Shown here: positions 1 to 33,549 of the stretch, one piece after another
Layout of the letters: each line of letters opens with the position of its first letter
How positions within the stretch are numbered: position 1 is the stretch's first letter
Source of the DNA: a virus
Taxonomy: Duplodnaviria > Heunggongvirae > Uroviricota > Caudoviricetes
Length of the DNA: 33,549 nt
Virus record (IMG/VR): IMGVR_UViG_2778261567_000022
Direction: 5' to 3' (one strand)
The notes under the pieces: model-generated
The model's input: only the letters and a program-made list of their open reading frames with translations
What the model was told of the DNA's origin: nothing
Database searches by the model: none
Program-made: the position numbers and the translations under genes

Positions 1-900
1 GGATTTGACCAGTCTGATAAATCTCGCTTAAGTGCTCTTGCAAAAGAAAATGGTATTGATGTTAAGTCTGATGTTGGAAAAAGTTTGTTTTTCCTTTGTG
101 TAGGAAAGAACAAAGGGTGGCGGAAAGTTCAGAAAGCCAGCGATTATGGCGTAATTATTCTGACAGAAGAACAATTTATCAATTTTATTGATACTGGTGA
201 AATTCCTCTTGAGCAAGACTGCGTGGTTGAGAATGATATCAGTAAATCGCTTGAGAAGGATGTTAACACTTACAAGAGTATGATAGATGAGTTCTCGCTT
301 TCTATCCGTACTGTAAGGGAGTTTCGCCGTAGTAATGCGTTGATTGCGGTATTTGTTGATGGTTACGCAGCTGGTTGGCGCTTTGCTGTAAAAGAGTGTT
401 ACAAGGATTCTTTGGATATAAAACTTACCCCAGTAAAAACAGAGTTTTTTAATTATGAAATTTGGACGCAAGGGGATTCCTTTCAGTTTAATCGCGGTGA
501 TGTTTTTTATAGTGATCGCCTGGCGTATGATTCTTATTGCGATTTTTTAAAGCTTGATGATGCTGTTGTTCTTCAGGTGAAATATGAGTGCTTTTCTGGT
601 TACGATTCTGTAAGTACTTTTGATGGTGTGATGGATGGTGAGTTTTCTTTTTCTCGTATGGAACCCAGACCTGTCCATAAATTACCTGTGCTGATTGAAA
701 CTCAACTGTATGACCCCGGAAAGATTATTGTTGATGTTTTTGTTCCTGATGCTGCGAAAAAACAATTAAAACTTAAAGACACCTTAGAGCTGAAGCAGGA
801 TGAATTTGTCTGTTTACTTCAGTCAGGGTGTTGTTGGGTTAAACGAAGGGAAGCAGGAGATAAGAAAAAACCTGAATTTATTAACCTATTCAAAAAATAA
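1..900 (+). CDS. BRCT-like domain protein, 3' portion only (gene starts upstream of the window)
   Basis: Frame 1 is open from base 1 to TAA at 898-900. Visible segment GIDVKSDVGKSLFFLCVGKNKGWRKVQKASDYGVIILTEEQF fits the second half of a BRCT fold (compare LigA C-terminus). About 200 aa C-terminal region has no motif I recognise. Roughly 37% GC versus the GC-rich prophage. Confidence 0.45.
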   Translation, partial: GFDQSDKSRLSALAKENGIDVKSDVGKSLFFLCVGKNKGWRKVQKASDYGVIILTEEQFINFIDTGEIPLEQDCVVENDISKSLEKDVNTYKSMIDEFSLSIRTVREFRRSNALIAVFVDGYAAGWRFAVKECYKDSLDIKLTPVKTEFFNYEIWTQGDSFQFNRGDVFYSDRLAYDSYCDFLKLDDAVVLQVKYECFSGYDSVSTFDGVMDGEFSFSRMEPRPVHKLPVLIETQLYDPGKIIVDVFVPDAAKKQLKLKDTLELKQDEFVCLLQSGCCWVKRREAGDKKKPEFINLFKK

Positions 901-924
901 AAATATAGCCCGCATATCGCGGGC
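893..924 (-). terminator. rho-independent terminator at 3' end of hok-like transcript, copy 1
   Basis: Hairpin GCCCGC-ATATC-GCGGGC at 908-924, followed on the minus strand by a T-rich run (plus strand AAAAATAAAAATATA at 893-907). Confidence 0.5.
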
Positions 925-1316
925 AAATGTCTATGTAATTCAACGGAGAAAGGGTGCCATATCGACCGAACCCGGCAACCGGATAGCGGGGGCTTTCACC
1001 CCCGCTGCGGTTTCTTACGGTTTACACTGCAAGAACGCCGCAAATTCTGACCACATGATGTTAAGTCTGAACTCACACGGAGAACGGTGTATCATCCAGA
1101 CGGTCAACAACATGGTTAAGCATAAAATGCTCACGATGATCGTTTTTTGCGGCATAGCGCTTGACTCCTTTTACAGGGAGGCGCTAACCTTCCACTTGTC
1201 ACGGTAGGAAGTGTTAGGGCCTCGGGTTAACATTTAAGTTGACTCGGGGCCTTTCCACATCCGGCCTTCAGGTAATCCTTCCAGCCATCAGCCGAAAGGC
1301 ACCCGCGTGTAATGTA
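901..1316 (-). repeat. tandem direct repeat unit 1 = hok/sok-like type I toxin-antitoxin locus
   Basis: About 415 bp that realigns to 1623-2036 at high identity (roughly 85-90% by eye); contains an intact Hok-family ORF with GGAG RBS and 3' terminator. Confidence 0.6.
1015..1155 (-). CDS. hok: Hok/Gef-family type I toxin, 46 aa (MPQKTIIVSILCLTMLLTVWMIHRSPCEFRLNIMWSEFAAFLQCKP)
   Basis: Minus-strand ORF missed by the 60-aa ORF track: ATG at 1155, TAA at 1017-1015, AAAAGGAG RBS 9 nt upstream. Single hydrophobic helix then R-x-x-x-C-E-x-R ... AAF-x-x-C-K, the Hok signature; closest in memory to HokA. Confidence 0.65.
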   Translation of the reverse strand: MPQKTIIVSILCLTMLLTVWMIHRSPCEFRLNIMWSEFAAFLQCKP

Positions 1317-1418
1317 CTGATTTCCCTTTGTGTGCGCAATGCCTGGCGTTGAAGCAGACAACGCTATCGCACTGGTGATATTCTTTCGCACAGGCTTACT
1401 CTGTCCTGTGTCGGGGCG

Positions 1419-1622
1419 ATGAAAATGATTCTTTCAAGAAAAAAAATTGAAATTGAGGTTGTGCAAAGTGGAACGGCTGATAATCCTGAGACGGTTACAA
1501 AAATAAAGGTTTCACGCCCGGAAGATCTTGAAGCGTGTGGTGTTATCGTGGAAAAAATTTGTGCTATTCATGCAAAATCAGTTAATACCACTGCCAGTAA
1601 CGACCACAATAAATACAACTGA
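1419..1622 (+). CDS. hypothetical small protein, 67 aa
   Basis: ORF between the two hok-like units, AT-rich like the upstream gene; stop TGA at 1620-1622 abuts the copy-2 terminator hairpin. Weak RBS, no recognisable motif. Confidence 0.25.
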   Translation: MKMILSRKKIEIEVVQSGTADNPETVTKIKVSRPEDLEACGVIVEKICAIHAKSVNTTASNDHNKYN

Positions 1623-1647
1623 ACAAAAAAGCCCGCATATTGCGGGC
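1622..1647 (-). terminator. rho-independent terminator at 3' end of hok-like transcript, copy 2
   Basis: Hairpin GCCCGC-ATATT-GCGGGC at 1631-1647 preceded on plus strand by AAAAAA (U-run on minus). Loop differs from copy 1 by one base, stem conserved. Confidence 0.5.
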
Positions 1648-2036
1648 AAATACGTCTGTAATCCAACGGAGAAAGGGTGCCATATCGACCGAACCCGGCA
1701 ACCGGATAGCGGGGGCTTTCACCCCCGCTGCGGTTTCTTACTGTTTACACTGCAAGAACGCCGCAAATTGTGACCACATGATGTTAAGCCTGAACTCACA
1801 CGGTGACTTGTGTATCATCCAGACAATCATCAAAATAGTTATGCATAAAATGCTCACTATGATCGTTTTTTGCGGCATAGCGCTTGACTCCTTTTACAGG
1901 GAGGCGCTAACCTTCCACTTGCGAGGTAGATGGGTTAGGGCCTCGGGTTAAACAAATGTTTGACTCGGGGCCTTTCCACATCCGGCCTTCAGGTAATCCT
2001 TCCAGCCGTCAGCCGAAAGGCACCCGCGCGTAATTT
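1623..2036 (-). repeat. tandem direct repeat unit 2 = hok/sok-like type I toxin-antitoxin locus
   Basis: Second copy of the roughly 415-bp unit; similarity to copy 1 ends near 2036, where the iteron region begins. Confidence 0.6.
1738..1878 (-). CDS. hok: Hok/Gef-family type I toxin, 46 aa (MPQKTIIVSILCITILMIVWMIHKSPCEFRLNIMWSQFAAFLQCKQ)
   Basis: ATG at 1878, TAA at 1740-1738, same RBS context as copy 1; differs from copy 1 mainly by conservative substitutions in the transmembrane segment. Confidence 0.65.
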   Translation of the reverse strand: MPQKTIIVSILCITILMIVWMIHKSPCEFRLNIMWSQFAAFLQCKQ

Positions 2037-2039
2037 ACC

Positions 2040-2690
2040 TTTTACGTCCGTTACGTGCAACGGATGACGTGGCTGTTTTTCCTTCCCCTTCGCCATCCTT
2101 TTTCGGAGCAGTTGTGCAAAAGTGTGCAAAAGTGATTTTTGCTGCCACTCCCCGCCAGGCCGCGCCAGTTCTGGCTTTCCTGATTTTTTCGTTTTCGTCG
2201 CCGGATCCTTTTTCAGATCTTCGATCGTGACGTAATTTTAAAAATCTCTTGTTATTCAGTGCATTAAAATTTTTCGGGATCCTCAGAAAGCCGGAGTTTT
2301 TGCACACTTTTGCAAAACCTTGCACAAAGTGCAAAACCATTCAGAAGGGAAATCCTCAGTAATGGTGCGCCCTGGCGGGGTGTTTTGCACCCCTTTCGAT
2401 TTGCAAAATTTATCGTACACAAATACCGGAGGCGTGTGCGGGGTAGCGCCGATTACGTCACTTTACGCGTTACGTCGCCCCCGAAAATTTCCGGCCATTT
2501 GCGGCGATTTTGGGGCGCAGAAATCGTTTTCTGATGTCAGGGGATCGAATCAGGCTGGCGGGGTTATCTCTTCGTTACGCGACGTTTTACGTGGGGATTA
2601 CGTGGGGCGTTTCGTCCATCTTTTTTTCTGCTGCGGACGGTTTTTTCGTGGTGGGTGATGTCCGGTGATGAATATTTTTTATTGTCGGGG
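2040..2690. promoter_or_regulatory. iteron-rich non-coding region (candidate prophage attL arm / regulatory or origin-like region)
   Basis: No convincing ORF. Direct repeat TGTGCAAAAG x2 (about 2113-2132); palindrome TTGCACAAAGTGCAA (about 2322-2336) plus further TTTTGCA/TGCAAAA half-sites; seven or more TTACGT/GACGT motifs including TTACGTGGGGATTACGTGGGG (about 2590-2612). Confidence 0.35.
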
Positions 2691-2694
2691 GAAT

Positions 2695-2718
2695 AAAAAA
2701 GGCCACATTGCGCGGCCT
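2695..2718 (-). terminator. rho-independent terminator ending the tail operon
   Basis: Minus-strand hairpin GGCCGCGCAATGTGGCC followed by TTTTTT, just 3' of the stop of the 557-aa gene. Confidence 0.45.
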
Positions 2719-2732
2719 GTTAAAGTGAATGA

Positions 2733-4406
2733 TTATTCGATTATTGGTGAATATTTATTTTTAAGCTGGCGGCACTCCTGAGCGACCTGGCTGAACTGTG
2801 CGGCCTGCGGAGACGTGCCCGTTTTGGGGTGGGTATGTGATGCCGTAATATCGGCCAGCTCTTCCACCACATCGGCAAGGTCCGTCAGCATGGTCAGTAC
2901 ATTAATGCCCTCGTTTCCCAGCTTCACCGTATCGCCAACCAGCTTCTGCGCCAGCGCAATACTGTGACGGACGCCCTTAATCTTTTCGGTAAGGCTGCCG
3001 CCCACGGTGTCCAGTGTGTCGCCTTCCACGTCGCGCTCACAGGTACCGGCAACCACCATCATGTGCCCGCCCGTGCTGATGCTGTAGTTCTCTTCAGTGA
3101 TATGGGTGACTGCGCCAGCCTGAAGCGTGGATACGCCCAGGACGGTGGTTGTGTCGGTTGCCTGTATGGTGGTCTCCCGGCTGGTCAGGCTCCGCGTCTC
3201 CTCGTCTGCGCTCACCACGCGCTCGCGTGATGTCTCCTGTATCCGCTGGTCTGTCTGGCGCTCCCAGTCTCCGGCGACCGTCACGCGCTGCGATACGCCG
3301 TCGCGCTGTTGCTGCAACTGCTCGCCCGGCTTCACGTCGGGCAGATTGTGGCCCTCTGCCATTATCTGGCGGATGAAGGGCTTATCCGCCCGGCCTTCCA
3401 CAAATCCCACTTCCACCAGGGTTCCGGGGGGCGGGAACTGGAACATGCCGGACTCACTGCCCGCCATAGGAACGGGGAGGGGAACGGCGTTATAAACGGG
3501 CGTATCCGCTGCCGGGTTGCCGTTCTCGTCAAGCAGCTGGAGATTCACCGCGTAGCGGGGTCTGAACGGGTCGGCAATATTGCCCGCGCTGACGGCTTCG
3601 GTCGGCGCCTCAACACGTGCCAGTTTGGGCAGGTGAAGCCCTGATGCCAGTTCAGGGAAGGCCTTTTCAGCCTGGCGACGGAAAGGGGACTTCTGGAGGG
3701 GGGCGCCGGTGGCTTTATTGCGTGGTGTCCACGTGATGGTCATGTTGTCATCTTCCAGCATGACCATCGTCAGGCGCTGACCGTTCACCTCCACACCCGG
3801 TCGCAGCGTCTGAATCATCGGGAGGGTCATACTGTGTCCGCCCGTTGATGCCTGGCTGAACTCGTGCGGGATGGTGACGGGGCGACCGGAAAACATCCCC
3901 TGCGCGGCGGCAGCGGCCATAATGCCGCCGTCCGGTAACGGATGCCAGATGTAGTCCGGTACGGAGAAAATACGCCCCAGACTGGCCAGCAGTTCGTAGC
4001 CCGTGCCGCTGTGCGTGAAATGCGGAACGGGTCTGTCAGTGTAAGCCGCGTTGTCCGGCAGGATGATTTCCAGCCCGCTGGCCTCACTCAGCCACTGTGT
4101 GACCGTGCGCATTGTCGGGTGCTGAAATGAACAGGGGAAGGGGTGATCAAGGATCCCCGCCATTTCACGAATCAGAAGCCGCACCGAGCCGTTTTCAGCG
4201 GGCTGGCTGCGTTCAACGTATCCGGTAAACCAGCGCACCAGGTCGTTTCCGTATCCGATATCGAGACGAACAGGGCGCCCGGTGTAGTTCTGCTCCGTTC
4301 TGGCCGTGATAAATCCGCGTCCGCACGCGTTCAGCTCAAGCATGACGGAACAGCTGACCAGCTGAATGGTGTCGTTACCCAGTAACAGACGTTTAGTGGG
4401 GTTCAT
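2733..4406 (-). CDS. baseplate hub/spike protein (gpD/gpV- or VgrG-like), 557 aa
   Basis: Last gene of the tail operon; internal segment FPPPGTLVEVGFVEGRADKPFI resembles the OB-fold motif of gpV/gp5/VgrG spikes, followed by a Thr/Val-rich beta-rich region. Confidence 0.45.
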   Translation of the reverse strand: MNPTKRLLLGNDTIQLVSCSVMLELNACGRGFITARTEQNYTGRPVRLDIGYGNDLVRWFTGYVERSQPAENGSVRLLIREMAGILDHPFPCSFQHPTMRTVTQWLSEASGLEIILPDNAAYTDRPVPHFTHSGTGYELLASLGRIFSVPDYIWHPLPDGGIMAAAAAQGMFSGRPVTIPHEFSQASTGGHSMTLPMIQTLRPGVEVNGQRLTMVMLEDDNMTITWTPRNKATGAPLQKSPFRRQAEKAFPELASGLHLPKLARVEAPTEAVSAGNIADPFRPRYAVNLQLLDENGNPAADTPVYNAVPLPVPMAGSESGMFQFPPPGTLVEVGFVEGRADKPFIRQIMAEGHNLPDVKPGEQLQQQRDGVSQRVTVAGDWERQTDQRIQETSRERVVSADEETRSLTSRETTIQATDTTTVLGVSTLQAGAVTHITEENYSISTGGHMMVVAGTCERDVEGDTLDTVGGSLTEKIKGVRHSIALAQKLVGDTVKLGNEGINVLTMLTDLADVVEELADITASHTHPKTGTSPQAAQFSQVAQECRQLKNKYSPIIE

Positions 4407-4408
4407 GG

Positions 4409-4951
4409 TTACTCCAGCGCATCATTGACGGGTTTGAGGACCTTTTCTTCGAACCAGGTCATTTTCTCCGGTGTTTCGTCGGCCACGGTTTTGCCTTTTG
4501 CGCCGGGCGTCTGCGGCGTCTGTTTACGGCTGCTGCCGGGGGTGGCGCGTGCCTGGCGTTTTTCCGGTACGCTTCGTCTTTCGCGTAATGTGAAGCTGAC
4601 CTGCCAGGCGAGGCGGTCGGTCTGCTGCTGTGCGTCTATCTGCCCGGAAAATGTCCCTTCACGAAAGTTAATGGCGGCAGCGGTGGCGTTTGCGATACGG
4701 TAAACTTTCAGGGCACCGTCCCCGGTGGTGGCAGAGGCCAGCTGGAAAATGCGCTGAAGGGCCCGCTCATTGTCAAAGGTGATCATCCCGGTTACGCGAA
4801 GCTCTTTGGCCTTGATGCCCTGCTCGGCGTTCGCGGTGCTCGATGTCTGGCCGGACTGGTCCTTTTCCTGGAACTGCATCGAGGGCGAAATCACCATGTT
4901 CTGCATGAAAATACCCTCACCATCAAGGGCGAGCAGTGCGGTCTGGCTCAT
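4409..4951 (-). CDS. putative tail/baseplate protein, 180 aa
   Basis: Tightly packed between tail genes in the same operon with phage-like GC; no motif I can name. Confidence 0.3.
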   Translation of the reverse strand: MSQTALLALDGEGIFMQNMVISPSMQFQEKDQSGQTSSTANAEQGIKAKELRVTGMITFDNERALQRIFQLASATTGDGALKVYRIANATAAAINFREGTFSGQIDAQQQTDRLAWQVSFTLRERRSVPEKRQARATPGSSRKQTPQTPGAKGKTVADETPEKMTWFEEKVLKPVNDALE

Positions 4952-5648
4952 GGATCATTTTCCCCAGTTCGGTTAATGAGTCTGCCGCCAGGAGTGCGGC
5001 CACAGTATGTACGGCGGTCGGTGCCGGGATATCCTTCACCATGGCCGCCGCTGCGGCGCGGTGATACCCCCGGTACTGAAATACCCAGGCCTGCGCCTTC
5101 TGTTCTGCCAGTGTTCTGATCCCCTCTTCCAGTCCGGCAAGTGCGCCAGCCCGTCTGCTGATAAAGCGGCTTATCTGGCGGCGAAGCCCTGCGGCATCCG
5201 GGCGTTGTGCTGCCAGCTGCCTGGCCTGTGCTGCACGGGCGGCACTGACTGCGCTGCGTATTGTGGAAACGGAAAGATGCACAGGTGCGGGCAGGGTGTC
5301 GGTGGTGATCGGGATTTGCATTTTGTCAGTGCTCAGACTGGCGGCAGCCTGTGCCATGCGCTGTGCCTGCGTGAATACCGGCACGGGCAGAACGGTGGTC
5401 AGTGCCGCCATTGACTGTATAAAAAGATCGTGGGTGTTTTCGGCAATCATGATAATGGTCACGTCGCCGGATGCACGGCTTCCGGCCATTTTCCCGGCCA
5501 GCCAGTTTATGGCGTTCGGAGGGCTTAAATATACCCCCGATTCTTCATATCGTCCCAGCCCGTAAGTCCACGGTGTGACGGGGATGACGGAACAGCTCAG
5601 CGGGGGCATGTCAGCGCTGACGCTGATTGTTTTTCTTGTCCACGTCAT
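4923..5648 (-). CDS. hypothetical tail-operon protein, 241 aa (start uncertain)
   Basis: ORF immediately downstream of the tail fibre assembly gene; Ala/Arg-rich, helical-looking C-terminal half; function unknown. Confidence 0.3.
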   Translation of the reverse strand: MTWTRKTISVSADMPPLSCSVIPVTPWTYGLGRYEESGVYLSPPNAINWLAGKMAGSRASGDVTIIMIAENTHDLFIQSMAALTTVLPVPVFTQAQRMAQAAASLSTDKMQIPITTDTLPAPVHLSVSTIRSAVSAARAAQARQLAAQRPDAAGLRRQISRFISRRAGALAGLEEGIRTLAEQKAQAWVFQYRGYHRAAAAAMVKDIPAPTAVHTVAALLAADSLTELGKMIHEPDRTARP

Positions 5649-5659
5649 GGTGCCTCCGG

Positions 5660-6256
5660 TCAGCCTGCGTGATGATCCGGCGAAGGGGATTCAGGCCAGA
5701 CAATATCCGGCGCGTTGCCCGTGTCTGTCCGGTTCAGTAATACCCGGTATTTTTTCCACAGGGGAAGCAGGGCGCTTTCATCGTCGGTCGCCATATTTAA
5801 ATCCACGGCATCCTGGAGGATGTTTATTGTATTTGTTGCTTCCTGTATTAATTCCCGTTTTTTGTTCTCCGCCTCGCTCACCCGGTAAGCCTGTTCTGCT
5901 GCTTCATCCTTAACCCATGATGAACCATCCCACCGGCAGAACTCCCCGTCCGGTTTTATTTCTGTCACGTTTTCCGGTAACGGGCCCGGCTCAGTAATCA
6001 GTAAGGCGCTCCCCGACTCCAGACGCCAGACGGCTTTACCCCGGTGATCTTCCATGAGGTGCCAGGCGTTTTCATCCTCATCAAAGATAGCCACGTGTCC
6101 TTCAGGAATGTCAGGCGGGGCAATGTCCGTTGAGTGCGCAGGCAGTCCGGTATGCGGAGGGATCCAGGCATCGCCTTCGCCGATAAATTCATTTGTTCCG
6201 GCTGACAGGTTGTAGATTTTAATTGTCTGTGGGTGTTCGCTCATTTTAAAGGTCAT
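5660..6256 (-). CDS. tail fibre assembly chaperone (Tfa, P2 gpG / Mu U type)
   Basis: N-terminus [63 protein letters not shown] is the classical Tfa N-terminal signature; sits directly after the tail fibre gene. Confidence 0.8.
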
Positions 6257-8316
6257 TATGCAAGCCTCACGATGTAGTTAAATGCGATGTTTTTGACGGT
6301 GTTTTCCGCATTACCGGTGGGGTTAATGGTCAGGCCGTGGCCATGTTGACCCAGTGCGAGCGTGTGGATGTGTTCGCCAATGCTTACCGAATGTGTGTGT
6401 TCCGAAACTCTGGCGATCAGGTTCGCCCCGGAGCCCGGCCCGTATGCGGTCCAGTCACCGCTGCCTTCCGGTGACGCGGTGGCGGTTCTTAATGATATTG
6501 TTGCGCTGAACGGCCCCGCGCTGTTTGTTGTTTTTGTGCCGTAATTGAAGGATGAGGTCGTTTTTGTGCCAAGGTCAGTATTTGAGACGCTCCCTCCGTG
6601 GGTGTGCGATTTGATGCCGTCCTGCTCCTGTGACAATACCGCACGACCGCTGGCAGGTTTTCCCTTGATTGTCCAGCCACGCATATCCGGGATACGACCA
6701 TCCGGATAGGCTTTTGCCAGCAGGGGATATCGTGCTTTATCGAATGTCTGCCCCACCATGATGGCGTAACCGGCAGGTGGGGTGTCTGACGGCCACGGCA
6801 GGGGAACGCCTGCGGGTAACAACTCACTTGCAGGCAGTGCGCCGATGTCCTGTGGTGTGGGTTTGTTTTTGTCCGTGTAAGTGCGGTACCAGATGGTGCT
6901 TTTCCCTTTATTTAAAACAACCCCGGTGAACTGTGTGCGGAGGTACATGTCGGCAGGGTTTGGGCTTTCGAGACCTGTCGTGATCCTGATGATCCCCCCG
7001 TTGATGTCGCCTGATACTTCGATAAGGCAGCCTCCAAGGCAGATATCACCATAGCCCGTATCAGTGAGCACGCTGTGCCGGGAAAGTGAAATATTGGCTT
7101 TGAATATCCAGAGTCCTGGTCTGAAGGCGCCACGTTCATTCAGCCATTCCACGAATTGTTCTGTTGTCCAGCGTTGCCCTGCTTCACCCACGTACCCGTC
7201 TTTTGCATAAACGCGTGGTGCGCCCACGTTGATCAGGAACAGCTCCTTGTTGGGGATGTCCTCACCATTGCGGTTTTTCGCAAGCCGACCATCGGCGTTG
7301 TCCATGGCGATCTTTATAGCCTTTGGCGTGGCTGCCTGTGTCTCTGATGTACTGGTGGTGGCGCTGCTTAACTGTGTGAAGCCCTTTTCTTTCAGCGTTG
7401 CGTCCGGGTGGTTGCGTGATTTTTCGTGTTTTTTCAGAGCGTCCAGCCAGTGGCGTTCTTCCGGCGTTTCTCTGGGGCGCAGGTCAGTCACGTTGCCGTC
7501 TTCATCAATGTCAGCAAGGGCAAAAAAATATTGCCGGGCGGCCTCCTTCCTGTGTGCTTCCAGCAGGATCTCTTCCGTGGCGGCGGGGTCGGCCATGATA
7601 ATATCGTGCTCCACCGTCCATTCACTGGTGAGCGTACCGGTCCACCATACTGTCAGCCAGATACGGGACGGGAAGTCTGGCGTGGTCAGCGGTATGTCTT
7701 CGGTCAGCTCTGCGCGTAATCCCTCCACGTAACCGGTCCCTTTGCAGAGTGACCATCTTTCGCCTTTTTTAACCAGCCAGCCGTCCCCAAAGAATGCAGC
7801 GTTACCGTAAATATCGATGTTTTCCCGGCGCTGGCGCTCGTCCATGGCCGCCAGGCGTGCCGTGAAGTCTATCTGCCAGGTCTGCGCCGGGGTGGTGATA
7901 CCTGTGGCTTCCTTCGCACCGCTGTACTCCATGAGCATGGAACGGACCAGCACATTACCTTCGTTACCGTTGTGGGTTCTGATTTTTTCCTGTGTGGGGG
8001 CGTGAACAATCATGGCCAGCGTGCTGGTTGCTTTGCTGACCAGTCCCACCCAGTTAAATTCAAAATCACCCAGCTCTGCCCCCAGGGTGACCGAATAAAC
8101 CACGGCATTCTCATTCACCACGCCGGTTTTGCCAACGGCCTGGCGGTGAACAATCTGATCTTCAGGTGGCAGGGTTTCGTCGGGGGATACCGGTGTTTCC
8201 GGGTTGAGGTCCGGGACGTTTGCAAAAACAAACTCATCCAGCACAACGGGGGTGCCTTCCGCCGCCTGCTGTGCCTTGAGCCGGATAAAGGCGCTGGTAA
8301 TTACAGATTTCGCCAT
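6256..8316 (-). CDS. tail fibre protein, 686 aa
   Basis: Contains [33 protein letters not shown] (conserved P2 H / lambdoid side tail fibre motif) and a C-terminal Gly/Ser/Thr-rich region with repeated HxH motifs (SHTHGG, EHTHSV, EHIHTL, GQHGHG). Confidence 0.8.
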
Positions 8317-8338
8317 AAAGTCATACTCCTTCAGTCAT

Positions 8339-8887
8339 TCACTCTGCCCTGCCCGTCCAGCAGATATACTCCCCTTCGTATGCGCCATAATGGATGATGA
8401 AGGGGTTAAGGGTTTCCACCTCAAAACGGTAACGGCGGCATGTCCTGCCATATTTGCGGATGATCTCCAGAAGAAGATCGCTGTTGTCGGCTATCTGGCT
8501 GTCTGTCACCTGCACCAGGATCACATCCCAGTCCACGCCGGGCTTGCGCTCCTGCAACTCCACATGTCCAATGCCCAGCCGTTCAAAAATGGCAATAAAT
8601 CCTGCCACCTCTCCGGCGTCCTGTGCATTGACAAAGGCGTGGGCGATACGGCGGCGGTACAGTGATGTGGGTTCACCTTTAAAACGGGTGATGTCCCGCT
8701 CCCATGCCAGTAAATCAAGTACGGGCTCTGCACATGTCATGGGGTCAAACTGGCGCACGGGCCAGGTGATCCATTCCCATACGCGGGACCAGAACGCCTG
8801 CGCGGCCCGCAGCAGTTTGTCGGGTTCCCCCCTGTCCATCCAGGAGGGCAGTTTCAGCGAGCGAAGTCGCTGCAAAAAGTCATTCAA
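8339..8887 (-). CDS. baseplate protein (P2 gpI / Mu gp48-like)
   Basis: 182-aa ORF between the baseplate J-like gene and the tail fibre gene, the conserved position of gpI/gp48. Confidence 0.5.
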   Translation of the reverse strand: MNDFLQRLRSLKLPSWMDRGEPDKLLRAAQAFWSRVWEWITWPVRQFDPMTCAEPVLDLLAWERDITRFKGEPTSLYRRRIAHAFVNAQDAGEVAGFIAIFERLGIGHVELQERKPGVDWDVILVQVTDSQIADNSDLLLEIIRKYGRTCRRYRFEVETLNPFIIHYGAYEGEYICWTGRAE

Positions 8888-10064
8888 TGACCACCTCCAC
8901 TGTCAGGGATTCGAGCCGTGGCACGGCCAGATCGCTGATGATGTCTTCCAGTGAAAACTGAACCGAAGCCACCACCGGGAAGGTCTGATGAATTTCCTTG
9001 CCCAGCGTGGAAAACGAAAAGCGCGAATAGGGCCAGACTTTTTTCACATTAAAGCGGGCATTCTCCCGAAAAGCGCAGCGTATCAGGTCGCTGATATCCT
9101 GTTTCAGCCCTTCCGCGCCGTCCGGTGGCAGGGTGGTTGAGCTTCTGATGTATACGGTGACGTCCAGACGGTGACGCGTCTCCGGCATGGCGAAACACTG
9201 CAAATCATCCCCGTGTCCGTGGTGCCCCTCTTCGTTGATGTAGCGGTTGACTGCTTCAATAAAAGGGGCAGAGGCCTCGCCGCTGTCCAGTAACAGGTAG
9301 GCGTTGGCCGTTCCCGGTCCTCTCGGGGCGTCGTGCTGAAAGTAGATCCGGTCGATGCTCAGGCCCGCCACGCTGGCGATAAGTCCCCGGTAGACGGCGT
9401 CCGTGTGGTAACTGCTCACGAGGTTAAACTGGTTGCGTATTCTGTCGCGCAGTTCGTCGTCGCTTTCCTCATCGGCACCCGGTACGGTCAGCCAGTCTTC
9501 CCGGTTCACCACGGATGCAATGCCGGGAATGGCAACGGGAAGGATACGGAAGTACCCCGGCGCGAGGTTGTGCCCGCTGCCTTCGGTGGTGGCTTCCACG
9601 GGAACGGATGCGCCGCTTTTACCGCTGCTGATAAGCGTTTCCTCCGTGACGGCCATGCTGTATATCACGCCGTTAATTCTGGCGGTCTGGACGATGGTCC
9701 CTTCGGGGATGAGAACATCATCATTTGCTCTGGTTTTGGCAAACCAGATCACGCCACGGGCCTTACTGGCCGGTTTTGGGGTGATGTTGACGTCGTGCGC
9801 ATGAAGCAGAAGAAGTGACCGGTCAGCCGTGGCGACAAACATACCGGGCAGCACAACGTCAACCAGCGCATCACGCAGCCACTGAACGGGTCGTATGACA
9901 ATGGTCAGAATGAGCCGCCAGAAGGGACTCATGGGCGAGGTGTTGGTGATGAGTCCGGTTTTCTGTACATCCTCATGAAAGAGGGTGGCGATCTCTTCTT
10001 CTGTTTCCGGCATACCGCTTTCACGGAATACCTGATTAAAATCAACGTCCGGTTTCCCTTTCAT
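8880..10064 (-). CDS. baseplate J-like protein (P2 gpJ / Mu gp47 family)
   Basis: 394 aa, size and position typical of baseplate wedge J; overlaps neighbours as in translationally coupled tail operons. Confidence 0.65.
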   Translation of the reverse strand: MKGKPDVDFNQVFRESGMPETEEEIATLFHEDVQKTGLITNTSPMSPFWRLILTIVIRPVQWLRDALVDVVLPGMFVATADRSLLLLHAHDVNITPKPASKARGVIWFAKTRANDDVLIPEGTIVQTARINGVIYSMAVTEETLISSGKSGASVPVEATTEGSGHNLAPGYFRILPVAIPGIASVVNREDWLTVPGADEESDDELRDRIRNQFNLVSSYHTDAVYRGLIASVAGLSIDRIYFQHDAPRGPGTANAYLLLDSGEASAPFIEAVNRYINEEGHHGHGDDLQCFAMPETRHRLDVTVYIRSSTTLPPDGAEGLKQDISDLIRCAFRENARFNVKKVWPYSRFSFSTLGKEIHQTFPVVASVQFSLEDIISDLAVPRLESLTVEVVIE

Positions 10065-10413
10065 AGTTCACCCTGGTGTTTATGCGTCCAAAATCCTGTG
10101 TCTCTGCCGTCACATGCAGCCTGCCCGGTGCCTCTTCGTTAATGAACACCGTCCCCGGAACCAGCCGTTCATCATCCTCAACCAGGAGGATAAGCCGGGT
10201 AATGATGTCGCTGCGCAGCGTCGGGCTGCGTTCGCCGATAAGCAGGGCGGCGATCCCGCTTTCGATAATGCTGTGCACCACGTCCTGGCCGATGCTGACC
10301 CGGTTATCACATCGCTGTGGCTCGTTTCCGCTGTTCAGCGTAAAACTGCCGTCAGTGATAAGCAGGTCGATGTAAAGCGATGGCGTGTTCATCCCGCGTA
10401 AAGCTCCGTCCAT
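10042..10413 (-). CDS. small baseplate protein (GP46 / gpW-like)
   Basis: 123-aa ORF directly downstream of the tape measure gene and upstream of J, as in Mu gp46-gp47; weak match to the phage GP46 family from memory. Confidence 0.45.
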   Translation of the reverse strand: MDGALRGMNTPSLYIDLLITDGSFTLNSGNEPQRCDNRVSIGQDVVHSIIESGIAALLIGERSPTLRSDIITRLILLVEDDERLVPGTVFINEEAPGRLHVTAETQDFGRINTRVNYERETGR

Positions 10414-12575
10414 TCATCCAGTTGCCCCGGCGTCATCGGGTTCTGCGTGTTGATTGTCAGATTGCCGAACGTCCGGCTGTTGTCGATACGGGTTGAGGTG
10501 TCCGTGCGTATCTGGTTGCGTATGCCTCCGGGTGGCAGCTCTGCGCTGATGCGGTTGCCTGCCAGTGCCGGGACGGCGGTTTCTGCAATCTGCGGAGGTA
10601 CGGTGCTGCCTGTTGCGCCCCGCGTCATGGTGTTCACCTGCTCCGTGGGCTTCATGTCGATACTGATACCGGGGATTTTGTTCAGCTTTTCCGCAAGCCA
10701 GTTCCACGTCCGGTTAAACGAGTTTTTAATGACGTTCCATAAGTCCCCGAAGACGTTACCGATGATCCCCGCCATTTTCCGGAAGGATTCGACCGGGGCG
10801 GTCGGGTCAAATGCAGCCACCACGTCCTGCCACCCTCTGATGACGATGGCGAAGATGTCGATCAGGGTTCTGATCACGCTGATAACCACCTCCAGCGCGG
10901 GGGATATCAGGCTTACCGCTGCGGCCACCACGCGACCGCATGTTTCCCCGGCACGGGTGACGCTGTTCATCTGTCCCGTGGTCAGCTGTACCGGTGCAAA
11001 CAGATCGGAGAAGGCACTGAACAGGGTTTTTATGCCCTGCCATACCGGGGCCAGCGCCCGGGCAATGTCACCGAACGCGGCAGTCACCGGGCTCATGGCG
11101 TCCAGTGCGCTGGTAAAACCATCAATAAAGCCGCGAATAAAGGCTTTGATGGGCTGCCAGAACTTAATGGCCACCACCACCAGAGCAGCGATGGCGGCGG
11201 CAACCAGGAGGACCGGGGCGCTCATGGTCAGAAACGACACGCCCGCCAGACGCGCGGCAAGACTGGTGGCAATGATGGCACTGCGTACTTTTGTGAGTGC
11301 AAGCGTGTACAGACTCCAGGCTGCCCTGGCGCCCTTTATGATGGCCTTATGGCCTTCCATGATGAAGCTGAACACACCCAGCACGATGTTCGTGACCGCA
11401 CCGGCTGCGCCCAGCGCCAGCATGGTCAGCGTGATGTAACCCAGCCAGCGGGCGATGTTCGGGAACATGTTCAGCCAGCGCACGAACGTCGCGCCGATAT
11501 CGGCAAAACGGCCAGCCAGTGGTGCGAGAATGGGGTAGAGGGCATTACCGATGGCGGCCCGGATGTTGTAGAAGGAGGCCACAAGGCGATCCCACGGGTC
11601 GGTCATGGCTTCAGCCATTTCCGTGGCACGCTTCATGCCGTCATTACGCCCCAGCGCTGATATGCTCCGGTTAAGCATTTCCTGCTGCCCCCAGAGTTTT
11701 TTAATCACGTCCGCGCCACTGCCGAAGGCGTCATCCAGCGCCTGTTGTGCCGCCACGTTACCCTCAATGTTCCTGCCGAACCTCGCCTGCAGACGGTCGA
11801 GGATGTCACCCATGGGTAAAATCCTCCCGGTGACATCGACAAAACTCATCCCCATTTTTTGTGCGGCAGCGGGGGCACTGCGCAGGAATTCCTCATAGAT
11901 GCCCGATGCCTCGGTGCCCATGGTCCGTGACAGGGTGCCCAGTATGGCAAACTGCTCTGCCATGCTGACGCCAAAATCCGCGCCCGCGTTTTTGGTGCCC
12001 TCAATAAGCTCCTGCATGGTGCTCATTTCCACACCGAACTGCTGAACCATCCACGCGGTTTTACCTGCCAGATCTTCAGCAAACCCCACGGCACCCATGG
12101 CAGAAAACTCACTGCGGAAACGGGCACCCATGGCGGCAAGGTAGCCGCTCGCCTCTTCGCTGCTGACGCGGGCAGCCACGGCCAGGGTGCTGGTTGCTGC
12201 CGTCACACGGGGTAAATCCCCGTCGCTCAGTCCGTCCAGTGCGCCGCGAATATGCCATGCGGAACGGATGATCTCCGTGGAAGACTGACCGAATGCGGTC
12301 CCCAGTTTCATGGCCTGCGTGGTGAGGGCGGTCAGCGCCTGCGCCCCGACGCCTTTGGCCTCAAGCTCGCCCAGCGCCTTCTGCATCTCCCACGCCGGAT
12401 CCATCGCGGCGCGGATACCTTCGGCCACGCCCCACAGTCCGGCCACACCCACACCGATACGCGCGAACGCGCCCTGCGAGCGTTCGGCGAATCCCGTCAC
12501 GGATTCCTGAACCTGCCGCAGCGGGCGGGTAAGCTGGTCTGTCAGATTGATAATGAAATCCAGCTGGCTGGCCAT
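10389..12575 (-). CDS. tail tape measure protein, 728 aa
   Basis: Long Ala/Gly-rich protein with a central hydrophobic block (ITLTMLALGAAGAVTNIVLGVFSFI ...), immediately after the frameshifting chaperone gene. Confidence 0.8.
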   Translation of the reverse strand: MASQLDFIINLTDQLTRPLRQVQESVTGFAERSQGAFARIGVGVAGLWGVAEGIRAAMDPAWEMQKALGELEAKGVGAQALTALTTQAMKLGTAFGQSSTEIIRSAWHIRGALDGLSDGDLPRVTAATSTLAVAARVSSEEASGYLAAMGARFRSEFSAMGAVGFAEDLAGKTAWMVQQFGVEMSTMQELIEGTKNAGADFGVSMAEQFAILGTLSRTMGTEASGIYEEFLRSAPAAAQKMGMSFVDVTGRILPMGDILDRLQARFGRNIEGNVAAQQALDDAFGSGADVIKKLWGQQEMLNRSISALGRNDGMKRATEMAEAMTDPWDRLVASFYNIRAAIGNALYPILAPLAGRFADIGATFVRWLNMFPNIARWLGYITLTMLALGAAGAVTNIVLGVFSFIMEGHKAIIKGARAAWSLYTLALTKVRSAIIATSLAARLAGVSFLTMSAPVLLVAAAIAALVVVAIKFWQPIKAFIRGFIDGFTSALDAMSPVTAAFGDIARALAPVWQGIKTLFSAFSDLFAPVQLTTGQMNSVTRAGETCGRVVAAAVSLISPALEVVISVIRTLIDIFAIVIRGWQDVVAAFDPTAPVESFRKMAGIIGNVFGDLWNVIKNSFNRTWNWLAEKLNKIPGISIDMKPTEQVNTMTRGATGSTVPPQIAETAVPALAGNRISAELPPGGIRNQIRTDTSTRIDNSRTFGNLTINTQNPMTPGQLDEWTELYAG

Positions 12576-12578
12576 GTC

Positions 12579-12774
12579 ACCTTCCGTTAAATGCGATCGC
12601 TATACCTTCAGCGGTCTTGTTGGCGCGGGTACGGGCAAAATATTCATCCAGCCAGATGGCACGGGCGATGCTCTCTTCGTCGTCCGGCTCTCCGGGGAGG
12701 TAGTGACGCCGCAATGCCAGATACTGCTCAAGGGGATTGCGGCGGATGCTTTCGACCCGCGCGGTCAGTTTTTT
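12579..12774 (-). other. programmed -1 ribosomal frameshift extension of the tail assembly chaperone (E+E'/G-GT type)
   Basis: Slippery heptamer AAAAAAC (plus strand 12768-12774). The -1 frame stays open for about 65 codons (LKKLTARVESIRRNPLEQYLALRRHYLPGEPDDEESIARAIWLDEYFARTRANKTAEGIAIAFNGR) and stops at the TGA overlapping the tape measure start codon. Confidence 0.6.
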
Positions 12775-13040
12775 AACTCAATCTCCAGTTTCGGGGAGTA
12801 AACCTCGTTAATCTTCTCGACGATCTGCATCTCACAGCCCGGATAACGCGCAATCAGGTCAGCCAGTGCGTCGCGGCTGGCAGGCGTCACGATGCGGTTA
12901 AGATAGGTGCTCATCGGCGCCACCTTGTTGGTCATCGTGATTTCGTTGATGAGGTTGTTAAATGCCGTTTTGTTCGGTTCAAAGCTCAGGGTTACGCCCG
13001 CAACGGACAGGATGATGGTGCCGGTGTTCTTCGTGGTCAT
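12765..13040 (-). CDS. tail assembly chaperone (P2 gpE-like), 91 aa
   Basis: Small ORF just upstream of the tape measure gene; ends in a slippery A-AAA-AAC heptamer; same length as P2 gpE. Confidence 0.65.
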   Translation of the reverse strand: MTTKNTGTIILSVAGVTLSFEPNKTAFNNLINEITMTNKVAPMSTYLNRIVTPASRDALADLIARYPGCEMQIVEKINEVYSPKLEIELKN

Positions 13041-13330
13041 TGCAGTTTCTCCGTGTTTCGTATGGTTTCCACCAGGCTGTTATGCCTGGCGGCGCATTCG
13101 GTGTAGCGGCTCGTGAGGGTTCGCAGTGCCGCATCAAAATCAGCGCCCGTCGGGCCTGCCAGTCTCGGCAGTGTCTTCGGGCATTCCGTCAACTGGTTTT
13201 CCTGCCAGGGTACGCTCAGCGGCTTCAGCACGGGCGTTGAACAGCCGGACGTAATCATCAGTAGCGCACACATTGCGGAATACCGGGCGGACGGTTTCCG
13301 TGTGAATAACGCGTTCAGTGTGAATTTCAT
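13037..13330 (-). CDS. o-spanin (Rz1-like outer membrane lipoprotein)
   Basis: Signal peptide with lipobox ITSGC followed by a short Pro-rich mature region; gene overlaps the 3' part of the i-spanin in a different frame. Confidence 0.6.
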   Translation of the reverse strand: MKFTLNALFTRKPSARYSAMCALLMITSGCSTPVLKPLSVPWQENQLTECPKTLPRLAGPTGADFDAALRTLTSRYTECAARHNSLVETIRNTEKLQ

Positions 13331-13526
13331 TGCCCTTTAACGCCTCCAGCCGTTTTTCCAGTATGCGGGCGGACTGCTGCCCGGCTTCTGTCACCGCCCG
13401 TCGCGTGGCTTCCATGGCTTCCTGTTCGGCAAGCGCCACCCTGGCGTCATGCCAGTCATGGGCCAGCCAGCCCGCCCACATGGCGGCAAAGAGGATCACC
13501 AGGCAGCCCGCCAGCTGTTTCATCAT
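13140..13526 (-). CDS. i-spanin (Rz-like)
   Basis: N-terminal transmembrane helix (LAGCLVILFAAMWAGWL) then charged helical periplasmic domain; o-spanin overlaps it. Confidence 0.6.
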   Translation of the reverse strand: MMKQLAGCLVILFAAMWAGWLAHDWHDARVALAEQEAMEATRRAVTEAGQQSARILEKRLEALKGNEIHTERVIHTETVRPVFRNVCATDDYVRLFNARAEAAERTLAGKPVDGMPEDTAETGRPDGR

Positions 13527-13861
13527 TTCACCCCGTTGTGCTCAAGGCTGAAATGATTGCCGTCTGCCCGGCTGAAGCGTCCGCCCCATGTGCCGCCGAT
13601 GGATTCCCAGTATTCCCCCAGCGGCCTGTAGGCGTCGGTGTCGGCCTGGTATTTGCCGTTAATGAACAGGTTGAAGTCCACCGCGAGGCGCAGCGTGTGA
13701 AGGCTGTTGCGAATGCCTTTTCCGCTTTTCGCATTCAGTGCGGCCTGCTCCGGCGTGCGGTATGCCTCGCCGAAGGTCAGGCGATAGCCGTGCTCCTGTG
13801 CCCAGTGGATGAGATCGGCAATCATGACGGCAAACAGTTGTTGTTTTTCGCTCAGTTTCAT
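13523..13861 (-). CDS. endolysin, peptidase M15 family (L-alanyl-D-glutamate endopeptidase type)
   Basis: 112 aa with Zn-ligand pattern H-x6-D ... H (SLHTLRLAVDF ... DGNHFSLEH) typical of small M15 phage endolysins; sits between methylase and spanins. Confidence 0.6.
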   Translation of the reverse strand: MKLSEKQQLFAVMIADLIHWAQEHGYRLTFGEAYRTPEQAALNAKSGKGIRNSLHTLRLAVDFNLFINGKYQADTDAYRPLGEYWESIGGTWGGRFSRADGNHFSLEHNGVK

Positions 13862-14613
13862 CAGTCACTCCTCTGTTCCGTCCCCGTAAGGCGCGCCTGT
13901 GCCACGCTGAAATAGTGGGCGTTCAGTTCAATACCCGTAAAACGGCAGCCCCGGCGAAGGGCGGCCACGCCCGTGGTGCCGGACCCCATAAACGGATCGA
14001 GGATCAGCCCTCCGGGTTCACACACGCGCACAAGCTCATCCATCAACGATTCCGGTTTACCTGTCGGGTGCTGTTTCTCCTGTGGGCGTGTGTGGTGCGT
14101 GGTGCAGCCGTCGAACGGCCCGGAAGGGGATTTGCCCAGCGCGCCTTTACTGCCCCAGACCACATATTCGCACTGGTGACGAAAATAACCGGTATGCGGT
14201 GTTCTTGAGGCCCGTCCCTTGTTCCATGCCACGATCCCCCGCCAGGTAAAGCCGGCGGCCTGGAATGCGTCCGTCAGCGCGGGCAACTGCCGCCAGTCGG
14301 TGAAGACCAGGGCGTAACCACCGGGTCGTACCGTGCGCCATGCCTGTGTCATCCACAGATGCGTCCAGTATTCCCATGAACGGGCGTCCATGTTCTCGCC
14401 TTCGAAGCCTTCAAAGCGGTGAAGATCTTCATCGTTGATGTATTTGGCGTGGCTGCCCTGGCATGTCCGCCCCGCCTTGTGTGTGGCACCTGAACTGTAT
14501 GGCGGGTCTGTGATGAGCGCGTCCACACTGTTTTCCGGCAGCATCCGCAGAACGTCATGCGCCTGCGCGTGATACAGGCTCAGGGAAGGCGAAATGTAAG
14601 GCTTATGGGTCAT
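13861..14613 (-). CDS. DNA methyltransferase, beta-class (N6-adenine or N4-cytosine), 250 aa
   Basis: Motif IV DPPY (ITDPPYSSG) precedes motif I FxGxG (DPFMGSGTT), the beta-class order; start overlaps the holin stop and stop overlaps the endolysin start. Confidence 0.8.
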   Translation of the reverse strand: MTHKPYISPSLSLYHAQAHDVLRMLPENSVDALITDPPYSSGATHKAGRTCQGSHAKYINDEDLHRFEGFEGENMDARSWEYWTHLWMTQAWRTVRPGGYALVFTDWRQLPALTDAFQAAGFTWRGIVAWNKGRASRTPHTGYFRHQCEYVVWGSKGALGKSPSGPFDGCTTHHTRPQEKQHPTGKPESLMDELVRVCEPGGLILDPFMGSGTTGVAALRRGCRFTGIELNAHYFSVAQARLTGTEQRSD

Positions 14614-14908
14614 TTCTGCGTTCCTTCTGCTTCAGGTAGCGGTCTGCCAGACGGCAAAAGCATTCTTCAATAAAGGCGCTGCCCATAATGCCCAGCGCGC
14701 ACGCCAGACCGACCACAACCAGCTCCGGCATGTCCGGAAATTTAAACAGCGGAATGGCGGCAACCGGTGCCACGGCAGAGCCCATAATCATTCGCCCGAT
14801 AAGCAGACGGGCTGTGATGCGATCGCGGCTCACCATGAGACGCCCCAGCCCGATGGCAGCACCGATGATAATCAGTTTTGCCAGGAGTGAAGTCTGACCG
14901 TCCGGCAT
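14603..14908 (-). CDS. holin
   Basis: 101 aa with hydrophobic segments (LLAKLIIIGAAIGLG; MIMGSAVAPVAAIPL; LVVVGLACALGIMGSAFI) and a charged C-terminus, directly upstream of the lysis genes. Confidence 0.55.
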   Translation of the reverse strand: MPDGQTSLLAKLIIIGAAIGLGRLMVSRDRITARLLIGRMIMGSAVAPVAAIPLFKFPDMPELVVVGLACALGIMGSAFIEECFCRLADRYLKQKERRNDP

Positions 14909-14912
14909 GGCA

Positions 14913-15404
14913 TCACCCCTTCAGATCGCGGGTGTCACGGGCTGACAGGTAGGGCACGCCGTCAATGCTGATAAAGTCCGGGCTTGTGACCATGAACTTG
15001 ATTTTTTTCGTGGTCTTTCCGGCTTCACCTGCGCTGATGTTCACCACGTCCGACAACATGGGGACGCAGCCGAATACCTCGATTTTTTCCTCCTCGCTGC
15101 CGTTGTTGGCATAAAAGAGAAAATCCTTTTCAGGAATGGCACGCCACGACCCCGCAGAGCGGGCCACGGCACCAAACTTTTTAAAGTTCTGCGCGTCGAC
15201 TTCCACCTCCACATCGGCAGAAACGGAACCACGGGTGTAGCCGTTCGGCACGCCGCGCGTCTGTGCCACGGCGCTGTTGTCGGTGATGGTGACGGTGGCG
15301 CTTTCCACGTGGATCATGATCCCGTCGTAGTTGATATCAAACGCGCCGCCGCTGATACGTTCATTTCCGGCCATGTCAGATCTCCAGTGCTGTGTCGAGT
15401 TCAA
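14913..15404 (-). CDS. tail tube protein (putative)
   Basis: 163-aa ORF immediately downstream of the sheath gene, the conserved sheath-tube order in contractile tails; size similar to P2 FII. Confidence 0.5.
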   Translation of the reverse strand: MNSTQHWRSDMAGNERISGGAFDINYDGIMIHVESATVTITDNSAVAQTRGVPNGYTRGSVSADVEVEVDAQNFKKFGAVARSAGSWRAIPEKDFLFYANNGSEEEKIEVFGCVPMLSDVVNISAGEAGKTTKKIKFMVTSPDFISIDGVPYLSARDTRDLKG

Positions 15405-16521
15405 TACTTACGCCAATGGCTTTTGCGCTCTCGTAGGGGCGTACCACAATGTAAATCTGCACGTGTGTACTGCTGGTCCAGACGATGGTGATATCCCCGT
15501 CCTGTGGCGGTTTAACCTCGCCGGGGAACGGTACGCCGTTAATCTCCGTGGCGAGCGCCATTTCACGCAGCGTGCGGCTGAAATATGTCTGGCTGGCGGC
15601 AATGCTGCCCGGTGTGCTGTTGAGTGCGCGATCCGCAAGGCGGGCAATGGCGCGCAGACGTACACGGCGGGAGACCTTATCCACCACGCGCACGTTTTCG
15701 ATGACCTGGTAATCGCCCCCCTCCACATCAAGGGTGCGTCCGTCTGACCAGTAGAGCCCGTCGAAATCGTGATACCACATGGGCACGCTGAAGCGTTTGC
15801 CTTCCAGCGAGCGTAGCGTGGCCAGCTCAAGGGGCTGTTTCTTGCCGTCCTGCGGGATCTCATCGTTACCCATCGCCACCAGAGCACCGGTTGCCACGCG
15901 TGCCGGGCTGTCCGCAACGGTGACAGAAGGATTACAGAGACGGCCCGCCAGTACGCCGGGCTCATTTCCCCATAAGCGGGGAACCACCATCACGCCAGGT
16001 GCTGCCACGCCGTCCTGTATGGCACTGATGCGGGTGACGTATGCCGCCCATGCCTCATCCCTGCCCGGTCCGGCCACGCACAGCATGAACCAGACAAAAC
16101 GGCCATAAGCGGACTGAAGCAGGGCGCGGGTTTCGGTGGCGCGGTTAACGGCATCTTTAGCCGTGATGTCAATGGCAATCACCACGCCTTCGGCAGAAGC
16201 AATGGTCTGCGCTTTTTTCACCGCGTCCACCCATGCGGCGTTAGCGTCGCCGCCCTCCGGTGTCGGGGGTTTGGGTTCAGACAGAACGTGAACATAGGCA
16301 AACCAGTTCTGGCCACCGTTGGCGATTGCGGCGGTAAGCGTGGATTTAAGCAGGCTTTCATCCGGTCCCAGCACGTCGTCCAGGTCGGTCTCAGGGGAGA
16401 CGGAAAGGGTGTTACCTGTGTTCTTTTTGCCATAGCCCACAAAAAGCAGCGTGCGCTCCACTTCACGGGTGGCACCGTTGAAACGGTTCTGATGGCTTAC
16501 GGTTACATTCGGCCAGCTCAC
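15376..16521 (-). CDS. tail sheath protein (putative)
   Basis: 381-aa ORF downstream of the tail completion genes and upstream of the tube; size similar to P2 FI. Confidence 0.5.
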   Translation of the reverse strand: MSWPNVTVSHQNRFNGATREVERTLLFVGYGKKNTGNTLSVSPETDLDDVLGPDESLLKSTLTAAIANGGQNWFAYVHVLSEPKPPTPEGGDANAAWVDAVKKAQTIASAEGVVIAIDITAKDAVNRATETRALLQSAYGRFVWFMLCVAGPGRDEAWAAYVTRISAIQDGVAAPGVMVVPRLWGNEPGVLAGRLCNPSVTVADSPARVATGALVAMGNDEIPQDGKKQPLELATLRSLEGKRFSVPMWYHDFDGLYWSDGRTLDVEGGDYQVIENVRVVDKVSRRVRLRAIARLADRALNSTPGSIAASQTYFSRTLREMALATEINGVPFPGEVKPPQDGDITIVWTSSTHVQIYIVVRPYESAKAIGVSIELDTALEI

Positions 16522-16532
16522 GGTGTGACTCC

Positions 16533-17243
16533 TTATCTGATATCCTGTGCGTCAACGTCCAGGCCGTAGCCCATTGCGTTCATCTGGCGTGCCAGGATGT
16601 GTGAAAACTCTTCGTTTGTTACCCCCAGAAAGACGCGCGACGGAAGGGTAATGGTCCATGTCCTGGCCTTCTGCTGACGTGGTCCGGCGATAATCTGATC
16701 CTCCATAACGGTGATCAGCAACCCGGCCTGCGCCCGCGAAAGCGTTAACAGGTATTTCATGGATGCTTTCCGCCAGCGCCCCTTCTGACGTACCTTAAAG
16801 CCCAGCTCCCGCAGTCGTTTTGCCTGTCGGCGGGTGGCGGTCTGCCCGCTCTGGTCCTGACCGCTGAAGCTGTCAGCACTGACCCGGATTTCTGCGCCGT
16901 TGTGGTGAACCCAGCCCACGGCACCGGCACTGATGCGGCTCCTGCCACTGGTGTGATTGCCGTTACGGAAATAAACCTTTACGGCATCCTGTCCGGGCAT
17001 CTCACGGACCGCCAGAAGACGCGGCAGCTTTCTGAACATTTTCCCCTTGCCGCGTTTCCGGGGTGCCCATGCTGTGCCGTCCGGCGCGGTCTGATCGCGC
17101 TGATGGCGTCTGGCTGCGGCGATAATGCCGTGCCGGGCAATACGCCATAACAGGCGACGGCGTTTTTTCGGGGGCAGATCCAGCGACTGAAGCATCGCCT
17201 GCGCTTCTGCCAGCTGCTGCGGGTTCAGCTGGCCGCTTATCAT
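16533..17243 (-). CDS. virion morphogenesis / tail completion protein (P2 gpS / Mu G-like) with C-terminal extension
   Basis: Segment APDGTAWAPRKRGKGKMFRKL fits the PDG-x-WAP motif region of the phage virion morphogenesis family; follows the R-like gene as in P2. Confidence 0.5.
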   Translation of the reverse strand: MISGQLNPQQLAEAQAMLQSLDLPPKKRRRLLWRIARHGIIAAARRHQRDQTAPDGTAWAPRKRGKGKMFRKLPRLLAVREMPGQDAVKVYFRNGNHTSGRSRISAGAVGWVHHNGAEIRVSADSFSGQDQSGQTATRRQAKRLRELGFKVRQKGRWRKASMKYLLTLSRAQAGLLITVMEDQIIAGPRQQKARTWTITLPSRVFLGVTNEEFSHILARQMNAMGYGLDVDAQDIR

Positions 17244-17713
17244 TCGCGGCTCCTGCTGACAAACAGATCCATGGTTTCCGCCGTCCAGATTTCAGGGTTA
17301 ACCAGTGTCCAGCGTTTCCCCCTGTACGGAACGGGGCCGTCCTCCTGCACCCGGATGATCAGCGGGTCAGCCAGTCCCACCGTGATATCGAGAAGGCACG
17401 AGTCCTCATCGTTAAACTGCGGGTCGACGTTCACATCCTCCGGGCGGAATTCCTCCCTCAGCGGGTCCGCGTGCTCTTCCAGCCAGGCCATGACCAGCGC
17501 GTAAACCAGCCCCGGTGAGTATTTGCGGAACGGGAAGTTATCCCATGCAATCACGCCGGTGTACGTCATCACGCCCATGCGGATCTGGTCGTTACCCAGT
17601 GCCTTCTGACTTCGGATAAGTTGCGCGTCTTCCTGACTGCTCATGAAGAACTGCATGGCGTCAGACGGCAGATTTTCGGTAATGAAGGCGGTCAGGCTTT
17701 CCAGCTGGTTCAT
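17240..17713 (-). CDS. tail completion protein (P2 gpR-like)
   Basis: 157 aa; VYALVMAWLEEHADP ... DEDSCLLDITVGLADPLII resembles recalled P2 gpR; follows the head completion gene. Confidence 0.55.
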   Translation of the reverse strand: MNQLESLTAFITENLPSDAMQFFMSSQEDAQLIRSQKALGNDQIRMGVMTYTGVIAWDNFPFRKYSPGLVYALVMAWLEEHADPLREEFRPEDVNVDPQFNDEDSCLLDITVGLADPLIIRVQEDGPVPYRGKRWTLVNPEIWTAETMDLFVSRSRE

Positions 17714-18183
17714 ATGATGTGCACTCCCGCGCGTCTGTGCCCCAGCATGTTACGCATGACCAGCGAGGCTTCAGCCAGTAAGGTGGCGCGTGTGTCCTCG
17801 CTTTCCTGCCCCGGATAGGTTTCACGGCGACCAATGGTGGCGAACTCGCCCATAAGATCGGCCTTGGCACGGGCATAAACGGCCTTTTTGTACTGTGCGA
17901 CCAGCTGGGTTTCATCGCCCAGCCTGGCCCCCGGTACGTCTGCGGCGCGTTCATGCCCCTGCGCCTTCCAGTGCACCACAACCGGCGCCAGCGTGGTGTT
18001 CACCTCGGCCACTGCGGCAAGCAGCGCCATGGCCGCCGTGTCGTCGGGTAAATCAGCCGGAAGCGTGCGTGACCCCTGAAGCTCAGCCAGATCAAGGTCC
18101 GGCCAGAACGGCTCGCCGTTTGTCACCGTCTGCGGTGTGGATTTCAGCGGTTTACCGCTGACGCTGAAGCTCGGTTCGCTCAT
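17710..18183 (-). CDS. L: head completion/stabilisation protein (P2 gpL-like)
   Basis: Last gene of the O-N-M-L cluster; start moved to ATG at 18183 (MSEPSF...) which has a GAGG RBS; the ORF-track start at 18234 is also possible. Confidence 0.55.
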   Translation of the reverse strand: MSEPSFSVSGKPLKSTPQTVTNGEPFWPDLDLAELQGSRTLPADLPDDTAAMALLAAVAEVNTTLAPVVVHWKAQGHERAADVPGARLGDETQLVAQYKKAVYARAKADLMGEFATIGRRETYPGQESEDTRATLLAEASLVMRNMLGHRRAGVHII

Positions 18184-18290
18184 GACGTGCCTCATATGAA
18201 TAAAAAGGCGGGCTGTCCGGGATTCCACGGCCATACAGTTTCCGTCACTGATGCCTCCTCCCGCGCCCGCCCGGCCCTGCGGGTAGTCGT

Positions 18291-18989
18291 TTACGCTGCA
18301 TTAAGGGCGCTGATGCGTGCCCTGATGCGCGCCCTGATACTTTTTACGCCAGCGGTACGGCTCAGTGCTGCCGCCTGTGCCAGGTATGCGTCTGCCTTTT
18401 CCAGTACGGCAGTATCATTAATCGCGGTGGCTCTCGGTTTGCCCGCCTCGTCGCGCAGAAGATACAGCCCGGCAAATCTGAACCACTTCGCGCGGATTTC
18501 CTCATGCAGCCGCCACGAGGTGGTGACGTTCCTGAAGGTGCGCGAAAAATACGGTTCTATGCTGTGTCCGGCCTCGCTGTTGTCGGTGGCCCACTGCAGC
18601 ACCGTGTCTGCCACGAAGGCGGGCAGGGTGCTGCGGAAGTTGTCCGGTGTGGCCTGGCCTTCACTGATGGCAATGTCTGCCCAGTCAAGGGCGCGACTCA
18701 GGTCGCCCGTGTCGAACAGCCAGATGATGCAGTACACCAGTACCGGGCAGGCGTGGCGCTTTCCGTCAGTGATATAGCGCTCCGCGACGGGCAGCCAGCG
18801 CGGCAGGAGAATGTCGCGCTTGAACGCCAGCCGCTCTTCGCGGACCGGAAGACTGCGCAGCCGTGCCACATCGCGATCAAGCTCCGCGCGTAACAGGTGG
18901 AAGCTGACCGGGGAGGCCGTCAGCGCCTCCCGGCGTTCGAGTGCCTCCTGTGTGCGGATTTTCGCCCGGTGCCGCTGGCAGGGTGTCAT
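18291..18989 (-). CDS. M: terminase small (endonuclease) subunit (P2 gpM-like)
   Basis: 232-aa basic protein between the major capsid and head completion genes; P2 synteny O-N-M-L. Confidence 0.6.
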   Translation of the reverse strand: MTPCQRHRAKIRTQEALERREALTASPVSFHLLRAELDRDVARLRSLPVREERLAFKRDILLPRWLPVAERYITDGKRHACPVLVYCIIWLFDTGDLSRALDWADIAISEGQATPDNFRSTLPAFVADTVLQWATDNSEAGHSIEPYFSRTFRNVTTSWRLHEEIRAKWFRFAGLYLLRDEAGKPRATAINDTAVLEKADAYLAQAAALSRTAGVKSIRARIRARISALNAA

Positions 18990-19006
18990 TGCGCCGCCCT
19001 CCGTCC

Positions 19007-20026
19007 TCAGCCGCCGACGCCTGGTACGGCTTCTGCGCCCTTGATGGTCAGTTTGTCGTAGGCCGCGTAAATTTCGTCGTGCTCCACGGCGTAACCTTCC
19101 ATGCGCAGATAGTTGTTTTCAAAACGCTTGCGATCGTCGTTCCACTCCGCACGGCGCTGACGGGTGCCGCGCTGCGTGTAGATGTGAAGGTTTGCCAGCG
19201 TGGTGACAATCAGGCGCCCTTCCGGCATGAACGGCGGGGTGTATGCTGTCAGCCCGGCGATCTGGCGACCGATAAGCTGTGCGGCCACTTTTTCCGTGGG
19301 GGCGTCGATGGCGTTAAGCAGCGTCACCTTGTCCTGTGCCACAAGGTCGGGCGCAACCAGTACCACCAGATCCGGATGACCGCGATATGACTCATCAATG
19401 AGGGTATGCACGAGGTCTGCCACGGCTGCATCCAGCCCGATAAAGTCGCCACCCTTGCCCAGCGTCGGGCCAGCCTCCACGATCTGTTTTGCGCTGCGGC
19501 CTTTGACGATGGCATGCCAGCCGGTGTTGACGTCCTCGCCGTTTTTGTTGGTTACCGGGTCGGTATCTTCGGCCACGCTGGTACCGTTAAAGGCAATGCG
19601 CAGGATATCCAGCGCGATCTGTCTGTTAACAAAATTCTGAATGCGGTTAAAGAACTCGTTTTCACTTCCTGCGTTCGCCCAGGTGACCAGTGTGGTGTAC
19701 AGGAGGTGGGCGCCGGAATCGGTTTCAGCCAGCTTGTATTCATTCCCGGTAACACCCAGCGGAAGGGTGAAGCGGGCATTTTTTTTACGTCCGGTATGGA
19801 GGCCCGGAACGCCGGTGGTAACCACCTGGCCTGTCACCTGTTCAACATCCAGCACGTTCGGCAGTTTTGATAAAAACTCGTCGGAGTGCATGATGGCGTC
19901 ACGCAGCGCGGTCTCCTTCGGGTCAGACAGCGCAAAATAGCGTGTGACGTCGTCAACCCCGTTTGCCGCGCCCAGCCCGGCAGCGTACTTACGAAGCAGT
20001 GATTCGGTTTTCTGGTTCAGTTGCAT
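19007..20026 (-). CDS. N: major capsid protein (P2 gpN-like)
   Basis: 339 aa, downstream of the scaffold gene; size and position as P2 gpN. Confidence 0.7.
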   Translation of the reverse strand: MQLNQKTESLLRKYAAGLGAANGVDDVTRYFALSDPKETALRDAIMHSDEFLSKLPNVLDVEQVTGQVVTTGVPGLHTGRKKNARFTLPLGVTGNEYKLAETDSGAHLLYTTLVTWANAGSENEFFNRIQNFVNRQIALDILRIAFNGTSVAEDTDPVTNKNGEDVNTGWHAIVKGRSAKQIVEAGPTLGKGGDFIGLDAAVADLVHTLIDESYRGHPDLVVLVAPDLVAQDKVTLLNAIDAPTEKVAAQLIGRQIAGLTAYTPPFMPEGRLIVTTLANLHIYTQRGTRQRRAEWNDDRKRFENNYLRMEGYAVEHDEIYAAYDKLTIKGAEAVPGVGG

Positions 20027-20037
20027 GTTGCGTGTCC

Positions 20038-21087
20038 TTAAACAAAGTCAAACGGTTTTTCGCTTTCTGCCGGTGCGCCAGCCGGGCGCGGCGTGATGCC
20101 GGTTGCTGACAGCTTCGTGGTCAGGTCGTTAAGTTTTTCGGCAATGGCTTTGATTTCTTCTTTGTCGGTGTCGTCCCGGCGACGGGCGGCAAAGCGGCGG
20201 TAACGTTCGCCTTTTTCCGGTGTGATGGCACTGAACGCTTTAATCGCGTCTTCCAGCTTCGCTTTCGCGGCGCTGAAGGCTTCAGCCTTAACCTCATCTT
20301 CCGGGGCGGCTTCCACCTCTTCTGCCAGCTCTGCCACCTCTGCGGCGGCATCGGCGATTTCGGCGGCGATTTCCGCGACTTCGGCTTTTGCTTCTTCCGG
20401 TGTGTCTGCTGTGCCCTCGCCAGCGGCAGCGGCGCTGCCGCCTTCCACCAGGGTGATCAGCTTTTCAAGCAGTGCTTTAATTTCGTCCATTTTTGCGTCC
20501 TCGCCTGTATCAGGCTTACTGGTATCGGTGTTGTCGGTCTGTCCTGCGCTGAACAGGCGTTTCAGGAATGATTCAGGTTTACGGGGGGCAGGGGAGGTGT
20601 CCGGTGACAGGCTGCCCAGCGTGAACGTCTGGCAGTTCGCCCTCTGTGCCGTGTATTCCTCGTTGTTCAGGGTGAAGCGGATTTTTTCCGTCCCCAGACT
20701 GGCGGGGATATCCGTCACCGCCACGCCCAGGAGATAGTCGCGTCCGCTCCGGGCGAAGTTCTCCACTATCTCGGCGGATGTGAACAGCTTCTGCCCCAGT
20801 CTGTTGGCTTCAATCAGGTACTGGTTAGGGACCAGCCGTGCGTAGAGGCGGGTTTTACCGTCCTTGCCGGTTTCCGCTTTCAGTGAGTCCACTTCACCCA
20901 GATTACTGGTGTACTGGCGGTGTCCGATTTCTTCCTCATGCCAGGGCCACAGCAGCGCCGTGTAAGTGTTGCGGGAATAGGTTTCAGCGGCATCAGTCAG
21001 CCACTGCGGATCAATTTCGCGGCCGTCAACGGTCGGTCCTGATGTGGCGATACATATCCAGTCGGTCATCAACGTTGGCTGCGGCAT
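20038..21087 (-). CDS. O: capsid scaffolding protein (P2 gpO-like)
   Basis: Start set at ATG 21087 (MPQPTLMTDWICIATSGPTVDGREI...) with AAAGAGG RBS; acidic Ala/Glu-rich helical C-terminal half typical of scaffolds; divergent from P/Q. Confidence 0.7.
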   Translation of the reverse strand: MPQPTLMTDWICIATSGPTVDGREIDPQWLTDAAETYSRNTYTALLWPWHEEEIGHRQYTSNLGEVDSLKAETGKDGKTRLYARLVPNQYLIEANRLGQKLFTSAEIVENFARSGRDYLLGVAVTDIPASLGTEKIRFTLNNEEYTAQRANCQTFTLGSLSPDTSPAPRKPESFLKRLFSAGQTDNTDTSKPDTGEDAKMDEIKALLEKLITLVEGGSAAAAGEGTADTPEEAKAEVAEIAAEIADAAAEVAELAEEVEAAPEDEVKAEAFSAAKAKLEDAIKAFSAITPEKGERYRRFAARRRDDTDKEEIKAIAEKLNDLTTKLSATGITPRPAGAPAESEKPFDFV

Positions 21088-21253
21088 CGTGGCCTCTTTT
21101 ACGTGAAAATCTGAAGAACTCCGGTGAGTGTCGGGATTTTTACGGCAGGGGGCTACTGGATTAATTCGGTTGCATTCGGATAACACGGAATAGCCGAACA
21201 CAGCCGAAATTTTCTGCCTGAATGCGGGCCGGATGCGCCGCCATAATGGGCGC
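21088..21253. promoter_or_regulatory. divergent intergenic region between O and P operons (expected Ogr-dependent late promoters)
   Basis: Inference from P2 biology only; no consensus element verified. Confidence 0.3.
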
Positions 21254-23059
21254 ATGGCTAAATATTCTGACGAAATCAAAGAGGCGGCGCGATCGCTTTA
21301 CCTGAAGCGGTGGCACCCCCGCGATATTGCGGCGGAACTCGGTATTCCGCCGCGCACGGTTTACCACTGGTGTGATGTGGGGCAGTGGGCTACCCTGCTG
21401 CCCGCTGAATCCGTTGAGGACGTGATCGCCCGGCGTATTGATGTGCTGACCGGACGGGAGGGCAAGACAGAGTGTGAACTTGCCGAACTGCGTGAACTTA
21501 TCGCGCAGCACGTGAAGATCATCGCCCAGAAAAACAAACACGCTGAAAGGATGGCGGAAATTGCCGCCCTGCGTCCGGCAGGGCATGAGGACGGCGTGGC
21601 TGCGGGGACCTGCGGCGGGGGAGAAGGGAAAAAGCGGCGCTACCGGAAAAACGACGTTTCCGGACTGACTGCTGAAATGCTGGATGAATGGGCGCGTAAA
21701 AATCTTTATGCCTACCAGCTGCACTGCCGCGAGAACCGGCACCGTGAGCGCCGTTTCATCCTCAAGAGCCGCCAGATCGGCATGACCTGGTATTTTGCAT
21801 GGGAGGCGTTCGAAGATGCGGTGGTGACCGGTGATAACCAGATTTTCTTTTCTGCGTCACGGGTACAGGCGGAAATCTTCCGTGAATATATTATTAACTT
21901 CGCCCTGCAGTTCGGGATCACGCTCACGGGTAAGCATATCCGTCTGAGCAATGGTGCAATGCTGCGTTTCCTGTCCACCAATGCCAGTACCGCCCAGGGA
22001 TTTAACGGCCACCTTTACGGCGATGAGGTGTTCTGGATCCCAAAATTCACGCGACTGCATGAAGTGGCCTCGGCAATGGCGACCCACGACAAATACCGCA
22101 CGACGTATTTTTCCACACCCAGCGCCAAAACCCACCAGGCTTATCTGGTCTGGAATGGTGACGACTGGCGCGGGGATGACCCGGCGCGTCGTGCTGTTGA
22201 GTTTCCGAAAGAAAGCGCGATGCGTGTGGGCTGTGAATGCCCTGACGGGATCTGGCGCTACATTATCCGGCTGGAAGAGGCGGTGGCGGGTGGCCTGTCT
22301 GCTCGGGTTGATATTGAACGTATCAGGAACCGCTACAATCCGACCACTTACGCGATGCTGTACGGCTGCGAGTTTGTTGACAGCAAGGATGCGGTATTTA
22401 AGTTCTCCGAACTGGTCAGGTGCGAGGTGGAGATGGAGACGTGGGGTGACTACGATCCCACGGCGGCACGTCCGTTCGGCAATCGTGAGGTGTGGGCGGG
22501 CTTTGACCCGTCAAGGTCCGGGGATAATTCCACGTTTGTAATTGTGGCTCCGCCTGTCCATGAGGGCGAGCGGTTCCGTGTGCTCGCCGTCTGGCAGTGG
22601 CAGGGATTTAACTTCACCTGGCAGGCCGATCAGATCCGCGAACTGATGCAGCGTTTTAACATTACCTATATCGGCATAGATATCACCGGTATCGGGAAAG
22701 GGGTGTTTGATATCGTCAGTCGCTTTGCGCCACGTGAGGCTAACGCCATTCTTTACAGCGTGGAGAGCAAAAACCGCCTGGTGATGAAAATGATAGACGT
22801 GGTGGCCCATAAGCGTATCGAGTGGGCGAAAGACGCCATTGATGAGGCCAGCCGTGAACGCACGGAGATCCCCGCGTCGTTCATGTCCATACGCCGCACC
22901 ACCACAAAAAGCGGTAACGCGCTGACGTTCGTGGCGGAACGGTCGGATGTTACGGGGCATGCGGATGTGTTTTTTGCCATTTCGCACGCCGTGATTAATG
23001 AGCCTGTAGATTATGACTATGAACGCCCGTCCACATGGGCCTTCGGGAAAGCCGCATGA
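21254..23059 (+). CDS. P: terminase large (ATPase) subunit (P2 gpP-like)
   Basis: 601 aa from ATG 21254 (MAKYSDEIKEAARSLY...); divergent from O-N-M-L and directly upstream of the portal gene, as P2 P-Q. Confidence 0.75.
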   Translation: MAKYSDEIKEAARSLYLKRWHPRDIAAELGIPPRTVYHWCDVGQWATLLPAESVEDVIARRIDVLTGREGKTECELAELRELIAQHVKIIAQKNKHAERMAEIAALRPAGHEDGVAAGTCGGGEGKKRRYRKNDVSGLTAEMLDEWARKNLYAYQLHCRENRHRERRFILKSRQIGMTWYFAWEAFEDAVVTGDNQIFFSASRVQAEIFREYIINFALQFGITLTGKHIRLSNGAMLRFLSTNASTAQGFNGHLYGDEVFWIPKFTRLHEVASAMATHDKYRTTYFSTPSAKTHQAYLVWNGDDWRGDDPARRAVEFPKESAMRVGCECPDGIWRYIIRLEEAVAGGLSARVDIERIRNRYNPTTYAMLYGCEFVDSKDAVFKFSELVRCEVEMETWGDYDPTAARPFGNREVWAGFDPSRSGDNSTFVIVAPPVHEGERFRVLAVWQWQGFNFTWQADQIRELMQRFNITYIGIDITGIGKGVFDIVSRFAPREANAILYSVESKNRLVMKMIDVVAHKRIEWAKDAIDEASRERTEIPASFMSIRRTTTKSGNALTFVAERSDVTGHADVFFAISHAVINEPVDYDYERPSTWAFGKAA

Positions 23060-24108
23060 GCAAGAAACGCAGAAACAAAACGTCACGCGTGACGAAAAAA
23101 TCATTCACGCCCGCACGTGGCAGCACAATCACCTTTGGCCAGCCGGAACCGGTGCTGACCACCGGCACGGACTACCATAACATCTGGTATGACAACGAAC
23201 ACAACCACTGGCAGCTGCCGATTAACCGCCTGGCACTGGCGCAGCTCCCGAACCTTAACGCCCAGCACGGTGGGGTGCTGTATGCCCGCCGTAACATGGT
23301 GGCGGGGGGTTATACCGGTGGTGGTCTCACAACGGACCAGATGGAACAGGCGGTATTTGACTACCTGTTATTCGGCGATCTCGCCCTGCTCAAGGTGCGT
23401 AACGTATTCGGCGACGTCGTGGCTCTTGAGCCGCTTCCGTCGCTGTATCTCCGGCGCCGCAAAACCGGTGAGTTCGTGGTGCTTCAGGAAGGCCCCGCGC
23501 TGGTCTATACGCCGGAAGATATTATCTTTCTGCGGATGTATGATCCGCGTCAGCAAATTTACGGGCTGCCGGATTATATCGGTGGCATCCACTCGGCGCT
23601 GCTGAACAGCGAGGCCAGCCTTTTTCGTCGCCGTTACTACAACAACGGGGCGCATATGGGTTTTTTGCTGTATACGAACGACCCTGGGATCACCACGGAG
23701 ATGGAGGATGAGATCCGCGAGAAGGTGGCGGAGTCTAAGGGGCTGGGAAATTTCCGCAATCTGTACATCAACATCCCCAAAGGTTCGCCGGATGGGGTGA
23801 AAATTATTCCGATTGGTGAGGTGAGCGCCAAGGATGAATTTTCAAACATCAAGGGGATCAGCGCCCAGGATGTGTTTACGGCACACCGCTTTCCTGCCGG
23901 TCTTGCGGGGATTATCCCCACGAACGGGGCCACCATCCCTAACCCGGAAACGACGCGTGAAACGTACCGCAAGGATGAGGTGATACCGCTTCAGCGTAAA
24001 ATCATGAACGCCGTGAACAGCGATCCCGATATACCGGAACACCTTTATCTTTGTTTTGATGTGGATGCCGGGCATGTGGCGGAAGAAAAAGCGGTGCCGG
24101 TCGGGTAA
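23056..24108 (+). CDS. Q: portal protein (P2 gpQ-like)
   Basis: 350 aa from ATG 23056 (MSKKRRNKTSR...), start overlapping the stop of P (ATGA); size as P2 gpQ. Confidence 0.75.
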   Translation: MSKKRRNKTSRVTKKSFTPARGSTITFGQPEPVLTTGTDYHNIWYDNEHNHWQLPINRLALAQLPNLNAQHGGVLYARRNMVAGGYTGGGLTTDQMEQAVFDYLLFGDLALLKVRNVFGDVVALEPLPSLYLRRRKTGEFVVLQEGPALVYTPEDIIFLRMYDPRQQIYGLPDYIGGIHSALLNSEASLFRRRYYNNGAHMGFLLYTNDPGITTEMEDEIREKVAESKGLGNFRNLYINIPKGSPDGVKIIPIGEVSAKDEFSNIKGISAQDVFTAHRFPAGLAGIIPTNGATIPNPETTRETYRKDEVIPLQRKIMNAVNSDPDIPEHLYLCFDVDAGHVAEEKAVPVG

Positions 24109-24145
24109 AATGTCCTCCCCGGAATACGTGTTATCGGGAGGTAAG

Positions 24146-24409
24146 ATGCGGATTTTTAAAGCCCGGTGTCCGGACTGTGGCGCACCTGCTGTCATCCGGA
24201 AGACAGACTGGAAAACCCCTGAACTTGCGGATCTGTACTGTGCATGCAGTGATGTCGAATGCGGGCACACCTTCGTCTGTACGATGACCTTTTCCCATAC
24301 CCTCAGCCCCGGCGCCCGCTCCGGTCGCAATATGGTGAAGTTTCTTGTTGATGCCATGCGCCCGGAAGATCGCCGGTATGCGCTTGAACTTCTGTCGCGG
24401 CGTTCCTGA
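24146..24409 (+). CDS. ogr: Ogr/Delta-family zinc-finger late transcription activator, 87 aa
   Basis: ATG 24146 with GGGAGG RBS; Cys spacing C-x2-C-x22-C-x4-C (CPDC ... CSDVEC) matches P2 Ogr / P4 Delta. Confidence 0.7.
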   Translation: MRIFKARCPDCGAPAVIRKTDWKTPELADLYCACSDVECGHTFVCTMTFSHTLSPGARSGRNMVKFLVDAMRPEDRRYALELLSRRS

Positions 24410-24436
24410 CGCGCTTCGCTTGTCTGCTGCTTCGCC

Positions 24437-24459
24437 GGGGCAAAAAGAATTTTTGCCCC
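24437..24459. terminator. bidirectional rho-independent terminator between convergent ogr and early-operon ends
   Basis: Perfect inverted repeat GGGGCAAAAA-GAA-TTTTTGCCCC: GC-rich stem base with A/T runs that give a U-tail on both strands. Confidence 0.6.
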
Positions 24460-24474
24460 GACTCACCAGCTCCT

Positions 24475-24801
24475 TTAACGGAATGCAGCGCCGTAGATAA
24501 ACAGAATTCGCTTCATGATTTCGCTGCGCTTGCAGGCTTCGATGACTGATTTTTCCTGCTGCCGTTCAGCCCGTTGCGCCAGTTCCTGTCGTTCCTTTTC
24601 CGTTGGCTTCCGGTAATGCGTTATCTTGTCCGTGTACCCGTCCACAACCAGCAACCCTTCCCGTACCATTTTTCCGGCGGCCTGATTAATGACGGTTCTT
24701 TTCACGCCCAGTTTTTCTACCAGTTCTGGGGCGCTGAAACGTGTGTGCGTTTCCAGGTAGCGTAAAATGATTTCCTTTCCGGTCATTCCTGGGGTCTTCA
24801 T
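24475..24801 (-). CDS. winged-helix DNA-binding protein, 108 aa
   Basis: Start at ATG 24801 with AAGGAG RBS (MKTPGMTGKEIILRYLETHTRFSAPELVEKLGVKRTVINQAAGKMVREGLLVVDG...); helix-turn-helix pattern; last gene before the terminator. Confidence 0.5.
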   Translation of the reverse strand: MKTPGMTGKEIILRYLETHTRFSAPELVEKLGVKRTVINQAAGKMVREGLLVVDGYTDKITHYRKPTEKERQELAQRAERQQEKSVIEACKRSEIMKRILFIYGAAFR

Positions 24802-24968
24802 TTGGCGGCTCCTTCGTTGTTCCGGCGTTCCCGGAGTTCGGTCAGTGCTGCCAGTAAATTCTCCCACCATGTTTCTTCCACGACCGGGTTTTGTCGTGAA
24901 AGCAGCTGCTGCGCCGACTCAATCATTTTCGTAAGCTCTCTGTCGCTGATCCTCCTGGTGCTGTTCAT
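24798..24968 (-). CDS. hypothetical small protein, 56 aa
   Basis: ATG 24968 with AAGGAG RBS; stop abuts the start of the downstream wHTH gene. Confidence 0.4.
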   Translation of the reverse strand: MNSTRRISDRELTKMIESAQQLLSRQNPVVEETWWENLLAALTELRERRNNEGAAK

Positions 24969-25016
24969 GGTGCGCTCCTTTAGTTGGCTGTTTCTGGTTA
25001 TGTTCATGGTCTTTGT

Positions 25017-25421
25017 TTACCTGCGTGATTGTCTGCCAGCGGCTGAATGCACATAGCGGGCAATTGCCGCTTTGCGGTTAATCGATGCCAGTGTTCTGGT
25101 CAGTTCTGCGTTGTGTTTGTGTGCCTGCTCTTCGTGGTACTGCCGCATGATTTTTCCGGCAGGCGTGAGCGGCTCCGGCTCTCCGGGCGGACGGCGCGGA
25201 CGAACGGCGACAAGCCAGCTGCGGTTGGTGCTGTCCGGTCGTCCGTTGAGTATGTCGGTGATGATGGCCGTGGTGGTGCGATCGGGACTGACGACCGTGA
25301 TTTCCAGCTCATCGCCCGGTTGTGGCCCCGTGGCAATGTTGTTCAGGGTCAGTAAGGGCGTGCGCTGGCGCATCATTTCGTCAAAACGCTGGCGCTGCAT
25401 GGCGCAATAAAAGCGGGTCAT
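25017..25421 (-). CDS. hypothetical protein, 134 aa, translationally coupled to gpA
   Basis: Start codon overlaps the gpA stop; no recognisable motif. Confidence 0.4.
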   Translation of the reverse strand: MTRFYCAMQRQRFDEMMRQRTPLLTLNNIATGPQPGDELEITVVSPDRTTTAIITDILNGRPDSTNRSWLVAVRPRRPPGEPEPLTPAGKIMRQYHEEQAHKHNAELTRTLASINRKAAIARYVHSAAGRQSRR

Positions 25422-27937
25422 TGTGGCGCCTCCGTATTCGGTGCGGGGGTGATATCAATGCGGCGGGTGCTGTCATTCCAGTACGCGGTGCGTCCGTCAG
25501 CCAGGCGCACGCGGGCACCGTGACGGACGGAAACGACGGCGCTTTCATGCAGTTGTACGCCCAGCGCATCAAGCTCGCGGGTGATTTGTGCGGTGATGTG
25601 TGGCTCAGCGGTCAGAGCGACACTCACGCGAACGCCGCCAGCGGGCGCACTGATGCCGCCGTTTTTCACGGTTTCCGTGTCAGGTGGCGGGTTTTTCAGC
25701 TGCCTGGTGAGTTGTTTTCGCTCTGTGGGTGTCAGTGACCTTAACCATTCACCCAAATCACCTTCCGGCAGGGTAAGTCGCTGCTCCCTGCGTCCGTCCG
25801 GCTGCCTTTCTGGCGGGGCGTTTATGGTCAGATTCTGGTCAGGGGGACAGTTATTGCCACGAGTCCAAGGTGCGGCAAAGCCGCACTCAACGTCAAAACC
25901 CTCGTCCGTGCGGTCTTCGTTTTCCGGCTTACGTCTGACCAGTTTCCAGGTGTCCGGGTGGGTGCATATGGTGTAGCGCTCCCCGAGTGACGGGGCGCGG
26001 ACGCCGTAAATGCGTTGCGGGAATTCGCCGTAGTCGTTGGCCTCTTCGGCAGTTTCGTATGCGGTGCGGACCAGGTACGTGTTGCGGGGAATGAGCACAC
26101 CACCCTGGCGGGTGATATAGGTGGCAAAACATCCCACGTCGGCGGCGGCCAGTATGGCGTCAATGTCGTCATGGTCCAGACGCTGCGGGGCAGCCGGGTT
26201 ACGGGCCATTTGCCCGGCAAGACGGCGGAGTTCGCGCCATACCTGGCGGGGAGGGATACCGAAGAACTGGAACTGGTGGATGCGGTGAAGGCCTGCCCAG
26301 CCGATGGCGTTCTCCACGGTTTCGGCCATGGTTTTGCCTGATTCCTTATCGACGTAAGGTTTGCCGGTTTTCGGGTCATTCCCCATGAAGGTGCTGGCGT
26401 CCAGGTTCTTACCGATATAGGTCGCGATATAGCTTGTCGGTGTGCCTTTTGCCGGGTCGATTTTTTTGCATTTAAAACGCGGGGAGATATCATCACCCAG
26501 CTCTGCGCGGTCCTCCCTGATGGCGGCGTTGCGCATGATTTCAGTGATACGGGCTTCGTTTTCCTGGCTGGTGAATACCAGCATGTGCCAGTGCGGTGTA
26601 CCGTCGTGGTGGGGCTCCACGGTGCGCACGCCGTACCAGCCCAGCCCGGCCTTGTCGATGGCCCTGCGGACGGCGGCGAAAAAGCGGTAAACCAGATAAT
26701 CACTGGCATCGCGTACCGTTGCTCCGCAGTATTTCGGGTTCAGGCTGCCGTCATCGTTCACGCTGTGAAAACGGGAAGGGGCTGTGACGGTGACGAAAAA
26801 CGCCACGTCGCCGCGTGCTTCGGCGACCTGCTCCATTCCCCGGGCGCAGGTCATCATCTCGTTACGGCGGTTACGCGGATTAGAGAGACCTGCCCAGTAG
26901 ATATCCTCAAGGCTGAACCGTTCTCCCTCTTCGTTCTCGATGTCCCAGGCCTTCAGAAAATCGCGGGTGCGCTGGCGTTTTTCGCGCCAGTCCAGTAACG
27001 CTTCATGGCTGATATATACCGATGTCTTACGTGACACCAGACCTGCGGCGCGTAACAGTTCTTCACGCCAGATGTCCCGGAGGTGTCTTAACTGACTGTT
27101 CCACCATGTCGCACAGGAAAGGCGCATGACCGCACCCGGCACCCGTTCCGGGTCGGGGTCGGTGCGGCGGTCGGGCCTGATTTCCAGCGACGGCCAGCAG
27201 GGTGGCGTGATACCCAGTTTTAACGCCATGTGTGCCAGTGGCTGGTAGGTCAGTAACCAGGTGAGCAGGTCATCGTCACCCCTGCCGGTCTTTTCGATGA
27301 CTTCATCACATGCGCGCTCCAGTGCGGTGGAAAACGCGGTGGCGGTCAGGGTGGCAAGGCGCTGGATTTCGTCACGGCTCAGCTGTGGCAGCATAAGCAG
27401 TTCATCCAGCCGTTCGCGCGCGGCGGTGGCCTTAAAGGCCGGGGTGGCAAAGCGTTCATTCACACGGGCGATACGTTTCAGGCGGGCACGCAGCCCGTGA
27501 CGAACGAAGTTATCCGCCGCATATGCGCTGTTATTCTTAAGCCCTTCCCGGCGTGCGCTCTCCTGTTTGCGGCTCAGGCGCGCCAGGTCACGGATGAGCG
27601 GACCGGCAAGAAACGGCGGCAGGGCGCGCAGCTCTGCCATGGCTTCAGATACCAGTGTTGGCGGATTCTCGTGTTTGTGCCGCGCCAGTTTTTCCAGCCT
27701 GATCCGACGCTCTTCGTCGTGGTAAAGATGCGAATTAATTCGCTTCCCTTCGTCTGTGGTTGTCAGGAAGGCGACGGTTTCTTCATCCAGTCTGGCGTCA
27801 GTGCGAATATCCTCGTTGATGTAGCTCTGAATGGCCTGGCGTAATGCGGTTGGCTGCGCTCTGCCGAACGTTTCAGGATCGATAACCGGTAGCGGGGCGT
27901 TCCACGGGTACGCCAGTTGTGCATTATGGTCGCTCAT
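25418..27937 (-). CDS. A: replication initiation protein, rolling-circle HUH endonuclease (P2 gpA-like)
   Basis: HUH motif (HHDGTPHWHMLVF) and tyrosine pair (SYIATYIGK) as in P2 A / phiX174 A superfamily; start set at ATG 27937, which overlaps the upstream stop. Confidence 0.8.
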   Translation of the reverse strand: MSDHNAQLAYPWNAPLPVIDPETFGRAQPTALRQAIQSYINEDIRTDARLDEETVAFLTTTDEGKRINSHLYHDEERRIRLEKLARHKHENPPTLVSEAMAELRALPPFLAGPLIRDLARLSRKQESARREGLKNNSAYAADNFVRHGLRARLKRIARVNERFATPAFKATAARERLDELLMLPQLSRDEIQRLATLTATAFSTALERACDEVIEKTGRGDDDLLTWLLTYQPLAHMALKLGITPPCWPSLEIRPDRRTDPDPERVPGAVMRLSCATWWNSQLRHLRDIWREELLRAAGLVSRKTSVYISHEALLDWREKRQRTRDFLKAWDIENEEGERFSLEDIYWAGLSNPRNRRNEMMTCARGMEQVAEARGDVAFFVTVTAPSRFHSVNDDGSLNPKYCGATVRDASDYLVYRFFAAVRRAIDKAGLGWYGVRTVEPHHDGTPHWHMLVFTSQENEARITEIMRNAAIREDRAELGDDISPRFKCKKIDPAKGTPTSYIATYIGKNLDASTFMGNDPKTGKPYVDKESGKTMAETVENAIGWAGLHRIHQFQFFGIPPRQVWRELRRLAGQMARNPAAPQRLDHDDIDAILAAADVGCFATYITRQGGVLIPRNTYLVRTAYETAEEANDYGEFPQRIYGVRAPSLGERYTICTHPDTWKLVRRKPENEDRTDEGFDVECGFAAPWTRGNNCPPDQNLTINAPPERQPDGRREQRLTLPEGDLGEWLRSLTPTERKQLTRQLKNPPPDTETVKNGGISAPAGGVRVSVALTAEPHITAQITRELDALGVQLHESAVVSVRHGARVRLADGRTAYWNDSTRRIDITPAPNTEAPQ

Positions 27938-28344
27938 GCGTCGCACTCCCCGGCAGTCGCCGCCTGAAACGCCGCGCGGTACAGCACGAGAAGGCGCTGG
28001 TATTCACCGATAAAGTCTTCTGCGGTGTATATACCTTTCACGGCCACGCTGTGGTTTGTCATTTCCAGAACAAGCGTCATCTCTGACGACGACCAACTGA
28101 TGGCGGTGCTGTCGGTTCCGTTGATGTGAAATAAACCAAAACCATCACCTTTCACGTCCACGCGGTAACGGTCGTCAACGGTGAAGGAGAAATCCCCGTA
28201 TGTGGTGACGTGTCTGGCGGCCTGTTTACAGGCGCGGCGGTAATAGTCGTGCCAGTCGTTCAGGCGGGAAGCCAGCCGGGGATCCACTGCCCACATCCAG
28301 TTAAAAAAATCCTGAATATCTGAAAGTCCCTTAACGCTCTTCAT
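27934..28344 (-). CDS. hypothetical early protein, 136 aa
   Basis: ATG 28344 with GGAGG RBS; coupled to gpA start; occupies the position of P2 B/orf82-83 but no recognised similarity. Confidence 0.45.
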   Translation of the reverse strand: MKSVKGLSDIQDFFNWMWAVDPRLASRLNDWHDYYRRACKQAARHVTTYGDFSFTVDDRYRVDVKGDGFGLFHINGTDSTAISWSSSEMTLVLEMTNHSVAVKGIYTAEDFIGEYQRLLVLYRAAFQAATAGECDA

Positions 28345-28412
28345 GAGAACCTCCGGTAACAGACGTGCGGAAGCCTCCCGCGCACGGGTGCGGGATGGCT
28401 TCAGGATGTTGT

Positions 28413-28640
28413 TTAGTGGTGGTGTTGCTGGTTGATAAGGTCCTGCAGTTCTGCCAGGTCTTCGGCCAGATAGCTGAAGACTGCCGCGTAATACCCGGCA
28501 GCGATACCATCGTTAAGTCGATGTAATGCGTTTGACTGCATGATGAAGGTGACAGATGCAGCCCGATGGAGTCTGCGGTTAATTTCAGTGCGGATGTGAA
28601 GACGCTCAGCGCGGGCGCGCTGTTGTTTGCGGTTTGCCAT
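28413..28640 (-). CDS. hypothetical early protein, 75 aa
   Basis: ATG 28640 with AAGAGG RBS; basic N-terminus (MANRKQQRARAERLHIRTEINRRL), acidic C-terminus ending HHH. Confidence 0.4.
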   Translation of the reverse strand: MANRKQQRARAERLHIRTEINRRLHRAASVTFIMQSNALHRLNDGIAAGYYAAVFSYLAEDLAELQDLINQQHHH

Positions 28641-28960
28641 GGTGTTTGGCCTCTTGTAGTAAGTTCTGAAAACTCACCAACCCGAGGCGGTAATCTCAGG
28701 GTGGCGAGACGTACAGGGTTACCACAACCGGCTACAAGAGATCCCGGCCCGACCGAAGTCGGCCCCGTACGCCCCGCCATAATTCTGACGCGAAAAAGAC
28801 GTGGCGATACAGTACGCACAAAAAAACCGCTGGCGCGGTTGTGCGCTCTTGTAGTCGGCGGGGTGGTAATCCCGGCACCCGTTTTATGAGGTGCGGGAAA
28901 ACTGTAACCCGACCAGGCGAACGCTGGCAAGCGGTTTTTTTGTGTGTGCATGATGATCAC
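28641..28960. ncRNA. structured non-coding region inside the early operon (candidate small RNA or RNA regulatory element)
   Basis: About 320 bp without a credible ORF in a tightly packed operon; inverted repeat CTCTTGTAG ... CTACAAGAG (28644-28733); hairpins around 28816-28847 and 28921-28932, the latter followed by TTTTTTT on plus; CTCTTGTAGT occurs twice. Confidence 0.3.
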
Positions 28961-29515
28961 TCAGCCCGGTAACAGTTCACAGAGCACTGCGTCAGTTGCG
29001 GTGCGGCGGTGGTAGAGATGAAACGCCGCATCGTCGTTAATGTGCATCTGTATCGTGCTGTTGATGTGTTCAGCGATCATGCAGAACGTCATGTTGTGTA
29101 TGTCGCGTAGCTCCGTGACCAGCTCAACCAGATGATCGCTGTATCTGGCGCAATGGTGGTTCTCACCGCATTTTTTCAGGTTGTAACCCCGTTTACGCAG
29201 TGTGTACCTCACTGTGCACTCACTGCATCCCACTTCCAGAGCCATTTCCTGTGCGGTTTTTACATGACGGTTTTTAATAAGAAAGGCTATGGCTTCTGTA
29301 CTCAGTGGTGCTTTTCTCTTGCGGCCAATCAGCCCACGATTACGTAAAAAACGAATCCGGTACATAACTGCTTTACGGGTTCGCTGAATTCGTTCAGCCA
29401 TCTGATGTGTGTTGTGTTCCTGATAAAGCGAGATGAGTAACCGATCTTCCTGCTGTGTCCACGCCTTCACATGTGCCGGGTCTTTGCCCGGTATTCCCAT
29501 AGGTGTAAGTCTCAT
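28961..29515 (-). CDS. DNA-binding protein with two helix-turn-helix-like segments, 184 aa
   Basis: ATG 29515 with GGAGG RBS; Myb/SANT-like segment (WTQQEDRLLISLYQEHNTHQMAERIQRTRKAVMYRIRFL) plus second HTH-like segment (VKTAQEMALEVGCSECTVRYTLRKRG). Confidence 0.45.
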   Translation of the reverse strand: MRLTPMGIPGKDPAHVKAWTQQEDRLLISLYQEHNTHQMAERIQRTRKAVMYRIRFLRNRGLIGRKRKAPLSTEAIAFLIKNRHVKTAQEMALEVGCSECTVRYTLRKRGYNLKKCGENHHCARYSDHLVELVTELRDIHNMTFCMIAEHINSTIQMHINDDAAFHLYHRRTATDAVLCELLPG

Positions 29516-29541
29516 CGCGATAACCTCCGTTACTGTTCCGG

Positions 29542-29793
29542 TTATTCGGTCGGGTTCAGGGTGTAATCAATGGCGTTTTCAATACGGCGTTTAAGGTCCC
29601 GGTGGATCTCACCTGGTGTTACTGGTGCGCCCGGACCGCTCAGCGTTGCCGTGAAGTCGTCGATTTCCTCCAGTAACAGATTGCGGAGTACGGCGATGTG
29701 GTGGCGTGCGTCTTTACCGGGTTTACGTGCGTTGGTGGTGTACTTGCTGATCATGGCCGCAGCTCTCCGTGGGCTTGTGTTTCTGATTTCCAT
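29542..29793 (-). CDS. hypothetical early protein (start uncertain)
   Basis: ORF in the early operon; no motif. Confidence 0.3.
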   Translation of the reverse strand: MEIRNTSPRRAAAMISKYTTNARKPGKDARHHIAVLRNLLLEEIDDFTATLSGPGAPVTPGEIHRDLKRRIENAIDYTLNPTE

Positions 29794-30008
29794 GCCCCTC
29801 TGATGGCCGTTACTTCGCGAACGGTACTGGCAATCGCGGTGATTTGTGTGCCGTCAGCCAGATGGATGTAGAGATAATCAGCGTCTGACGGGCACGGCGT
29901 GGTCGTTGTGATCAAATGACTTTCCACCATGAACTCGTGGCCCACGGCATCGGTGAAACGCGTCAGCATGGTGGCGGTAAATATGCTGTTCATCGACCTG
30001 CCCCTCAC
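29751..30008 (-). CDS. hypothetical early protein (start uncertain)
   Basis: ORF in the early operon overlapping neighbours at both ends. Confidence 0.3.
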   Translation of the reverse strand: MRGRSMNSIFTATMLTRFTDAVGHEFMVESHLITTTTPCPSDADYLYIHLADGTQITAIASTVREVTAIRGAWKSETQAHGELRP

Positions 30009-30283
30009 GCTGAAAACTGGCCGGACTGTGCCCGGAGTTCTGCCAGTTCGCGCTCGAGGCGCAGGTTTTTCATATAGAGTTCACTGATGGTCTGTTTTGC
30101 TGTCACCATTGCCATGCTTTGCATTTGCAGGGCCATGTAGGTGGCAAAATGCTTGTCTTTATCTATTTCTGATATTCTTTCATCCAGTACATTGGTTATT
30201 TCAGTTAGCGTTTTTTGCGTCAATTCAATATGCGCCGGGTCGGTAAATAGTTTGTTTATTTCTGTAGGTGTATTGGTGCTCAT
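30005..30283 (-). CDS. hypothetical early protein, 92 aa, helical with coiled-coil-like C-terminus
   Basis: C-terminal LYMKNLRLERELAELRAQ heptad-like region. Confidence 0.35.
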   Translation of the reverse strand: MSTNTPTEINKLFTDPAHIELTQKTLTEITNVLDERISEIDKDKHFATYMALQMQSMAMVTAKQTISELYMKNLRLERELAELRAQSGQFSA

Positions 30284-30362
30284 AGCTGTTTCTCCGTTTC
30301 TGGATTGAGTGAAGCCCTCCGCAGATGCGGATGGTTTTAATGTTTTCTGTCCGGTTGGTTAT

Positions 30363-30488
30363 TTATTTACGGCGTTCTTCGCCAGTAAATAAAGATTCGA
30401 TATTTTTCAGCGCTTCGATAATTCGCATAATGCCAATCGCCATAAGCACGGAAATAATCAGAATCACCCATGAAAGAAATACGCTCAT
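30363..30488 (-). CDS. small membrane peptide, 41 aa (MSVFLSWVILIISVLMAIGIMRIIEALKNIESLFTGEERRK)
   Basis: Below the ORF-track threshold; ATG 30488 overlaps the upstream TGA stop (ATGA coupling); one hydrophobic helix then a charged tail. Confidence 0.35.
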   Translation of the reverse strand: MSVFLSWVILIISVLMAIGIMRIIEALKNIESLFTGEERRK

Positions 30489-30727
30489 GCTGCATTCCCA
30501 AGTGCGTATGGCTCAATATGTACTCCGCATTCTGCATCACGAACAAGCTCAGACAGCTCATTGAGAGCATCCAGATCGTCAGCGTAAAAAGCTGCATCAT
30601 ACAGGCTGCGAATTGCTCTGGTCAGTGAGTCTCTTGCTGCATGTTCTGCGGCAACTCCTGACATACTCAGGCGAAAGTTAAAGCGCTCAAGGGCTTTATT
30701 GATGAGAACCTTATATTCTTTGTCCAT
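30485..30727 (-). CDS. hypothetical early protein, 80 aa
   Basis: ORF in lower-GC part of the early operon. Confidence 0.35.
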   Translation of the reverse strand: MDKEYKVLINKALERFNFRLSMSGVAAEHAARDSLTRAIRSLYDAAFYADDLDALNELSELVRDAECGVHIEPYALGNAA

Positions 30728-30747
30728 TGTATTTCCCCGGAAAACAA

Positions 30748-31002
30748 TTAAACAAAATCGCTTAATGATTTACCTGATTCAATCTTCTCTATCGTGTCTT
30801 CAATAGCCATGTATGCGGCGTAATCGCCTGCGAGGTCGGCGCATTTCTGTAGCCCCTGTAATGCGCTGATGATATCTTTTTTTGTTTCCCATAAAGGTTT
30901 TGCTGTATTTAGTGCATTACGGGCATTATTAGCTATGAGCCGGTGTATGATAATTGTGTAGGCTGATGCTATCTCTGCCATGTCTTTTGTCGTTGTTGCC
31001 AT
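30748..31002 (-). CDS. hypothetical early protein, 84 aa
   Basis: ORF in lower-GC part of the early operon. Confidence 0.35.
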   Translation of the reverse strand: MATTTKDMAEIASAYTIIIHRLIANNARNALNTAKPLWETKKDIISALQGLQKCADLAGDYAAYMAIEDTIEKIESGKSLSDFV

Positions 31003-31005
31003 GTA

Positions 31006-31341
31006 TTAATTCCCCCATGGATGCTGAAAACTGCGACCGCTGATTAATCGGTCTGCCGTTCTTAATGCTTCGTGCAGGGTGAAATCCTGCCCGAACTGCT
31101 CATCTCCGCGAGTCAGGGAGTAACAGGTATTCCCGGTAATCGGGTTGCGTGCGCCCCGGTGAATGACAATTCCGGCATCATTAATCAGCCAGGTGTGTTT
31201 ACCGGTTTGTTTAACCGGATGCCCGTCAGGTGTGGCGTGCGTTTCCTGCAGGCTGTAGTGCGTGTTGCTGCGTGATGCACTGGTTGAGAAACGGGCTGCG
31301 TGGCGTTCTGTGCCAGTGCGGAAGTTGCGTCGCTGTGTCAT
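31006..31341 (-). CDS. hypothetical early protein, 111 aa
   Basis: ORF in the early operon. Confidence 0.35.
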   Translation of the reverse strand: MTQRRNFRTGTERHAARFSTSASRSNTHYSLQETHATPDGHPVKQTGKHTWLINDAGIVIHRGARNPITGNTCYSLTRGDEQFGQDFTLHEALRTADRLISGRSFQHPWGN

Positions 31342-31393
31342 ATCGGAAAAACCCGCTTAAGTTAAAAGAATTGAAATAACGGTGTATTGGTAT

Positions 31394-31624
31394 TTATGCC
31401 CAGTTGTCTTTTCTTATTACTGTTTCATTCTGAAATCCTGTCTGCTCCATTGCATTTTTTAAGGACTCTTCTGTTTCAAATGTCACAACGATGCAATGGG
31501 TCGGGTAATGGAAATACAAATCGTTGCCAGCCCGAACAATGGCATCTAAGTTCTGATTACAGATTATTACTGAAGCGTCGTCGCTTATTTTTATTCTTTG
31601 TCTGATTTCCGTGTGTTTAATCAT
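31394..31624 (-). CDS. hypothetical early protein, 76 aa
   Basis: First ORF after the cox-like gene. Confidence 0.35.
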   Translation of the reverse strand: MIKHTEIRQRIKISDDASVIICNQNLDAIVRAGNDLYFHYPTHCIVVTFETEESLKNAMEQTGFQNETVIRKDNWA

Positions 31625-31654
31625 CTTGCCCCTCCAATGATTGCCAGTTCTATA

Positions 31655-32080
31655 TCACGCAGCTTTATTACTGATGCGTTTATTCCGTGAACCAGCTGCT
31701 GGCTTAAATAAAAAAAGTCGGTTTTCCCATTCGTGCCATTCTTGCGGTGCGTTTTCAGTGAGTCGATCGCAGGCTTCATCCCACGCTTTCCGGTTGATGT
31801 AGAGTTCGGCGTTTCCGCCAGGCTTGAGAGGGTCCGCCATGTACACAGCGGGTAATTTCCCTGCTTTTGCCATGCTCACGATGGCGTCAACGGTCTTGCC
31901 GATATACATCGCAAACCCTTCTTTTGACAGGAGATGAGAAGGGTTTTGTGAAAGCCGGATTTCCTGGCGTTCAGGGGCTTTGCGGCCGGTCTTCAGGTGT
32001 GCGGTTTCTGGCGCATCTGTCAACTGATCGCACTGTGTTTCGGCAGGCGATTCAGGCGCGTTTTGAGTGACTTCTTGCAT
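31655..32080 (-). CDS. cox: Cox-like excisionase / early-promoter regulator, 141 aa
   Basis: Divergent from C with about 107-bp intergenic region; start at ATG 32080 with GGAGGA RBS; central segment MYIGKTVDAIVSMAKAGKLPAVYMADP resembles P2 Cox (IGKSTGAVRRMIDKGKLPVIDMTDP); longer than P2 Cox. Confidence 0.55.
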   Translation of the reverse strand: MQEVTQNAPESPAETQCDQLTDAPETAHLKTGRKAPERQEIRLSQNPSHLLSKEGFAMYIGKTVDAIVSMAKAGKLPAVYMADPLKPGGNAELYINRKAWDEACDRLTENAPQEWHEWENRLFLFKPAAGSRNKRISNKAA

Positions 32081-32187
32081 CTGGTATCCTCCGTTATTGG
32101 CCCCTTTTTCGAATAGGGACCATGTAGAACCAATTGCGACTATTCTTGTGTTGCTATACACAAAAATTATTGGAGATTAGAAAAATT
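32081..32187. promoter_or_regulatory. immunity switch region: divergent early (Pe) and repressor (Pc) promoters/operators
   Basis: Position between divergent cox-like and C genes, as in P2; individual elements not verified. Confidence 0.45.
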
Positions 32188-32487
32188 ATGTCAATACCGC
32201 AAAATGAGAAATTAAAACTTATCAGAGAGTCCGAACGGATGAAAATGAAGGAACTATCTGATTTAATTGGAATTAATTACTATACATATCATGGCTATGA
32301 AAGTGGGAAATCTAAGATGCCTCTTGATTTTGGGATCCTTCTTTTGCGGCACGCTCGTTTCCGTAAATACCGTGACTGGTTTTTGTTCGATGAGGTCGAA
32401 CCAAAGGCCGGGCAGGTGGTACCGGCTCTCGCACACATTGGGCAAAGCGAAGCGGAATCATCCCACTCCGGCAAGAAGACTGGTTAA
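32188..32487 (+). CDS. C: immunity repressor (P2 C-type), 99 aa
   Basis: ATG 32188; same length as P2 C and strong C-terminal match (GQVVPALAHIGQSEAESSHSGKKTG versus recalled P2 GQIAPALAHFGQNETTSPHSGQKTG). Confidence 0.8.
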   Translation: MSIPQNEKLKLIRESERMKMKELSDLIGINYYTYHGYESGKSKMPLDFGILLLRHARFRKYRDWFLFDEVEPKAGQVVPALAHIGQSEAESSHSGKKTG

Positions 32488-32553
32488 CGGTCCATCTGGC
32501 CTTTATTTCTCAAAATTGTGATCAAGATGATGTTTTCATTGGGGGGCTTCCTT

Positions 32554-33549
32554 ATGTCGATTAAGAAGCTCGCTGATGGCAAATACTGTGTGGACGTGCG
32601 GCCTGCTGGATCTGAAGGAAGAAGATTTCGGCGGCGATTTCCTACCCGTGGTGAAGCGGCGATGTATGAACGCCATGTTCTGACGCATTATCACGATAAG
32701 GACTGGGTCGAAAAACCTATTGAACGTAAAGCGTTAAGCGATCTTCTGGAACTGTGGTGGGTGTACCACGGTAAGAATCATCGTTATGGCGCGATGAATC
32801 GGGTCAGAATTGAAGCGGTTCTTCGTGATATGCAAGAGCTTGGTATTAACAGAAGTGACCACTTAACCCGAAAAAATATTATCAGATATCGCCTTGAATT
32901 AATGAATCGCGGAATTAAGCAGTCAACGGTAAATCGTTATTGTGCAATGATGAGTGGTTTCTTTGAAAAGCTGATTGATGTTGAAGAGTTTGTGGGTGAT
33001 AACCCGTTTCACGAGATACGCAAGCTAACAATTAATCAGCCGGAAATGGCTTATCTTGCACATGATGATATTCCCAGGCTAACCGCACTTTTATCTGGCG
33101 ATAATCTTAAGGCTGTATTGTTAAGCCTGGCTACAGGCGGGCGCTGGGGTGAAGTTGCCAATATTAAAGGTGAACACATAATTGGTGGGAAGGTTATTTT
33201 CATGGAGACAAAGAATGGATCGCGGCGGGTTATTCCTATAGCTAAAGATCTTGAATCTCTGATTAAAGTCAAAGCGACTGGAAGATTAATGAACCCCAGT
33301 TATGCGATAGTCAGAAGTGCAATAAGGACTGTGCGGCCTGATTTACCAGTCGGTCAGTCTGTGCATGTTTTACGGCACACATTCGCAACTCATTTCATGA
33401 TAAATGGAGGGAACATTATTACCCTTCAGCGTATTTTAGGGCACAGCACAATTCAGCAAACAATGACCTATGCGCACTTTGCACCTGATTATCTCCAGGA
33501 CGCGGTAAGGTTCAATCCGGTTGCGGAGTTGTCCAGATTTTGCCCATAA
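32554..33549 (+). CDS. int: tyrosine integrase (P2 Int-like)
   Basis: ATG 32554 (MSIKKLADGKYCVDVRPAG...) and C-terminal catalytic region HVLRHTFATHFMINGGNIITLQRILGHSTIQQTMTYAHF closely matching recalled P2 Int; stop TAA is the last three bases of the window. Confidence 0.9.
   Translation: MSIKKLADGKYCVDVRPAGSEGRRFRRRFPTRGEAAMYERHVLTHYHDKDWVEKPIERKALSDLLELWWVYHGKNHRYGAMNRVRIEAVLRDMQELGINRSDHLTRKNIIRYRLELMNRGIKQSTVNRYCAMMSGFFEKLIDVEEFVGDNPFHEIRKLTINQPEMAYLAHDDIPRLTALLSGDNLKAVLLSLATGGRWGEVANIKGEHIIGGKVIFMETKNGSRRVIPIAKDLESLIKVKATGRLMNPSYAIVRSAIRTVRPDLPVGQSVHVLRHTFATHFMINGGNIITLQRILGHSTIQQTMTYAHFAPDYLQDAVRFNPVAELSRFCP

Follow-up and report, generated by a model that had tools for sequence, protein, structure and literature searches.

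Two tandem, probable hok/sok-type toxin-antitoxin modules carried at one end of a P2-like Escherichia coli prophage

Two direct repeats on the minus strand, near one end of a P2-like prophage, very probably constitute two independent hok/sok-type type I toxin-antitoxin modules carried as prophage cargo; this degree of confidence applies to their identity and molecular mechanism, not to their role. They were found in a 33,549-nucleotide stretch of DNA (the window) from the Caudoviricetes record IMGVR_UViG_2778261567_000022. A tandem hok/sok pair in a prophage is already known from the RefSeq annotation and from a 2026 preprint on hok islets and prophage enrichment, and the main value of the present analysis is a correct annotation, which places the tandem pair at the att-proximal end of a P2-like prophage.

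Location of the units in the prophage

A P2-like E. coli prophage inserted in the ytfP terminator carries both hok units as cargo, at the end distal to its integrase. The att core, GCCACCTTC[C/G]GGTGGCG, was found through comparison with the empty K-12 site. One copy is the ytfP terminator hairpin, ~440 nt to the left of the first position of the window, and a second lies immediately past int. Comparison of the two junctions by exact 11-mers had revealed no att repeat. The two copies of the core enclose the hok units together with the gene content of a P2-like prophage (P2-type integrase, Cox, replication, capsid, and terminase), and the distance of the modules from the attachment site at ytfP is ~1.3–2.5 kb. 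The first-pass annotation had described the loci as lying next to the prophage end. They are indeed near one end, but inside the prophage, the att core positions making cargo of the BRCT-domain gene and of both hok units. In other strains the same prophage end, with two or three hok units, is found beside serS, and canonical P2-like prophages carry hok units at the att-proximal end. Two papers on the P2 hotspots (PMC9122126, PMC13586616) make no mention of hok.

Toxin genes and repeat units

The toxin ORFs, each encoding 46 residues on the minus strand, are located at 1015–1155 (hok-A, MPQKTIIVSILCLTMLLTVWMIHRSPCEFRLNIMWSEFAAFLQCKP) and 1738–1878 (hok-B, MPQKTIIVSILCITILMIVWMIHKSPCEFRLNIMWSQFAAFLQCKQ). 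Both peptides score above the gathering cut-off of 22 bits for the Pfam family PF01848 HOK_GEF (27.8 bits for Hok-A and 26.0 bits for Hok-B), and both match phrog_251, which carries the PHROG label 'MokW-like host killing', over their whole length (E 4.6e-19 and 2e-19, respectively). An AAGGAG Shine-Dalgarno (SD) sequence can be read 9 nt 5' of each hok ATG, at 1165–1170 in unit A and 1888–1893 in unit B. The family matches and the SD sequence bear out the first-pass proposal of a 46-aa Hok/Gef-family ORF with a good ribosome-binding site in each repeat; its remark that a 60-aa ORF track misses the toxin was also correct, as genes of less than 60 aa are lost from length-filtered tracks. In a 99.4%-identical RefSeq genome, the counterparts of hok-A and hok-B are annotated as Hok/Gef family proteins (WP_016237651.1 and WP_001135716.1, respectively). 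No PADLOC model matches the Hok peptides or the neighboring orf67, and a scan of genome contigs with the alignment of the peptides, in a collection of one genome per species, gave pattern matches and zero confirmed relatives.

Hok-A and Hok-B are 85% identical. Both contain C12, T14, the Cys-Glu motif C27-E28, and C44, all reported to be conserved among Hok peptides (10.1101/2025.08.07.668861). A conserved Glu (E37 in unit A) is replaced by Gln in unit B; according to the same study, toxicity is not lost through single substitutions at conserved Hok residues (10.1101/2025.08.07.668861). The 46-codon ORF is uninterrupted in 24 of 24 homologous units, with a median dN/dS of 0.25 (0.31 for A versus B).

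Unit A spans 899–1320 and unit B 1622–2038, both being complete repeat units on the minus strand, with 91% identity in BLAST. The repeat finder divides the homology into three blocks (899–1198 and 1622–1921, 92%; 1208–1230 and 1929–1951, 91%; 1239–1317 and 1960–2038, 96%) with a start-to-start spacing of 721–723. The homology extends from the -10 region of the hok promoter to just beyond the terminator. The two programs thus agree with the minus-strand direct repeats of ~415 bp noted previously, at ~420 bp each. With the ORFs 723 bp apart, the pair forms an islet as defined in 10.1101/2025.08.07.668861, i.e., at least two hok homologues within 2 kb on one replicon and in the same 60%-identity cluster.

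The space between the units is occupied by orf67 (67 aa, 1419–1622, plus strand), convergent with hok-B, which matches phrog_14142 over positions 74–122 of 128 (E 1.4e-6) and is mostly covered in RefSeq by a 198-nt hypothetical CDS. It is probably a gene fragment that stands outside the toxin-antitoxin mechanism. The plus-strand frames had been regarded as spurious; those that overlap the units (800–1207, 1640–1951, and 1528–1773) have no credible family match, but orf67 is not obviously spurious.

Several features of the locus would suit a role of the repeats mainly as DNA, namely as portable homology blocks and bidirectional terminators that flank variable att-proximal cargo in P2-like phages and promote cassette exchange, with the toxin-antitoxin activity being incidental. 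The number of units varies from one to three, the ~255-nt segment on which orf67 lies is found between the units in some related loci but not in others and is missing from other tandem pairs, one homologue (L011:3576) is a mosaic of an A-type leader and a B-type CDS, and each of the two plus-strand genes, BRCT and orf67, has its 3' end precisely at a hok terminator. Such a role leaves unexplained the purifying selection on the peptide and the conservation of the RNA structure described below, and any tandem array should recombine between its copies as a by-product; we consider this role very improbable.

Structure of the toxin mRNAs

Candidate promoters of both toxin genes were read from the minus strand. 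In the case of hok-A (1311–1339), TTGCGC (1339–1334) and TACATT (1316–1311) are separated by a 17-nt spacer, and in the case of hok-B (2032–2060), the same spacer separates TTGCAC (2060–2055) from TAAATT (2037–2032). The hok-A candidate matches the consensus at 8 of 12 positions, which is under the scan threshold, and both hok promoters are weak matches. The consensus promoter scan of 800–2800 called none. The GTAnATTA -10 region is conserved in every homologous unit.

With the putative +1 positions at 1304 (GGGUGCC...) and 2025, the mRNA leaders extend over 1156–1304 in hok-A and 1879–2025 in hok-B (minus strand). The hok leader model RF01794 matches both over its full length (~150 nt), at 1144–1304 in unit A (39.2 bits, E 8.5e-7) and at 1867–2025 in unit B (48 bits, E 3.9e-9), both scores being below the gathering value of 59; the hok-A leader corresponds to model positions 1–157.

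When the 400-nt minus-strand transcripts were folded, a fold-back was predicted in both, with z-scores of -8.35 (A) and -8.32 (B) and with 5'-3' pairing in the minimum-energy as well as the centroid folds. The fold-back (fbi-like) element of unit A (952–970, minus strand, UUCGGUCGAUAUGGCACCC) pairs with the mRNA 5' end at 1304–1288, and that of unit B (1675–1693, minus strand) with 2025–2009. The 5'-3' pairing is retained in the RNAalifold consensus of the 24 units, in which a hairpin sequesters the SD sequence. Pair-preserving changes on both sides are present in 16 of the 90 predicted pairs of this consensus. In the fold-back stem, positions are either invariant or changed on one side only; covariation is neutral with respect to it, and its support comes from the energy and from conservation among the 24 units. 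In a 3'-truncated RNA, the 5' end is predicted to refold into a local hairpin.

Both predicted mRNAs end, as initially described, in a hairpin followed by a T-run: at 924–908 for hok-A (GCCCGCGATATGCGGGC TATATTTTTA), where the run is interrupted, and at 1647–1631 for hok-B (GCCCGCAATATGCGGGC TTTTTTGTTC), both on the minus strand. Matches of the Rfam isrK and anti-hemB models over the hok 3' UTRs (16.9–27.6 bits, against a gathering value of ~50) were judged to reflect terminator-like resemblance. A true isrK is found elsewhere within the window. Taken together, the protein family, the probable leader homology, the predicted fold-back, and the RefSeq annotation support the assignment of the loci to the hok/sok type.

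Candidate antisense RNAs

In the R1 system, the antisense promoter is located opposite the hok SD sequence, and the antisense RNA consists of a single-stranded 5' tail and a hairpin. The corresponding place in the units described here is occupied by a candidate plus-strand promoter, TTGACT-18-TAACCT, the region of which is near-invariant across the 24 units; its position is presumably that of the R1 Sok promoter. The candidate sok-A extends over 1161–1254 (-35 at 1161–1166, -10 at 1185–1190, RNA at ~1197–1254) and the candidate sok-B over 1884–1975 (-35 at 1884–1889, -10 at 1908–1913, RNA at ~1920–1975). The predicted sok-A RNA (~57 nt) is composed of a 19-nt single-stranded 5' tail, a 16-bp hairpin, and UUU. 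The candidate promoter was not called by the consensus scan. Its -10 element, TAACCT, agrees with the consensus at 3 of 6 positions, and the Sok terminator has only three U residues. Plus-strand antisense RNAs had been anticipated at 1170–1320 and 1890–2036, and the predicted RNAs lie within these zones but are narrower.

The identity between A and B is 33% in the hairpin loop and 59% in the Sok tail target, versus 98–100% in the rest of the leader. The calculated duplexes of the tails with the cognate mRNA reach -34.3 and -32.5 kcal/mol, versus -11.4 and -12.8 kcal/mol with the non-cognate one. Since the divergence is concentrated in the tail target and the loop, orthogonal control of the tandem copies is predicted, and each Sok RNA probably controls its own toxin mRNA alone.

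Leader reading frame

In the R1 system, mok is needed for the translation of hok. The leaders described here contain a GAAGG-N4-AUG start that is invariant in 24 of 24 units, and the ORF that begins at this AUG ranges from 1 to 61 codons. In unit A it is a mok-like remnant of 8 codons (MWKGPEST) and a stop (1234–1260, minus strand), which terminates 79 nt before hok, and in three homologues it is reduced to one codon (AUG UGA). In unit B the ORF has 24 codons (1907–1981, minus strand), and its stop falls at the base of the SD hairpin, 29 nt short of the hok AUG. Neither ORF overlaps hok as a canonical mok does. The leader ORF proceeds past the hok start in 3 of the 24 units only, i.e., a unit from an IncC-plasmid prophage (61 codons) and the units L002:6718 and L008:2383 (40 codons each). 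The first-pass description of both units as intact is therefore accurate for the toxin ORF, SD sequence, mRNA fold, terminator, and candidate Sok, but not for the mok frame. A GTG-initiated, mok-like frame of 23 codons in unit A (1131–1202) was rejected, as its start is absent in unit B and many homologues have a 1-nt indel that disrupts it. As the mok frame is not conserved, Hok may be poorly translated or under different control, and the reach of the R1 translational-coupling model is questioned for this subfamily.

The short leader frames, together with the weak promoter matches, could also mean that the units are decaying, silent hok relics, the sequence of which is kept through recent prophage spread and which make no Hok since the mok-dependent coupling was lost. 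The chromosomal hokA locus of K-12, which has an annotated mokA, is disrupted by IS150, and the K-12 hok loci are mostly inactive according to reports cited in 10.1101/2025.08.07.668861. Relics would not be expected to keep the toxin ORF open in all 24 units under the selection noted above, nor to show 16 pairs with compensatory changes. Moreover, the units hardly differ in the SD sequence and its hairpin, in the fold-back, or in the Sok promoter region, while the flanks and the recognition region vary. Variation concentrated where the antisense RNA is recognized is the pattern expected from selection on a working antisense pair, unlike neutral decay. Silent relics thus appear improbable, and working modules are the preferred reading.

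It is also conceivable, but rather unlikely in our estimate, that in this HokA-like, phage-borne subfamily the mok coupling has given way to a minimal leader ORF of variable length at the invariant SD-AUG abutting the Sok pairing region. Sok would then act by covering this start (or a standby site), and the hypervariability of its tail and loop would result from diversifying selection for orthogonality and for resistance to 'anti-addiction' by co-resident Sok RNAs. The tandem pairs would be the product of this arms race.

Proposed mechanism and biological role

The anatomy of the modules is that described above, and their dynamics are modeled on the R1 hok/sok paradigm. From a weak promoter on the minus strand, the module would produce a stable mRNA of ~400 nt, the 5' end of which (GGGUGCC..CGGCUGA) would pair with the 3' element (UCGGUCGA..GGCACCC), with the hok SD sequence held in its local hairpin. 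Owing to this pairing and to the SD hairpin, the full-length mRNA is expected to be translationally inert. Slow trimming from the 3' end would remove the fold-back element and allow the 5' end to refold as a local hairpin. The short-lived plus-strand antisense RNA of ~57 nt would pair with the leader just downstream of the invariant SD-AUG, thereby blocking leader translation and/or leading to RNase III cleavage. Should transcription of the module stop, e.g., upon prophage loss, shut-off of the host in a superinfection by another phage, or induction events, Sok would decay first, the 46-aa membrane peptide would be made, and the membrane potential would collapse.

If the modules are active, prophage stabilisation (addiction) is a possible role that we put forward tentatively, and abortive exclusion of other phages is a somewhat more doubtful one. 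A third role, in which the modules would assist lysis and phage release after induction instead of serving addiction or exclusion, is suggested by a prophage hok/sok of another subfamily, hokW-sokW of Sp5: on induction sokW RNA vanishes and HokW is made before the endolysin, and deletion of hokW-sokW delays growth arrest and halves the released phage (PMC8621323). The units described here likewise reside in a complete-looking prophage, but their peptides are HokA-like, whereas HokW belongs to a different subfamily and to a lambdoid phage. There is also no obvious need for two orthogonal copies in lysis timing, and many P2-like phages are not known to be SOS-inducible, which counts against such a role. 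A lysis aid is considered unlikely, and the absence of any role less likely still.

Comparison with known systems

Islets of 2–6 hok homologues contain 13.5% of the Escherichia chromosomal hok genes, and hok is four-fold enriched in prophages, with two copies in 3.5% of the hok-carrying phages (10.1101/2025.08.07.668861). That catalogue deals with coding sequences only and explicitly sets aside Sok, Mok, and the mRNA structure; neither the divergence concentrated in the recognition region nor the variability of the leader ORF appears there.

By eye and by alignment, the closest named peptide is HokA of K-12, with a common MPQK N terminus, WMI, S.CE, and AAFL.CK and ~40% of the aligned residues identical (counted from the alignment). 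At the DNA level, no similarity between K-12 hokA and the units was found at E 1e-3. The 'MokW-like host killing' label of phrog_251 is common to the present peptides and to 88%-identical units in Stx phages, and could suggest HokW of the Stx2 prophage Sp5 as the closest relative. This was ruled out by the primers in PMC8621323, which show a different, Gef/RelF-like peptide of 51 aa (MKQQKAM...DYESEK), encoded in single copy at another locus.

With hok/sok of R1, the units share the Pfam family PF01848 and AAGGAG 9 nt from the AUG, and are predicted to share an mRNA of ~400 nt, a leader of ~150 nt that is probably homologous, and a 5'-3' fold-back lock directly before the terminator. They differ in the length of the toxin (46 aa instead of 52 aa), in having no conserved mok overlapping hok, in a weaker Sok -10 element, in an Rfam score below gathering, and in being carried by a prophage and not by a plasmid. 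In respect to the tandem arrangement, E. coli ibs/sib and ldr/rdl are likewise side-by-side type I modules, the antisense RNAs of which discriminate their own target through short variable recognition regions. These are unrelated chromosomal toxin families in which the discrimination has been demonstrated by experiment, whereas in the prophage pair it is predicted.

Tandem repeats and their toxin genes

The two hok/sok-like units on the minus strand, unit A (899-1320) and unit B (1622-2038), are 91% identical in a BLAST comparison. The repeat finder resolves them into three collinear direct-repeat blocks with a start-to-start spacing of 721-723 nt: 899-1198 and 1622-1921 (92%), 1208-1230 and 1929-1951 (91%), and 1239-1317 and 1960-2038 (96%). 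In the pairwise alignment, similarity sets in abruptly ~13 nt upstream of GGGTGCC and stops directly after a hairpin with a T-run. Each unit contains a minus-strand ORF of 46 codons (hok-A, 1015-1155; hok-B, 1738-1878) preceded by AAGGAG at 9-nt spacing, and is closed by a terminator-like hairpin on the same strand (924-908 and 1647-1631, respectively). The direct repeats, the small ORFs with ribosome-binding sites and the closing hairpins described in the first-pass annotation are all borne out.

The membership of both peptides in the Hok/Gef family, also proposed there, agrees with the Pfam search, in which they exceed the curated threshold of PF01848 (27.8 and 26.0 bits, threshold 22); both match phrog_251 over the whole length (E = 4.6e-19 and 2e-19). 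The relatives found in the database search come from E. coli only, and are called 'Hok/Gef family protein' wherever the source gives a name. Among named chromosomal peptides, HokA of K-12 aligns most closely (~40% of residues identical), with MPQK, WMI, S.CE and AAFL.CK as shared features; no DNA-level similarity to K-12 hokA was found.

For comparison, 24 distinct homologous units were aligned, originating from 16 loci (E. coli chromosomes, IMG/VR viral contigs, Stx phages, and an IncC plasmid carrying a P2-like prophage), nine of which hold at least two units. The ORF is intact, with 46 codons, in every unit, and the median dN/dS is 0.25 (0.31 between A and B), so the peptide is under purifying selection. 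The unit at 3576-3986 of the collected locus L011 is a mosaic, with the leader and 3' end of A type and the coding sequence of B type; such a mixture of parts points to recombination or gene conversion among the tandem copies.

Leader and predicted fold of the hok mRNA

The Rfam family RF01794 is matched over its full length at 1867-2025 in unit B (48 bits, E = 3.9e-9) and at 1144-1304 in unit A (39.2 bits, E = 8.5e-7); neither score reaches the gathering threshold of 59. The family is named 'sok', and the matches lie on the same strand as the hok ORFs; its consensus corresponds to the hok mRNA leader of plasmid R1. By homology to this leader, the mRNA 5' ends would be at 2025 (unit B) and 1304 (unit A). 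Just upstream of them are candidate weak minus-strand promoters read from the sequence, TTGCGC-17-TACATT (1339-1311, unit A) and TTGCAC-17-TAAATT (2060-2032, unit B), neither of which was called in a consensus promoter scan of 800-2800.

The 400-nt minus-strand transcripts fold with z-scores of -8.35 (unit A) and -8.32 (unit B). In the minimum-energy and centroid structures of both, the 5' end GGGUGCC..CGGCUGA pairs with UCGGUCGA..GGCACCC, an element located ~30 nt upstream of the terminator hairpin (minus strand, 970-952 in unit A and 1693-1675 in unit B). This predicted 5'-3' pairing corresponds to the fold-back-inhibition architecture of hok mRNA. After in silico loss of the 3' 57 nt, the 5' end refolds to a local hairpin (nt 1-35); the R1 model requires such refolding for activation by 3' trimming. 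Among the 24 units (RNAalifold), the 5'-3' pairing is kept, with columns 1-6/357-363 invariant and one-sided changes only in columns 10-15/346-351. Also kept are the hairpin sequestering the hok Shine-Dalgarno sequence (SD), the long-range pairing of the start-codon region with the distal coding region, and the 3'-UTR hairpin. Pair-preserving changes on both sides occur in 16 of the 90 predicted pairs.

Predicted antisense RNAs and their specificity

The plus strand opposite the hok SD carries a candidate promoter for the antisense RNA Sok, TTGACT-18-TAACCT (1161-1190 in unit A, 1884-1913 in unit B); the Sok promoter of R1 occupies the same position. Each predicted Sok RNA (~56-58 nt; plus strand, ~1197-1254 and ~1920-1975) has a single-stranded 5' tail of 17-19 nt, followed by a hairpin of 16-17 bp and UUU. 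Across the 24 units the promoter region hardly varies (mean entropy 0.19 bits), a conservation that is confounded because the hok SD shares the region on the other strand. Since, in addition, the -10 element matches the consensus poorly and the scan of 800-2800 called no promoter, these candidates included, the antisense RNA at both units remains a prediction.

The leaders of A and B are 98-100% identical outside two short segments: the hairpin top and loop (33% identity, where compensating changes preserve the stem) and the stretch to which the predicted Sok 5' tail is complementary (59%). The same segments are the most variable of the leader in the 24 units (0.88-0.89 bits versus 0.11-0.32), with 16 different tail-target haplotypes. 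The computed energies of the tail duplex are -34.3 and -32.5 kcal/mol with the cognate mRNA and -11.4 and -12.8 kcal/mol with the other one, from which we infer that each predicted Sok would control its own mRNA only. This principle of antisense-target specificity is established for other tandem type I arrays.

The leader frame

The motif GAAGG-N4-AUG, 44 nt into the mRNA, is invariant in all 24 units, and 4 nt separate its AUG from the Sok-complementary region downstream. The frame opened there, in the place of mok, has 8 codons in unit A (1260-1234, minus strand), 24 codons in unit B (1981-1907, minus strand, with the stop at the foot of the SD hairpin) and 1 to 61 codons elsewhere; in three units (L018:2520-2931, L007:2397-2805 and L003:5994-6399) a 'start-stop' AUG UGA is found. 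The frame extends past the hok start in no more than three of the 24, namely the unit of the IncC-plasmid prophage (61 codons), L002:6718 and L008:2383 (40 codons each), and the canonical overlap of mok with hok is therefore absent from units A and B. The earlier description of the loci as intact stands for the toxin ORFs and does not extend to a canonical mok frame; the non-overlapping frame is the main caveat to it. This leaves three readings: the structure opens once any stretch of the leader is translated through the Sok target, hok translation starts directly from its own SD, or part of the units are poorly expressed. A 2026 preprint on Hok diversity explicitly leaves Mok, Sok and mRNA structure outside its analysis (10.1101/2025.08.07.668861).

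Prophage context

The region is 99.4% identical to E. coli Z1323MEC0001 (NZ_CP148318.1, locus L001), whose annotation already names both ORFs Hok/Gef family proteins. Essentially the whole window is a single P2-like prophage, with genes for an integrase, a helix-turn-helix regulator in the position of the P2 C-repressor, Cox, a replication endonuclease, Ogr, portal, terminase, GPO and P2-family capsid, tail and baseplate proteins. Comparison with the empty K-12 site located an ~18-nt att core, GCCACCTTC[C/G]GGTGGCG, which is the ytfP terminator hairpin, at both junctions: ~440 nt left of the window start and just beyond int (outside the window, L001 7666-7684 and the reverse complement of L004 22827-22845). 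These positions place the BRCT-domain gene, unit A, the 67-aa ORF and unit B all inside the prophage, at its integrase-distal end. The tandem pair, first assigned to a prophage junction, is thus indeed near the end, within the element rather than beside it.

The same prophage end adjoins serS in other strains, where it carries two or three hok units; canonical P2-like prophages have one or two units between ogr and att, and Stx phages an 88%-identical unit near lom. The whole arrangement, in which a 255-nt insert bearing the 67-aa ORF fragment separates the units, is matched at ≥80% query cover in 7 of 5,426 complete E. coli genomes, and 737 give some match.

The outermost cargo gene, convergent with unit A, encodes a 399-aa BRCT-domain protein (window 1-900, plus strand; full gene L001 7822-9021; Pfam BRCT, E = 1.3e-8; phrog_36782, E = 2e-74). 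It weakly matches the PADLOC candidate PDC-S48, in the BRCT region only, and is possibly a moron for defence or DNA metabolism. The 67-aa ORF between the units (1419-1622, plus strand) matches only the C-terminal part of phrog_14142, a phage family of 128 residues. The underlying ~255-nt segment (~1362-1618) is present in the window and L002 and absent from the tandem pairs of L003 and L018, which makes it an indel polymorphism; the unit spacing in L011 is the same 722 nt as in the window and L002.

Between unit B and the baseplate gene, ~700 nt (2039-2732) hold no convincing gene; a 101-aa ORF (2035-2340, minus strand) has no Pfam match, and the segment has no match in the phage collection. 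TGCAAAA/TTTTGCA motifs, some of them in 10-nt phase, and TTACGT/ACGTAA motifs are dense in it. It contains a 95% inverted repeat (2111-2131 and 2298-2318) and might serve as an array of binding sites for a regulator, packaging or replication. In the prophage early region, a C4 antisense RNA (28697-28784, minus strand, 80.4 bits) adjoins an isrK Hfq-binding RNA (28820-28894, minus strand, 65 bits), both above the Rfam gathering score. The tail-fibre genes (L001 14386-16452, window ~6265-8331) are annotated as two partial pseudogenes in several independent genomes with the prophage, which might reflect an invertible or mis-annotated segment rather than decay. Of the K-12 ytfP-chpS-chpB-ppa interval, the stretch between the prophage and ppa in this host retains nothing but short remnants (~81-83% identical), so most of the chpSB type II toxin-antitoxin locus appears to be missing.

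Comparison with known systems

The hok/sok system is the founding type I toxin-antitoxin system, and the first-pass interpretation of the two units as its relatives is supported, with refinements in location, mok frame and possible roles. The 2026 preprint (10.1101/2025.08.07.668861) catalogues 32,532 hok loci, with a four-fold enrichment in prophages, two copies in 3.5% of hok-carrying phages, and 'islets' of 2-6 homologues within 2 kb that comprise 13.5% of Escherichia chromosomal hok. The toxin of hokW-sokW from prophage Sp5 belongs to another subfamily than those of units A and B; lower T4 plating with hok/sok, as first stated, is cited in the discussion of that paper (PMC8621323). Two papers on defence hotspots of P2-like phages make no mention of hok (PMC9122126, PMC13586616). 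Because an annotation of both loci exists and tandem hok units in prophages have been described at the population level, the finding is ordinary; what interest remains is that the two antisense RNAs are predicted to be orthogonal and that the mok frame is not conserved.

What the first reader, a model, noticed from the sequence alone, without database searches (positions are those of the whole stretch)
13037..14908. Lysis cassette sits between tail tube and tail chaperone genes and carries a translationally coupled DNA methyltransferase
In P2 the lysis genes lie between head completion and tail completion genes; here they are wedged inside the tail module. A beta-class DPPY methyltransferase has start and stop overlapping the holin and endolysin ORFs, implying late co-expression. 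This looks like a mobile lysis/anti-restriction cassette; the methylation target is unknown.
Basis: partly seen in the sequence, partly recalled or inferred. Interest (0 to 1): 0.5.

Follow-up and report, generated by a model that had tools for sequence, protein, structure and literature searches.

The report
Prophage methyltransferase inside HP1-type lysis cassette
An E. coli prophage of the HP1/P2 family carries a stand-alone DNA methyltransferase gene between its holin and endolysin genes, a real but largely ordinary arrangement: the position of the lysis genes is normal for this phage branch, and a published Aeromonas phage has the same holin-methyltransferase-endolysin order.

Summary
On the minus strand the genes run sheath, tube, holin (14603-14908), beta-class DPPY methyltransferase (13861-14613), M15 endolysin (13523-13861), i-/o-spanin, tail assembly chaperone, tape measure. 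The methyltransferase overlaps the holin by 11 nt and the endolysin by 1 nt (TGATG).

Lysis genes between tube and chaperone are the standard layout of HP1-like Peduoviridae (HP1, K139, ESSI-2, SI7, about 75 IMG/VR relatives). They are not a cassette that moved into the tail module.

Only the methyltransferase ORF is mobile:
- It is an ORF-exact insertion relative to Salmonella phage SI7.
- It is present in all 12 complete E. coli genomes that carry this prophage.
- It is deleted, leaving a 52-nt remnant, in one 99%-identical relative.

Aeromonas phage phiO18P (published 2008) already shows hol-met-lys, with an unrelated holin and a distant methyltransferase. A Salmonella Mu-like prophage has a 60%-identical methyltransferase between a different holin and lysozyme. 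The closest homologues (64-73%) are instead coupled to a Com translational activator, as Mu mom is.

The most likely function is late, lysogen-silent N6-adenine methylation of progeny DNA against restriction. The target sequence remains unknown. Interest is modest.

The parts
15376..16521 (-). tail sheath gene (context, upstream in the late operon)
   Evidence: PF10758 DUF2586, E 5e-129; PHROG 907 tail sheath
14913..15374 (-). tail tube gene (ATG at 15374; the mechanical ORF list extends it to a TTG at 15404)
   Evidence: PF10772 Phage_HP1_Orf24, E 3e-51. RefSeq annotates a 153-aa product in near-identical prophages
14603..14908 (-). holin
   Evidence: PF04550 Phage_holin_3_2 and PHROG 175. 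Colinear with the SI7 holin, including its C-terminal tail
14603..14613 (-). 11-nt overlap of the holin 3' end and the methyltransferase start (AATGACCCATAA). The ATG occupies the position that the endolysin ATG has in SI7
   Evidence: sequence; alignment with SI7
13861..14613 (-). orphan beta-class amino-DNA methyltransferase, 250 aa
   Evidence: PF01555, 97.9 bits; PHROG 67; PADLOC MTase_II. AlphaFold model with pLDDT 88 matches CcrM, M.BceJIV and the rotifer N4-cytosine methyltransferase (N4CMT) at TM 0.70-0.75
14497..14508 (-). catalytic motif IV, DPPY (residues 36-39)
   Evidence: sequence; invariant in a 34-member family alignment
13972..13998 (-). AdoMet-binding motif I, DPFMGSGTT (residues 206-214)
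   Evidence: sequence; invariant D206, P207, F208, G210, S211
13859..13863 (-). TGATG junction: the methyltransferase stop and endolysin start share one base, with a GGAG Shine-Dalgarno sequence 7 nt upstream
   Evidence: sequence
13523..13861 (-). endolysin (M15 metallopeptidase)
   Evidence: PF13539, E 3e-10; PHROG 1768/465 endolysin
13140..13526 (-). i-spanin (Rz-like)
   Evidence: PHROG 1152 Rz-like spanin, E 1e-30
13037..13330 (-). o-spanin (Rz1/LysC-like lipoprotein). It overlaps the i-spanin 3' end. The probable start is the ATG at 13273, giving MCALLMITSGC
   Evidence: PHROG 2425/456. PF23793 LysC scores 19.5 bits, below its cut-off. The lipobox is read from the translation
12765..13040 (-). 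tail assembly chaperone. Its ATG overlaps the o-spanin stop (ATGA)
   Evidence: PF10963 Phage_TAC_10, E 9e-31
10389..12575 (-). tail tape measure protein (context)
   Evidence: PF10145; PHROG 28

Best explanation
The window is an E. coli prophage of the HP1-like branch of Peduoviridae. In this branch the lysis genes (holin, endolysin, i-/o-spanin) normally sit between the tail tube gene and the tail assembly chaperone, inside one long late transcription unit.

A single 750-nt ORF for a stand-alone beta-class amino-methyltransferase has been inserted exactly between holin and endolysin. The enzyme is most likely an N6-adenine methyltransferase. Its ATG takes over the start site inside the holin 3' end that the endolysin uses in relatives. 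The endolysin is re-joined through a TGATG overlap with its own Shine-Dalgarno sequence.

The gene has no promoter, no Com activator and no restriction partner. It should therefore be silent in the lysogen and made only with the late proteins, by translation that follows on from the holin or starts at its own Shine-Dalgarno sequence.

Inferred steps:
- The enzyme methylates replicated phage DNA before packaging, so that progeny escape restriction in the next host.
- Confinement to the late operon spares the lysogen from foreign methylation.

Shown here: gene identities, overlaps, insertion boundaries, conservation, loss in one relative, and recurrence of the arrangement in other phages.

Not shown: enzymatic activity, target sequence, timing of expression, and any anti-restriction effect.
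For: - The fold is supported.
- The overlaps and Shine-Dalgarno sequences are read.
- Alignment with Salmonella phage SI7 (72% nt) shows homology through the holin, including its tail. A methyltransferase-sized gap follows, and homology resumes exactly at the endolysin ATG.
- The lysis slot is conserved in HP1, K139, ESSI-2, SI7 and phiO18P, and in all but one of the roughly 75 IMG/VR loci with enough downstream sequence.
- All 12 complete E. coli genomes with this cassette keep the methyltransferase. All 10 copies examined carry an intact ORF, and the catalytic motifs were checked and found intact in the most divergent allele, L207.
- GC and GC3 of the gene (0.60/0.69) match its neighbours.
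- No promoter-like or terminator-like site above chance lies in 10000-21500.
- No Com homologue is present in the window.
- No restriction enzyme gene was found: the genes flanking the methyltransferase are the holin and the endolysin, and no nuclease-type partner was recognised among the other window proteins scanned.
- An Ogr/Delta-type late activator is annotated in a near-identical prophage.
- Three parallels exist: phiO18P hol-met-lys, a Salmonella Mu-like prophage with holin-methyltransferase-lysozyme and ATGA overlaps, and a D12-class methyltransferase between endolysin and Rz in L179.
- The nearest homologues of all three methyltransferase types are Com-coupled, as Mu mom is. Com-coupled modification genes are late and harmful to the host (PMC3299994).
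Against: - No experimental or methylome data were available, and the target sequence cannot be inferred. The best solved relatives are only 20-25% identical and include both N6-adenine and N4-cytosine enzymes.
- RNA folding gives no significant structure masking the methyltransferase start (z = -0.7). Obligatory coupling is therefore not demonstrated, and the gene may initiate independently.
- A 99%-identical prophage has lost the gene (L127), so it is dispensable.
- One E. coli allele (L207) carries 12 amino-acid changes among 21 nucleotide differences. This hints at weak constraint in at least one lineage.
- I could not locate the late promoters. The P2-type TGT-N12-ACA motif occurs only at chance level.
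Confidence: 0.7

Rival explanations
1. Mom-like broad protection. The enzyme is a low-specificity or very frequent-site adenine methyltransferase that is harmful to the host. Embedding it in the lysis cassette is an alternative to Com control for restricting it to doomed cells.
For: - The closest homologues (64-73% identity) are Com-coupled at prophage ends.
- The same duality holds for phiO18P met, whose 62%-identical relative in phiARM81ld follows a Com-like gene and precedes the holin.
- It also holds for the L179 methyltransferase, which is 50% identical to the Com-coupled gene at the mom position of phage SuMu.
- Com-coupled methyltransferases of the Hia5 family are non-specific, and mom expression is harmful (PMC3299994). 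M.EcoGII is non-specific and toxic (PMC5778455).
- The segment between motif VIII and motif X is only about 25 residues.
Against: - Hia5 and Hin1523 are Dam-like alpha-class enzymes, not this family (PMC3299994; motif order).
- M.EcoGII is 349 aa and was not among the close hits.
- The family is strongly conserved over its whole length, which equally fits a defined shared site.
- In a P2-type late operon the gene is not expressed later than capsid or tail genes, so the position gives lysogen silence rather than extra-late timing.
Confidence: 0.2
2. Lysogenic-conversion moron. The methyltransferase is expressed from the prophage and methylates the host chromosome, acting as an epigenetic regulator or protecting the host against a co-resident nuclease.
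For: Orphan prophage methyltransferases with host effects are known in general. The gene is widespread in E. coli assemblies.
Against: - There is no intergenic space and no promoter-like site above chance.
- Both ends overlap essential late lysis genes, whose expression in a lysogen would be lethal.
- Close homologues are under Com control, which is a late-expression device.
Confidence: 0.07
3. The enzyme is an N4-cytosine rather than an N6-adenine methyltransferase.
For: PF01555 covers both activities. The top Foldseek hit is the rotifer N4-cytosine methyltransferase, and M.PvuII is also matched.
Against: - Motif IV is DPPY, which is typical of N6-adenine enzymes (established knowledge).
- The best sequence hits are CcrM, M.BceJIV and M1.HpyAVI/DpnA-type adenine enzymes.
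- Sources name relatives as adenine-specific, although these names are untested.
Confidence: 0.1
4. One reading: the whole lysis-plus-methyltransferase block is a mobile cassette that was inserted into the tail module.
For: The slot is mosaic across the branch. It holds three holin families and at least three Pfam-typed endolysin families (M15 peptidase, GH24 lysozyme, CHAP), plus others with no family match. Lysis genes are therefore exchanged there over long time scales.
Against: - The slot itself is occupied by lysis genes in HP1, K139, ESSI-2, SI7 and phiO18P, and in all but one of the roughly 75 IMG/VR loci with enough downstream sequence.
- The holin, endolysin, spanins and flanks are colinear with SI7, and only the methyltransferase is extra.
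Confidence: 0.03

Closest known systems
Aeromonas phage phiO18P (NC_009542; Beilstein & Dreiseikelmann 2008), genes hol-met-lys
   Same: An HP1-like Peduoviridae phage with the order sheath, tube, (DksA-like gene), holin, PF01555 methyltransferase, endolysin, spanins, chaperone.
   Different: - The methyltransferase is 358 aa and resembles the window enzyme only at the motifs.
- The holin belongs to another family (Phage_holin_3_1), and the endolysin is also different.
- There is a 21-nt gap instead of an overlap at the holin junction.
- It is therefore an independent acquisition.
Haemophilus phage HP1 late region (orf23, orf24, hol, lys, orf25, orf26, orf27)
   Same: The lysis genes lie between tail tube and tape measure. 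The window's tube protein (HP1_Orf24) and its HP1_ORF34 protein belong to families named after HP1.
   Different: HP1 has no methyltransferase in the cassette. Its holin and endolysin belong to other families.
Salmonella phage SI7 / Irrigatiovirus (NC_049460)
   Same: The nearest sequenced phage, at 72% nt identity. The holin, M15 endolysin, spanins, chaperone and tape measure are colinear.
   Different: It lacks the methyltransferase. The endolysin ATG lies inside the holin 3' end, where the methyltransferase ATG lies in the window.
Com-coupled beta-class methyltransferases of P2/HP1-like prophages (E. coli phage Chuche, Yersinia kristensenii and Salmonella prophages)
   Same: The same methyltransferase family at 64-73% identity, carried as temperate-phage cargo.
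   Different: They lie at the prophage end, downstream of hok/gef and a Zn_ribbon_Com gene whose 3' end overlaps the methyltransferase start. The window has hok/gef copies at that end but no Com and no second methyltransferase.
Mu com-mom and the Com-coupled Hia5/Hin1523 methyltransferases (PMC3299994)
   Same: A DNA-modification gene that protects phage DNA from restriction and is kept strictly late by post-transcriptional linkage to an upstream small gene.
   Different: Mom is an acyltransferase-fold enzyme. Hia5 and Hin1523 are Dam-like alpha-class enzymes. Control there is by the Com RNA-binding activator, not by overlap with a holin gene.
Salmonella Mu-like prophage, holin-methyltransferase-lysozyme (P0011; L041-L043, L046)
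   Same: A 60%-identical, 250-aa methyltransferase between holin and endolysin, with overlapping stop and start codons on both sides.
   Different: The backbone is Mu-like (Gam, GemA, Mor, Mu portal). The holin is P21 S-like and the endolysin is a GH24 lysozyme.
CcrM, M.BceJIV, M1.HpyAVI, M.MboIIA, M.RsrI (solved beta-class enzymes)
   Same: The fold and motif order.
   Different: Identity is only 19-25%, with no shared target-recognition segment, so their specificities (GANTC, GTWWAC, GAGG, GAAGA, GAATTC) cannot be transferred.

Membership tests
Beta-class amino-DNA methyltransferases (Pfam PF01555 N6_N4_Mtase) | Profile match above the curated threshold | tested here: met
   97.9 bits against a cut-off of 26.7, covering residues 30-239
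Beta-class amino-DNA methyltransferases (Pfam PF01555 N6_N4_Mtase) | Circular permutation with catalytic motif IV (D/S-PP-Y/F) N-terminal to AdoMet motif I (FxGxG) | tested here: met
   DPPY at residues 36-39 and FMGSG at residues 208-212. Both are invariant in the family alignment
Beta-class amino-DNA methyltransferases (Pfam PF01555 N6_N4_Mtase) | Rossmann-type methyltransferase fold shared with solved members | tested here: met
   Model with pLDDT 88 and pTM 0.89. Foldseek E 1e-16 and TM 0.70-0.75 to CcrM, M.BceJIV and the rotifer N4-cytosine methyltransferase
Beta-class amino-DNA methyltransferases (Pfam PF01555 N6_N4_Mtase) | AdoMet-dependent methyl transfer to DNA, and the identity of the modified base and site | not testable with these tools
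   Requires enzymology or methylation-aware sequencing
HP1-like branch of Peduoviridae | P2-type head and packaging genes together with an HP1-type tail tube and baseplate proteins | tested here: met
   Phage_cap_P2, Phage_GPO_N, Phage_term_smal, Phage_GPL and P2_Phage_GpR in identical loci. Phage_HP1_Orf24 and HP1_ORF34
HP1-like branch of Peduoviridae | Lysis genes located between the tail tube gene and the chaperone or tape measure genes | tested here: met
   The window compared with HP1, K139, ESSI-2, SI7 and phiO18P and with IMG/VR loci
Canonical Gram-negative lysis cassette (holin, endolysin, two-component spanin) | Holin, endolysin and i-spanin recognised by family profiles | tested here: met
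   PF04550 and PHROG 175; PF13539 and PHROG 1768; PHROG 1152
Canonical Gram-negative lysis cassette (holin, endolysin, two-component spanin) | o-spanin lipoprotein overlapping or embedded in the i-spanin gene | tested here: inconclusive
   The ORF 13037-13330 overlaps the i-spanin 3' end and has a lipobox-like LMITSGC. PHROG 2425/456 hits were found, but Pfam LysC scores 19.5 bits against a cut-off of 27
Translationally coupled gene pair | Stop of the upstream ORF overlapping or abutting the start of the downstream ORF | tested here: met
   An 11-nt overlap with the holin and a 1-nt TGATG overlap with the endolysin
Translationally coupled gene pair | Downstream translation depends on upstream translation | not testable with these tools
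   No significant RNA structure masks the start (z = -0.74). Reporter fusions or a holin nonsense mutant are needed
Com-controlled modification module (Mu com-mom type) | A Zn-ribbon Com gene immediately upstream of, and overlapping, the modification gene | tested here: not met
   The upstream gene is the holin. tblastn with five Com proteins finds nothing in the window (best E 0.06). Homologues at 64-73% identity do have Com
Type II restriction-modification system | A cognate restriction endonuclease gene next to the methyltransferase | tested here: not met
   The flanking genes are the holin and the endolysin. No nuclease-type partner was recognised by Pfam or PADLOC among the other window proteins scanned
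Hia5/Hin1523 non-specific adenine methyltransferases | Dam-related alpha-class (D12, PF02086) sequence with motif I before DPPY | tested here: not met
   There is no PF02086 hit and the motif order is the reverse. The family description is in PMC3299994
M.EcoGII-type non-specific beta-class methyltransferases | Close sequence relationship to M.EcoGII (349 aa) | not tested
Only its length and class are known from PMC5778455

The most novel reading that the evidence does not exclude
Embedding in a lysis cassette and coupling to a Com activator may be two interchangeable, repeatedly evolved ways for temperate phages to keep anti-restriction adenine methyltransferases silent in lysogens and active only in cells committed to lysis.

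Three unrelated methyltransferase lineages each occur in both contexts: the window's family, the phiO18P/phiARM81ld family, and the Hia5-like D12 family. On this reading the window's enzyme would be a host-harmful methyltransferase with broad or very frequent target sites, a functional analogue of Mom, and not an ordinary site-specific orphan.
Probability: 0.2. Interest if true: 0.5.

Novelty: new member of a known kind. Interest (0 to 1): 0.25.

Why it matters
For annotation, it corrects a false impression. The position of the lysis genes is normal for HP1-like phages, and the only extra element is a methyltransferase ORF.

For phage biology, the locus offers a compact natural system to test three things:
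- how a cargo gene can be inserted between holin and endolysin without disturbing lysis;
- whether translation following on from a holin can replace Com control;
- what this widespread but uncharacterised methyltransferase family recognises.

The system consists of the wild type, a natural deletion variant and Com-coupled homologues. If the family proves to have broad specificity, it could also be useful as a methylation reagent, as Hia5 and M.EcoGII are.

Tried and rejected
- **Target specificity.**
  - Sequence search of the PDB, NCBIfam and a structure search with a confident model gave only class-level matches at 19-25% identity. No site can be inferred.
  - Literature searches for the protein accession and for the Bordetella phage BPP-1 methyltransferase Bpm found nothing.
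- **Relationship to the non-specific enzymes.** Hia5 and Hin1523 are alpha-class and so were rejected as family members. M.EcoGII could not be compared by sequence.
- **RNA structure at the junctions.** Structures that might enforce coupling are not different from shuffled sequences.
- **Late promoter.** The sigma-70 and terminator scan and the P2 Ogr-box pattern TGT-N12-ACA are both at chance level, so I did not map the transcription start.
- **Com remnant.** The holin C-terminal tail is homologous to the SI7 holin tail, not to Com, so it is not a recombination footprint. tblastn finds no Com in the window.
- **Second methyltransferase copy at the hok/gef end.** None was found. Relocation within the genome from a Com-coupled site remains speculation.
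- **Species-representative genomes.** They held no close relative (56% identity at most). The contexts of homologues near 50% identity are heterogeneous: invertase/sheath, Mu portal/F, primase and terminase.
- **Literature on a methyltransferase inside a lysis cassette.** I found no explicit description.
Full report
**Observation**

All relevant genes are on the minus strand and tightly packed:
- sheath, 15376-16521
- tube, 14913-15374
- holin, 14603-14908
- methyltransferase, 13861-14613
- endolysin, 13523-13861
- i-spanin, 13140-13526
- o-spanin, 13037-13330 (probable start at 13273)
- tail assembly chaperone, 12765-13040
- a small DUF6890 ORF, 12577-12714
- tape measure, 10389-12575

Pfam and PHROG profiles identify each of them. 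The methyltransferase scores 97.9 bits on PF01555. It has DPPY at residues 36-39 and DPFMGSGTT at residues 206-214, which is the beta-class order.

The sequence shows both junctions. The methyltransferase ATG lies inside the last 11 nt of the holin ORF (AATGACCCATAA), preceded by AAGGAA. Its TGA shares a base with the endolysin ATG (TGATG), preceded by GGAG. The finding's coordinates and description are therefore correct.

**Origin**

The exact methyltransferase protein is listed in 809 blocks of public assemblies. The whole cassette is found at 98-99.7% identity in 12 of 5,426 complete E. coli genomes, always with the methyltransferase annotated as intact.

In strain 2013C-3033 the element is a roughly 31-kb prophage between serS and dmsA. 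It carries a P2-type capsid, scaffold, terminase and portal, a gene A-type replication protein, an Ogr/Delta-like zinc finger, Cox, a repressor and an integrase.

Besides the flanking holin and endolysin, 14 other window proteins were scanned against Pfam and/or PADLOC. None was recognised as a restriction enzyme or defence partner, so the methyltransferase is an orphan.

**Position of the lysis genes**

The relevant comparison is HP1.

- In HP1 the annotated order is orf23 (sheath), orf24 (tube), hol, lys, Rz-like orf25, orf26, orf27 (tape measure).
- K139, ESSI-2, SI7 and phiO18P have the same layout.
- I fetched 80 IMG/VR loci anchored on the tube protein. About 75 had enough downstream DNA, and all but one (L172) carry holin and endolysin or spanin genes between tube and chaperone.

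The placement is thus a conserved trait of this branch and not a transposed cassette. The content of the slot is mosaic. It holds three holin families and at least three Pfam-typed endolysin families (M15 peptidase, GH24 lysozyme, CHAP), plus others with no family match. The slot itself is fixed.

**What is extra**

The alignment with the nearest phage, Salmonella phage SI7 (72% nt), runs through the tube gene and the whole holin, including its C-terminal tail. It then opens a gap that corresponds to the methyltransferase ORF, and it resumes exactly at the endolysin ATG.

In SI7 the endolysin ATG lies inside the holin 3' end (…AATGAAACTGAGTGA). In the window the same AATGA now starts the methyltransferase. 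A second ATGA at the methyltransferase stop restores the endolysin start. The insertion is therefore ORF-exact and preserves the stop-start architecture.

GC and GC3 of the methyltransferase (0.60/0.69) match the neighbouring genes. The 73%-identical homologue in phage Chuche has 0.51/0.48.

One IMG/VR prophage (L127) is about 99% identical in the flanks but lacks the gene. It keeps the first 52 nt of the ORF, and its endolysin has its own AGGAG Shine-Dalgarno sequence. The methyltransferase was therefore gained in this lineage, is dispensable, and can be lost.

**Precedents and parallels**

1. Aeromonas phage phiO18P, published in 2008, is annotated tube, DksA-like gene, hol, met, lys. Its met is a 358-aa PF01555 enzyme that resembles the window protein only at the motifs. 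Its holin belongs to another family. A frameshifted copy occurs in L173, while sister Aeromonas prophages lack it.
2. A Salmonella Mu-like prophage carries a 60%-identical, 250-aa methyltransferase between a P21 S-like holin and a GH24 lysozyme, with ATGA overlaps on both sides.
3. L179, an HP1-like low-GC phage, has a D12-class (alpha, PF02086) methyltransferase between the endolysin and Rz/Rz1.

In the representative loci I inspected, methyltransferases were the only non-lysis genes in the slot apart from a DksA-like zinc-finger gene.

**The Com connection**

The closest homologues of the window enzyme follow a Zn_ribbon_Com gene at the prophage end, usually after a hok/gef gene. They are E. 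coli phage Chuche (73%), a Yersinia kristensenii prophage (67%) and a Salmonella prophage (64%).

The other two methyltransferase types show the same pattern.
- phiO18P met is 62% identical to phiARM81ld p56. That gene follows a Com-like gene and directly precedes the holin, Rz and Rz1.
- The L179 enzyme is 50% identical to the Com-coupled gene at the mom position of phage SuMu. This is the Hia5/Hin1523 family, shown to be nearly non-specific (PMC3299994).

The window contains two hok/gef copies at its left end but no Com and no second methyltransferase. Three methyltransferase lineages therefore alternate between Com control and lysis-cassette embedding.

More distant relatives (about 50% identity) lie in many late or early contexts: invertase/sheath in P2-likes, Mu portal/F, primase and terminase.

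**Mechanism**

What is shown is limited. The gene is an orphan beta-class methyltransferase, within a gap-free run of late genes, with no internal promoter-like or terminator-like site above chance. Its stop and start codons overlap the neighbouring genes.

What is inferred:
- The gene is transcribed only from the late promoters after induction.
- It is translated by ribosomes coming off the holin or binding its own Shine-Dalgarno sequence.
- It methylates progeny DNA before packaging, which gives protection from restriction in new hosts.
- Silence in the lysogen avoids methylation of the host chromosome. This matters because foreign m6A patterns can be targeted by methylation-dependent nucleases such as Mrr (established knowledge), and because Com-controlled modification genes are known to be harmful (PMC3299994, PMC5778455).

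RNA folding gives no evidence for a structure that would make coupling obligatory.

**Specificity**

The family is highly conserved, with 55% mean column identity over 34 members. The segment between motif VIII (QCEYVVWGS) and motif X (HPTGKP) is short, about 25 residues.

The AlphaFold model is confident (pLDDT 88). However, the best solved relatives are only 19-25% identical and have unrelated specificities: the rotifer N4-cytosine methyltransferase, CcrM, M.BceJIV, M1.HpyAVI, M.MboIIA, M.PvuII and M.RsrI.

DPPY and the adenine-specific best sequence hits favour N6-adenine. Neither the modified base nor the site can be assigned.

**Verdict**

The methyltransferase class, the overlaps and late co-expression hold. 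The idea of an unusual, mobile lysis cassette wedged into the tail module does not.
- This is a new member of a known kind: a phage orphan methyltransferase in a late operon, with a published structural precedent in phiO18P.
- The modestly new element is the recurrent alternation between Com coupling and lysis-cassette embedding in three methyltransferase lineages. I did not find it described in the papers searched.

Noticed in passing
L127 5762-5835 (IMGVR_UViG_2579778804_000007); corresponds to window 13861-14613: A prophage about 99% identical to the window has lost the methyltransferase. It keeps the first 52 nt of the ORF, followed by GAGATACCCC and the endolysin ATG. The remnant ORF reads out of frame into the endolysin gene.
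   Followed up: partly
window 900-2040 (hok/gef-like ORFs at 1018-1155 and 1741-1878, minus strand): A tandem duplication of a unit of about 720 bp (about 89-90% identical copies), each copy encoding a Hok/Gef-type toxin, lies at the tail-fibre end of the prophage. Related prophages (Chuche, Yersinia) have hok followed by com and the methyltransferase at this end. The window has neither com nor a second methyltransferase there.
   Followed up: partly
window 1-900: The leftmost 900 nt or so do not match the serS-side flank of the otherwise near-identical prophage in strain 2013C-3033. The window's element therefore has a different left junction or extra cargo. GC is only 39%.
   Followed up: no
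L172 5456-6056 (IMGVR_UViG_2833053935_000003): An HP1-like phage in which only a holin-like gene lies between tube and chaperone (334 nt). The endolysin and spanins must be elsewhere or absent.
   Followed up: no
L179 6293-7135 (IMGVR_UViG_2835140930_000008): A D12-class (Dam/Hia5-like) methyltransferase of 280 aa lies between the endolysin and Rz/Rz1 of an HP1-type lysis cassette. It is 50% identical to the Com-coupled gene at the mom position of Haemophilus phage SuMu.
   Followed up: partly
L209 1847-4409 (Aeromonas phage phiARM81ld, KT898133): In this linear plasmid-prophage a Com-like gene and its methyltransferase (62% identical to phiO18P met) sit directly upstream of the holin, a hypothetical gene, Rz and Rz1. 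This links Com-methyltransferase modules physically to a lysis cassette.
   Followed up: no
L207 1362-2114 (E. coli Z1323MEC0001, NZ_CP148318): This methyltransferase allele differs from the window at 21 nt and 12 amino acids, while the adjacent holin is identical. The motifs are intact. This suggests a recombinant allele or relaxed constraint.
   Followed up: partly
window 2733-5648: Three ORFs lie after the tail-fibre assembly gene: 241 aa with no family, 180 aa matching HP1_ORF34 (baseplate complex), and 557 aa with a weak Phage_base_V match. They are conserved at the same place in the Yersinia relative, and they give no PADLOC hit.
   Followed up: partly
window 12577-12714: A small DUF6890 ORF of 45 aa lies between the chaperone and the tape measure. 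It is possibly the frameshift extension of the chaperone (gpE/E'-like), which I did not examine.
   Followed up: no

What the first reader, a model, noticed from the sequence alone, without database searches (positions are those of the whole stretch)
24475..25421. Three-gene accessory cluster downstream of gpA, at the position of the P2 old/tin defence hotspot
In P2 the interval between the replication gene and the portal/cos side carries variable anti-phage cargo (old, tin). Here it holds three small coupled genes (134 aa, 56 aa, and a 108-aa winged-helix protein, the last two with strong AAGGAG sites) closed by a perfect bidirectional terminator. None matches a family I recognise, so this could be a compact toxin-antitoxin, defence or anti-defence module.
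Basis: inference. Interest (0 to 1): 0.5.

Follow-up and report, generated by a model that had tools for sequence, protein, structure and literature searches.

The report
Replication-operon tail with a lambda Ren homologue
The three small genes after the replication gene of this E. coli P2-like prophage are real, but they look like the end of the phage's own replication operon, including a homologue of phage lambda's Ren protein, and not like a new defence or toxin-antitoxin module.

Summary
The three ORFs exist as described, all on the minus strand: 134 aa (25017-25421), 56 aa (24798-24968) and 108 aa (24475-24801). All are under purifying selection (dN/dS 0.09-0.45).

They are not one unknown module.
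- **Gene 3** is a full-length homologue of lambda Ren (42% identity, E 3e-27; PHROG 142, 9e-29). Ren is the small protein co-translated with lambda O and P, and lambda needs it to grow on Rex+ lysogens.
- **Gene 1** overlaps the gpA stop (ATGA). It follows gpA in every relative I examined. Its predicted N-domain has an ASCH/DUF3850-like fold, like P2 Orf91, which sits at the same position in P2. It is lineage core, not cargo.
- **Gene 2** is an orphan found only in E. coli. It is kept even where Ren has been swapped out.

No PADLOC hit and no promoter-like site were found. All three genes point the same way as gpA, unlike P2 old/tin. They are therefore probably expressed with the replication genes during lytic growth.

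The "terminator" is a perfect 11-bp hairpin without a U-tract. It lies inside a 74-nt element found just after the portal gene in 1111 of 5426 complete E. coli genomes.

Verdict: a new member of known kinds, of modest interest. The mildly novel point is a Ren homologue attached to a rolling-circle (gpA) replication module.

The parts
25418..27946 (-). gpA replication endonuclease (842 aa). This is context: the gene whose operon the three ORFs extend.
   Evidence: Pfam Phage_GPA 3.5e-105. RefSeq calls it 'replication endonuclease'.
25017..25421 (-). orf134. Its start overlaps the gpA stop (ATGA). It has a predicted ASCH/DUF3850-like beta-barrel (about residues 1-75) and a long basic C-terminal helix (87-133). 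It is lineage core and the positional counterpart of P2 Orf91.
24798..24968 (-). orf56, a small helical orphan protein with an AAGGAG ribosome-binding site. A longer 69-aa ORF back to 25007 has no Shine-Dalgarno sequence. It is retained, with an altered C-terminus, in relatives that lack Ren.
   Evidence: PHROG 14672, 3.3e-32. It occurs in 38 genomes at 47 places. Homologues are found only in E. coli. The L002 and L003 variants keep it without Ren. dN/dS is 0.10-0.42.
24475..24801 (-). Lambda Ren homologue (108 aa). It has a winged-helix core and C-terminal helices. Its start overlaps the orf56 stop (ATGA), and it has an AAGGAG ribosome-binding site.
24436..24460 (.). Perfect hairpin (11-bp stem, 3-nt loop) between the convergent Ren-like and ogr genes. 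There is no U-tract after the stem on either strand.
   Evidence: Fold energies are -25.8 and -33.7 kcal/mol, with z-scores of -3.9 and -4.1. P88 carries a compensatory A:T to T:A change in the stem. The terminator scan did not report it.
24404..24477 (.). 74-nt conserved element that forms the distal flank of the hotspot. It contains the hairpin, the ogr stop codon and the Ren-like stop codon.
   Evidence: It is present at 90-95% identity in 1111/5426 complete E. coli genomes. It directly follows the portal gene stop in most rows shown; the other rows have no annotated feature under the match. It is also in P88/Xuanwuvirus phages.
24146..24409 (+). ogr/Delta zinc-finger late activator, convergent with the trio. 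It lies between the portal gene and the conserved element.
   Evidence: Pfam Ogr_Delta 1.3e-15.
23035..24108 (+). Portal protein (gpQ-like). It marks the far boundary of the gpA-gpQ interval.
   Evidence: Pfam Phage_portal 1.7e-14. RefSeq annotates it as a phage portal protein.

Best explanation
The interval is the promoter-distal end of the phage's early (replication) operon. It is not a self-contained defence or toxin-antitoxin module.

- **orf134** is translationally coupled to gpA. It is a lineage-core accessory protein with a predicted ASCH/DUF3850-like domain and a basic helix, and it is the counterpart of P2 Orf91.
- **orf56 and gene 3** form an optional, translationally coupled extension of the operon.
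- **Gene 3** is a homologue of lambda Ren, a roughly 100-aa winged-helix protein made together with the replication proteins.

My inferred mechanism is that Ren acts at the replicating phage DNA or replication complex during lytic growth. There it would keep replication from being aborted by replication-sensing exclusion systems of resident prophages, of which RexAB is the lambda paradigm.

Shown here: the homology, the gene coupling, the conservation pattern and the lack of defence signatures. Inferred: the timing of expression and the Ren-like protective function.
For: - **Ren homology.** BLASTP gives 42% identity over the whole length, E 3e-27. PHROG 142 'Ren-like' scores 9.4e-29. The C-terminal C..S..M.R.L..G positions are invariant in the alignment that includes lambda Ren.
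- **Same operon position in both phage types.** In lambdoid phages ren directly follows the replication gene P. This holds in the rows shown of 156 phage records and in 74 of 75 lambdoid IMG/VR loci. Lambda P and ren also overlap by 4 nt. Here the homologue is likewise the last gene after the replication gene.
- **Literature on lambda Ren.** O, P and ren are co-translated. ren- phage grows poorly on Rex+ lysogens, with suppressors in O and P. Ren interacts with RexA and RexB in two-hybrid assays (supplement of 10.1101/2021.04.19.439022).
- **orf134 is core.** It occurs in 67 genomes, against 59 genomes for the gpA clade at 80% identity or more. It abuts gpA in the rows shown.
- **No independent expression signal.** All three genes are co-oriented with gpA, and no sigma-70-like site was found on that strand between 24000 and 28600. 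P2 old and tin, by contrast, are on the opposite strand with their own transcript starts.
- **No defence signature.** No convincing PADLOC match: none for orf134 or orf56, and only weak winged-helix-type hits for gene 3 (best E 1.9e-4).
Against: - Lambda-type rexAB is rare: 99/5426 genomes, all at least 99% identical and largely K-12 lambda lysogens in the rows shown. An anti-Rex role alone is therefore a weak selective explanation.
- Ren's molecular mechanism is unknown even in lambda.
- This phage replicates through a gpA rolling-circle nickase, not through O/P, so lambda genetics may not transfer.
- The promoter scan is crude, so expression from the prophage cannot be excluded.
- The genes lie in an interval known to be rich in defence systems, and orf56/Ren are present in only about half of the lineage.
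- The ASCH-like assignment rests on a model of moderate confidence (N-domain pLDDT 54-73). There is no sequence-level support.
Confidence: 0.55

Rival explanations
1. Pure replication or regulatory accessory with no link to defence. The Ren-like winged-helix protein, perhaps with orf56 and orf134, binds phage DNA or gpA to tune rolling-circle replication or early-to-late timing. One example would be acting near the convergent ogr gene.
For: - The protein has a winged-helix DNA-binding fold.
- Ren is tied to replication modules in both phage types.
- The authors of the lambda work suspect a replication role.
- Lambda-type rexAB is rare in nature, yet Ren is widespread.
- The gpA 3' end and the orf134 N-domain diverge together.
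Against: - In lambda, Rex sensitivity is the only ren phenotype described in the sources read here, and ren did not contribute to the P-lethality or replicative-killing phenotypes tested.
- About half of the gpA lineage does without orf56 and Ren.
- No DNA target is known.
Confidence: 0.25
2. A prophage-encoded anti-phage defence system, as is typical of the gpA-gpQ hotspot. It would be expressed in the lysogen and block superinfecting phages.
For: - The location is in the published hotspot.
- orf56 and Ren are variably present and are replaced by other cargo in near-identical prophages.
- The Ren-like protein appears as 'hypothetical' in the hotspot catalogue of PMC9122126.
Against: - No convincing PADLOC match: none for orf134 or orf56, and only weak winged-helix-type hits for gene 3.
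- No enzymatic or effector domain is present.
- The genes are co-oriented and translationally coupled with the repressed early operon, and no promoter-like site was found.
- Gene 3 is homologous to a protein that relieves exclusion, not one that causes it.
- Gene 1 is lineage core.
Confidence: 0.08
3. orf56 and the winged-helix protein form a type II toxin-antitoxin pair, with a DNA-binding antitoxin and a small toxin or the reverse.
For: - The two small genes overlap by 4 nt, and one of them is an HTH protein.
- A TumE TA pair lies in the same interval in a relative.
Against: - The partners occur apart. orf56 occurs without Ren in L002 and L003. Ren occurs without any orf56 homologue in lambdoid phages.
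- No toxin or antitoxin family matches.
- No promoter of its own was detected.
- In the plasmid work read here, the lethality of lambda P-ren constructs was due to P, not Ren.
Confidence: 0.05

Closest known systems
Phage lambda Ren (PHROG 142, 'Ren-like exclusion protein')
   Same: - Gene 3 is 42% identical to lambda Ren over the full length.
- Both are about 100 aa, with a winged-helix core and a conserved C-terminal motif.
- Both are the last gene of the replication operon.
- Both overlap the upstream gene by 4 nt.
   Different: - Here the upstream genes are gpA, orf134 and orf56, a rolling-circle module, not the O/P initiator and helicase loader.
- The P2-like copies form a separate clade at 84-98% identity to each other and only 40-43% to lambdoid Ren. 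No intermediates were among the 80 best IMG/VR loci kept.
- The Rex-related phenotype is untested.
P2 Orf91 (DUF3850/ASCH), the gene that follows P2 A
   Same: - It has the same position and the same 4-nt overlap with the replication gene.
- The predicted fold of the orf134 N-domain best matches 3iuw, the structure that Orf91 matches by sequence.
   Different: - No sequence similarity is detectable (hhalign; Pfam).
- orf134 carries an extra 47-residue basic helix.
- The family is tiny: 3 clusters among 1.84 billion representatives.
P2 old/tin and other cargo of the gpA-gpQ defence hotspot (Rousset et al. 2022)
   Same: It occupies the same interval between the replication gene and the portal gene, with variable content among close relatives.
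   Different: - old and tin are on the opposite strand with their own promoter, and they encode recognisable effectors.
- Here the genes continue the early operon, have no effector domain and have no convincing PADLOC hit.
MarR-family transcriptional regulators (the RefSeq label for gene 3)
   Same: Both share the winged helix-turn-helix fold.
   Different: - The Pfam MarR_2 score of 24.6 bits is below the 27-bit cut-off.
- At 108 aa, the protein lacks the flanking dimerisation helices of MarR proteins.

Membership tests
Lambda Ren family | Full-length sequence similarity to lambda Ren | tested here: met
   BLASTP gives 42% identity, E 3e-27, residues 6-104 against 1-93. PHROG 142 scores 9.4e-29.
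Lambda Ren family | Last gene of the phage replication operon, translationally coupled to the gene upstream | tested here: met
   There is an ATGA overlap with orf56. The gene is co-oriented with gpA and is followed by the hairpin and the convergent ogr gene. Lambda P and ren overlap in the same way.
Lambda Ren family | Association with an O/P-type initiator and helicase-loader module (Weigel & Seitz, as cited) | tested here: not met
   The replication gene here is gpA (Phage_GPA). No lambda O or P homologue occurs in the P2-like Ren loci.
Lambda Ren family | Confers resistance to Rex exclusion and interacts with RexA/RexB | not testable with these tools
   This needs plating of a deletion mutant on Rex+ lysogens and two-hybrid assays.
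MarR family | Pfam MarR/MarR_2 score above the gathering threshold | tested here: not met
   The score is 24.6 bits against a cut-off of 27.
ASCH / DUF3850 (P2 Orf91-like) | Sequence match to Pfam ASCH or DUF3850 | tested here: not met
   There was no hit for orf134 or any of 30 homologues. hhalign against Orf91 gave probability 0.2.
ASCH / DUF3850 (P2 Orf91-like) | ASCH-type beta-barrel fold | tested here: inconclusive
ASCH / DUF3850 (P2 Orf91-like) | Gene immediately after gpA and overlapping its stop codon | tested here: met
Anti-phage defence system of the P2 gpA-gpQ hotspot | Located between gpA and gpQ and variably present among close relatives | tested here: inconclusive
   The location criterion is met. 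Variability holds for orf56 and Ren (33-38 genomes) but not for orf134 (67 genomes, against 59 for the gpA clade).
Anti-phage defence system of the P2 gpA-gpQ hotspot | Match to a known or candidate defence family | tested here: not met
   PADLOC gave nothing for orf134 or orf56. Gene 3 gave only weak winged-helix hits (best E 1.9e-4).
Anti-phage defence system of the P2 gpA-gpQ hotspot | Expressed from the prophage (own promoter) | tested here: inconclusive
   No promoter-like site was found on the minus strand between 24000 and 28600, but the scan is simple. Transcript data are needed.
Type II toxin-antitoxin pair | The two partners always co-occur | tested here: not met
   orf56 occurs without Ren in L002 and L003. 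Lambdoid phages carry Ren but no orf56 homologue.
Intrinsic (rho-independent) terminator | G+C-rich hairpin followed directly by a U-tract | tested here: not met
   The hairpin is present and stable. No U-run follows the stem on either strand, and the scan did not report it.

The most novel reading that the evidence does not exclude
orf56-Ren is a portable counter-defence cassette that a rolling-circle (gpA) P2-like phage lineage acquired from the lambdoid gene pool. It would shield replication intermediates from replication-sensing abortive-infection systems, Rex-like or other. As far as I could find, this would be the first Ren described outside O/P replication modules. Ren's 45-year-old unknown mechanism could then be tested independently of lambda O and P. 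It would also add an anti-defence gene class to the P2 hotspot, where current tools find almost none (PMC13586616).
Probability: 0.25. Interest if true: 0.55.

Novelty: new member of a known kind. Interest (0 to 1): 0.25.

Why it matters
- **Annotation.** The RefSeq label 'MarR family regulator' rests on a sub-threshold match. The catalogue label 'hypothetical' can be replaced: the gene is a Ren homologue.
- **Hotspot boundaries.** Not everything between gpA and the portal gene is swappable cargo. The gene directly after gpA belongs to the replication module, and the real swap zone starts further down.
- **Ren biology.** Finding Ren on a phage with a completely different replication system argues that Ren's role is not specific to lambda O/P. 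It also offers a second, simpler system in which to find out what Ren does.

Tried and rejected
- PADLOC, Pfam and NCBIfam scans of orf134 and orf56 found nothing meaningful.
- tblastn of orf134 and orf56 against 50,697 phage records found no match.
- Sequence searches of the three proteins against the PDB found nothing useful.
- An HMM search of 1.84 billion representatives with the orf134 profile found only 3 true clusters, so no distant relatives were available to annotate.
- hhalign of orf134 against P2 Orf91 showed no similarity.
- I tested whether orf56 is a remnant of the lambda P C-terminus carried along with ren. BLASTP gave no alignment, so I rejected the idea.
- I tested whether the small genes after orf134 in other relatives (L007, L008) are diverged orf56. 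They are not.
- I considered whether the hairpin or the 74-nt element is the cos site. The P2 cos 19-mer is absent from the window with up to 3 mismatches, and I could not locate cos. This is left open.
- Rfam on the region gave only a sub-threshold chance hit.
- The afdb50 fold library was not available.
- Lambda Ren could not be added to the structure-prediction alignment.
- The key paper on ren (Thomason & Court 2022, PMC9529316) is not held.
- I could not test co-occurrence of the Ren-like gene with rexAB in the same genomes. Only the overall rarity of lambda-type rexAB was obtained.

Full report
**What is there**

The window is a P2-like prophage of E. coli. A 99.6% identical copy lies between serS and dmsA in strain 2013C-3033. 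Pfam confirms gpA at 25418-27946 (-) (Phage_GPA, 3.5e-105). It also confirms the portal gene at 23035-24108 (+) and the large terminase at 21233-23059 (+).

Three ORFs lie between gpA and the portal gene on the minus strand:
- orf134, 25017-25421
- orf56, 24798-24968
- a 108-aa ORF, 24475-24801

An ogr/Delta gene lies on the plus strand at 24146-24409 (Pfam 1.3e-15).

The gpA stop and the orf134 start overlap as ATGA. The orf56 stop and the gene-3 start overlap the same way. A 48-nt gap separates orf134 from orf56. Both orf56 and gene 3 have AAGGAG 7 nt before the ATG. RefSeq annotates the same three CDSs. Against homologues from other prophages, all three show dN/dS between 0.09 and 0.45.

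**Gene 3 is a lambda Ren homologue**

- PHROGs gives family 142, 'Ren-like exclusion protein', at 9.4e-29.
- BLASTP against lambda Ren (taken from NC_001416) gives 42% identity from end to end, E 3e-27.
- tblastn against 50,697 phage records finds 156 records, all below 60% identity. In the rows shown the gene lies next to the lambda-type replication genes, P in most.
- In the IMG/VR viral contig collection, the 80 best loci split cleanly. Five are P2-like (84-98% identical, with gpA, orf134 and orf56 upstream). Seventy-five are lambdoid (40-43% identical), and 74 of these have lambda P upstream.
- The RefSeq name 'MarR family' rests on a Pfam score of 24.6 bits, below the 27-bit cut-off.

The supplement of 10.1101/2021.04.19.439022 summarises what is known about Ren. 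[quoted passage not shown] Ren interacts with RexA and RexB in two-hybrid assays. Its mechanism is unknown.

**Gene 1 belongs with gpA**

Homologues of orf134 occur in 67 of 5426 complete E. coli genomes and abut the replication endonuclease gene in the rows shown. The gpA clade at 80% identity or more comprises 59 genomes. The two therefore go together. The family is tiny and restricted to E. coli.

P2 Orf91 sits directly after P2 A with the same 4-nt overlap. It is a DUF3850/ASCH protein (Pfam 1.1e-16) and matches 3iuw_A by sequence at 5e-11. No sequence similarity between orf134 and Orf91 is detectable. I therefore call orf134 the positional and probable structural counterpart of Orf91, not a proven homologue.

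**Gene 2 and the real variable zone**

orf56 occurs in 38 genomes and Ren in 33. Prophages that are nearly identical through gpA and orf134 (L002, L003) keep orf56 with a changed C-terminus. They replace Ren with a 54-aa hydrophobic protein plus a 187-aa or 72-aa protein.

Other relatives show other arrangements:
- the trio plus an SSB and a membrane protein (L004)
- the trio plus a TumE toxin-antitoxin pair, an HVO_A0114 protein and one more gene (L009)
- unrelated small genes after orf134 (L007 and L008)

The swappable zone therefore begins at or after orf56, not at gpA.

The distal flank of the zone is a 74-nt element (24404-24477). It is present at 90-95% identity in 1111 of 5426 genomes and follows the portal stop codon directly in most rows shown. 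The Ren-like gene's last codons change exactly where this element begins.

**The hairpin**

The hairpin at 24436-24460 is a perfect 11-bp stem with a 3-nt loop. It is very stable (z about -4) and carries a compensatory change in phage P88. No U-tract follows the stem on either strand, and the terminator scan did not list it. It may still stop transcription, but it is not a canonical intrinsic terminator, and it is part of a larger conserved element.

**How it most likely works**

P2 old and tin lie on the strand opposite to A and have their own mapped transcript starts. That arrangement fits genes expressed from the prophage. Here all three genes continue the gpA reading direction with translational coupling, and no promoter-like site was found on that strand between 24000 and 28600. 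In P2-like phages the early operon is repressed in the lysogen (established knowledge of P2 C and Pe). These genes are therefore most likely made together with the replication proteins during lytic growth. This step is an inference.

With the Ren homology, this points to a phage-serving function at the replication stage. My best guess is that the Ren-like protein protects replication from replication-sensing exclusion, as lambda Ren does against Rex.

Against a narrow anti-Rex reading, lambda-type rexAB is found in only 99 of 5426 genomes. These are all nearly identical and, in the rows shown, largely K-12 lambda lysogens. A broader or purely replication-related role is therefore a serious rival.

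Defence and toxin-antitoxin readings lack support:
- No convincing PADLOC match and no toxin/antitoxin family match.
- orf56 and Ren each occur without the other.

**Comparison with the literature, and novelty**

The gpA-gpQ interval is a published hotspot (PMC9122126). A close homologue of the Ren-like protein (WP_001537149) appears in that paper's Table S5 as 'hypothetical'. A 2026 survey found almost no anti-defence genes in P2-like prophages with current tools (PMC13586616). I found no paper describing a Ren homologue in a P2-like phage, but the literature search is limited.

Overall this is a new member of known kinds. The useful points are a corrected annotation, a sharper boundary for the hotspot, and a Ren homologue on a rolling-circle replication module.

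Noticed in passing
window 24404-24477: A 74-nt non-coding element containing the hairpin is 90-95% identical in 1111 of 5426 complete E. coli genomes. It follows the portal stop codon directly in most rows shown. Here ogr sits between the portal gene and the element, and the ogr stop codon lies inside the element. Its function (Q-operon terminator, recombination flank or part of cos) is unknown.
   Followed up: partly
window 25200-25750: There is a mosaic pattern against relatives (L004, L015-L018). The last ~300 nt of gpA plus the orf134 N-domain are only 61-68% identical. The flanking parts of gpA are 78-100% identical, and the orf134 C-helix, orf56 and Ren are 86-95% identical. The gpA C-terminus and the orf134 N-domain may therefore co-vary as a specificity pair.
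   Followed up: partly
window 28697-28784 (-) and 28820-28894 (-): Rfam finds a C4 antisense RNA (80 bits) and an isrK Hfq-binding sRNA (65 bits). They lie next to a 'derepression protein' ORF at 28413-28640 (Pfam Derepression, 2.7e-6), upstream of gpA. This looks like a P1/P4-style RNA-controlled antirepressor module in a P2-like phage.
   Followed up: no
window 1015-1155 (-) and 1738-1878 (-): Two 46-aa ORFs with Hok/Gef-type sequences sit in duplicated ~400-nt units at the tail-fibre/att end of the prophage. RefSeq annotates Hok/Gef family proteins in the near-identical region. Rfam found no hok/sok RNA at gathering score.
   Followed up: partly
window 24146-24409 (+): The ogr/Delta late activator lies inside the gpA-gpQ interval next to the portal gene. 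Relatives L004, L008 and L009 have no ogr at this position, so its placement is itself variable.
   Followed up: no
window 24475-24490: The Ren-like protein ends ...GAAFR here but ...GAGEELPVI(ANQ) in most homologues. DNA similarity stops at nucleotide 316 of 327. The recombination junction with the conserved 74-nt flank therefore lies inside the last codons of the gene.
   Followed up: partly
window 1-898 and 30494-33549: The window matches the 2013C-3033 prophage at 98.7% between 899 and 30493 only. The two ends differ from that strain: sequence next to the Hok region, and the immunity, cox and integrase side.
   Followed up: no

Follow-up and report, generated by a model that had tools for sequence, protein, structure and literature searches.

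What does a stretch of about 320 bp do that lies without an annotated feature between closely packed genes of a P2-family phage? Such a gap is found at positions 28641–28960 of the window, the whole stretch of viral DNA (33,549 nucleotides) that was analysed. The crowding of the early operon around it, on which the original prediction of a structured non-coding stretch was built, is real, adjacent genes being densely packed or overlapping. Minus-strand genes lie on both sides, a 184-aa HTH-type ORF (28961–29515) and a 75-aa ORF (28413–28640). The transcription unit continues with the following genes.

28413..28640, minus strand: 75-aa epsilon-like (epsilon') 'derepression protein', putative anti-repressor and proposed direct target gene (PF25738, phrog_3688, BLASTP)
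27934..28344, minus strand: 136-aa ORF, phrog_3237, function unassigned, its end overlapping the start of gene A
25418..27946, minus strand: replication endonuclease gpA (HUH type), 842 aa, the distal gene of the unit (PF05840, 3.5e-105)

Cox, a C-like repressor and an integrase are also encoded in the window, for which Citrobacter phage Shae_phiSM and Escherichia phage P88 (Peduoviridae, genus Xuanwuvirus) were the closest annotated relatives. Window and relatives alike have the gpA, Cox, C and integrase genes of complete P2-family phages of the Xuanwuvirus type, and the gene set of a P4-like satellite (alpha primase, sid, psu and delta, with no structural genes) was not found in them. In the GenBank/RefSeq records of P88, phiSM and one E. 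coli prophage the equivalent gap carries no annotated feature, and the papers on P88 and phiSM do not mention the cassette described below. PADLOC models of defence systems, run on the flanking ORFs and a cargo gene of P88, gave nothing meaningful. A RefSeq E. coli prophage is 94.8% identical over the region. Sequence resembling part or all of 28400–29000 is present in 1180 of 5426 complete E. coli genomes, with a match spanning at least 80% of that segment in 117 of those 1180.

Relatives were collected from IMG/VR by means of the 75-aa protein, which gave 62 loci, and P88 and phiSM were added. The whole region of 331 nt is present in all 62 loci and in both phages, at 82–94% identity. The 43 distinct sequences from these loci were aligned (alignment A1) and serve below as the set of relatives.

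Both strands of the region were folded. The minus-strand RNA from 28900 to 28630 reached −118.1 kcal/mol, strongly better than its shuffles (z = −5.75, equalled by 0 of 200). The plus strand also scored better than shuffled sequence (z = −3.2), because the complement of any structured RNA folds well too. In a covariance-model search against Rfam, the check suggested at the outset, two matches were found above the curated thresholds, with E values of 1e-12 to 1e-14. They cover the full models of isrK (RF01394) and C4 (RF01695) and both lie on the minus strand, in the sense of the operon; on the plus strand no Rfam match came near threshold. The idea of a phage small RNA and of control over downstream genes is supported by these two families, and the expected antisense orientation is not, as both RNAs would be co-transcribed with their target. 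The elements of the region are listed below in the order of transcription.

28932..28943, minus strand: A-rich block ACAAAAAAACCGC, invariant, immediately before the −35 box and at the 5' edge of the conserved cassette
28901..28930, minus strand: sigma-70-like promoter of the isrK-like RNA, with −35 box TTGCCA (28930..28925), an 18-nt spacer and −10 box TACAGT (28906..28901)
28820..28894, minus strand: isrK-family RNA, the equivalent of the P4 seqA RNA (RF01394, 65.0 bits, threshold 50, model positions 1–77)
28820..28840, minus strand: intrinsic terminator of the isrK-like RNA, from a terminator scan
28697..28784, minus strand: C4-family antisense RNA of the P1 C4 / P4 CI type (RF01695, 80.4 bits, threshold 45, model positions 1–87)

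The region is read here as an IsrK–C4 RNA immunity cassette, of the type of P4 seqA–CI–seqC and P1 c4–icd–ant, in a P88-like prophage of the P2 family. A probability of about 80% is given to this reading.

The putative promoter matches the consensus at 9 of 12 positions and its predicted start, 28894, lies 7 nt past the −10 box, which is the first base of the isrK model match. No other promoter-like site was found on either strand when 28300–29600 was scanned. All 43 relatives (43/43) have the same −35 box and a spacer of 18 nt, though of varying sequence, and their −10 box reads TACAGT or TACATT. Conservation begins abruptly at about 28943 (column 33 of alignment A1), the relatives having unrelated sequence or genes upstream of this point; the A-rich block ACAAAAAAACCGC may be an UP-like element. 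A C-repressor operator at the promoter was considered and set aside, as only a 9-nt half-site-like match, ACACAAAAA, to the palindrome of the Cox/C switch region was seen, which is unconvincing; nor was a C1-type operator found there.

Two hairpins stand at the 5' end of the isrK element; after them come a linker that is single-stranded and then the terminator hairpin with its seven U. The terminator has a six-pair stem (AACCGC/GCGGUU, 28840..28825) with the loop GCCA, and its U7 tract lies at 28826..28820, the last two pairs of the stem using the first two U of the tract. Among the 43 relatives this stem hardly changes at all.

In the C4 element a closing stem of 17 bp and two hairpins form a Y-shape. 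By analogy with the C4 RNA annotated in P1 the mature RNA is predicted to run from about 28778 to 28700. Folded alone, 28778..28700 takes the family structure as its minimum-energy fold (−46.9 kcal/mol, z = −4.25), with the two segments a' and b' (below) unpaired. The C4 stems are 100% paired in the 43 relatives and show little variation. As to processing, the only hint in the sequence is the tRNA-like closing stem, after which GCCACC comes.

Two short segments of the C4 element are complementary to sites both before and after it, which gives six pairing sites.

28863..28869, minus strand: a1, UUACCAC, in the loop of isrK hairpin 2, complementary to a'
28846..28854, minus strand: b1, CUACAAGAG, in the isrK linker, the exact complement of b'
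28732..28740, minus strand: b', CUCUUGUAG, in the 12-nt loop of C4 hairpin 2
28719..28725, minus strand: a', GUGGUAA, in the single-stranded C4 junction
28687..28693, minus strand: a2, UUACCGC, just 3' of C4, forming six Watson-Crick pairs and one G-U pair with a'
28650..28659, minus strand: b2, CUACAAGAG at 28659..28651, the exact complement of b', overlapping the Shine-Dalgarno sequence AAGAGG

The Shine-Dalgarno sequence itself (28655..28650) stands 9 nt before the AUG at 28640 of the 75-aa gene. In the 33.5-kb window the b 9-mer occurs three times (b1, b' and b2 only), against 0.12 occurrences expected.

The variation among the relatives is concentrated in these sites. The scaffold of the region is 83–96% identical to the window, against 46–79% within the six blocks a1, b1, b', a', a2 and b2, and 36 of the 49 block columns are variable compared with 88 of the 257 scaffold columns. 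Across the 43 relatives the six blocks co-vary. All seven a'–a2 pairs are formed in 43/43 sequences and all seven a'–a1 pairs in 40/43; b' pairs with b1 over 9/9 positions in 42/43 and with b2 over at least 8/9 in 43/43. Non-cognate combinations reach on average only 4.9–5.0 of 7 pairs for a and 6.4–6.7 of 9 for b. Seven a-types and 13 b-types were seen in 23 combinations. The exact 29-mer of the window that spans a' and b' is absent from IMG/VR and from 185,579 species-representative genomes; the combination carried by the window is rare.

Position by position, helix a1–a' is 96% paired with four positions changed on both sides, helix a'–a2 100% paired with four such positions, helix b1–b' 99% paired with seven of nine, and helix b'–b2 95.6% paired with six. 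Up to five pair types occur at a single position of these long-range helices, and their covariation score is 0.24, against 0.07 for shuffled alignments (0 of 500 reach 0.24) and 0.02–0.08 for controls in which the helices were slid. Conservation of the stems in related prophages, put forward beforehand as one of the checks, was seen, together with covariation in all four long-range helices. The internal stems of the two RNAs are near-invariant, with one compensatory pair only (a CG-to-UA exchange in 14 sequences); hardly varying, they neither support nor contradict the fold.

The gene that follows the cassette was compared with known families. The 75-aa protein matched PF25738 (Derepression protein family) at 27.5 bits, a borderline score against a threshold of 27, and phrog_3688 at 1e-31, and BLASTP aligned it with P4 epsilon at 34% identity over 50 aa (E = 2e-8). 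Its homologs are named 'derepression protein' in RefSeq, and no solved structure was matched at E ≤ 1. From its sequence the protein is most likely a distant homolog of P4 epsilon and a putative anti-repressor. P4 epsilon is an anti-repressor that inactivates the C repressor of P2. After a gap of 69 nt the epsilon' gene is followed by the next ORF. Among the 58 relatives with enough downstream sequence, a homolog of gpA lies about 475–490 nt beyond epsilon' in all 58 and a homolog of the 136-aa ORF stands between the two in 50. Homology of the 136-aa ORF to P4 orf151 or orf106 was looked for and not found.

By analogy with P1, P4 and Gifsy-1 the cassette would work as follows. The promoter would be active in the lysogen and most transcripts would end at the terminator, giving a short IsrK-like RNA. 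From the read-through RNA a C4 RNA of about 79 nt would be released by RNase P at the 5' end and by trimming at the 3' end. This RNA would pair with a2 and b2 and block ribosome binding, so that the anti-repressor stays silent, and the loss of translation would probably lead to Rho termination ahead of both the small ORF and gene A. The sites a1 and b1 would be either a second target needed for termination, as in the P4 model, or a decoy by which C4 is titrated away and the gene switched on, as in the Gifsy-1 IsrK model; on the role of a1/b1 these published models point in opposite ways. RNA-based specificities of immunity would be set by the variable a and b sequences, in the way that P1 and P7 differ. 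An antisense regulator had been among the functions proposed for the stretch, and in a sense it would be one, as the C4-like RNA would pair in trans or in cis through two short loops; overlapping transcription, which the term had implied, would play no part. The suggested control of the downstream replication genes likewise needs rewording: the direct target would be the epsilon-like anti-repressor, and gene A would be reached only indirectly, perhaps by polarity as in the known systems.

The same parts could be wired differently. In a switch of the Gifsy-1 type the read-through mRNA would be silent through cis pairing of a1/b1 with C4, and the short IsrK-like RNA would open it in trans and turn on the anti-repressor, leading to induction; C4 would then not be primarily a repressor. 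In its minimum-energy fold the 271-nt read-through RNA does pair the a1/b1 segment with a'/b' in cis, and the Gifsy-1 isrK locus, of similar layout, works in this way experimentally, its supported logic being activation by the short IsrK (PMC4825925). The predicted cis pairing, however, fits a co-target and a decoy model alike. Against activation as the primary logic stands the three-way covariation, which takes in a2 and b2: a covarying b2 placed on the Shine-Dalgarno sequence is what occlusion of that sequence by C4 predicts, as shown for P1. A leader hairpin that would hide the Shine-Dalgarno sequence was predicted for the window alone and is not conserved, being 61% paired in the relatives and without compensatory change. 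Activation by IsrK is kept as a possible, less favoured account, and it is not mutually exclusive with repression by C4.

A coding function of the region was weighed as well. A mechanical ORF of 209 aa (28331–28960, minus strand) covers the whole region and the AUG at 28780 begins a frame of 149 codons that overlaps the 75-aa gene, so that the absence of a credible ORF, claimed in the original prediction, could be upheld only after both frames had been tested for codon-position bias and by synonymous resampling. The frame from 28780 is open for 147–150 codons in 54 of 63 relatives, the equivalent frame of P4 was formerly annotated as 'cI protein', and orf45 of Gifsy-1, a translated ORF, has its start at the corresponding AUG (PMC4825925). 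Yet the variable columns of the leader fall on the three codon positions in numbers of 21, 21 and 22, with no third-position bias, and indels cut the 28780 frame to 57–65 codons in five loci. That the frame is open over the 75-aa gene is to be expected, given the amino-acid sequence which this gene encodes (P 0.07–0.65 in the resampling), and two covariance models and the RNA–RNA covariation account for the sequence instead. That either frame is a true gene is considered very unlikely.

The original prediction had also pointed to a GC-rich hairpin followed by seven T on the plus strand, from which an antisense small RNA with its end at 28922–28941, or a terminator of antisense transcription there, could be proposed. 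The T7 tract is present at 28935–28941, after a stem of merely 4 bp (28922–28925 with 28930–28933), and the plus strand of the whole region does fold better than its shuffles, as noted above for complements of structured RNAs. The hairpin itself is weak and not conserved: it was not called in the terminator scan, the local plus-strand fold is no better than shuffled sequence (z = +1.29, with 188/200 shuffles equally good), and the stem can form in only 16/43 relatives. Neither a plus-strand promoter-like site in 28300–29600 nor a plus-strand Rfam match near threshold is available to such an RNA, and the sequence of the hairpin is the complement of the minus-strand −35 box and the A-tract upstream of it. 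The convincing terminator is the one on the minus strand, with the stem 28840..28825 and U7, and a plus-strand product is hardly credible. An ordinary intergenic spacer, with the promoter-like site and the terminator that do exist and no regulatory RNA–RNA pairing, can practically be dismissed, since a passive spacer predicts none of the two Rfam matches at 1e-12 to 1e-14 and the coordinated three-way covariation of six short blocks contradicts it.

If the region is an IsrK–C4 cassette, a second, RNA-based layer of immunity is predicted in P88-like phages of the P2 family, with many heteroimmune specificities. It would control the anti-repressor and possibly replication.

P2 is the helper phage of P4, and the a/b sites were also looked at on the side of the satellites. 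In 80 P4-like satellite loci the same reassorting a/b polymorphism was observed, with three a-types and about seven b-types. The polarity of the satellite a pair is inverted relative to P88-like phages and P1, and in consequence the helper C4 loops seen most often (GUGGAAA and UUGAGAA) are the complements of the most frequent CI loops of satellites (UUUCCAC and UUCUCAC). The a-type of the window itself, GUGGUAA, falls outside this pattern. The evidence is weak, and the complementarity could be cross-talk or simply the result of a flipped helix. A broader picture, in which P88-like phages own a complete P4-type RNA immunity/epsilon cassette that maybe gates gene A, with a highly polymorphic two-site code whose parts reassort freely, RNA cross-talk between helper and satellite and a common origin with the P4 module, is speculative and, taken as a whole, improbable.

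The IsrK–C4 system corresponds to seqA/CI of P4 (PMC3632133), and the c4 and c4-a1b1 motifs have been reported (PMC2864571). Comparable systems in P1, P7, N15 and lambdoid prophages were listed by Barquist et al., and Hershko-Shalev et al. found that IsrK of Gifsy-1, a structural homolog of P4 SeqA, works upstream of an anti-repressor (PMC4825925).

P4 has the two Rfam families of the window, in the same order. Its seqA region matches the isrK model with 60.8 bits and its CI the C4 model with 74.9 bits, and the promoter PLE, with the related −35 box TTGCCT, is placed alike before the isrK-family match. The first RNA (seqA) ends in a hairpin and seven U. Complementarity at two sites occurs both before and after the antisense RNA, and of the downstream pair the b site lies on the Shine-Dalgarno sequence that serves the first ORF; the operon contains the epsilon homolog and has the replication gene last. 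P4 is a satellite, however, whereas the window is a full P2-family phage with a Cox/C switch, integrase and gpA. The first controlled ORF of the window is the epsilon homolog, 56 nt after C4; in P4 it is kil/eta, and epsilon lies about 245 nt beyond. For replication the window encodes the HUH endonuclease gpA and P4 the alpha primase-helicase, and the polarity of the a pairing in the window is inverted relative to P4-like elements.

The record of P1 annotates a promoter, a1, b1, c4, a2, b2, icd and ant, in the same order as in the window and with very similar spacing. The C4 model matches c4 of P1 as well, with 68.8 bits. In P1, b2 covers the ribosome-binding site of the small ORF icd, a geometry also present in the window, and the polarity of a' (xUNNNAA) is that of P1 and P7. 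The operon of P1 and P7 serves to control an anti-repressor, with heteroimmunity set by the variable a/b blocks. The surroundings of a1 and b1 differ: this part of P1 matches RF03163 (c4-a1b1) with 51 bits and isrK weakly with 35 bits, whereas the window has 65 bits for isrK and no RF03163 match in 28200–29200 even at E ≤ 10. P4 scores 44 bits with RF03163. The a1/b1 sites of the window thus sit in a scaffold of the isrK type and not of the RF03163 type. The targets are unrelated as well, Icd/Ant in P1 and an epsilon-like protein in the window.

At the locus isrK – orf45 (STnc1160) – anrP of Gifsy-1 in Salmonella, an isrK-family RNA is made from a promoter of its own and ends at a leaky terminator (PMC4825925). 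A structured RNA follows isrK, with an AUG at about +107/+120 and then the anti-repressor gene (PMC4825925); the AUG of the window is at +115. Gifsy-1 is a lambdoid prophage and AnrP belongs to another family of anti-repressors. In the window, moreover, the frame from the AUG in C4 runs past the start of the target gene, so that translational coupling of the orf45 type cannot work alike. IsrK–C4 pairs also occur in lambdoid Stx-converting and related phages: in 1720a-02 a C4 match (82.3 bits) and an isrK match (59.3 bits) form a tandem before a small ORF and an anti-repressor gene, in a scaffold 71–74% identical to that of the window; the backbone, the downstream anti-repressor and the a/b sequences are different.

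No earlier description was found of such a cassette in P88-like P2-family phages, directly before an epsilon homolog and gpA. The mechanism itself is already known from P1 and P4, where it is textbook knowledge, and the gain is one of annotation and context and not a new principle: an unannotated gap of 320 bp becomes a defined regulatory cassette with testable base-pairing rules.

Mismatched specificities were found among the relatives of the cassette, in which the isrK-family RNA carries the sites a1 and b1, complementary to the exposed segments a' and b' of the C4-family RNA, and the leader of the 75-aa epsilon-like gene carries the corresponding sites a2 and b2. In locus L020 (143-498), a1 and b1 in the isrK part are of one specificity and C4 and a2/b2 of another, with pairing at the upstream sites reduced to 5/7 for a1 and 6/9 for b1. 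Single a1 defects were present in L006 and L030, and all three loci are apparent recombinants. The match between C4 and a2/b2 was always retained, which suggests stronger selection on this downstream pairing.

The conserved part of the cassette starts abruptly at about 28943, and the gene directly upstream, in the stretch 28943-29515 of the window and at the equivalent position in relatives, varies. The 184-aa HTH protein was present there in only 18 of 64 loci, a serine-protease lipoprotein occupies the position in P88, and some lineages have no extra gene. The position looks like a cargo slot; PADLOC models gave no defence-system match for the flanking ORFs or the P88 cargo gene.

Three further features were located in the window.

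32142-32167, palindrome TTGTGT-N6-ACACAA in the Cox/C switch region
28331-28780, minus strand, 149-codon open frame with its AUG within the C4 5' stem
28377-28394, GC-rich hairpin CCCGCGC ACGG GTGCGGG of about 7 bp

A 9-nt half-site-like match to the palindrome, ACACAAAAA (28936-28944), falls in the invariant block directly upstream of the isrK promoter -35; its recurrence may reflect chance or a regulator half-site.

Counted from the isrK start, the AUG of the 149-codon frame is at +115, where Gifsy-1 orf45 also begins. The frame overlaps the entire 75-aa gene in a different reading frame and stops 11 nt past the start of the 136-aa ORF. Of 63 relatives, 54 keep it open over 147-150 codons, but it was rejected as coding for lack of statistical support.

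The hairpin sits within the 69-nt gap separating the epsilon-like gene from the 136-aa ORF and is followed by no U-run on either strand.

In the RefSeq record of L068 (E. coli NZ_CP148318), the cassette (4742-5061) is without any listed feature, and a locus tag is absent from the feature table between RS21560 (derepression protein) and RS21550 (DNA-binding protein).

Combinatorial a/b polymorphism was also observed in seqA/CI/seqC of the P4-like satellites, upstream of epsilon, with three a-types and about seven b-types among loci L069-L148. The satellite a' UUUCCAC is the exact complement of the a' GUGGAAA of the P88-like helpers, a complementarity through which helper and satellite RNAs could cross-talk. 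The polarity of the a-pair in the P4-like satellites is inverted compared to the P88-like phages and P1.
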